Positions 1-64,000 of a stretch of DNA of 64,000 nucleotides are shown here, one piece after another. The notes under the pieces are model-generated. The model saw only the letters and a list, made by a program, of their open reading frames with translations. It was not told the DNA's origin and ran no database searches. Origin of the DNA: Heptranchias perlo (taxonomy: Eukaryota); assembly GCF_035084215.1 (NCBI RefSeq), contig NC_090353.1, forward strand, positions 31,868,001-31,932,000, written 5' to 3'. A program made the translations under genes and the position numbers. Each line of letters opens with the position of its first letter. Position 1 is the first letter of the stretch.

Positions 1-1024
1 AATTAAAGTCGCTTCTCCATCCAAAAAGACATTGGCATTTACAAAGTTTAATCGATTAACAAAAAAAAACTACACAGGAAAAAAAAAGGAAAATTGGCAT
101 TGGTGTTACAAAGTTTGTTCCAGTTATAACAGGTTCTACAACACAATACAAGTAAAACAATGTCAGGGGCTGGAAATAGGAACAGAAAATGCTGGAAATA
201 CACAGCAGGCCAATCAGCATCTGAAAAAACGAAGAGAGACAGGCCAAAATGTCAGTCAGATGCTGACTGACCCGCCGTGTGGATCTAATAATATCGAGTT
301 GCGATACATATTTTGTGATTAATGCGTGCCCAGCAACAATGCGGACTAATTCACCTTGACTGTCCGTATCTTTGGAAAGCCAGTCTGGATATATCTGTGA
401 ATATTAGTATCATGAGACTGTCACGTTTCAAAAATGATGGTCAAAGACAATAAAGTTGTGCTTTGGCTATAAAGGAAACTGTGCTACACACACTGGCTCA
501 GCAGCACCAGACACGTGGTGCGGAATGGACTAGCCCCGGTGCTTCTCAATCCAGTGCTGCTTCCTCACAGGGAAGAGGGGGAGAAACTGGAAAGAGAATT
601 AACTCAGCTAACGTCGTGGGAATTGGACAGCTGCCTGCCTACTTGTCTGAAGGATTCTGTGACCAGAGGGGAAGAGCAGAAAATGACATCATTGCAATAA
701 TTAATTACTTTAAACACAAGAGTACACAATAGTCAGTTTCATGGGGCATTTGTGGACTGATCTGTAGGACGTAAAGTGACACTTTAACCAGCTGCTCTCC
801 CCTACTCAGTTTTGAGCACGACTATACTCGCTATTTTAAACTATGTGGGGATTTGAACCTAAAAATGACTGCTTCTGGTATTAGTGAACAAACACGCAAT
901 GCATTGGCAGGTGTTACTTTGGCCCCTATTTTAGCAGAGGATCAAACCCAATTATGGGAAATGGGTTAGGGACGTCATTAAAACAGCAGACAAAAGCAGA
1001 GTGATCCGGACATCTTAAAAGCAC

Positions 1025-1440
1025 TTGTACCTCTGGGCCCCGGGTTTAAATCCAGCTCAGAAAGATGGGATTAAAGATTTCCTCTGTTGGCTGTAAAGGG
1101 TCCTGTGTGGAATGAGCTTGGGCCGTCTCAGTCCAGTTCCTAGTACATACAATAGGCCCACTGCACCAAACTATCCCTAATTTGGCACCGGCAAGCGATT
1201 TCACTCAAGAGAGGTCACAGGGATGGCTTGTGTGTGAAATGGGAAAAACAATGTCACACTGGTGCACTACGGGGGTGCTCCTCTATAGCAGGGGGCTGGG
1301 GCTCGTTGTTGGGGGGGGACAGATTAGAGGGCGCTTTACTCTGCGTCTGGCTGCGGCCTACCCGACTTGGAAGTGCTTGATGCTGCCACTGGATGCTTGA
1401 AATGGGAAGAGTTCCATCCTTCAGAACTAACATCCCTCCC
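1025..1440 (+). mobile_element. Ancient SINE-like repeat (AmnSINE2-like core); inverted copy at ~6635-6960
   Basis: tgtgtggaatgagcttgggccgtctcagtccagttcctagt...tgtcacactggtgca...actggatgcttgaaatggg has a diverged reverse-complement match at 6635-6960. Family name is from recall. Confidence 0.5.
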
Positions 1441-3546
1441 CTTGAGCACAAAAAAAAATTAAGAAAAAAAAAATCAGTACATGACGACAAATAATTATGA
1501 GGCTTTTGGTCCCTTAAAAATAGTTATGAAAGAAATAAATGCTATTTTGTATTTTCAAAATTCCCGCACCCATTGCTGTTTTCTTTCTATACGATATAAC
1601 TTTATGCTGCATTTAACAGCTTGGTGTACTACACCGTGGCCTGAACCAACAGCTACCCGTTCATACAGGACAGCTTTCTACGAAATGGATTAAAAGAAGC
1701 ACTGCCAGTTTTCTTCCCTCAACCTACATTTTGAGAGGGAGCTGTTTTCCAAGAACTTTTTTTTTTTAAAATGGCAGCGGCAGTATTTTTGGTTTGAATT
1801 CAATTTCTTTCCCCCACGTTTTTTTTTTGAAACATCAATTTTCCTGCAGCGCAAAACAATCAAACCCAACCCTAAGCTTAAGCAAAGACAGACTACAAGC
1901 TCATTTTGGCCATCGCGTAAAATTCAAAGTAACATCGGCTCTTTGGTACGCTGCTCTAACTGTGCGCATTTTAATATAACTCCCGACTTAAGTTGAAATA
2001 TCTAGTTTCTCGTGGATCGGAGAGATAAGTTACTTGTCCTGTCCAGGGCTGTAATCTTGGAACCACTCTAAGCAAGTCTATTAATCATACCTTTTAAGAA
2101 TGGCTTCGCTGTCTCTAAAAATGCAACACAGCCATTCTCCTTCCAACAAAAAAAACCTTTTACTAAACCATTAAACAAAATGGATGGCATTCAATTGTAT
2201 CTTTTTTGTTGTTGTTGCTTAAAGGGCATATAAAAAGCTTCACAGTCCCGACAAGCTGGCAATATGTACAAGCATGGCACGTTGGCCTGAATTCAACTCC
2301 CTTAAGCCAACAGAGATCTGAGCCTTTAGTCATGCTCTTATTGCATAGCTGATGCCCACACACTGGAGGATCCTTACCATCTGTAGATTTTAAATGCAGC
2401 GTTTACATTTTAAAACCTGCCGCCCAACGGCAAACCGACGGTTCTCTCACCGCCGCCTGAAGTTAGTCGCCTAAACTCGCTGACTTGCCACGTTCGGCAG
2501 CAGCCGAGGTACACTTGTCGTTTTTTTAATTTGCGTGGGGGGGGGTCTCAGGAGTTGCCGCCAGATTCACCAGCTTTGCTTCTACTGGCGCCGGCGGAGA
2601 AGTGCGTTTGTCCAACTCTTTCTTCCCACGGAAGCTTTGCGGTGTACAGAAGCGGTTAGGACTGCGAGTGCAAAAGGTTAAGTAGCATTCAGTGTTAAAC
2701 AATAACCAAAGACACCAGGTTAATTGCTCCCCTGCCTGGTTTAAACGAGCGCTGATACACGACAACTGTGTTTAAAAATTAACGTTCCAGTGAGCGGTTA
2801 GCAGAGACTGTCTAAGTAAAAAGGTGCTATTAACATGATAGTCGGGCACAGGGGAGGGGGTTGCAGTGTGCTGTGGGTCCCTATCGTCCTGTTGTTGGGA
2901 GGATCAATGGACCACATTTTACCCTGCCTCTGAGGGCTGCACTCAGGACCCACGATACATGGGGTTCTGGGTGCCGCTGGAGGAAAGATGGTCTCATTTT
3001 TCGTAGAGTACTTGGTGCCTGCCGGCCATGGCACATTTATGTAACGTTCACCATATCAATGTTGTATGTAAATAAGCTTATCCGCTTAATGTGGTTTTAA
3101 GAGCAATCATTCCACTAAGTATCTAAATAGCAACAATGTCAAGGTAAACACTTTCATTACAGCAAATTAACTATGTACGTTTTTAAAGTTTGCAAGCCCG
3201 ACTTGCTCCGAAGCAGAGCTTTGTGAAAAAACGATTATTCCAGGCGATCTTTAATTCATAACCCGGAACTTCTTTCGGAATGATTCGCAGGAAATGATAC
3301 AGAAATCACAATAACGCTGAAGTAAAATTTCCCCAAAAGCGAAGAGTTTCAGCAGCTTCTGCTGCACGTACAACGAAGAGTTTGGGTGTGCTGGAATTAT
3401 TACCTGTCCAGTTGCGCACACACAAAATTGTACAAATATATTCAGTCATTGGAAAGTAATTAGCAAGTGAGAGGAAGATTGAAGCTTCTGATAACTGCAC
3501 GACAGATAACACGTCACATTCACCGTATGTCCTTCACGTGCTTTTA

Positions 3547-3550
3547 TTAT
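3547..3550 (-). CDS. FAM174C: FAM174C-like terminal exon start: last base of the Arg codon plus TAA, then a long 3' UTR toward the window start
   Basis: Minus strand reads ctttcttttatttatttttgtttgcag|A TAA: a strong polypyrimidine tract and CAG that complete AG+A = Arg, then stop. Total CDS 269+123+4 = 396 nt = 131 aa plus stop. Confidence 0.65.
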
Positions 3551-6500
3551 CTGCAAACAAAAATAAATAAAAGAAAGTTAATAATGTAATAAACTCAATC
3601 TACCATTTTGCGATCTCTGGTTAAGTGGCTGCAGCTTGCCTAACAAAACCAGATTCAGATTCTAAGAGTTTGGACCATACGAAAAGGGACAAGATTAGAC
3701 AGTTATTGTACAGATACTGACGCAGAGCGGCAGATCAGAATCATACTGCCGACTCCGTGCCATTTAACTGGTCAGAGAAAACAGCTCGTGTATGAATGCA
3801 AGCAGGGACAGAGCCCGATCACAGCACAATGGACTCGCTAACATTATAAAAAGGTGAAAATGAAGTTCAGTTAAGTACCCAGGTTGACTGTTGGGCCTTC
3901 TGGCAAATTGTTAAAAGTTTGCGTTGCACTGGTTGCAGCTATACAGCAGTCAGTGCAGAGCTGAACTGGTGCGAAAGACGATCTCCTCGAGTTTGTTCTC
4001 ACACCCCTCGCCTACATTAGACTTGGGAAACTTGGCACCAGAGACATGCTCATCATCAATCTGGAGTCAAAACCAATAAAACATGCAGTACAACTGGCTG
4101 ATTGCATTTCCCAAAAAACTGGCATGTCTTTTCACTCCGAAATCTAATCTGTTTGAATAAAATGAAAATACGCTAAGCAATGGAACGTTTTTAAGGATCT
4201 ATTGTAGGGGTGCAAGAGAAATGCATACAGTATAGAAGGTTAGTGTACAAACACTTAATTGATTGAACAGGGAGGTTAAAATTGCATGAGAAAAACAATT
4301 AAGATTTAAGCAAGACAAAATATATAAAAAGGGAGGAAGGAATCTGGGATGAAAAGGAGGGAAAACTGCCAGGAATGTTTAAGAGTTTGTATGAGCATTC
4401 AGTAAAATATATTCCATTTTAAAGCTGTTGGTCCCGGCATTAAATGTTCAGTGAAGAGACATTATTTAAAGTGAAGTCGGGGCAATTTCACTTAGGAATA
4501 AAAAAAAAATCAAAAATACTGGGCATACGCAACCTCTGAAAAGAGAAACTGTTAATGTTTTGGGTGTACACCATAAACATGAACCCAGCCTCTCCCTATC
4601 CAGAAGCTCACTGACTCGTGTACTTCCAATTTCTTCTCCTTTTTATCTGTACTGCTATTTAGCCCAGTTGCTACTGGAGACCTGTATCAATGTCACTTCA
4701 ACACGGTGGTGGCTTCTGTCAAGGACCCACTCGTATAATGCAGGGTTGGGGCCAACTCGTCAGCAGAAGTGTTCTCCATGTAGCGCAACAAGTGGATGTT
4801 TGTGGCTGGAGACTGTCCTGTTCTCCTTGCTGAAACAGAAAATGTGTTGCAAAGCAGTAGAAGGGAAAGAAAAGAGCAAAGATTGATGAAAAAAAAACTC
4901 AGTAATTAATTTTATGCCACATTTGCAACAGCTTTGTGGTTCTAGGTCACAGTGACTGAGACTCTGTCCCTGGATGGTAAACAGTAACCTATGCTGAACC
5001 ACTAAAATCAATATCCAGGAATGAGACGGATGTGGGTCCTCGCTGGGTTCAGTAGCAACCGGCTGGAGACAGACCTGTCGGAAAAGGTCTGCTCAGGTGC
5101 AAGTATCCAAGTGGGAAATCTGACATGGTTTGATTTCCTGGGGAACAGAGGGCATCTCATTTAGACAGTGAGGAAAAGGAAGTTATCTGTGACTTTATAT
5201 TCCCCAGCTTCACCTGTGGATACGTTAGATAACAGTACTTTCCCCCACTTCAGTGTCATTCTTCTTTAATTTACCCAGTGTATTAAGGTTTTTAAATTAC
5301 ATTCTCTAGTATTATACTTCACCTCTTAACATTTATATTATTTTAATTGGGTTTGACCATCAGCGCCCATTATCACTGTACATTTTAAATACAGTATATG
5401 ATTTTGTTTAAACAGCAGGAAATGACACTATCAAGGGAGCTCAGTAATCCAGCCATAGAGCTCTCCACGTGGACCAGCCAAGAGCCTCCCACTCCTTTCC
5501 ACTCCCCGCCACCCCTCTCACCGCACAGACGAGCACTATTCAAATTACAAACCTGCCCGCAGGAACTGATCTACTGGATTTTGAATTTAATCAAACAGAT
5601 AGCGCTGCCAACTCTCTCACAAGAGTGCATGTGACTGATGAACAAGTCCCATGTGCAGATGGAACGGCAGAAACATTTTCTGGGACAGGTTGCAATCAGA
5701 TTTTGAATGAACGTTCTTAGATTCCGATTCAAATTATACCATCTTCATGCATTGCGCAGTGTAAAACCAGGAGGGTCCTGGGGTTCGATCGCAGAGCTGT
5801 GCTGAATCAGCCAGGGCAATGGTCGGGGCACTACAATTTTCCTCAGCACCCCTGAGCTTGGGGGGGGTGGGGGGTGACAGAATTGAGCTCAGCTGTCTTA
5901 CCTTCACACAATCCAACAGACTGCCCACACTTGCTGCCTAGGTTCATGTATGGACACTTGAAAAGGTAATAGGAAAGAAAGACTTGCATTTATATAGCAC
6001 TTTGCACAACCTCAAGGTGTCCCAAAGCGCTTTACAGCCAATTAAGCACTTTCCAAGTACTGACTCCTTACTTCATGAACCTCTTCTCTCCTACTCTTTG
6101 TAACCTTGATACCACTCTAGATCATTGGCCTGACCCTTCACCCAGGTCTCACCATAAATCAAAAGTCAAGCTTCCCTGCTGTCTGTTATTTTTTCTCTCT
6201 CAACAATACAACACTCTAAAGCCACAGAAGAATTTCCTTCTGAATTGCATGCCGGCATATTTACAGCAGGGCCAGTTGAGGAATTGAGAAAAGGGACTGC
6301 ATTAATGGCGGCTGACAGAAGCTGGTAACAAGGGGGAGGAGGTAGTTCAGAGGATTGCGGGAAGAAGGATGGGAACACCTATGAAAACTCACAGCGAAGC
6401 GGTGGAGAGAGTGTCTCGAAGCATTTGTAGTGGCTGGAAAGTCAGCAAGATTGTGAGGCGGTGTAGTTAATGCTCCTGTGAAGATTGAAAGAGAAAGCAG

Positions 6501-8021
6501 GAGAACAGCATGTCAGCTCACTGTAATTAAAGCAGACTCACCCTTTTATCTAAATGTTAAGCTAAGCACCGATACAATTTCGCTGTGACTCTGTGCTCAA
6601 CTGTGTGAGGGGAGATTAATACTTGTAAACAGAACCCTTTCCATTTCAGGCATCCAGTGTCAGCAAAAACTTTTCAGGTCAGGTACAGGAATATCGGATG
6701 GACCATAAAGCTCCCTCTATTCTATCCCAACCCTAAGTGTACCCCTAATTGCACCAGTGTGACATATTTCCGTTCCTCACACTAGATGTCCTATAGCCTC
6801 TTCAAGAGAGATTTCCCCTTAAGTCAAAATCCAGGGGCAGAGTTGTGCTGTGGGTCACTGCCCACTAGGAACTGGGCTGAAGCTGCCAAACTCATTTCAC
6901 AAAAGGCTCCTACAGCCAGGAGAGATTATCATCCCATGATTCTGGACTGGAATTAAGCTTTGTCATTTATAATATGAAAACTTTTAAAAATCAATCTGTG
7001 CGTACCTCTGTAATTTTTGCATAGAAGTGCCTGTAAGTCAATTTATCACATCCATGCACACAGGAGGCTACAAGGGCAGGTGTAGTGTGGCATCACCAAC
7101 ACTCTCAACCAGGGAAATTTTAACTCCCCCCTCCCCCACCCCCCATAAAGTATAAAATACATCACAAAAGTATTGCAGACAGATATATGCATCTGAACAG
7201 ATTTTAAATACCCTCTGAAAGTGGGACAAACTGTTCAGTGTGTCAAAAGTCAATATTTTTAACACTTTCAAAGATGAGGTCAGATGATTAGTTCGGATGA
7301 TAAGGGCCTTTCGGCCCATTTGATCTCATCCTTCTAGAACGTCAACACCATCGTTTCAGCATCTGTTTCTTAAATGAGTCTAATGTCCTGGCCTCTGGCA
7401 CCCACCCTGGAAACCTGTTGATCAAGGTGTAAAGAAACACCTGGTGGCATTCATCTTAAACTGTTCCCTTCACAACCCTGAACCCGTGCACTCTTGTCCT
7501 GCTGCCATGGCAAATCTGAAAGTATTGTTCTGGGTTTAACTGTCTCTTGTCCCATTAAGTATCTTGTATACATAGCTACGGTCCCCTCGGAATTGTCACT
7601 GGTAAAGAGTCTTAGCTCATTGCAACTCAATCCCTCTCACATCACAGATCAGCCTCAATACTCTCCTCTGCATCTACTCTAGAGCCTGGATGGCCACTTG
7701 TGTCACAGCGAGCAGAACTGAACACAGTAACCCAAATGAAGCAGTACAATAAGAACACTACAAATGCTCCAAAATGAAAGGAGGAGGTGAGTTTACGAGA
7801 CTTTGTATTTGTTCAAAAAAAAAAGTTGCTGTCTCTCACCATCTTTATAATCTTGCTTGATATGTGCAGCATTAGGAGTGTTTAGAGATGAGAACACTTT
7901 GAAGAAAGCACACACTGCACAAGTATTTGAAGGGTCAACCCTACAGGGGCTGGGCAGACCATAAACATATTACAAACACAGCGGGTGAGGACTGAGCACT
8001 GCGCGCCCCCACAATCCTCAC

Positions 8022-8144
8022 CTCCTAATGCTCTTCGCTTCGAATAAAGTTGTATCGTCATCGTCAGTATCCATCGGAGCCATCTCCACATGGTCGTCGT
8101 ATGAAGAAAGCAGGCCGTACTTCTTTCTTTGAGTCTTCTTTAAT
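8022..8144 (-). CDS. FAM174C: FAM174C-like coding exon 2 (cytoplasmic tail)
   Basis: Acceptor tcttag|A at 8145/8144. Reads (R)LKKTQRKKYGLLSSYDDHVEMAPMDTDDDDTTLFEAKSIR, matching the FAM174 tail (human FAM174C as recalled: RLKKPQRRRYGLL...EMASLDSDEETVFE). Donor AG|GTGAGG at 8022/8021. This frame is absent from the ORF track. Confidence 0.88.
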
Positions 8145-9025
8145 CTAAGAGGTAAGGTTTTTAAAAGTTATGAATGAAGTGACATCACTGGCTTTCTGCT
8201 CTGAGATGACATTGGACAGGATATCCTGTGATGGAATTTTTCACTTTTTTTTTGCAGATGGATACTGAAATCTGTTAGGATTCATTTGGGTATTTTTGCT
8301 TTAATAGAATATATACACATACAAAGCAATGTCGGTATTGCTGTAACATCAATACCATCTACAAATGTAATGAGTAAGAATGTGTCATTTAGTCACATTT
8401 ATTCCAAGCTCCATATCACTCTTACTCCTCTTGGGGATTGAAATCAACACATCACACCGTATCCTTTTCTTTCCCAGGAATTTCTTAGCTTCTTTCATTT
8501 TCCCTACTTCCTGCAATCAGCCATGTCTCAGTGGGTAGTAATCTCACCTCTTAGTCAGAATGTTGTGGGTTCAAGCCCCACTCCAGAGACTTGAGCACAA
8601 AATCTGGGTTGACACTTCAATGCAGTGCTGAGGGAGTGCTGTACTGTTGGAGATGCCGTCTTTCGGATAAAACGTTAAACCGAAGACCCGTGGCACTATT
8701 TCAAAGGGAGTTTTCCTCAGTGTCCTGGCCAATATTGATCCCTCAACCAAATAAATTTGATTATCGGGTCATTATTACATTGCTGTTTGTGGGACCTTGC
8801 TGTGCGCAAATTGGCTACAGTGTTTCCTACATTACAACAGCGACTACACTTCGAAAGTACTTCACTGTGGGCTTGGATTTTGGGACCTGAGATTGTGAAA
8901 GGCACTATATAAATGCAAGTCAGTCTTTCTTTTTACATGATGTGGAGATGCCGGTGATGGACTGGGGTTGACAATTGTAAACAATTTTACAACACCAAGT
9001 TATAGTCCAGCAATTTTATTTTAAA

Positions 9026-9063
9026 TTCACAAGCTTTCGGAGGCTTCCTCCTTCGTCAGGTGA
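9026..9063 (-). ncRNA. Minimal hammerhead ribozyme motif, mirror copy (sense in FAM174C pre-mRNA)
   Basis: Reverse complement reads TCAC-CTGACGA-A-GGAGGAAGCCTCC-GAAAGCTT-GTGAA. Confidence 0.72.
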
Positions 9064-9078
9064 CATAATGTCACATCG

Positions 9079-9117
9079 TTCACCTGACGAAGGAGGAAGC
9101 CTCCGAAAGCTTGTGAA
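9079..9117 (+). ncRNA. Minimal type I hammerhead ribozyme motif (Penelope type)
   Basis: TTCAC-CTGACGA-A-GGAGG(AAG)CCTCC-GAAA-GC-TT-GTGAA: CUGANGA and GAAA cores, helix II, helix I TTCAC/GTGAA, and palindromic AGCT in place of helix III. Confidence 0.75.
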
Positions 9118-10816
9118 TTTAAAATAAAATTGCTGGACTATAACTTGGTGTTGTAAAATTGTTTACAATTTCTTTTTACAGGCTTTTTAAACTTAGGCAT
9201 ACCATCACCCAACCACTTAATCTATCTTTCTGTTCTTTCCTAGGCTTTTCAAACATAGTGCTGTCCCACACTATGGGTCTTGGCCTCTCACACTCGTTTC
9301 TCAAGTTAAAAAACCCCGAGAGATGCCAGCAGTTTGAGATAAGAGTACCAGATGGCAATGTAACGCATGACCGGTAACATTATGCTACCTCCGTCTCCCT
9401 GTCTCGCCCTGATAGAGCAGCAACAGAAGTCTTGGCAATAGATCCAGTGTGCTGCATTACCTTCTTTTGCTAAATGCAATGCTAATGGCGTGGACTGCAG
9501 GTTAAAACGCAGATGTTAAACAGGTTATTTAAGTGCTTCAATTGCCTCATTAGGGGCTTCAACACTTGGGGTTACTTAAGCCAAATGGGCTCTTAATTCA
9601 TTTTTAAACGCTTTCACAAGGCAATATAACAAATTGAATAGAAATGCATTGTTAGACAAGGTAAATTAAGGCAGTTCCTCTCAATTACTAAAAAAATGCA
9701 ACACAAAGTTAAAGTGATGATAGCTCTTTCAAAGGTCCGGCACAGGCACAATGGGCCGAGCGGCCTCCTTCTGTGCTGTAACATTCTATGATAGTAAAAT
9801 CTGATATAAAAAAAAATTGTTTAAGATGTTGTGAGTTACTAGGCCAGTGAAGGCCTACTTTTCTTTTACTATAAATAAACAAGCTGTAATGCCCCAGTCC
9901 ATTGTAATAGTAATTGATGTCTGTTCTTATTTTCTCCATAGCTGACACAGCCACCTCTTAAAAACAATGGGGCAAGAATGTCTGTTATTCTTACTTGTTC
10001 CACAGGGGGTGCTGTAAGCTCCCTCAGCCTGTTACAACAACGCAGCTAAAAGACATACCATTTCCTGACTAACCATGAGCAAGTCCATGAATCATGAGCT
10101 TCACTAGTGTTATAAAAGTTCTAAGAAACATCAGTTACTCTTCAGGTGTCACACATGCAAACTTCTGCAAATCAATTCAATAGGAACTTCCTTACCCAGA
10201 GAGTGGAGAGAATTTGGAATTCGCTACCACAAGCAGAAGTTGAGGCGAATAGCATAGATGCCTGTAAGGGGAAGCTAGATAAACACATGAGGGAGAAACG
10301 AATAGAAGATTATGCTGATAGGGTGAGATGAAGAAGCATGGGAGGAGACTTGTGTGGTGCACAAACACCTGTTTCTGTGCTGTAAGTTCTATGTAATTCT
10401 ATATATAAAGCTGTGTGTCACTTTCAAAGAGTAAATTAAAAATAATCTTCAATGTACAGAAAAGCAGCCCAATTATACCTTCTAATTGAGGAGTCTTACT
10501 TAAAAGTATTAAGTAAAAAAAAGTCTGATCTCAAATTGACCAGATCAAAACAAACAGCCTCTAACTGATCCAGGAAGGTGCAAAGATTACACCTTGTGGC
10601 CTTAAAAGGGTTGCATGAGGATGATTTCACAATGCAGCTACTGGTCTTGCTCCAGATTCCAGCCAGGCGAGTCCCATTTACATTGCTTCGCTCCTGGCTG
10701 GCTGTAGCTTTAACTGTCCTGTTTAGGAGGGAGCGCTGGACGTGCCTGGGGCTGCAGTGTCTCCCAAAAGTTAGAAATTTGAACGTCTAGAGTTCTTTCA
10801 CGGTCAGGTAGGTTTA

Positions 10817-11145
10817 CAATAACAACTTGCATTTATATAGCGCCTTTAACGTCGTAAAACATCCCAAGGTGCTTCACAGGAGCGCTATCAGACAAAATTT
10901 GACACTGAGCCACATAAGGAGATATTAGGACAGGTGACCAAAAGTTTGGTCAAAGAGGTAAGTTTGAAGGAGTGTCTTAAAGGAGGTGACAGAAGCAGAG
11001 AGGTTTAGGGAGGGAATTCCGGAGCTGAGGGCCTAGGCAGCTGAAGGCATGGCTGCCAACGGTGGAGCGATTAAATCAGGGTGTGCAAGAGGCCAGAATT
11101 GGAGGAGCGCAGAGATCTCGGAGAGTTGTAGGGCTGGAGGAGGAC
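10817..11145 (-). mobile_element. L2-clade LINE 3' end (similar copies at ~41162-41495, 46517-47050 and 47746-47985 on minus; 59805-60135 on plus)
   Basis: LQPYNSPRSLRSSNSGLL motif and the tail aaaggcgctatataaatgcaagttgtt shared among copies. Confidence 0.85.
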
Positions 11146-11532
11146 ATGAAGTGTCCAAGGAATCAAACTCTGCTTCCACCCCCTTAGCACTCCATGTTCT
11201 GTCAAACCAACACTAAGGAGTCTCACACCACTTCTCTCCGGATCCAGGTCAGGGCGGCTTTGCACTGATACCAAACTTTCAGCGTAAATGTATGCAGAGT
11301 TACATGCCAGCTGCACTTTAGCGGTACAGTAACACATTGTGCTTCAGGTGATATAATGTTCCTGTCCTTATAAAATAGCACACTGTCCAAACTAAGAGCA
11401 GTAGTGAGGGAGATCCACTAGTATTTCAGTAAAAGGCTGCACTGGTGCGTTTCCCAGCTCAACAATTTAGATATAACATATCAAATTAGAGACCCAAAGT
11501 TCTTGTGATAGCCTCAGGAGGTAATGGGCCCC

Positions 11533-11960
11533 TTGGTAGTGTAGTGGTTATGTGACTGGACTAGTAATCCAAAGGCCTGGACTAATACTCCAGAGAACGT
11601 GAGTTCAAATCCCACCATGACAATTTGAATTCAGTTTAAAAATAAATCTGGAAATAAAAAGCAGATATCGGTCAAAGTGACCATGAAGCAGACGGACTGT
11701 CGTAAAAACTCAACTAATTCACTAATGCCCGTTCACTTACCCAGTCTAGCCTAATGTGACTCCAATCCCACACACACCACAGTGTTTTACTCTTAACTTC
11801 CCTCTTTTGTGGCCCTCTGCAGCACTGTGGAAGCACCTTCACCACACGGACAGCTGCGGTTCAAGAAGGCGGCCAGCCAACACCTCCTCAAGGGGAGCCA
11901 GGATGGGCAATAAATGCCAGCCTTGCCAGCAATGCTCACATCCCGAGAATATGTGAACAA
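11533..11960 (+). mobile_element. Second tRNA-derived SINE family (also ~45365-45725; tails at ~38525-38725 and ~39700-39810)
   Basis: Head gtagtggttatg.actggactagtaatcc...gagttcaaatccc and tail gcggttcaagaaggcggc...gggcaataaatgc, repeated within the window. Confidence 0.7.
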
Positions 11961-12559
11961 AAAACAGAAGAGATGCCCAGCATGTGTTGAGTTAGCTGAC
12001 CTTTAGCCAAGAGTAGCAGCTGGCGCACTACAATTAGTCTCAGAGTCCATGGGCTAAGGATGAGAAGGGAGAGAAAAGAAAAAAAAAAAAAAATCGATTA
12101 GGGTTTCTACAGTGAATCTTGCGGGAAGGTCCATATTAGGACTTCAGGATCGAGCTTGGACGCGATGCCCACTGTGACTGAATAGCCAGCTGACACGAAC
12201 TGTCCCGGATCACCCGAAAAATGGCTACTTATAGTCAAGGTGAGCTGCTGCTGTCTATGGAAATGTTGTAAAGTGAGGAAAACTGAAGGAAGAAAAGAGA
12301 AGTTGGAGATCTGTACTGGGGGCACAAGTGTCTCTCTTTGATGGGACATTTCTTTTGGAGTGTAGATGCAGATGTGGATGTGTAGAGCAGCACAAGAGCA
12401 GGCTTCAGAGTTCACTTCCTGATTCAACCAAGGACTTTGAACAGAAGGGCGATCAGACAACTGTGGCCATTCACTCCCCCACACACTGCAAGTAGGCGTG
12501 TGATTATTTGTTTACTGCTGGCCAGATACACATGGGGAAATTCAGATTCTCAGGTGACC

Positions 12560-13630
12560 CTTCTCAGTAGTGGTGAACGGTTGTTTTTCGGACTGGAGGG
12601 AGGTGTACAGTGCTGTTCCCCAGGGATCGGTGCTGGGGCCACTGCTTTTCTTGATATATATTAATGACTTGTCACCTGCAATTTTAAAATTTGCAGGTGA
12701 CACGAAACTTGGAAGGGTAGTGAACAGTGAGGAGGATAGTGATAGACTTCAAGAGGAAATAGACAGGCTGGTGGCACGGGCGGACACGTAGCAGATGAAA
12801 TTTAACGCAGAAAAACGTGGTGATACATTTCGGTAGGAAGAACGAGGAGATAAAATATAAACCAGAGGGCACAATTCTAAAAGGGGTACAGGAGCAGAGA
12901 GATCTGGGGGCATATGTGCACAAATCGTTGAAGGTGGCAGGGCAGGTTGAGAAAGCTGTTAAAAAAGCATACAGGATCCTGGGCTTTATAAATAGAGGCA
13001 TTGAGCACAAAAGTAAGGAAGTCATGATGAACCTTTATAAAACACTGGTTCGGCCACAACTGGAGTATTGTGTCCAGTTCTGGGCACCGCACTTTAGGAA
13101 AGATGAGAAGGCCTTAGAGAGGGTGCAGATGAGATTTACTAGAATAATTCCAGGGATGAGGGACTTTAGTTTCGTGGATAGACTGAGGAAGCTGTGGTTG
13201 TTCTCCTTGGAACAGAGAAGGATGCGAGGAGATTTGATAGAGGTATTCAAAATCATGAAGGGTCTAGACAGAGCAGATAGAGAGAAACTGTTCCCATTGA
13301 TGGAAGGGTCAAGAGGGCATAGATTTAAGGTAATTGGCAAAAGAACCAAAGGTGACATGAGGAAAAACTTTTTTTTAAACACAGCGAATGGTTATGATCT
13401 GGAATGCACTGCTGGGGGCAGGTGGTGGAGGCAGATTCAATCATGGCCTTCAGAAGGGAACTGGATAAGTACTTGAAAGTAAATAATTTGCAGGGCTTTG
13501 GGGATAGGGCGGGGGGGGGGGGGGGGGGGGGGCGGTGGGACTGGCTGGATTGCTCTTGCATAGAACCGGCATGGTCTCAACGGGCCGAATGGCCTCCTTC
13601 CGTGCTGTAACCTTTCTATGATTCTATGAT
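12560..13630 (+). mobile_element. CR1-clade LINE, 5'-truncated ORF2 (RT) plus 3' UTR
   Basis: VPQGSVLGPLLFLIYINDL..KFAGDTKL and [19 protein letters not shown] motifs, an internal stop and frameshifts, and a ttctatgattctatga tail. Confidence 0.93.
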
Positions 13631-14720
13631 CCAACTCAAACTGTACAAACTTCCCGATATGCGACAAGACAGTTAATAATCAACTTTATGTAGTACTGTG
13701 TGACTCAGAATATACGACAGTTTGGTAAGTCAAGGGCAACAGCATGGATTTCTCCGGGTGCAGATACACTGCCACTTTGCTATCGATGCGATGTGGTTTT
13801 AAAATCAGGTCCTGCTCTCAAAATTGGGCTTGGCTCAGTTTGGAGTATAACCAGGTTTATGAAGTGCTTGGGGAGTCCGCTGGAACTCTCCGGCATTTTA
13901 TTAACATTTTCCCCAGAGATTTTTACAAGGAAACAAATGCAGCTAACTGCCAGTCCTTAAAATATTAATAGTTCATCGGCCAGGAGCGAAGTGCCCATTT
14001 AGGCACCAAGCTCTCTCTGGCAGGCAAATTGCGATTCACGGCCTCTTGCCGGAATCAGCAGTATGGTATAACTGCAGCCTTTATGAGTGACAGTAACATC
14101 TATACCGACTGGATGCAGAACAGGCCTATGTTTGCAATGACACGATAAGGAGGTTCTTGCAAAACTACCGCCATACGTCCTCTTTAAATGAACATCTCAA
14201 GACTACCTTTGAGGGGAATTAGTTGCTTGGAAAAAAAAGGACTATTACAGGATATGGGGAGCGAGCAGGAAACTGTAGGTTAGACGAGGAAGCTCATGGA
14301 GAAAAACACTGGCTCGATGGGCCAAATGGCCTGTTTCTGTGCTGTGAAATTCTATGTTCCTAACTCAATATTTTCTTCTTACAATCTCATTTAAAGATGG
14401 ATTTGTGTGACTATATTCCAAGAATTGGTTTTTGCGCTGGACGAGCATGATCTGGGTTAACAGTAGAGGTCAGAAGTTTTTACATTCATTTTCTCCCCTT
14501 CCACTACTGGAATCCCCCAATATCAGGAGGCGGCTACAGCCAAGGGAGCAGCAAACCTACTCACAGGCCTCTGCCAATCCTATTCTAATGGGCACTTTGA
14601 CATTTAAGCTTGGGATCACAGGAGCGTGCTGTGCAAACGGAGGCCCATGACTTGCGTGTGCTGCTGCCGTGCCTTATCTTTACCTCCTGCTGCCATTAAT
14701 TGGTAAAAAAGGAAGAGAAT

Positions 14721-15354
14721 CAGTGGGCCTGCTCACCTCCCTCAGCCTTTCGGTGTTAAGTGGAGACCTGATGACAGTTGGCAGGACCCATGGCAATGGG
14801 GGCCTCTGGAGTTCGTTTTCAACAATGGAGGCACCCCACATCAGGAGGAAAAACAGCCTTAAAAATCACCTCTGGAAGACTCAAAAAAACAGATCATCAT
14901 TGCTGGCCTCAAGCGATCCAGCCAAGATCTCAGCTGCTTAGGAAAAGTTGTGACTACGAAGCAATGCTCCACAATGCACCCATTCCTGCTCCAACATGCT
15001 CAGGGTTGTCACAGACTGACCCTTTCAAACTGTTATCGTATTTATCTCAGTGACTGAATGAAATGAAGGGCAGTCCAATCCTCGTCTGTGGTCCTGCTGC
15101 GCCCCTTCATTCCCCTATAGGCCCAGGACTCAACCCGACCACAAGCCCTCCGACAGCTTCCAGCCTTTCCGTCCCTTTTCTTTTTGGTACACGTTGAGAA
15201 AGCAGAGCCAAAGTCCTCTGCGCAGTCAGCGCCAAGGCTGAAAACATCAAAGCAAATAAAAAAAGGTGGCTGCTAAATAACAACAAGCTTGGGACTGAAA
15301 AGTATGAAGATTGTAAGAGGAAGGAAAGGCTGAGGGAGGTGAGCAGGCCCACTG
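14721..15354. repeat. 634-bp segment bounded by a perfect 31-bp inverted repeat
   Basis: cagtgggcctgctcacctccctcagcctttc (14721-14751) and its exact reverse complement (15324-15354). Confidence 0.85.
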
Positions 15355-18300
15355 TTTAAAGAACTTGGATAAAAAGGATTTAAAGTAACACATGGTAAGC
15401 CTTGCTCAGGCCCTCCTTCACCTGTACTAACCCCACCTAAGACTGGGAAACAGACCAGCGACTTGTATCAGCTACCTTCTGGCTCTTGAGCAGTACGTAT
15501 GAAATAATGAACTACATTTGGATTGCTCTGTATGAAATATTTCAGTTCCCTTTTACCTAAACTCTGATCTTCCTTATTTGCACAATACAATATGAATGCA
15601 GAACTTAATTGGTGCAAGGTAACAAATCCTATATTTCACTCTGAAATCAAGTTTCTCCACTGAGACCCAACACAAATGAATGTTCACATGAGCACAAACA
15701 CTCAAAAGATAAGCGACAAATGCTGGAAATCTGAACTAAAGACTGACTTGTAGTTATGTAGTGCCCCAGATCTCAAAGTGTTCCACACAGAAGAAGTCAT
15801 TTGAAGTGCAGTGATTGTTACGTGGGTAAACATGCAACCATTTTGAACACAGCATGGTCTCATGAACAGCAATGAGATGAAGAACCAGTTAACCCGTATT
15901 TAATAGTGTTGATAGAGACAGGAATTTTGGTCAAGAGAGGAATGTTATTCAGGACAAATAGAATAACGGAATCTTTAATATCCACATGAATTACTGGAGC
16001 AGATTTATCATTTCAACTGAAAAAAAATAGCACTTCTGACAAATGCAGCACTCCCTCAGTACTGAGGGCTCTGGTCCTGGAATGGGGCTTGAAACCACTA
16101 GAGGTGAGAATGCTGCCTCAAATTAAAAGCAGAAAGTGCTGTAAATACACAGCATTAGCATTGAAAAGAGAAAAAGATGGGCAAACGATCGGGTGGGAAT
16201 CTGCATCGCAAGGCTCCCCCTTAAAAAGCTAACCTGTTTTTCTCTTCCAGGGCCTACACTGAAGCATATTTACAGCATTTTCTGTTCAATAGTGGTGACT
16301 AATTATTTCTTCATGGTTAAATGTATGCCGTACCCTTATGGATTACAATCCTGAATATAATTAGCAGATTAAAGAGGAAGTAGATTCATCTAAATTACCA
16401 CAAAATGCTACTCTGACTGCTGTCTCTCCTGCTCGTCCTTTGTTCTTATGCTTTAGAACTGCTGGTTAGAGGTAGCCTGGGAGCAGACATTTAGTGTGCA
16501 ATCTTTTTCTAGTGACATCAAGGAGGGACTGTTTCCCACAGCTCTGCATTCCCTTTCAGAATGTCATTGAAAATGAAATATACCAGCACCGACTTCAGCA
16601 GCATATTCCCCAGAAACATAGTTTAGAAAGAATGACTCTGTTAAGTTTTACCTTTGAAATTGCTCTGTCGATTTTGAAGAACTAAGTTAGCTTACCAGTC
16701 ACAGTGTAATGTCTTCCAAATGGGGGCACAACAGCCCCCGAAAAGGGATGGAAAGTTGAACACTGCACTGAACAGTGGGAAATGTGAACAGGGAGATTGT
16801 ATATACTGACAGAGAATACAGTAGAGTGTAAAATTAGCACCAGCAGCCGTTTCCCCTTACATCTGCCTGTTCCGGTGGCTCGGGTAGATGTTAAAGATGC
16901 CGTGCACTATTCAAAGCAGAACAAGAAAGTCTCCCGGTGACCGGGCCAACATTCCTTCTTCAACCAGCACCGCCAGAAACTGATTAACTGGCCGTTCACC
17001 TTGTTGCTATTTGTAGGAGCTTGCTGTGCGTTAAAAAGCTGCCCTCTGAATACTTAACACGTTACTGCATTTCAAAGCAATCCATTCCGGAGAGTCCAGA
17101 AAACTGAGCATTACTGTCTATTTACACAGGGTAAAGATAGTCAGACAGAGCTGCCATGTTCAATAGTCCTTTTTAATGATAAAAAAAATGTTCACAATTA
17201 AAATGGAAAAGCCTGTAGTGACAATCGCACAGAGACTGCAATCACTTTAATAACGCTTAACCGGTCAGTCACATTTTACCTTATAGTTAATTAAACATCA
17301 GCTCTGGTAACTAGCTTATCTTAAAAATAAAAAATTTTCATTGTTACTTTATCACACGACGTGTCACGAAGGGTAATAAGGGACAAAGTTTAAATACTTC
17401 AGAATCCAGGCAGAACGAGCTTTGTTTTTTTAGTACGAATTGGCTACATTTGATTTGTGCAAAAAAAATTGGCTTTCAGAAGAGGTACTGATAATTTCAT
17501 GAGAAATTTTAAGCAAAAACTTTTAGCTGAGGTGTGTAATGTAATCATTTTAAAGTTGTTGGCTCACAAACGTTTTTGAGTGTCACCACCTGTCCCTCAG
17601 GACGATCTTTGTGATAAGTCATCAGTTTTATGTAGAGAATAAAACAGCCAATAAAATGGGGGGGGGGGGGAAATATGCAAGTGAGGTCACATGCTCTGAG
17701 ATGGCAGTTAAGCTTCCAATTACACTTAACAAAACGTGCGCTGGGTATAAACTGTCAGCTACAGGGAATACGGTGCGAGATGGTACGTGAGCTCCAAGCA
17801 GTAAGACAAGCTGTTAATTTCTTGCCAATGTGAACTGAAAGAAAGGCAGACTTTTAAAACAGGGTGCACACACCAGGAGAAAGATAGATTTATAGTGTCT
17901 TGCGCCTTCTTAGAACAAATCAAAGATTTCACAACCAATGGATTACTTTTGAAGTGTAGTCACTGTTATGTAGGCAACACAACAAGGTCCCATAAACAGG
18001 AGTGAGATAAACAACCAGTTCACCAACATTTGATGCGGGGATCAAAACAAATGCATGATCCACATGAAATCTCAAAATTAACCCTAGAGTCCCTTCAAAA
18101 GCCCCCTCTCAACCTCCCTATCTTCTTCCTATGACTCTACATGCCCTCTTTATTTCCTCCTCTTCTCCAAAGCTGCCTCCAGGAGCAGACCTCCCAAAAC
18201 TCCCTAATTTCTAGTGCAACACCCTATGAGCAATTCGACGTGCATCTATGTCACACGCACTATAGCTAAGTTTACTGGTACACTTTGCATTAAACAGAAG

Positions 18301-18621
18301 AGCAGAGCTGTCAAAATCAGGGAACTTTGAGGTATGAAATTTATGAACAAAATAGATTACAAGCCCATTTAAACACACAAAGCTTTGTTTATGTTTAAAA
18401 GTAAGGCGTCAAAACAGGCGACAGCCTCAAACTAAAATGCACATCACATTCAAAATGAGTGACACTTAGAAATACTTCAACATTTGGCCAATTCTTCTAT
18501 TTTTTGCTGTATTTGAGGTGGTAACCCTCCACCTCCTTTTCCCATTTTCTCTGCTGCCAGACCGACCCCCCTCTCCTCCTATTTCCCTCAAACCCTTCAC
18601 CCCAAATCCCAAACCTCCCCA

Positions 18622-19122
18622 ATGCCCCCCTCCGCTCCCACCCTCCCTCTCCCTCCCTCTCCACCACCTCCTTCCCTCTCCCCCACCACCTCCTCCCACC
18701 CACCCTCCTCTCCCCCACCACCTCCTCCCACCCTCCCTCCTCTCCCCCACCACCTCCTCCTCCCACCCTCCTCTCCCCCACCACCACCTCCTCCCACCCT
18801 CCTCTCCCCCACCACCACCTCCTCCCACCCTCCTCTCCCCCACCACCACCTCCTCCCACCCTCCTCTCCCCCACCACCACCTCCTCCCACCCCCTCCTCC
18901 ACCACCTCCTCCCACCCACCACCACCTCCTCCCACCCTCCCTCCTCTCCCCCACCACCACCTCCTCCCACCCTCCCTCCTCTCCCCCACCACCACCTCCT
19001 CCCACCCTCCCTCCTCTCCCCCACCACCACCTCCTCCCTCCCTCCTCTCCCCCACCACCTCCTCCCTCCCTCCCTCCTCTCCCCCACCACCTCCTCCCAC
19101 CCCACCACCTCCTCCCACCCCA
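18622..19122. repeat. C-rich (G-rich on the transcribed strand) minisatellite, ~31-35 bp unit ccccaccaccacctcctcccaccctcctctc
   Basis: About 500 bp of repeated units starting ~10 bp inside FAM174C intron 1. It produces the spurious Pro/His and Gly/Trp/Glu ORFs in the track. Confidence 0.92.
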
Positions 19123-19133
19123 TTGCCCCATAC

Positions 19134-19402
19134 CTGACGCTCCTGATGATGAAGTACACCACCCCGAGGCCGCTGATGCCGAGCAGCACCCACAGGGCCC
19201 GGCGGATCACCGACTTGTCGGGGTATCCGTCATGGGGGTGCGTGGTGCTGTGCCCGGAGCCGCTGCTGTTGCGGGCCGTGGTGTTATTGAGGCCGGGGGC
19301 CGGCTGGCCGGCCTCCGATAGTGAGAGGGACAGGCAGAGAGCGGCGGCCAGCAGAAGAGACGCGGGGCCAAGAACCGGGACCGAGCCGCCGCCGAGTTTC
19401 AT
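19134..19402 (-). CDS. FAM174C: FAM174C-like single-pass membrane protein, coding exon 1 (signal peptide, Ser/Thr-rich ectodomain with N-glycosylation sequons, TM helix)
   Basis: ATG at 19402 gives MKLGGG...LLLAAALCLSLSLSEAG...NNTT..NSS...RRALWVLLGISGLGVVYFIIRSV. Donor AG|GTATGG at 19134/19133 is phase 2 and joins exon 2 in frame. Confidence 0.88.
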
Positions 19403-19520
19403 CCTCCAGGTGCTTTCCGTCAGATTCCTGTTTCTGGGCCCGGGGGAATTTCACACCGTGACACCCACGCCACAGGAAAGGCGCCACACACAAAATCCTC
19501 CGGGCTACAGCAGGCAACCA
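19140..19520. promoter_or_regulatory. CpG island over FAM174C exon 1 and 5' UTR/promoter
   Basis: Locally GC- and CpG-rich (ggcggatcac, gcgggccg, cgagccgccgccg) in a CpG-poor background, overlapping the start codon. Confidence 0.65.
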
Positions 19521-19796
19521 GGAAACTGGGACCAGCCACAGGCACAACAGAGACCAGGAATTAATGAATCACTAATCTGAGCAGCTTTTGTTTTTAAGTA
19601 TAGATTTCATGGCCTGGACAACTAATCTATTTTTTTGATTAGGATCAAACAGGGTTGGTGGAGGTTCTGCACCTTGACTTTTACAAAGTTTTTGATGAGG
19701 TCACTCACATGGAGACTTACTGACTGAAACTAAAGCTCATTGTAGAATAAATTCCAATGGTCCCTTTTTTATTTTTGCTGTGACTCGGTTTACTTT

Positions 19797-21331
19797 TGTA
19801 AACAATTTTACAACACCAAGTTATAGTCCAGCAATTTTATTTTAAATTCACAAGCTTTCGGAGATTTTCTCCTTCCTCAGGCAAATGTTTCAAGATCTCC
19901 TTGAAGCCTACGCATTTATACATATTGAACAATAATAAATGGTGTTTACAGACTGCCTCTGCAACTGCCCGTTGCCAAGGCAATCACCGTGTTCAGACAG
20001 AGAGGTGTTACCTGCAGAACCTCCGAATACACATTCAATAAAAAAACAAACAGGGAAAAAAAAAGGAGAAAAAAAACACAGAGAGAGGCAGAAACATCCG
20101 GAAGGCAGAGAGAGCCAGCAAATGACCCATTATATTAAAAACAGATAACATTTGTTCGCTGGTGGGGTAACGTGTAGCGTGACATGAACCCAAGATCCCG
20201 GTTGAGGCCGTCCTCATGGGTGCGGAACTTGGCTATCAATTTCTGCTCGACGATTTTGCGTTGTCGTGTGTCTCGAAGGCCGCCTTGGAGTACGCTTACC
20301 CGAAGGTCGGTGGATGAATGTCCATGACTGCTGAAGTGTTCCCCGACTGGGAGGGAACCCTCCTGTTTGGCGATTGTTGCGCGGTGTCCGTTCATCCGTT
20401 GTCGCAGCGTCTGCATGGTCTCGCCAATGTACCATGCTCTGGGGCATCCTTTCCTGCAACGTATGAGGTAGACAACGTTGGCTGAGTCACAGGAGTATGA
20501 ACCATGCACCTGGTGGGTGGTGTCATCTCGTGTGATGGTGGTATCTGTGTCGATGATCTGGCATGTCTTGCAGAGGTTACCGTGGCAGGGTTGTGTGGCG
20601 TCGTGGACGCTGTTCTCTTGAAAGCTAGGTAGTTTGCTGCGAACGATGGTCTGTTTGAGGTTGGGTGGCTGTTTAAAGGCGAGTAGTGGAGGTGTGGGGA
20701 TGGCCATAGCGAGGTGTTTGTCCTCATTGATGACATGTTGAAGGCTGCGGAGAACATGGCGTAGTTTCTCCGCTCCGGGGAAGTACTGGACGACAAAGGG
20801 TACTCTGTTGGTTGCGTCCCGTGTTAGTCTCCTGAGGAGGTCTATGCGATTTTTTGCTGTGGCCCGTCGGAACTGTCGATCGATGAGTCGAGCGTCATAT
20901 CCCGTTCTTACTAGGGCGTCTTTCAGCGTCTGTAGGTGTCCATCGCGTTCCTCCTCGTCTGAGCAGACCCTGTGTATTCGCAGGGCCTGTCCATAGGGGA
21001 TGGCCTCTTTGACGTGGTTAGGGTGGAAGCTGGAAAAGTGGAGCATCGTGAGGTTGTCCGTGGGCTTGCGGTAGAGTGAGGTGCTGAGGTGCCCGTCTTT
21101 GATGGAGATTCGTGTGTCCAAGAAAGAAACTGATTCTGAGGAGTAGTCCATGGTGAGCTTGATGGTGGGATGGAACTTGTTGATGTTATCGTGTAGTCTC
21201 TTTAGTGATTCCTTGCCGTGGGTCCATAGAAAGAAAATGTCGTCGATGTATCTGGTGTATAGTGTTGGTTGGAGGTCTTGTGCAGTGAAGAAGTCCTGCT
21301 CGAACTTGTGCATGAAAATGTTGGCGTATTG
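19797..21331 (-). mobile_element. Penelope-like retroelement, 5'-truncated: RT C-terminal part, GIY-YIG endonuclease, 3' pseudo-LTR
   Basis: ORF 21313-20135 has the RT motif YTRYIDDIFFLW and the GIY-YIG motif NVVYLIRC...WYIGET with no stops. Flanked by a 10-bp direct repeat ggtttacttt (19787-19796 and 21332-21341). Confidence 0.95.
19847..19885 (-). ncRNA. Minimal hammerhead ribozyme motif in the Penelope 3' pLTR
   Basis: TTTGC-CTGAGGA-A-GGAGA(AAA)TCTCC-GAAAGCTT-GTGAA; helix II carries a compensatory change relative to the 9079 copy. Confidence 0.72.
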
Positions 21332-22989
21332 GGTTTACTTTGCAACTGTTCTTGCAACCTCATTGAATCACTCAAATTCAGCCCTCTCTAACAGATCTGA
21401 GTTTGTAAGGATCCTTTATGAAGAGTTTAGTTTGTCAATATGAACAATCAGCTCAAATGAGCTGATAGTTTCTGAGGATCGTAATTACAGATGTTTTTAT
21501 TTAAAGCCTATCTCCCAAAAAGTTATATGCAGCATATAAGCTGTTACAGTACAGCTTTTTACAACAGCAAAGGACCATTCTGGGGCGTGCTCAGCTGTTG
21601 CTTTATAGGAAGGTGTATTTTCTTCAAGACCACTTGGAGCCACTTTTTTGAGACAAGGAGAATGTTCTCTGGTGTGAATCCATTAACTGGCTTTTTTGAG
21701 CATTCCCGTCACTCCATTGGTGGAATTGCCATGGTTTGGAAATAAAGGGCGGAGCAGAAATGGGGACGAGCTTAACTTAATTTAAACAAATTACACTGAG
21801 ATTTATACTGCAGTGATATACGATGCAGATAGTTGGCTGGTTTGTGTGAGACACAATGCACCAGTTATGTTCTGTAATTTTAGCTGTTTTTGATTTGTTT
21901 ACACACACATGGTTGTGACCATTTTGTGAATTGCGAGCAGGAGACTTGGCTGCATGCCACTGACCACTCCATATTGCGCTTTAGTTTCCGTCCCGATGTC
22001 TCCTTCTCTGGGTTCTTGTCTAATGTGAATAAAAGTTTGCTCTTGCTTTTGTCTCGTGTGTTTATTCTGGTGCAGTGCACGAGATAAAACCAAGACAAAC
22101 TTTGTCCTTATCTGTAGGTAAAGTTTATCCACAGATATGAGCTACAAACTAACCGTGGACAAATAAAGGAATGGTCATAACAACCTTCCTGACTGTGATT
22201 GAAGCAGCAGTGAGAGGAAGGCTCATTGATACTGATATTATACCTTCAACAATGTGCCAATTCAATTTGTCCAATGAAGATGTAATTGTTACATTAATTT
22301 CCAGATAGGTAGCATTATTACTATTGGGACTGCCATTTTCAATATGAATATGCTGCTGATATTATCGATATACTTTCATTCCAATCTGTCAGTTTATTCC
22401 TTGTGAGCTCACCTTGATGGCTCAGTTCATAAGTGCACTGCCCTGTTGGAAAGAAAGAACTTGCAAATACATAACGGCTTTCACATCCTCAGGATAGTTC
22501 TACCTCTGCAGCCTTGAGTAGCTCTTTAAAGACTCTCAGTCTATACATAAATACAGATTGACTAACTCATCTAATTTCCTTGCCCTTTCTGCTTACCCTT
22601 TCAATGTTTTTCCTTTTCAAAGCTTAGGAATTGCTGTTTGACAATATATTTTTTATCCCTCAACAGTCTTGTCTTTTTCAAATATTTTTCTTGCTAAGTC
22701 GAAAGTTTGATTAACACGTTCTTATGACATTACTCTGTCCACTATATTAATGGAAGTGTTAGCCCGTTTATTTTGAATAAGGAACGAGATCATGCACAGC
22801 TGTAATGCCCTCCATGGTTAAGTATCCGGCCAACACTCACTGTCTAAATTAACATGTGTAGGGCGAGTTATTGGAGGACGATGATGCTCAGTGAACTGTA
22901 CCTCAGCAAGAGCCTACACTTTTGGAAGGGGAGGGGGGAGAAAATTGGGGTAAAGACAACCTTCCACCCCCTTCTCTGTCTCCTTAATC

Positions 22990-24790
22990 TCAAGGAGGGT
23001 GATGCTCCCCTTTCTTAGCTTCTACAATCCTTTCCTGCAGATCCACCACAGCAAGTGGGTAGAGGAGGAGGAAGATGAGGATAAGGAAGAGCAGCTGGGA
23101 AGACATTTCTTTCTTGTCAACTATCACAATGATGAAGATGACAAGGAAGAGGATGATGAGGACCAGGCCACACAGGAGTCCCTGGAGTACGATCCTGCCC
23201 TATGTGTCTCTACTCCAACCCTTTCAATGTTTAGCCCCTGCCGCACTTGCTTCCTTACTCCCAGGCCCCAGGTACTTTTACCTGGGACAATTAGAGAGTG
23301 TTCGTGAGGATGTGTTACTGAGTGATTCACAGAGCATAAGGATGAGGATGCATCATCTTCCCAACCCAGACTGAGGAGAAGACAGCCTATGGTTTTGGAG
23401 TCATGGGACCCTGAACTCATGGGTACTCGCCTGAAAAGAAATATGTCCAAGGAACCTCGTACCTACATGCAGGCTCTGAGGTCATGCTCCGATATTGTAT
23501 GGCAGCGGACAGGTGTGGCTCTCAAGTCTACAGCTGTCCTTTGCAGCAACATCTCAGAAGCTTTGTCTTTGTTGCAGGAACCAATGGAGCAATTGGCAGG
23601 GGCCAGTCAGTGCCTCCACCTCCACAGAAACACAGACTGCAGCTCTGATAGTGGCAGGGGAGAGAATGGAGGGCAGCCTGCATAGTGGCTTCCAAACCAT
23701 GGCAACTGCGATGTATGCCACTGTCCATCAGGGCTTTCAGGATCAGATAGCTACCATTAGACCAGCCATCCTACTGATGAGTGGGGCCACAGATGCCAGG
23801 CCCAGTGGAGTCCACCTGCCTGATATTGATGTCTCTCAGAACAGCAGCACATTCCGGGCCTCCGGTCTTCCCCCTCATACCACCATGCCAGTGGAACAGA
23901 GGAGGCGTTACCAGACTGCCCAGGGTCAAGCACTGGGGATTCAGCTCCCTGTCAAGGAGCAAGTTGCCATGAGATGAGGCTACCTCAGTCTCATGGACTC
24001 TTTTGTAGAGCATGAGGAGACAACCATCTGCTGCGATCCTAGCCCTCAGATTGCACCTAGAAGAAGCACTAGGACAGGTGACAGAAAGGCACGTGTAGAC
24101 ACAAAGGGAAAGAACGGTGATAAGCAAGAGTGGATTGGCTCATGTACGTGTTGCAATTGACTGTGCACTGACATGGCACCTTGTTATTCATGGAGGTTAG
24201 AGTCATACCGGAAAGGGGGCAATTATTTGGTGCTGACACGCTTATGTAGAGACAAAGAGGGCTCGTGTTTTCAGGTTGTAGGTTGGGTAGTAGATTAAGG
24301 GAATGTCCCTTTAATGGAAGTGGGGGAGAAGGAGGTAAGGTACTGGTGTCAAAGGTAGACTGTTACATGGAAGAGAAGACATCAGTGATGCTTTGTGTTC
24401 TGATGCCCCTTGCAGGAGTCCTCTGAGTGATGGACGTCATGGTGTATATCTCTTGCATGTAGTTCTGACTCCAGTGTAACCAGGGTCTCCTCATCCGCAA
24501 TGTCAAAGTCCAGCCTTTTGTAAATGGCAAAGTAGGCTACAACTATTGGTGATGCACAATCTGGAGTGTGCTGCAGAGCCCCTCCCGACCTGCCCAACGG
24601 TCCTCTCGATTGGCCATCTAATAGCGACATGCGTCTCATTGTAACACTCCTCTGCTGCTGTTCAGGACACTCTCAGTGGCGCCATTGGGCCACTGGAGCC
24701 TTTGCCACCCACAAGAGGTCAAAGAAGGCTGGGTTTCGAAGGAACGAAGACATCATGACAGCATATTGGGCTTTTAGCAGAGTTCCTTTA
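22990..24790. mobile_element. Degraded PIF/Harbinger transposon: HARBI1-like transposase remnant (minus, ~24380-24790) and a possible convergent partner-gene remnant (plus, ~23000-24120)
   Basis: Minus-strand frames give AEECYNETHVAIRWPIERTVG and RSGGALQHTPDCASPIVVA, resembling the Harbinger DDE C-terminus (E.RYN.AH..TR..IERTIG...RSGGALQY.P). The partner gene is inferred only from position and acidic ORF pieces. Confidence 0.55.
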
Positions 24791-27134
24791 AATTAATTCT
24801 AATCCAAAATTCAATAATGAAGGACAATAAACATTAGCACTAATAGATTTAGCACTGACAATTAGCACTGTAAAAAAAAAATGCTTGCATATTATTGTGC
24901 GGCAGTCATTGTATTCAGTGAAGAGAGGTTCTGCTGTCCCTGCTACCACCCGGAGATGGCAGTGTAACTCACCATTCATTAATTATACATTCATTCTAAA
25001 ATCAGGTATAAAGGTTCAGGCGTGATTTACACACTCCTGTATTTATCAGTGGTGAGGACTAATTAGAGCAAACAAAACTGCCCAAATCAATCGGGGGGTT
25101 GCCATGCTGGAACTGTACCAGTGCTCCAGTCAGATCGCACCTGGAGGACAGTGTCCACTTTTGGACACCAAGTCACAAGGGAGACATTCAAGTTTGATGA
25201 AGAGACACAAGACTGATGCTGAGTGACAGAGGACTGAGTTTATATGGAAAGGCTGGGGAAACTTGGCCTTGAAAACACAGAAGCTAAATCTGGAACATAG
25301 AATCATACAGCACAGGAGGAGGCCATTCGGCCCATCGTGCCTGTGCCAGCTCTTTGAAAGAGCTTTCCAATTATTCCCACTCCCCCGCTCTTTCCCCATA
25401 GCCCTGCAAATTTCTCCTTTTCATGTATTTATCCAATATCCTTCTGAAAGTTGCTATTGAATCTGCTTCCACTGCCCTTTCAGGCAATGCACTCCAGATC
25501 ATAACAACTCGCTGCGTAAAACAATTTCATTTCACTACTTCAAGTTAAGCTGTGACAAGGAGCACAGGTTTATACTTACGAAAAGCAGATTTAGGACTGA
25601 TGTTGAGAAGTTCTTCACAAAGAATCACCCAACACCTAGAATGGATGATGGATGTGAATCATTTAAGATTGGACTCAGTGATGGGGCTTGGTTGCAGGTT
25701 TGTTGTGAATGGCAGCACCAAATGACCTTCCCCCATCCGTGTCTGTCTTGCTAAGTCTCGAGGTACCGTGATTGTCCTCAGTGCCATTTTGGGCCAGGGT
25801 GGGAGAAGTTAGCCAGGAGTCCCAATTCCGGTCACTATTCAGTGACCCCCCCCCCGCTGGACTTGCACGGGTAGATGTCGGGTGAGGACAAATAACTTGC
25901 CGACAGTGACTGTCTTTAGCCCCTGGATGAAGAACGGCCATTATGTTGAGGTACTGGAGCACAGCGTCTGCCTGTGAACCCCTAACCCAGCACGAGTCGC
26001 TGTGTCTTCAGAGAATGTAGAATAAGAGGAGCAAAAATGTTGTTTTTAACATGACACAGTGAAAGGGATAATCAGTTGACTATCAAGGAATTGTCACAGA
26101 TTTAACAAATATCAAACATAAGCCTTTATATATTTATCACCGTTTAATTGTAATATCTAATCCTTGCTGCCCTCTCCTCTCCCTTCTCCCGCACACAAAC
26201 ACATTCCCTCATTTTTTTTTCCTCTCTCCAGCAGAGGACAGACAGTTAACACACTCCATTGGCTTCTGTCAGTGCCATTCTTAAACTGGTCCCCAGGGGC
26301 TCTGTGAGAGGGACGTGGATTGACTGCTCCTCTGCCTGTCAAACCCCCTCACCCTGCAAACTCAGTTGAGATGAGTAGAGTTTTGGATCGATTGGTGTAA
26401 TCCTGCACCTTGCCATTGGGTGGCACAGCACTCTGGTATAACTGCCATGCCTGCAAGGAATGGACACGTTTCGAAGTTTGTATTTTCCTCAATATTCCGA
26501 CCCTGCTCCAATTTTCTCCACCTCCCCTGAAGGTGCTGATTCTTCCCGGGGTAAAGTTTAACAGGCATTTGCAGCCGCTGGTACCTCAACTAGGTGGTTA
26601 TTGTGTCGGTGGTAACACTTTCGCCTCTGAGGTAAAAGTTTGTGGGTTAAGTCCCACTCCAGAGACTTGAGCACAAAATCTAGGCTGACACTCCCAGTGC
26701 AGGACTGAGGGAGTGCTGCACTGCTGGAGATGCCTTCCTTCGGATAAGATGTTAAACCAAGGCCCCGTCTGCCCTCTCAGGTGGATGTAAGAGATCCCAT
26801 GGCACTATTTTGAAGACCAACCAACATCACTAAAACAGATTATCTGATCATTAGCAGATTGCTGTATGGTCCAACAGGTAGGTTTTGAAAAAAGCATCTA
26901 AAGGCAGAAGGAGCGAGGCAGGGTGATACAGTGACCATCAGGCCGAGACAGCTGAAAGCTCTGTCGCAGATGGTCGAAAGAGGAAGGGTGCACGGGAGGC
27001 CGGAGAGTGAACTCAGGGGAGGGCGTAAGGGTTAAGGAGGTCACAGAGGCAAGATGTGGGGGACGTCATGGAAGGACTTGTAGGTGAGGATGAGGATTTT
27101 GAAATTGATGCATTGAGGAATAAGGAGCCAATTT

Positions 27135-28100
27135 GTGCTAGTATCATGTACAAAACAAGGAATGGATCAATACACTACATTGAGGGTAATCTACAAAACA
27201 AGGACTGGATCAATACACTACATCGAGTGTCATATAAAAAATAAGGAATGGATCAATACACTACATCGAGTACCATATACAAAACAAGGAATGGATCAAT
27301 ACACTACATCGAGTGTCATGTACAAAACATGGAATGGATCAATACACTACATCGAGTATCATGTACAAAACATGGAATGGATCAATACACTACATCGAGT
27401 GTCATATACAAAACATGGAATGGATCAATACACTACATCGAGTGTCATATACAAAACATGGAATGGTTCATTACACGTTGCATAGACTAGGCTTATATTC
27501 CCTTGAATATAGACGATTAAGGGATGATGTAATTGAGGTGTTTAAGATGATTAAGGTGTTGATAGGATAGATAGAGAGAAACTATTTCTTCTGGTGGGAG
27601 AGTCCAGAACAAGGGGGCATGACCTTAAAATTAGAACAAGGCCATTCAGGGGTGATGTCAGGAAGCATGTCTTCACACAAAGGGTAGTGGAAATCTAGAA
27701 CTCTCTCCCTCGAAAAACTGTTGAGTCTGGGGATCAATTGAAAATTTTAAAACTGAGATTGATAGATTTTTGTTAAGCAAGGGTATTAAGGGTTACGGAA
27801 CCAAGGCGGGTAGATGGAGCTAAGATACATATCAGTCATGATCTTAATTGAATAACGGAACAGGCTCAAGGGGCTGAATGGCCTACTGCTGTTCCTATGT
27901 TCTTACACTACATCGAGCATCATATGCAAAACATGGAATGAATCAGTACACTATGTCAAATGTCATATACAAAACATGGAATGAATCAATACACTGCATT
28001 AAGTCATTCAAAACATGGAATGGATCAATATACTGCCTCATGTATCATACAAAACATGGAGCGGATAATTGCACTATATCAAGTATCTGATGCAAAGCAT
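27135..28100 (+). repeat. 43-bp minisatellite (caaaacatggaatggatcaatacactacatcgagtgtcatata): ~8 copies, a CR1 insert, then ~4 degenerate copies
   Basis: Direct head-to-tail units with no unique spacers. Confidence 0.92.
27476..27902 (+). mobile_element. CR1 3' fragment inserted in the 43-bp minisatellite
   Basis: LHRLGLYSLEYRRLRDDVIEVFKMIK and a CR1 tail (cctactgctgttcctatgttc); ttacac occurs on both sides. Confidence 0.87.
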
Positions 28101-29509
28101 GAAATACATTAATAAATTACAGCAGATACAAAAAAAATCTTTGATTTTCTTCTCAGGAATATCAAGGACCATTTGATTCAAGATGTGTTCAGCTGCAAGG
28201 AACGTTCTGTATTTATACATGTGACAATGTTGCAGTCAAGCTGCAGATATAATTATTTTAAGATTCTGAACATAATGCATTTTATTCCTTCGAGACATAC
28301 TTCAAAGGCCAAGTCTGAATATCCCACGCCAGATCATTTGTCACATGTAAATTTCTATGACAGGACACTACCAAGGTTGAAAAGAATGAAAGAAAAGCAG
28401 AGATAAATCAGGAACTAGTGATTAGACGATGCCAACTCGAGTTTTAAAAGCCTGTAGATTGCAGGAGGAAGGAAAGACTGAGGGAGTGTTTCACAGTTTT
28501 GAGGCTCTGGGAAAGAATTAGAATGGATGGGTTTTGATTTCGATACAACGAAGACACAGGGAGGAGAAAGCGCATGTAGGGCAAGTGTATGTCGGAGCTA
28601 AAGAGGAACAGGAGAGGAAAGGTCAGACGTGTTAGTGTTGAGAGAGGCAAGAAAGGTTGCAACAGGGAGGGTAGAAGTAAGATGTTTTATCTTCTATCCT
28701 GACCATTAGCGCAAGAACCAGGCTAACCCTTGCGGTGGTGAGAACCACTGACTGGAAAGGGCTGTCAAAGACAAGGTTGGAAAAACCTATGAGGATCAAG
28801 TCAAAACAATACCCAGGATTTCCAAACCAAACCAAATCGGAACCTTCCGTGAATGTTACAGCATCGAAACAGACCATTTGTCCCATCGTGTCTGTACTGG
28901 TGACCACCCCCCTGCCCCTCCCCCCCCTGCCAGTCCCCCACCCCTCCACACACACACGACCCACCCGGTCTAATCACAGGTCTCCTGCTCACTCCTCATA
29001 TCCTTTTTGGCTCAGATTATAATTTCCTAAAACTAAGGTGTAAATCATACATGTGTGAGCCATGTCTAATATCCAACAATGCTCAATACGATCTTGGATC
29101 AAGTCTCAAAATGCTGCCTGTGTGGGCCTGAACTGAAAGTCTGTGCATATATAATCAATGTCACTCAACCTAGAACCCAACTTGCTCCCTCATAAAAGAA
29201 ATCGGTGAAGCAGGTGTACAAATATTTTCAAGCTCAGTCTTCAAAACGACTTTTGAACAGAGAATATTTCATTGTTCGAAAGCAGCATTTTTGCCCCCAC
29301 TTGCCTCATCCTCTCCTGAAGGTGCAGACTCTCAGCTGAAAAATGGAGCAATATTTTTACAGAAATGAAAATAGATTTATTGGTTGGTGGGAATATAGAT
29401 TCTCCCTATAATAAATCTAACCACACACGCGAGGGGGACCCTTCCTGGTCGCCATTGAGTTTGCACAGAGCATTGCAATGGATAGTTAGAGCAGATAAAT
29501 GTTAATCAG

Positions 29510-30270
29510 TGACCTCTCTCAATGGCTTGGTGTAGTGTTGCCCAATAGAAATCGCTGACTAGCCACAGGTGTGGCTTCGGGGAACACCGTTTTAGCCATA
29601 GGCATTAACTTTAGTAGAAAATGGCTTACACACACTCACACAATGCAGGTAAATGTACTTCACGTGTGTACATTTATTAACAAACATCGACTGCCATTTA
29701 GTAACCAAAGAAGTAAAGTACTCACAATGATCGACAAACACACTAAAAGGTTAAAGTTCACAGGCACACGCCATGCGTATATGAGTATTGAGATCACTCG
29801 CCCAACGACGGTGTCCATTACTCATTTCTTATTTACTAATCAGAAATGCAATTAGCCACATCTCGATTCCCAATTAGCCACATGCGGCGAGCGGTTAACG
29901 TATTGGGCAACACTGCCGTAGTTGGTGAGTGCACTGCCTGGTGTAGTACTGAGCAGTACACAGGAGGAAGTGGCCAGCTACAGTCCTCTGGTCAGTGCTC
30001 AGCTATTTGATCTTAGCTGGGCCTTCAGTTGGGATGCCACAATTAGCTTCAGCATTCCTGGGCTAGGGAGGTACAAAAATCAGCCACTGTCTACTGGAAA
30101 GTGCACCTGGCCATCAGGTGAGGACAACGTCAGATTCAACTGCGATGCCCTCCGTGGTAAAATAGCATACTGTCACGCATGAAGAATGGCCAGTGAGGTG
30201 AGGAACTGGATGGCTGCTAGTATGTAGCCCAGTGAGAGTCAGCGTTTCAGGAGAAGAAGGAGGTAAATTG
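29510..30270 (+). mobile_element. LF-SINE-like ancient SINE interrupted by a MITE (related copies at ~51800-52192, 51300-51590, 5730-5960, 22790-22950 and 25790-26020)
   Basis: tgacctctct..atggct head, cctgggctagggagg..aaaaatcagcca, ggtgaggaca..gatgccctcc, atgaagaatggcca and caggagaagaagg..aaattg resemble the recalled LF-SINE consensus and recur in the window. Confidence 0.6.
29533..29915. mobile_element. Non-autonomous DNA transposon (MITE) with hAT-like ends
   Basis: TIRs tagtgttgcccaata ... tattgggcaacactg. A second, oppositely oriented copy lies at ~52933-53457. Confidence 0.72.
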
Positions 30271-30674
30271 AATATTAAAACAAATTATCAGCAAAAAAAA
30301 AGGACTGAGCTCTCCTGTAAATCTCATACCTACACCCTCTCACTCTCTGGGCTCCTCTGTAAATGACGATCTCTCCTTGCCTGTCTTTGATATATTCTGT
30401 GCTTTGATATAGATTAGAGGTCGAGCAACTTAAAGTTCCGCAAATCAGCTCAGAAGGGACAAACCAGGTTTAAAAAAAATAACAATATTATACAGCTCTT
30501 ATAAAACCAGCATTGTGGACATGGATTGAATTGTTTGTACATTTTCTGGGACACAGTGTCAAGAAATTCACAGAAATACAAGAGTTCTCATGAAATACCA
30601 AATCTTGCATTCTAGATGTAAAAGTATGTCCTATCAGGATCTTTCTTGATAGAATTATCTGTGGGTCATTCAGT

Positions 30675-32165
30675 TTAATCCTGAAAGCGATGCAAGAGTT
30701 CACAGGTCTTTGTCTCAATGATTTCGTACATTTTTTTAATGCGCTTGTCACTTACAGTCCGCACGTAGCTCTCAGCATCCAACACTGCCATTCCATCATG
30801 GACGTCGCCCATTATAAGGAGGGGCCCGTCTGTCAGGGTTATGTTTGGACAGGGGCAGTTCCAGTCCATGTTTATCATTATCACCTCCAAATGCTTGAAG
30901 TCAAAAAACTTAAGCCCCATTTTCTCGTCCTTTAGCACCTCGTCCAGTGTAAATCTGGCAACTCCAGAATCTTGTTCCTCAACGATCTCCGTCACCCTTC
31001 CCACAATAACGTAGTCACTTCTGCAGAAGCTGGGAACGATCTTGTGACGAGGCTTGCAGGCTTTGCACAGTTGGTTTTTAGGAAAAGGACAGGTTTCCTC
31101 ACACACCTCCTTGCTCTCAAAATTATTCTTGTTCCCCTCACAGCCGCCGTAAACAAAAGCGTGGCATTGCTTCATCAGGGAGTTGTAAGCCCACCGAGCC
31201 TCCCACATCTTGCAGGGACCCTGCACCGCGGGGAAAGTGCAGATATTGACTGTCTCATTGATACAAGCCAACCTGCACTCTTCATACGTCTCAAACCGGT
31301 TCTTGCTCCCGTCACAGCCTCCAAACATGAATGTTGAGCACGTGCCCTTCTTATGGTCATAGAACCATCTAACATGTTGGCGGCCACATTCCCTCTTGTC
31401 CGGATCTTTGAAGCACTCTCCAGATGGTAAAGGCTTGGTCTTGCTGGGTGTGCTCTCTCCTGAATGTTCTCGTTTGATGACTGATAATGGGAAGTCTGCT
31501 CTGAGAAGCCCGGCTGCATTCCTTGCAGTGCACGTGTAGATCCCTGCATCCTCCTGCTGGGCGTTGTAAATAACTAGCTGACCGATGTTGGTGACCACCA
31601 CGTTAGCGTACATTTGATCAGGTCTCATGATGATATTTTCGTGGTAGTCGCTCTGTTTCTCCCATGTGATGTCTGGCCTAGGACGCCCACTGACGTCACA
31701 GTGAAAGCTCACCGTGCCTCCAATATAGACGGACTGGTGGAACGGGTTCGTGTAGAGAGCTGGAGGGATGGAGTCTTCCAATGAGGTTGTTGAGATTGGG
31801 TTTATAGTGGTTTCCAAAGGCTGTGGGCTGGTGTTGGGCCAGGTGATGTGATACCTGCAAGTCACAACGGTCAAGCTAATGCCTCTGATGCAGGCCTCTG
31901 CATCCATGTAACATTTGTTGTAGTAGGTCAAGCCGTCCGAGGCACAGGTGAAATTCGGCTCCTTCTCGCACCTGTCCTTGCACTTACAGACGGGCTGCCC
32001 GTCCCAGATATCGCACTCCGAACCTTGCTGAGTGCACACGATCCTCTCACACGTCGCCTCTTTGGGAAGGTCCAAGGACGCTAAGCTGCCATCTGCAAAC
32101 CTTGCTGCCACACAGCTCTTCAGGCCACACACGTTCGTGCAGCATTTCTCAAAGTTCTGACAATC
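30675..32165 (-). CDS. WFIKKN1: WFIKKN1 (GASP-2) copy A, exon 2: rest of WAP, follistatin/Kazal, Ig, Kunitz x2, NTR
   Basis: Acceptor tttcag|GAT at 32166/32165 gives DCQNFEKCCTNVCGLKSCVAAR..., uninterrupted to TAA at 30675. WFIKKN1-type rather than WFIKKN2-type motifs: PPALY, GGTVSFHCDVSGRP, RPDQMY and C-terminal CELLHRFQD. Both Kunitz domains keep six Cys. Confidence 0.95.
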   Translation of the reverse strand, partial: DCQNFEKCCTNVCGLKSCVAARFADGSLASLDLPKEATCERIVCTQQGSECDIWDGQPVCKCKDRCEKEPNFTCASDGLTYYNKCYMDAEACIRGISLTVVTCRYHITWPNTSPQPLETTINPISTTSLEDSIPPALYTNPFHQSVYIGGTVSFHCDVSGRPRPDITWEKQSDYHENIIMRPDQMYANVVVTNIGQLVIYNAQQEDAGIYTCTARNAAGLLRADFPLSVIKREHSGESTPSKTKPLPSGECFKDPDKRECGRQHVRWFYDHKKGTCSTFMFGGCDGSKNRFETYEECRLACINETVNICTFPAVQGPCKMWEARWAYNSLMKQCHAFVYGGCEGNKNNFESKEVCEETCPFPKNQLCKACKPRHKIVPSFCRSDYVIVGRVTEIVEEQDSGVARFTLDEVLKDEKMGLKFFDFKHLEVIMINMDWNCPCPNITLTDGPLLIMGDVHDGMAVLDAESYVRTVSDKRIKKMYEIIETKTCELLHRFQD

Positions 32166-32809
32166 CTGAAATCACAATGGACACAACAGTTACTTCAATG
32201 GGAACGGGCTGATTACCGATCTCTGATAGGTTCCTAACCTTGCTTTTTAATAAGGCACTTCATTGATCTACTGAAATCAACATACAAATCAAAAGCACCG
32301 CACGTTGTTTGACTATCTACACTAGTTTCAACGATGTTGTCAACATTATTTAAGCCACAAGAGGGTGGAATTTCCTGTGTATTTACACCCAGAGACACAT
32401 TGCAATTGGGCAGTAGCACGCAGAGTAAAAGGTCGAGGAAACTCGGGCACAAGTGCATTACACCTGAATTTCCTCGCTCTTTCACACCCATCAATGATCC
32501 CTGCACCTGAACATATCTCAGCTCATTATATTGGCTCCGCCCCTAGGCTAAAAAGCTGTACACACGGATTTCTTGCAGTTACACTGGTTCAAAATGAAAC
32601 ACCACCCACTGTTTGAATATATCTACAATAGTTTCATCTTCTGAACATTATTTCATTCCTATTTCCCCCAATGACTGGGCGCAATAAATCACTGCCCCTT
32701 GTAGTTCCGAGCCACAGATACCAGGAAGCCCCTGGGTTAGATCCTCAGTCAGTGCATTAGTTGGGAGACTACAATCGGCTTCACTTAAGGAAGGGGGAAA
32801 GAAAATCAC

Positions 32810-33200
32810 AGGGACAGGAGTAGGCTATTCAGCCCCTCGAGCCTGTTACGCCAGTCAATTAGATCATGGCTGATTTGTACCTCAAACTCCATTTACCTGC
32901 CTTAGCTCTACATCCCTTGATACCCTTACCTAACAAAAATCTACCGATCTCAGTCTTGAAGGCTTCAGTTGATCCCCAGCATCCACAGCCTTTTGGGGGG
33001 AGAGAATTCCAGGTTTCTACTGCCCTTTGTGTGAAAAAGTATTTCCTGATTTCCCTCCTAAATGGCCTAGCTTTAATGTTAAGATTATGTCCCCTCGTTC
33101 TTGATTCCCCTATCAGAAGAAATAGTTTCTCTGTATCTATCCTATCAAATCCTTTTAACATTTTAAACACCTAGATCATATCATTCCTCAATCTTCTATA
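32810..33200 (-). mobile_element. CR1 3' fragment in the WFIKKN1 copy A intron
   Basis: FKMLKGFDRIDTEKLF..SRTRGHNL..FFTQRAVETWNSLP. Confidence 0.87.
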
Positions 33201-35466
33201 ATTTGACGTCCCTAGGAACTTCGCAATCAATGAATTACTTTTTAAGTGTCGATGCCATTGTTTTGTAGGCAAACGTGGCAGCATGTTTTCACACAGCAAG
33301 TTCGAACAAAATTAACCCTAATCAATTTCGTCCATTAAACTTCAAGTGAGCTGCAAATTAGACACGTGTCCAACAACTGAAAAGGTGGCGGAAGCAGACT
33401 CAATAGCAACTTTCAAAAGGGAATTAGATATATACTTGAAAAGGAGAAATTTGCAGGGTTATGGGCAAAGAGCAGAGGAGTGGGACTAATTGGATAGCTC
33501 TTTCAAAGAGAGACACAATGGGCTGAATGGCCTCCTTCTGTGCTTTTTGATTCTAACTCCCTCAGTACCGAGTTAATCAAGCTGTCATTTCCACATTATT
33601 AAAGATATCGGGTATGGAATCTCTCTGTTACACAGTTAAGTGGAATCATCGATGACCCAAGTCAACAATTTAATGCTGGAAAACAATGACAGAAATTCTA
33701 GTCCTTCAATCTTCCCGGCTGTGCAAACATCCACTCGCTACACACCAGCGTCACAGGATACTAACAGATGTACAGAGGAAAGCCAAAGCTGTTTAAGCAG
33801 CATAATCAAAACGAATGATCTGGATCTGTGTTTTGTGGAGAAATGGTGGGGTAGATGTTTCGTCTTCATGGCCTGGACGGTAACCTGGCAAAGCCTTTCT
33901 AGAACCTACCCGGTTTTCATCCCTTTGATTTTAATGGCTTCTATAAAGTGGGAGGGGGTGGGTGCTATTCGCTCCGCCAGGTTATCACCCAGGCAGTGAA
34001 GGTGAAAATCACATCCCATACGTTCACGATTTCGTTATGCATGACACACAACAACAACGACAACTTGCCTTTAAATAGCGCCTTTAACATAGTAAAATGT
34101 CCCCAAGGCGCTTCACAGAAGCGTAATCAGACAAAATATGACACAGACAAAATATCTTCCCCTCCAGTGACTTTGAACCACAGATCACATGAGCTGAAAG
34201 CTGGTAAATTTGTTGCCCCATCAACTCTTTCCTGATATTACATTTTAATCGGACTGGACAGCGATATTAAGCTGGCGGTATAACTCGGGTCCAAGTCGCT
34301 GTAAGCGCAAAAGAGTCTCAAACTGCCTTCAGTTCTGATGAAAGGCACACTCTCAAAACTTGTGTCTTTTTCTCTTTCCAGATGCCGTTTGTTCCCCAGC
34401 AATTTCCTCCCTTTATTTCAGATTCCCAGCGTTTGCAAGTTTCCTTTAATCAAACTCGGTATATGTAATATCACTGCACCCTTTGACCAGAGAAGATTAG
34501 ATCCCTACGGTCAGTCAGCTGTGGTTCAGTGGTCAACACCATCGCCTGTGAATCAGAAGGTTGTGGGATCAAGCCCCACTCCAGGGACTTGAGCACAAAG
34601 CCTAGGCTGACATCTCCAGTGCAGTACTGAGGGAGTGCTGCACTGTTGGAAATGACGTCTTTTGGATGAGACGTTAAATCGAGGCCCAGTCTGCCCTCTC
34701 AGTTGGACGTAAAAGATCGCATGGTACTATTTCGAAGAAAAGCAAGGGAGTTCTCCCTGGTCAATATTCATCCCTGAACCAAAATCACTAAAACAGATTA
34801 TCTGGTCGTTATCACATTGCTGTTTGTGGGAGCTTGCTGTGCGCAAATTGGCTGCTGCGTTTCCTACATTACAACAGTGACTACCCTTCAAAAGTGCTTC
34901 ATTGGCTGTAAAGTGCTTTGCGACGTCCTGAAGGCGCGATATAAATTAAAGTCTTTCTTTCTTTTCCGTGACTTGTCCCATATTCTAAGCACAACATTGG
35001 TAATAATATTCAAAAAGACCGAGTTCTATTATTACTGAGCAGCAAGAAATTCCACTGACCGAAACTGGATAGCTCTGTCACACCTGGCATTGCTCAGTAC
35101 ACGTTAATGTAATCGGTAAATTGCTCAGAAAGCGCAAGGATCTAAACTGGAAGCTTACTGCAGAGCTGTATCTAATGTGTGGCAGATCAGATAAAAACTC
35201 TTCCGTTTCGACAAAGTGCCCTTATTCAAACTGAGTTGCACAAAAGCGAAAATTAATAAACGACAATTTTCAAGCAGACATCTCCTCTTTAAACATTGAA
35301 GGAAGCCAAGCTGAGAGAGACGACTGTTTGACGCTGAAATTTATGCTGAAAAGCACTTTAGAAAAGGATTCTGCAGCCTTACAAACAAGCAATGGCTTAT
35401 ACTGCACTGCTTAGATCGCAGTAATCTGTTAGGATAGATGTATATTACAGCACTTGTACATTCTAC

Positions 35467-35736
35467 CTCATCAACGTTGCATTCCCTCTCGCAGGTGCTC
35501 TGTGCGTCCACCCACAGTCCTGGATTGAGATGATTTGGGCAGGCGCTGGGGTGGGAGAGCTTTCCTCGGGGGAGACCAGTGCCCTGAGTCAGACCCAACA
35601 AAGATAACAACGCCAGCACGGTCACCAGAGTCCTGGGCTGAATTCCGAATCTCCTGGTTTTCCTCACAAGCATCAATCCCGATCCACTTCTGCTGCACAC
35701 CAAGAAATAAACACATCCACGCAAAAACCCCGGCAT
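35467..35736 (-). CDS. WFIKKN1: WFIKKN1 copy A, exon 1: signal peptide and first half of WAP
   Basis: ATG at 35736 (alternative in-frame ATG at 35673) ...SHPSACPNHLNPGLWVDAQSTCERECNVDE. Phase-0 donor GAG|GTAGAA at 35467/35466 matches exon 2. Full protein 586 aa from the first ATG. Confidence 0.92.
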
Positions 35737-35779
35737 TTTTATGCCCAGTGCAAAAAGGTCCCCCAAACTGTGTTCTAAC

Positions 35780-36005
35780 TTTTTAAAAAAGTTTACTAAG
35801 TGAGTGGAAAGTCAGCAATCAGGCAGTTAAAAAAGGCTGTTCATTGGGTAATGAGGCATAGAGGACAGTCTGTAACCCGAGTAGTGTCCATTGAAATGGT
35901 ATAAAGTGGAAGTGTCAGTGTGAAACTTTTTGACCCAAACCTTTTAGCCTGACAGTCAGGAAAGCCAGAAAAAACATACCGGGGATCTAGCAAATCAAAC
36001 AGAGG
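35780..36005 (-). promoter_or_regulatory. Proximal promoter/5' UTR block of WFIKKN1 copy A, conserved with copy B
   Basis: Reverse complement matches ~61655-61900, for example ctcgggttacagact.tcctctatgcctcattacccaatgaa.agcctttttt, which includes a CCAAT motif. Confidence 0.6.
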
Positions 36006-36865
36006 ATCCAGTTTCTCATTCAAATAATAATTAATGGAATGCATCTCCCAGAAATACAATATCAAATATAATTGTTTTGTAGCTATTTTTAATTGTGTAC
36101 CTAAATCTAAGATATAAGGTCATATCCAGATAGAATTTAAAGCACAGAAACAGGCCACTCGGCCCAATTGGCCTATGCTGTTGTTTATGCTCCAGACATG
36201 TCGCCTCCCTTTCTATTCCTTTCTCCCTCACGTACTTATCTAGCTTCCACTTAAGCTTCCCCTATGGTACTGAGCCGTGCAGATCTATTACAGATTTAAT
36301 CCATTTACATCTGCAAACAATTTCAGTAATAAAAATAACTGAGGAGGATGTTGGAGGCAATAGGAACATTTTGTGCAGCGTCCGAAATGACTTACTGGGT
36401 AAAGGCGCCAGATGCCATGGTACTGAGTCACACAGGCTGGGCAAGTCTCATGGGTGGTCCCTGATGTGCGGTGAGTGAAAGGGCACTTAAGCTACAAGTC
36501 TAGCGTTGGTGCAATGCAGCATCACTTCGATGTTGTAGTGCTAGTGAATATGCAGCCTAAATTACGCTCCCCCATGGGGAAATGGATGTAATCACAGCCT
36601 GATAAATTTTACATAGGTAAATTCTATTATGAAGTGGATATGGGAATTTATAACGGAAAATGTTAACAGGAAGCGCAAACAGATGTAAGATTTTTACTAT
36701 AGAAAAACAATTGCATTTATATAGCACCTTTCACGACCTCAGGACGTCCCAAAGTGTTTTAGAGCCAATAAAGTACTTTTGAAGCGTCACCGTTGTAAAG
36801 TGGGAAAAGGGGCAGCCAATTGTCGCACAGTAATGTCTGTGATGTTCGTCGAGGGATAAATATTA

Positions 36866-50239: not shown

Positions 50240-50695
50240 CTGAGGGGCTAAAAGGATTAAATTATGAAGACAGGTTGCATAAACTAGGCTTATATTCCCT
50301 CGAGTATGGAAGATTAAGTAGTGATCTAATTGCGGTGTTGAAGGTGATTAAAGGATTTGATTGGGTAGATCGCGAGAAATTATTCCCTCTGGTGGGAAGT
50401 CCAGAACGAGGGGGCATAACCTTAAGATTAGAGCTAGGCCGTTCAGGGGTGATGTCAGGAGCACTTCTTCACACAAAGGCTAGTGGAAATCTGGAGCTCA
50501 CTCCCCCCAAAAAGCTTTTGAACGCTGGGGGTCAATTGAAAATTTCAGAACTGAGATTGATAGATCTTTGTTAGATAAGAGTATTAAGGGTTACGGAACC
50601 AAATCAGGTAGATGGAGTTAAGATACAGATGAGCCATGATCTAAATGAATTGCGGAACAAGATCGAGGGGCTGAATGGCCTACTCCTGTTTCTAT
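50240..50695 (+). mobile_element. CR1 3' fragment
   Basis: LHKLGLYSLEYGRLSSDLIAVLKVIKGFD..REKLFPLV; same subfamily as the 27476 copy and a copy at ~42510-42810. Confidence 0.85.
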
Positions 50696-52932
50696 ATAAT
50701 CGTTACAATGTACAACTCTCTGGAAGTGTAAATTCTTCAGTGAGATGAACATCAGCAGAGAGTGAAAGACCCAACAAAGTGCCTTAACCTTCAACCTCAG
50801 AAAAACACTTCCCATTGCACCACTGTGAATTGTTCTGGTTTCCACCCCAGCTATCCCTTATTGTCTTTGAATGAATCCATTAATTTTGTGCTGAATTATG
50901 TTTTTTTTTTACTGTGGTCTTATTACAGTGCTTAAACTCATTTCATTTAAGGCTGTCACAGCCATCAGAGTAGACGTTCATCCCATCGGTCCGCAAAAGA
51001 TTTGAACTCAGGTCCCAGAGGTAAAAGAACAATGTTCTAAGCCATTGCCTCCTCTCTGCAAAATCAATCCAGTCATTAATTTGCACTAGATTGATAGCAG
51101 TGTATCATTAGATCAATTGGACGCTTTTCAGGTTTGACAAGAGCAGTTTGGGGAGATTTCTCCAGGGTCCTGGTGCCATCCGTAGCAGTGGCCTGCTCTA
51201 AAGTACTCGCTTGCACTGTCGATTAAAGTACAATACTAAATTTTTAAAATTCTTTCAGATTGCATTTGGTGCTGTCCGCAACGTTTCGTAAAGAAAGAAT
51301 TGTCAGGCGCCCCTGCGATCTAGTGAGTAAAAAAAGCATCCAGCATAACATACAGATCAGCAGGTCCCAGATTCAATCTCCAAGGGAGGCAGCTGGGAGC
51401 TCAGTACCACTGGGATACAGAGAACCAGAATCCCACTCGGACCACCCACTTACAGTCGCCATCCAGTGACCCCCTATTGGAACATGAAGACTGTATCGAC
51501 GTTGGACGAGAAGGAAACTGGACTTTAGTGTGATGCTCTCTACAGTCGAAAGGCCTGCTGGCACTCACTGTCTAGGCACCTGATGCTCTTTTCAAGGGTG
51601 GGTTGCTAGCCTAGTAGGCCTGACTATTCCCACTGCCTGACTTAATCAAAATATAACCTTGTATGAACTTTAAGCCTTCTAAGCACTGAATTACATGAAT
51701 AAGTCATGTAAACTATAATGGAAAGGCCATACTCTGGTTTGCTGATATACAGTACCTAATGCTCTTTTGTGATTGCAGTCCAGCTAGCCCATTTTAGTCG
51801 CTTCCTGCTGGCTCAAAGGAGTAAAGGCTTGCCTCTGAGCCAGTACAGAACAGGAAAGTCCCCAGGTTCGATCCCTGGCCTGTGCCGAGTTAGTTGGTCT
51901 CAATGGGGCAGGAGTAAGAATGCTACAACTGGCCTTAGTGCCCCTGAAATAAAGATTAGACAGGGCTCCTGCTCGGTGTCTGACTGGAAGAGCATATACA
52001 TGGGCATCAAGTGAAGTGAGGACCAGGCTCGGGCGTAATGCTCCTCCTCAAGCAGCTTGACACATTCATTGACAAGATGTACAGACAAACAATGGCCACT
52101 TGAGCGAGGTTATATAGTGTGACCTCTGCCACTAGGTGTATGTGTCCCAACGAGGAAGTCAACACCTGCAGGAAGGGGGAGGAGGAAATTGGAGGAGGGG
52201 AAAAACTATACCATAGCACCAGAGTTCTTTACACTGTGGGTGACTCAGTCAGAAATAACAAAAGCAGTAGCCTGGGATGACTCTTTATTACACACTGTGG
52301 TAATAACCTTTTATGCCCTGAATTGGCCAGTGAAAGCATTAGCTTTAAATAACCATGGTAGTTTGGCTTTTTGCCCCCAATCTGAATGTTATACTGCAGG
52401 ATTAGAGCTCTTTGTTTGACTAGGATACCCTGAATCAAGAAGTGTTATATTACTTCTGTTAATGAGCTATAATGTTCATCATCGGAAACACGCAGGAGTT
52501 CATTTTGGGGGCAAATCGAAGATGGATTTTAAAAGCTGTGATAGATATTCCAAACTCAATTCAAGTTCCCTCTAAGCAGTGAGGGCCAGAAGCTGGTAGC
52601 TCAGGGAGTTGCTGGTTAACGTTCACCAGTATAAAGGAGTGGTGCGCCAGGCCTTAATTGGCATTGTTTCAACCAGTAAGATGTCATATTTTAACAATTC
52701 CGAAACCAAACAGCCCCAGAATAAGAGCATGAGAGTAGATGGGGAGAAGGACGGGAGAGGGGGTGGGAAACATGGCTTGACCCTGTGTGTGCTATTTTTA
52801 GTGGACTGCTCCCTGTAGTTGAATAGTCACTTACTTGGGACAGATAACAGAGAGCTAACATTTTTTGAAGAGGAGTGTAGCGGAGATAGGGAGAAAAATT
52901 ATTTTTTAAAAAACCGCTTAAGAAACTTCCAG

Positions 52933-53457
52933 CAGTGTTGTCCGATACATTTAGCCACATGTGGTGAATTGTCAATCTAGATTTGGCTAATTAGATTTCT
53001 GATCAGTAAATAAGAGCCATTGGGCATGTGATCTCAATACTCATATGCTCACCGCATGTGCATGTGAACTTTAACCTTTTTGTGCGTTTGTTGGTAAAAC
53101 TGGAAGATGAAAAGCAGAGTGTGAGAGAGTTTTTTGATCGTTCTGAGAGCATTACTTCCTTGGTTACTGATAAGTAAATATACTCACATGAAGTACATTT
53201 ACCTGCATTGTGTGCGTGTGTGTGTGTAGCTGTTATCTACCAAAATTAGTATATGTGGCTAAAACGGTGTCGCCGTAGCCACACATAGAAACAGGAGTAG
53301 GCCATTCAGCCCTTCGAGTCTGTTCCACCATTCAATTAGAACATGGCCGCTTTGTAACTTAACTCCATCTACCCACCTTGGTTGCCCAACTCTTAATACC
53401 CTTGCCTAACAAAAATCTATCAACCTGTGGCTAGTCAGCAATATCTATTGGACAGCT
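52933..53457. mobile_element. Second copy of the same MITE, with a CR1 tail inserted at ~53285-53424
   Basis: cagtgttgtccgata...gaagtacatttacctgcattgtgtg...ggctaaaacggtgt...ctgtggctagtcagc is the reverse complement of 29533-29915. Confidence 0.72.
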
Positions 53458-54589
53458 CCAAAATATAGACCCAATTCGGGGTGGGAAAGGAGTGGGTAAG
53501 CTCCCCACTCCATTTTAACTGTCACACGCCCATCCCCCCCCCCCCCGCCCCCCCATCCCCCACCCCGGCCTGGTTTCTGCCAGGCGATGGGGAGTTGAAA
53601 TCGAGCCCAATGTGTTTAGGAAGGAAAAACACAGGTGGGAAACTATAGTTATAAGGAGAGACTTGAGATACTGGGAAAGAGTAGGGGAGTGGGACTAATT
53701 GGGTAGCTCTTTCAAAGAGCCAGCATAGGCACTAGGGGCTGAGTGGCCTCCTTCTGTACAGTATGATTCTATGATTCTATTTCCACTGGAGCAGCGAAGC
53801 TAAGAGGAGATTGAATAGATTTACCATAGTGCTTCTAAAGTACTTAATTCGCTATAAAACGCTCTGGAATGCCCTGAGATCATGAAAGGTGCTATATAAA
53901 TGCAAGTTCTTTCTTCAAATGTATTTAAAATTATGAAGGGTTTTAGTAGGGGGAATAGAGGAAGATTGTTTCCTCTGGTTGGGAAGTTAAGGGCTCGGGG
54001 TCATCAACTTAAAATCATCACTAAGAGAATGAGGAGAGAAGTTCGGAGAATTCGCTCTATGCAGGGGGTTGTTGGAGCGTGGAATGGAGTCATTGAGGTA
54101 GAGACCATTGTGTCTTTTAAGGGGAAGAGTAGATAAGCATTAGTAGCAGAGAGTTACGCGAAGAGACCAGGGCCGTAAGGTTAGTTTTGGATATCACGAG
54201 AAAAGAGCCCGCACAGACATGAATGGCCTCCTTCTCTGCTGTAAACTTCCACTGTTAACAAAATTACAATATAGTCAGTAATTAACTATTAAATTACAGT
54301 CTAGCATTAAAAACAGAGGAAAGGCAACATCGATGGGTCGCCATGATAACCAGGACTAAGTGCTGTATGAAGAGATTCTGCATCACCTTTGGGGGAGGCA
54401 GTGACTCACGCTGGGGTACAGTTCCATCGGCACCAGTTACCCTCAGAATCGTGGTGAGCCGAGGCAATGCATCAGCTAGCTTTTCAACCATGAGGGTCAC
54501 TGTGGTCAAGCTCGATCCTGCCACCCCACTCCCTACAGTACATCTGCAAATACACACTAGACAGCAATTGTAAACAGAAAAGAGAGAGG

Positions 54590-55710
54590 GCAGGGGTTAA
54601 AGGAAGTTACTCAGACTGGCAAAAGTGGTGATCCAGAAGGATTGGTGCTGGGACTACTGTTGTTCACCATTTACATAAACGATTTGGATTCGGGAATCGG
54701 AAATACAACTTCAAAATTTGCGCACGACACTAAATTAGGGGATATAGTTAATACCAAGGAGGACTGTGTCAAAATACAGGAAGACATTAATAAACTTGCA
54801 GAATGCAAGCGTAATTGGCAAATGAATTTCAATGTAGATAAGTGCGAGGTATTACATTTTGGTAGGAAGAATAAGGGGACCACATATTGCTTGGATAATA
54901 AGAGTCTAAATGGGGTGGAGGAACTGAGGGATCTGAGAGTACAGATACACAAATCACTAAAAGTAGTGACATAGGTTAATAAGGCCATAAAAAAGCATTG
55001 GGGTGCATTTCCAGAGGGATGGAATTGAAAAGCAGAGAAGTTATGTTAAACTTGTATAGAACCTTGGTTAGACCACACTTGGGAGTGATATGCACAGTTC
55101 TGGACTCCATATTACAGAAAGGATATAGAGAAGCTGGCAAAGGTGTGAAAAAGATTTACCAGGATGATACCAGAACTGAGAGGTTACATCTATCAGGAAA
55201 GACTAAACAGCCTGGGGCTCTTTTCTCTAGAAGTGGAGATGCCGGTGATGGACTGGGGTTGACAATTGTAAACAATTTTACAACACCAAGTTATAGTCCA
55301 GCAATTTTATTTTAAATTCACAAGCTTTCGGAGGCTTCCCCTGAGGGGTGACCTGATAGAGATCTTTAAGATTATGAAAGGGTTTGATATGGAGCAGATA
55401 TTTCCACTTGAGGGGGAGACCAGAAATATAAGATAGTTACTAATAAATCCGATAGGGAATTCAGGAGACACTTCTTTACCCAGAGAGTGGTTAGAATGTG
55501 GAACTCGCTACCACATAGAGTAATTGAGGCAATTAGCATAGATGCATTTAAGGGGAAGCTAGATAAACACATGAGGGAGAAAGGAATAGAAGGATATGGT
55601 GATGTGGTTAGTTGAAGTAGGGAGAGAGGAGGCTCGTGTGGAGCATAAACACCGGCATGGACCTGTTGGGCCGAATGGCCTGTTTCTGTGCTTTACATTC
55701 TATGTAATTA
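54590..55710 (+). mobile_element. CR1 LINE ORF2/3' fragment, degenerate
   Basis: LLFTIYINDLDSG..SKFAHDTKLG and LYRTLVRPHL motifs with frameshifts; contains the Penelope insert. Confidence 0.9.
55233..55339 (-). mobile_element. Penelope pLTR fragment nested in a CR1
   Basis: Near-identical to 8942-9048. CR1 sequence (ttttctctagaa ... ctgaggggtgacctgatagag) continues on both sides. Confidence 0.85.
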
Positions 55711-55899
55711 GGTGAGTGATTTTCACCTACCTAGCCTGCGGATGCTGAGGACAATTGTGACAGCAATTTTGTCCATGTGATCTCCTGGACTGGTTTCAAT
55801 CGGCTGAGGGGGTTAGGGAGGAATTTTACAGAGTATTTTTTCCCTTTTTGGCCCTGTTTTTTTTCTCTGGTACTTTTCCTCTCCCAGGAGAATGCATAG

Positions 55900-57385
55900 T
55901 ATCATAATACAGCACAGAAGGGAGGCCATTCGTCCCATCATGCCTGTGCCGGTTCTCTGAAAGAACTCTCCAATTAGTCCCATTCCCCTGCTCTTTCCCT
56001 ATAGCACTATAAATTTTTTACCTACAAGTATTTATCTAATTCCCTTTTGAAAGTTACTATTGAATCTGCTTCCTCCACCCTTTCAGGCAGTGCATTCCAG
56101 ATCGTTACAACTTGCTATGTAAAAAAATGCTTCCTCGTATTGCCTCTGGCTCTTTTGCCGATCACCTTAAATCTGTGTCCTCCGGTTACCGACCCTTCTG
56201 CCACTGGAAACAGTTTCTCCTTATTTACTCTATCAAAACTGTTCATGATTTTGAACAACTGTATCAAATCTCCCCTTAACCTTCTCTGTTTCAAATGCCT
56301 CCGTGGCCTCGCTCCTCCCTATCTCTGTAACCTCCTCCAGCCCTACAACCCTCTGAGACCTCTGCGCTCCTCCAATTCTTGCCTCTTGCGCATCCCCAGT
56401 TTTAATCACCCCACCATTGGCGGCCGTGCCTTCAGTTGCCTAGGCTTTAAGCTCTGGAATTCCCTCCCTAAAACCTCTCCGCTTCTCCACCTCTCTCTCC
56501 TCCTTTAAGACGCTCCTTAAAACCTACCTCTTTGACCAAACTTTTGGCCACCTGTCCTAATATCTCCTTATGTGGCTTGGTGTCAAATTTCGTTTGATAA
56601 TCGCTCCCATGCAGCGCCTTTGGACATTTTACTACGTTAAAGGTTCTATAGAAATGGAAGTTATTGTTGTTGAAAGGACAACAACCTCACCTTCTCCAGT
56701 CTCTCCATATAACTGAAGTCCTTCATCCTTGGTACCATTCTAATAAATCTCTTCTGCACCCTCTCTAAGGCCTTGACATCATTCCTAAAGTGTGGTGTCC
56801 AGAATTATAGAATCATAGAAAGGGTACAGCACGGAAGGAGGCCATTCGGCCCATCGAGTCCGCGTCGGCTCTATGCAAGAGCAATCCAGCTAGTCCCACT
56901 CCCGCGCCCTGTTCCCGTAGCCCTGCACAGTTTTTCCTTTCAAGTACTTATCCAGTTCCCTTTTGAAGGCCATGATTGAATCTGCCTCTGCCACCCCCTC
57001 GGGCAGTGCATTCCAGATCCTAACCACTTGCTGTGCAAAAAAGTTTCTCATCTCACCTTTGGTTCTTTTGCCAATCACCTTAAATCCATGTCCTCTGGTT
57101 CTTGACCCTTCCGCCAATGGGAACAGTTTCTCTCTATCTATTCTGTCTAGGCCCTCCATGATTTTGAATACCTCTATCAAATCTCCTCGCAACCGTCTCT
57201 GTTACAAGGAGAACAACCCCAGCCTCTCCAGTCTATCCACATAATTAAAGTCCCTCATCCCTGGAATCATTCCAGTGAATCTCTTCTACACCCTCTCTAA
57301 GGCCTTCACATCTTTCCTAAAGTGCGGTGCCCAGAACTGGACACAATACTCCAGCTGAGGCCTAACCAGTGTTTTATAAAGGTTG
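55900..57385 (-). mobile_element. Nested CR1 3' fragments (~55900-56806 and ~56807-57385) with an L2 3' end inserted at ~56291-56672
   Basis: RGDLIEVFKIMEGLDRIDREKLFPL..SRTRGH on the minus strand; L2 motif LQPYNPLRPLRSSNS..IGGRAFS on the plus strand. Confidence 0.88.
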
Positions 57386-57991
57386 GCTGGGTGGGAGGTG
57401 TTTAAGGAAGTGTCTGTTGATAATGCTCCGGCCATCGTAATGTGGGCAGCATGCTTGGTGGACTAGCTGGTCTTTTCCTGCCCATCAGTCTGGTGTGTTC
57501 GTAACCGCAGCAGAGATCAACCAACTCTGCAAGGACTGAGGGTTGAAACTTGGTCTTCCCACTGCACAGCTTAGAAGCACGCTGGGTATTACATTCACTC
57601 CCTGAGCCTCTGGAGAAGCTTGCAGGTGTCAGCGTTACCTACAAACTGTGAGTGCCTCTTTAAAAAAAAATCGAGTGTTACTTATAAAGGTTACAAGCTC
57701 CATTGAATCTTTTCCCAGCAAAACGGAGAACTAGAGAGTTGCTTTCAGAGTCAATTTGCAGTGAATTTCAACCAAACCCGGCAAGCTTGAGGCTTGAGGC
57801 CTCCCGCGACCAACAGGGACTGCAGGGAATGGTGCGTATACTTGGCACAGGGAATAATATTATTTAATTTTATAAGTTTCCTTTGTTTTATGGTTTAATT
57901 CCTTATTAATTGTGCCACGCTAAAAAAAGGGGGCACCTTTGTTTGTTTTTTGTTTGGAGTCTCCTCATGAAAGAAAGACTGATTTGCATTT

Positions 57992-58284
57992 GATGTGGAG
58001 ATGCCGGTGATGGACTGGGGTGGACAAATGTAAGGAGTCTTACAACACCAGGTTATAGTCCAACAGCTTTATTTAAAATCACAAGCTTTCGGAGGCTTCC
58101 TCCTTCGTCAGGTGAGTGTGGGATTCCATAAAGGTACAGCATATATAGTCAGAGAACAATGCCTGGTGATTACAGATAATCTTTCCAACTGCCCGTTATC
58201 AAGGCAATCAAAGGAGTTGAATAGTGTTCAGACAGAGAAACATTACATACAAGACTACTGAATACACAAACGGTCAGAACACAA

Positions 58285-58321
<37 letters not shown>

Positions 58322-58442
58322 TCCGAAAGGCAGAGAAAGAGAGAGAATGACCAGTTGTATTAAAAACAGATAACTTTTTTTTGCTGGTGGGGTTACATGT
58401 AGCGTGACATGAACCCAAGATCCCGGTTGAGGCCGTCCTCAT
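57992..58442 (-). mobile_element. Penelope 3' fragment (end of GIY-YIG ORF, 3' UTR, pLTR with hammerhead motif at 58079-58115)
   Basis: Homologous to 19797-20220 (gaacccaagatcccggttgaggccgtcctcat). It interrupts the tail of a Deu-type SINE. Confidence 0.88.
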
Positions 58443-61400
58443 AGCGCTTTTCATGACTTCAGGACGTCCCAAAGCACTTTACGGCCAATGAAGTATTTTT
58501 TGAAGTGCAGTTGCTGTTGTAATGTAGGAAACGCGGCAGCCAATTTGCGCACAGCAAGCTCCCACAAACAGCAATTTGATAATGACCAGATAATCCGTTT
58601 TAGTGATGTTGGTTGAGGGATAAATATGGGCCAGGTCACCAGGGATAACTCCCCTGCTTTTCTTCAAAATAGCGCCGTTGGATCGCCACCTGAGAGGGCA
58701 GACAGGGCCTCGGTTTAACGTCTCATCTGAAAGACAGCACCTCCAACAATGCAGCACTCCCTCAGTACTGCACTGGAGTGTCAAGCCTAGATTTTACGCT
58801 CAAGTATCTGGAGTGGGACTCGAACTCACAACTCAGAGGTTGCAGTGCTACTCACTGAGTCACAACTGACACAATGAGTTTATTTAGAAAAGCATAAAAA
58901 GAACACTTGTGTTAAAACATTAATATTTAGCAATTTTCTTTTTATGCAATGAAACATTTTAGCCAATTAATGGCAAAAGCAGCCTAGAAGAAGCAGCTGC
59001 GAATAAAAAGTGGGCAAGAAAGGGTTAAAGAGCATAAAACACGTGCACTCTGATTTCTTTTTAAATGTGTCAAGAGAAGGTTTTCAGCCACAGTTTCAAC
59101 ATCTATCGACAGAATAATCTATTTAAAATCTTTCACACCTGATAGCTTTGGAGAGCCATCTCCGGCCAGACATGTTGAGTCTGGCACACTAGAGATAAGA
59201 AATTAATGCCGTCCAGGATTTAACCCACAGATCACAGTCTGTCACAATCAGCAGCTCCGTTAATGACACATCTCCGAGTCGATCAGATGTGAAATTTTTT
59301 GAACTGATTGCTTCAGCTGATCAATACTGCAAACTATACTATAGGCAGCAGTCATTCAAGAAAGAAGGGAAGAATTCGAATTTACACCGTGCCTTATCAC
59401 ATCTCTTGGAAATGCTCCAAATCGTCTCGCATACAGTGAATTGCTTTCTGAAGTATAATCACTGTTGTTGTGCAGTTGAGCGTGGTAACTAGTTTATGCA
59501 CAGCAATGTCCCCCAAACCGCTATGAGATGATTGATTAATCATCGACTTTGGTGGTGTTGGTTGAGAGAAGAATGTTGGCCAGGACACCGAGAGAGACCC
59601 CCCCCCGCCAACTCTTTTTTGAATGGTGCCATGGGGTTGTTAAAATCCACCTGAGCCGTCGGAACAGGCAGATGGGCTCTTGGTTTAATGTGTTTAATCA
59701 AAGGGACATCACCTCAGTCAAAGCCACACTTCATTAACACTGCACTGGAGTGTGAAATATTTTGAACTGATTGCTACAACTGATCAATACTGTAAACTAT
59801 ACTTTGCAGCCCTGCAACCCTCCGAGATCTCTGCGCTCCTCCAATTTTGGCCTCTTGTGCATCCATGATTTTAATTGCTCCATCATTGGCGGCCGTGCCT
59901 TCAGCTGCCCAGGCCCTAAGCTCTGGAATTCCCTCCCTAAACCTCTCTGCCTCTCTACCTCTCTCTCCTCCTTTAAGATGCTCCTTAAAACCTACCTCTT
60001 TGACCAAGCTTTTGGTCACCTGTCCTACTATCTCCTTATGTGGCTCGGTATCAAATTTTGTTTGATAATTGATCCTGTGAAGCACATTGGGATGTTTTAC
60101 TACGTTAAACGCACTATATAAATGCAAGTTGTTTTTGTTATTACCTTAAATCTTGTACTCAAGTCGTGAAGTGGGGTTTGAACTTGCAATCTTCTGGTGC
60201 AAGTGCTACCAATTGAGCCAAGCTGAAGAAAACTGTCCTTAAGATTATACCCAAGCTGCAATGTGGTAGCAAACAAGGGCAGCAGACTGCAAGTTACCTC
60301 ATGGCGTGTCAGTGCATAACCTTTACTAACAGTGCAACTTCGTAACGAAAGGGGCAAAGTTCAACACATTGTTCTCTTTGCTACTCCAATAATAGAGAAA
60401 CAATTTGCCTTCTGCTGTCTGGCAGCTTAACCCCGAGGGGTTTCATTTCGTATGGGAATGAACTCGGTACTCGGCTTGCGAAAAATTCTATGTTGCTAAC
60501 CCAAAAGGGCTAACAACTGAGTTAAAATAGTGCAGGAATTTAAAACAAATGCTTTAAGCCAGTGCACTATCAGAGAAAATGAAACCCCTCAGTGTCAAAG
60601 GTTCCTTTTTTGGCGTCCCTGGGTTAAAGAAGGAGAAAACAATCAGCCAAGGTTGAAAGTGTGTGTATGTTGGGTGAGGACACCACAGCAGGGCTATGGG
60701 GAAAGAGTGGGACTAACTGGATAGCTCTTTAAAAGAGCCGGCACAGGCACAATGGGCCAAATGGCCTCCTTCTGTGCTGCATGATTTTATGACAAGATTG
60801 TGCTCAACTGTCATGCCCTCCATAGCCAAAAAGCTTGATGTCTAGGCCCATGTAAGAAGAATGGGCTCTTGGGGAGCACCGCCCTAGTACCCATGGATTG
60901 GATGGAGAGACGGACAGACAGACAGACTTGCAGATATATTGCGCCTTTCACAATCTCAGGGCATCCCAAAACACTTTAGAGCCGATTAAGTACTTTTTGA
61001 AGTGTTGTGATTAGGGTAGATGATTGCCAAAAGCTGCGTTGTTGGTGCGTAACCCGTACTAAACACATAACTCACCAACTAAAGGAACAAAATTCAGATC
61101 AATAATTCAATTATCATTTCACTATCGCAGAGTGCCTAAAAACATAACACTCATTAAATTGTGTTAAAGAATTTGACAAAAGGCAATATAATTGTAATGT
61201 TTGGGTAGGAGAAGGTCACTGGCTATCCAGTCTACACTTCCAAACCTCCCCATAGCTTCCTTACTGTGATTCTGGAATTAACAGCCCTGATTACCATTTA
61301 CTTACAGGAATTCATCCAGACCTTCTTTGCAAAAAGTTGTTACAGTTTTCTGTTGGCCGGTAATCAGTTTCAGGTCTCCATCATTCTTACTGGAAAAAAA

Positions 61401-61654
61401 AATCCTATTTTATTTTGACTTTAAACTGTGGCCCTTATGTTGTGTCTGAAGCAAGAATTTTCCTGAATCTAATTTCTCCACACCCTTAAAGGCCTCTACT
61501 AGTTTCCCCCTTCCTCATGGTCAAGAAACGCCTAATTCTTTTTTTGTGGTTTTGCTACATATTTAAAATATCCACACCTCTGAATTTAAAGTTCCGGTCT
61601 AATTGTTATGTACACTGATCTCCCCTATCCCGGCTATCGGTTTGTTTGGTTAAA

Positions 61655-61900
61655 AACTTCTGTTTGAAATGCCGGGTCCCCCCCCCCAGCTCATGTTTGC
61701 CCAGTTGCGTTGACCAGACGGGGATGTAGTCTGGGTCAAAAAAAGTTTTTGATGTTGAAACGCAGACACCTCCCACTTCCACCATGTGAACCGAGTCTGC
61801 TCGGGTTACAGACTCTCCTCTATGCCTCATTACCCAATGAATAGCCTTTTTTTACTGCCTCATCGTTAACTTTTCAATTCTCTTAGTAAACTATTTTTTA
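61655..61900 (+). promoter_or_regulatory. Proximal promoter/5' UTR block of WFIKKN1 copy B
   Basis: Inverted homologue of 35780-36005, with CCAAT in tacccaatga. Confidence 0.6.
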
Positions 61901-61984
61901 TTTTTTATTAAGAAAAGTTTTTTTTTTTGGGTGGGGGAAACTTTTTTTTGTTGCTGGATTTAAAACCAAAACCAAAAAAAAAAA

Positions 61985-62245
61985 ATGCTGGTTTTTTTGC
62001 ATGGATGTGTTCATTTCTTAAAGCGCTGCAGAAGTGGATTGGGTTTGATGTTTGTAAGGAAGCCCAGAACAGCCAGAATTCAGCCCAGGACCCTGGTGAT
62101 CGTGTTGGGTTTGTTGAGACTGACTGAAGGCGCCAGTCTCCCCCGAGGAAAGCTCTCTTACCCCGGCGCCTGCCCAAACCAACTCAATCCTAACCTGTGG
62201 GTGGACGCACAGAGCACCTGCGAGAGGGAATGCCACGCCGACGAG
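61985..62245 (+). CDS. WFIKKN1: WFIKKN1 copy B, exon 1 (exon 2 not in the window)
   Basis: MLVFLHGCVH...LLRLTEGASLPRGKLSYPGACPNQLNPNLWVDAQSTCERECHADE, then donor GAG|GTAGAA at 62245/62246. 62 of 87 aligned residues are identical to copy A (hand count). Frame is intact. Confidence 0.88.
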
Positions 62246-64000
62246 GTAGAACGAACAAGCGCTGTAATGGACATCTACCCTGAAATAATTTTATTTGGTT
62301 TCATCAAAGCGGCGATTGATCACAAGTGGGGAATGGGGGGGGGGGGGAGAAGAGTTAATAACCTTTCTTATTCATTGTGTAGCCAAGAATTACTTGTCTG
62401 TAAAACTCCAAATTTCATATTAAGTTCCACGAAACCAGATTCTATTTGGGACTCACTCACGGTCGACTTGGTATTTTTTTGGTGTATGAAACTGACAAGG
62501 GCGTCAGTTTCTGCCTCAGTGTAACTGAGCACATGCCTTCTCTTTGTCTGGTGTTTCCCCCTACCTCGAAATGGAAGAGTTTTATACCTGATCTGACAGA
62601 TGCTGTTACTGGATACAACCGTTTTAGGTGGATCAGGATTTCAGTGTCACTTTCAGCAAGCGGAACACGCGTGAATATCGCCAAATGCTACACTTTTTGG
62701 TGAACTTAAAGTTTCTTCTCCATCTGTGAGACTTCTCAATTGTAGTTCAATCACATTGTGCAGCACAGGGTCATCGGCGACTGCCCTTTTGCGAATGTTA
62801 TTCTCTGCACAGTAGCATTGAGGGGAAGACTCCCAGACGGGTAGACTTCTGCAGAGTTTAAACCCACACTCACGTTCCTTTCATGTTCCAGAGTTATCCC
62901 ACAGTATGAAACCAATTGACCCCAATGCTCTTGCTGTCACAGACAGTTAAATCCTCCCGCAATTGGGAATTTCGCTCCCTCCCTCCTCCCGGCGCTTGAA
63001 GTCATCGCTTTGTGTCTGGTCACCAGTTGGGCTCAACTTTCGCCGGTCGGATCTTTTCCTGACACCAGCGATACAGCCACGAGAGGATGGTAAATCACTC
63101 AGTGATAACTTCCTAACGCGAGTCAAGCCATAGCAGGAAACTTGGCTGGACACCCCCCCACCTCTAGCCCAGGTGGGCCGAGGCCAATCGTAGCGCCTCA
63201 CCTGCTGCCCTAGCTAACTCAAGCCAAACCTGAAGCCTTGGTGCTCTGGCTCTGTACCACAATGGACATTGCACGTACACACTGAGCTTCCAGGGGATAA
63301 GACGGGGTGTTTCCTGATCCAGATAGCTTTGCTACACTTGTTTAACGTGCTCGTAACAAATTGTTGTCTGCAATTTATGACACCCAAAATTACACCCATT
63401 CGTGTACTCTTTCTGCCTATGTCCATTTACACCCGAATTTCCTGCCAATCTCATTAACAAACACGAGAAGGTAAAAATGGGCCGAAACAAATGGAAATCC
63501 GTCTTGATTCATTGCAAATTAGATGGATTTCTTTCATAAAATAACTTTTTGGGATATAGGAAATGTGGTAAGTGTAACAGGCTTGGGAGCAACAGGTGAC
63601 TTTGGACCTCTGGTTCCCAAAGCTCTCCACCACTGGGGGTTTTCCTCACCTCATGTCTGGGTCTGTTGTGGATTCATTGATAGAGATTGATCGCTACGAT
63701 TAGTCAACAACTCCATTCTCATTGTATCATGCAACTACCAGGATGGTGGTAGGCGAACTAGAACCTTGCTCTTTTTTTGTCTAGCAATTCCTATGTTCCT
63801 AAACAATCGGGGCCCAAGGAAAGTTCTGAACTCTCACCATATATTCCTTTTTTAAGTATGGAAATTAAAGTTTCAAACCATCTAACCATTATTCATGCAT
63901 ATTAGGCACAGCATGCAATCGTGGCAGCTTTTCAGTTTTTAATGTGGCTCATGCTGAAGTCGTCAAAATGAATTCAAAGAAACAGAAAATACACAGAGCC

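Follow-up and report, generated by a model that had tools for sequence, protein, structure and literature searches.

The stretch of the Heptranchias perlo genome analysed here (64,000 nt, hereafter the window) contains a complete WFIKKN1 gene on its minus strand (copy A) and, on its plus strand, the intact first exon of a second (copy B), the two lying head to head with their ATGs 26,249 nt apart; these gene structures, proposed in an earlier note made from the sequence alone, are confirmed. The coding part of copy A exon 1 (35467..35736, minus strand; 90 aa) supplies the leader with its signal peptide and the N-terminal half of the WAP domain. A 3301-nt intron bounded by a GT donor and an AG acceptor separates it from exon 2 (30675..32165, minus strand; 496 aa), which encodes the remaining WAP, follistatin/Kazal, Ig, two Kunitz and NTR domains, the frame staying open through to a TAA stop. 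Copy B exon 1 (61985..62245, plus strand; 87 aa) ends at a GT donor, and its intron (62246..64000, then beyond the window end, plus strand; 2787 nt in total) leads to exon 2 about 1 kb past the window (plus strand; extended coordinates 65033-66523; G000:C32:31933033-31934523; L006:3033-4523). This exon, which the earlier note had advised seeking by a rightward extension, is intact and has no internal stop. Copy B is spliced GT..AG in run X5 and in X8, from another organism, but not in the DNA run X1 (X5-X9 are RNA-like runs, none among those listed being recorded as RNA); B-type exon 2 letters occur in X5, X6 and X7. The exon 1 portions of two RefSeq proteins, XP_067824828 (P0133) and XP_067824829 (P0126), match exon 1 of copies A and B, respectively. 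Left of the pair and outside it, a FAM174-like gene, its first exon placed approximately at 19180..19450 (minus strand; PF06679, E 4e-4, under the curated cut-off), serves as a synteny marker, and an S1PR3-like gene adjoins the WFIKKN1 genes across cartilaginous fishes. The sole match in an Rfam scan of the window was tRNA-like.

Both proteins show the domain order of the family in Pfam (WAP, Ig, two Kunitz, NTR). Kazal_2 fell short of E 0.01 on P0133 and P0126, and the follistatin domain was recognized through a match to 6MAA (E 1.5e-37). The WAP match of copy B (residues 60-107) crosses the exon junction after residue 87, as in WFIKKN/GASP genes generally, which according to the consulted part of PMC3427181 have two exons and an intron that interrupts the WAP coding sequence. 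In this structure and in the order WAP-follistatin/Kazal-Ig-Kunitz-Kunitz-NTR the shark genes resemble bony-vertebrate WFIKKN1/GASP-2 (PMC3427181, PMC3906830, each as far as consulted). The earlier assignment to WFIKKN1 rather than WFIKKN2 holds: eight WFIKKN2 rows form a group (100/100) separate from 19 cartilaginous-fish rows, a distinct WFIKKN2 locus lies on C26 (92% to Chiloscyllium WFIKKN2), and exon 2 shares 77% identity with coelacanth WFIKKN1. Given the conserved follistatin domain and the relevant passages of PMC3427181, the shark pair would be expected to antagonise GDF8/GDF11.

Unlike their bony-vertebrate counterparts, the shark genes are tandem and inverted, and do not share a chromosome with RAB40C, PIGQ and METTL26. 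In human, WFIKKN1 lies between RAB40C and METTL26. The corresponding interval on C25 retains RAB40 exons and is flanked by METTL26-like and PIGQ-like genes, and a search of 190 kb of it, free of N, returned nothing for WFIKKN better than E 0.07; strict positional orthology to WFIKKN1 is therefore not claimed. A Channa gene model fuses Ras and WFIKKN. WFIKKN1 probably moved from the RAB40C-METTL26 slot to the S1PR3-like neighbourhood in early cartilaginous fishes. Alternatively, the C32 genes could be a third whole-genome-duplication copy ('WFIKKN3'), the true WFIKKN1 having been lost in cartilaginous fishes, a reading that the empty C25 interval and the separate grouping of the bony-vertebrate WFIKKN1 rows (94/92) would fit. 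Orthology predicts the same tree equally well, however, and two markers of the WFIKKN paralogon, RAB40 and the RH1-domain genes, occur on C25 and C26 but are missing from C32 (0/7 RH1-domain matches there), so that we consider a third ohnologue quite unlikely.

The inverted genomic duplication proposed earlier is supported by self-BLAST (35431-35916 against 62281-61765; 73% over 526 columns, E 8e-91) and by homology both upstream of the coding parts and in the introns. The 5' UTR/proximal promoter region of copy A (35737..35916, minus strand) is homologous to that of copy B (61765..61984, plus strand; delimited by self-BLAST and shuffle-tested alignment), the regions upstream of the ATGs aligning with a score of 142, where none of 300 shuffles exceeded 26. 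Thus the promoter homology of the earlier note stands in its proximal part; the distal part, 35917-36005 against 61655-61764, barely exceeds the shuffled controls (24; best shuffle 23). The intron match that it had placed at ~35185-35211 and ~62567-62596 is upheld, a remnant in the copy A intron (35180..35211, minus strand) being homologous to 62566-62598 (88% identity across 33 bp; score 44, best shuffle 31). Bidirectional pairs have start sites about 1 kb or closer on one promoter; the 26-kb distance between these ATGs, and a homologous upstream region belonging to each copy, argue against a shared bidirectional promoter.

Between the genes lies a non-coding inverted pair, whose left arm (42828..43452, plus strand) has an inner 517 bp at 93% identity and an outer 110 bp at 75%, and whose right arm (47231..48083, minus strand) carries a dispersed repeat inserted at 47744-47985. 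It is the third duplicated element in mirror order and completes the mirror layout of the locus; the intervening 43453..47230 (no strand assigned), which holds dispersed repeats, would be the centre of a degenerate palindrome of about 36 kb. None of the 18 open frames of at least 60 aa in this centre matched Pfam. The pair itself has two matches genome-wide (DNA search; 28-mer with at most 2 mismatches) and, because of this and the Pfam blank, transposon ends were rejected as its identity. We regard it as a candidate duplicated cis-element. The one shared intergenic control region inferred in the earlier note is conjectural; each gene retains a promoter of its own, homologous to the other, and this candidate element is itself present twice.

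The two genes are unequal in their similarity along their length. Exon 2, which supplies 496 of the 583-586 residues, differs at 3 of 1491 nt (99.8% identical; dS 0.0066), two of the differences being synonymous and one a T-to-K change at exon 2 codon 485, whereas exon 1 is 82% identical (dS 0.37) and its proteins match at 62 of 87 residues (71%), exactly the figure given earlier. Within the mature portion of exon 1, eight residues differ (dN/dS = 0.12/0.30). The introns are mostly unalignable, but their last 129 columns match at 127, and the homogenised block (30648..32454 in arm A, minus strand) contains identical runs of 101, 295, 983, 181 and 64 nt. On the 5' side identity declines across ~290 nt of intron (99, 80 and 64 per 100 columns), and on the 3' side it stops sharply 27 nt past the stop codon; beyond that point the 3' UTRs are unrelated, homology past the tract scoring 28, a value matched by 80/300 shuffles. 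A GC-bias signature of conversion is absent, since GC3 in exon 2 (0.624) is no higher than in exon 1 (0.62-0.63), WFIKKN2 exon 2 (0.70) or S1PR (0.70).

Collapsed reads would yield just such a near-identical 1.7-kb block, and no sequence record examined crosses a whole arm; the assembly or its polishing might then have written out twice one exon 2 that splices to either of two first exons, or have made two diverged exons alike. We judge this highly improbable. The first exons point in opposite directions, so a single exon 2 could not serve both, and the copies differ by three substitutions and an indel, with RNA-like contigs that hold the copy B 3' end bearing copy B letters. In run X1, possibly the assembly's own sample, a 1700-nt contig over the block has a depth of 13.1 against 7.0-8.5 in six listed unique flanking contigs, about double on what is a rough measure. 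The gradual fading of identity into the intron, the absence of N from 192 kb of sequence and the recurrence of the pattern in three further species likewise speak against an artefact. The earlier note had called the copies too diverged for an allelic or assembly artefact; that conclusion is supported, but the divergence it relied on (~71% identity) is limited to exon 1.

Copies A and B are both present in records of Heptranchias, Pristiophorus, Heterodontus and Stegostoma, so the pair is not narrowly lineage-specific, as the earlier note had supposed it to be. These four pairs are those among the matches listed (15 of 42 main-cluster members), the species of one protein, P0144, being presumed; that partner copies of Hemiscyllium, Rhincodon, Carcharodon and rays are missing among those 15 carries no weight. 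At the protein level, which is where species were compared (synonymous and intron homogeneity was measured in the Heptranchias genome only), exon 2 differs between A and B by 1 residue in Heptranchias, 1 in Heterodontus, 2 in Stegostoma and 1 in Pristiophorus, against 16-70 of about 496 residues between these species. In the exon 2 tree the copies are sisters within species in four of four pairs, all starred, and the data reject a clade of A copies (p-AU 2.5e-51). The exon 1 tree separates A (6 rows) from B (10 rows) with split support of 99/100, and a constraint uniting the two Heptranchias copies is rejected (p-AU 8.5e-7); this grouping by paralog points to one old duplication. Seven columns of exon 1 and none of exon 2 are diagnostic of the paralog. 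Topologies placing the duplication before and after the shark-ray split were both retained (p-AU 0.19 and 0.38), and a search with copy A exon 1 against proteins of 49-158 aa gave no A-type shark exon among the best 5 of 32 matches. The exon 1 trees used LG+G4 and a reduced row set, leaving out P0129 and P0130 (unrelated predicted N-termini), P0007, P0127 and P0146 (exon 1 missing), P0139 (intron read-through isoform), P0008 (second Latimeria model), three Logan proteins, the WFIKKN2 rows and some bony WFIKKN1 rows.

Exon 2 is well conserved among sharks, and purifying selection alone might be thought to keep its copies alike. This is scarcely tenable: silent sites and the intron flank are homogenised too (dS 0.007 against 0.37), and residues private to a species are common to both copies, numbering 5, 3, 3 and 38 in exon 2 (38 in the sawshark) and 0, 0, 0 and 0 in exon 1. 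Rather, the near-identity of exon 2 within species likely arises because one copy repeatedly overwrites the other by gene conversion.

Copy A could be decaying or silent and merely held open by conversion from B. Its exon 1 is the faster-evolving paralog (stem branch 0.20-0.26), that of copy B being slower and ancestral-like, and no copy A exon 1 contig was found in X5, X6, X7 or X9 at 92% likeness, although a contig blank is not silence. Exon 1 lies outside the tract, however, and is still open with all cysteines of its WAP motif in 6/6 A rows; the mature part bears the dN/dS given above, and the RNA-like run X9 joins an A-type 3' flank to exon 2. Decay of copy A is thus very unlikely.

Near-identical 1.7-kb inverted repeats also provide a permissive geometry for recurrent inversion, in which crossovers within exon 2 would flip the ~32-kb inner segment, re-pair promoters with 3' UTRs and contribute in part to homogenisation. 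In a second organism, a B-type exon 1 is spliced to exon 2 in X8; in X9, exon 2 runs on into an A-type 3' flank, and no A exon 1 was seen at 92% likeness. But these two runs come from different samples, and the contig in X9 starts at exon 2, which leaves its first exon outside the contig. In X5 the remaining A/B differences are still linked to the copy B 3' end. Weak evidence against flipping comes from accession order, which leaves a place for B between A and S1PR, the order seen in Heptranchias, in both Rhincodon (...870 and ...872) and Chiloscyllium punctatum (...369 and ...372). We view such flipping as possible but doubtful.

Taken together, the head-to-head pair of intact WFIKKN1 genes most likely reflects an old inverted duplication followed by recurrent gene conversion of exon 2 between the arms, to which we assign a probability of about 0.88. 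The duplication would have been a fold-back event centred at ~43.5-47.2 kb, preceding the split of squalomorph and galeomorph sharks, which occurred over 200 million years ago. Conversion would have become confined to exon 2 because this long, intronless and constrained exon alone stayed similar enough to pair, and would continue there, the short first exon and introns filled with repeats having escaped. A single myostatin/GDF11-trapping body (follistatin, Ig, Kunitz, NTR), with an identical ligand-binding part in A and B, would then be made from two promoters, with differing leaders and 3' UTRs, an outcome that would split expression and not ligand specificity. A bolder version, which we hold to be rather unlikely, would make the ~36-kb palindrome a 'two promoters, one protein' device kept by sharks for more than 200 million years: selection would retain both copies, conversion would also preserve a duplicated enhancer between the genes, and flipping of the inner segment would exchange the promoters and 3' UTRs that go together, among species or among individuals. 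If true, few two-gene conversion systems known from vertebrates would have lasted longer, and the locus would have changed chromosome early in cartilaginous-fish history.

The process has precedents. The mammalian pairs BMP8A/BMP8B, DDX19A/B and TUBG1/2 are under mosaic concerted evolution, with two copies in which some exons group by species and others by paralog over more than 100 million years; BMP8A/B is, like the WFIKKN1 pair, inverted and part of the TGF-beta pathway (PMC2720389, sections consulted). Unlike in such pairs, the shark tract is one exon covering 85% of the protein, in head-to-head copies separated by 26 kb, and unlike BMP8A/B the genes encode an antagonist rather than a ligand. 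The shark pair is likely the older, if dated to the shark crown by the age commonly given. In sharks, exon-limited conversion has been described for a local elasmobranch duplicate, sparc-L / scpp, also by split-tree logic; there the 5' exons were converted while the remainder diverged into a new protein (PMC9122587, in the part consulted), whereas in WFIKKN1 the 5' exon diverged and the body stayed constant. The consulted text of PMC3427181 reports additional GASP1 copies for certain teleosts and, from lamprey, three GASP2-related sequences; 'Callorhinchus' and 'chondrichth' do not occur in it. In mostly open-access papers, we found no description of the shark pair or its conversion pattern, WFIKKN appearing in the elasmobranch literature searched as a table entry for WFIKKN2 only. 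The novelty suggested earlier is accordingly partial: no paper on the pair was found, but separate 'WFIKKN1-like' RefSeq proteins exist for both genes in at least three sharks, a circumstance that the earlier note had itself named as counting against it.

The shark pair is thus a new case of a known, BMP8A/B-like process, and with both genes already in RefSeq the surprise is moderate. It offers a clean example of very long-lived, exon-limited gene conversion with exon 1 as an internal control, and the many shark assemblies lend themselves to mapping tract ends and rates. Whole-protein trees of shark WFIKKN1 would falsely imply repeated recent duplications, and short reads are unable to assign exon 2 expression to A or B. 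For the animals themselves, the pair suggests that sharks acquired another source of a myostatin/GDF11 antagonist under its own control, with implications for how cartilaginous fishes grow muscle and pattern the body axis.

The main feature of the two head-to-head WFIKKN1 genes is their mosaic identity, with exon 2 nearly the same in both and exon 1 diverged. Copy A is a complete two-exon gene on the minus strand (exon 1, 35736–35467; intron, 3301 nt; exon 2, 32165–30675). On the plus strand, a further exon 1, as claimed in the earlier note, lies at 61985–62245, and its protein is identical to that of copy A at 62 of 87 residues; its exon 2, which that note had proposed to seek farther right, was found intact about 1 kb past the window end, after a plus-strand intron of 2787 nt with GT/AG sites. 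The B exon 1–exon 2 joint across this GT..AG occurs in RNA-like contigs of runs X5 and X8 (the latter from another organism, hereafter organism B) and is absent from the DNA run X1; copy B is complete. Searched genome-wide at E 1e-10, exon 2 gave three matches (copy A, the intact copy beyond the window and a 67% match on sequence C26), and exon 1 gave the identical three loci; the one on C26 is WFIKKN2 (92% to that of Chiloscyllium).

Across exon 2, 3 of 1491 nt separate the copies, two of these changes being synonymous (dS 0.0066, dN 0.0008); for exon 1, dS is 0.37 and dN 0.17, and an alignment of the exon 1 regions gives 73% identity over 526 columns. The near-identical block spans 30648–32454 in the A arm and 66550–64753 (coordinates extended rightward beyond the window) in the B arm. 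Inside the intron its identity falls off, with 99, 80 and then 64 of every 100 columns matching as one moves outward, and it stops abruptly 27 nt past the stop codon, the 3′ flanks farther out being unrelated between A and B. The remaining intron DNA aligns only at dispersed repeats and at a common 33-bp remnant that scores above 300 shuffles, which upholds the intron homology claimed earlier; the promoter homology also claimed holds for ~180 nt upstream of the ATG (again above 300 shuffles), its more distal match being marginal. No rise in GC3 was found in the homogenised tract.

An assembly artefact was rejected on contig depth, on B's letters in RNA-like contigs and on the absence of N letters across 192 kb. 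A single 1700-nt contig of X1 covers the block at a depth of 13.1, against 7.0–8.5 for six listed unique flanking contigs, X1 being possibly the assembly's own sample and contig depth a rough measure. At the exon 2 sites covered, B's letters are found in RNA-like contigs at all three in X5 and X6 and at two in X7, and an X5 contig runs on into B's own 3′ flank.

The same pattern recurs in other sharks. Among the 15 of 42 main-cluster members listed, Heptranchias, Heterodontus and Stegostoma each have two ‘WFIKKN1-like’ proteins; a Pristiophorus protein, with a partner of inferred species, belongs to a second cluster. Both Heptranchias public proteins match the window's two exon 1 translations; the pair, of which the earlier note knew no description, is already in RefSeq as two genes. 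In comparisons of protein sequences only, A and B differ in exon 2 by 1, 1, 2 and 1 residues within species, as against 16–70 among these species; in the exon 2 tree all four species pairs are starred sisters, and a constraint uniting the A copies is rejected (p-AU 2.5e-51). The exon 1 tree splits six A-type from ten B-type proteins at 99/100 and rejects uniting this genome's two copies (p-AU 8.5e-7), a topology that independent duplications leave unexplained; these were rejected, as was selection alone, which leaves the silent-site identity unexplained. Exon 2 has 5, 3, 3 and 38 species-private residues common to both copies and 0 paralog-diagnostic columns; exon 1 has none of the former and 7 of the latter. 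A single old duplication, after which exon 2 was converted repeatedly, accounts for all of these patterns. Arm-to-arm conversion would keep the exon 2 copies together, acting there because exon 2 is the only long uninterrupted homology.

Mosaic concerted evolution is described for the two-gene pairs BMP8A/B, DDX19A/B and TUBG1/2 over >100 million years (PMC2720389) and for shark sparc-L/scpp (PMC9122587), and the shark WFIKKN1 pair resembles them. The pair is real and more than a plain duplicate, the process proposed for it being itself already known. Searches of the main text of openly available papers turned up no description of paired WFIKKN1 genes in sharks, of conversion between them or of a move of the locus. 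Public annotation of the locus looks unreliable: records P0129, P0130 and P0131 involve Scyliorhinus canicula and XP_043576621 models whose N-termini are unrelated, and the name ‘2-like’ is given to some shark proteins of WFIKKN1 type.

The pair is found in both squalomorph and galeomorph sharks, which puts its likely age at over 200 million years. Ray and skate proteins, among those listed, are all B-like, and the sole Callorhinchus exon 1 branches outside A+B (92/92, unstarred); neither duplication before nor duplication after the shark–ray split is rejected. At three diagnostic columns, B retains the residues shared with Callorhinchus and rays (S, Y and Q, with T in place of the S in one skate), which marks A as the faster, derived copy.

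The locus itself has likely moved. Human order is PIGQ-RAB40C-WFIKKN1-METTL26, and a Channa gene model fusing Ras and WFIKKN supports this neighbourhood in bony fish. Here, METTL26-like and PIGQ-like genes lie on C25 with RAB40 exons between, and those 190 kb hold no WFIKKN trace. RAB40 is restricted to C25 and C26; RH1-domain genes occur on C25 and on C26, 0.47 Mb from WFIKKN2, with none of seven matches on C32, the window's own sequence. The human 16/17 paralogon holds both GASP genes with MAPK8IP3/SPAG9 (PMC3427181). The WFIKKN1 pair is flanked instead by a FAM174-like gene and a single-exon S1PR3-like receptor gene (minus strand; L008:4070–5212, G000:C32 ~31.954–31.955 Mb), ~20 kb right of copy B, with relatives in Latimeria, Erpetoichthys and every cartilaginous fish listed; by position it may be the S1PR4 counterpart. 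Wherever both values are available for a cartilaginous fish (14 of 14), WFIKKN1-like and S1PR3-like records sit on contigs of equal size (a shared contig is not adjacency); their accessions are consecutive in Callorhinchus, one of the 14, and their contig sizes differ in Latimeria. Read most simply, these data place a move of the locus in the cartilaginous-fish stem, ahead of the duplication.

Once repeats are masked, a third, inverted duplicated unit is visible in the spacer (42828–43452 versus 48083–47231), the inner 517 bp being 93% identical and the outer 110 bp 75%, its right arm interrupted by an inserted repeat. This element occurs twice genome-wide and has no coding frame >79 codons. 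The units run exon 2–exon 1–element–centre–element–exon 1–exon 2, a degenerate palindrome of ~36 kb (centre 43.5–47.2 kb), which a fold-back duplication taking in an upstream element, a candidate enhancer, probably produced. The outer identity resembles that of the promoters; the much higher core identity points to constraint or to an older conversion tract separate from that of exon 2, and a younger local duplication may also account for the spacer pair.

Other features include a FAM174-like first exon followed by a long purine-rich low-complexity tract (~18600–19120) that keeps several frames open (together 18497–19450, minus); a 399-aa frame (20135–21334, minus) that resembles a Penelope-type retroelement end (reverse transcriptase tail, GIY-YIG-like motif), with no Pfam match at E 0.01; self-complementary stretches at 8973–9170 (~200 bp, 96%, with relatives elsewhere in the region) and 45943–46058 (116 bp, 87%); a tandem array of ~43-bp units (27140–27476 and 27904–28121) split by a dispersed repeat; and a weak tRNA match (11546–11623, plus, 34.7 bits), possibly a tRNA-derived SINE head. 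Beyond the window, a 673-bp direct repeat of 100% identity (extended coordinates 98161–98833 and 103662–104334, L009–L010; 5.5 kb apart) is a very recent insertion or duplication.

Exon 1 supplies the leader together with one half of the WAP domain, and exon 2 the follistatin and NTR domains. In PMC3427181 the WFIKKN follistatin domain binds GDF8/GDF11, and the NTR domain is proposed to bind the propeptide. Mature A and B differ at eight exon 1 residues and one exon 2 residue (leader end set by eye near A residue 52); therefore most of the difference between the copies lies in promoter, leader and 3′ UTR. In four runs (X5, X6, X7 and X9), no contig covers A exon 1 at 92% likeness. Within a 2111-nt contig of X9, an RNA-like run of organism B, exon 2 continues into an A-type 3′ flank; the contig starts one letter ahead of the AG at the exon 2 start, a point at which spliced transcripts of A and B would merge. 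This contig hints at A expression; a flipped arrangement in organism B, or a plain end of cover, also fits. For the pair as a whole, we predict one antagonist with divided or additive expression from two copies.
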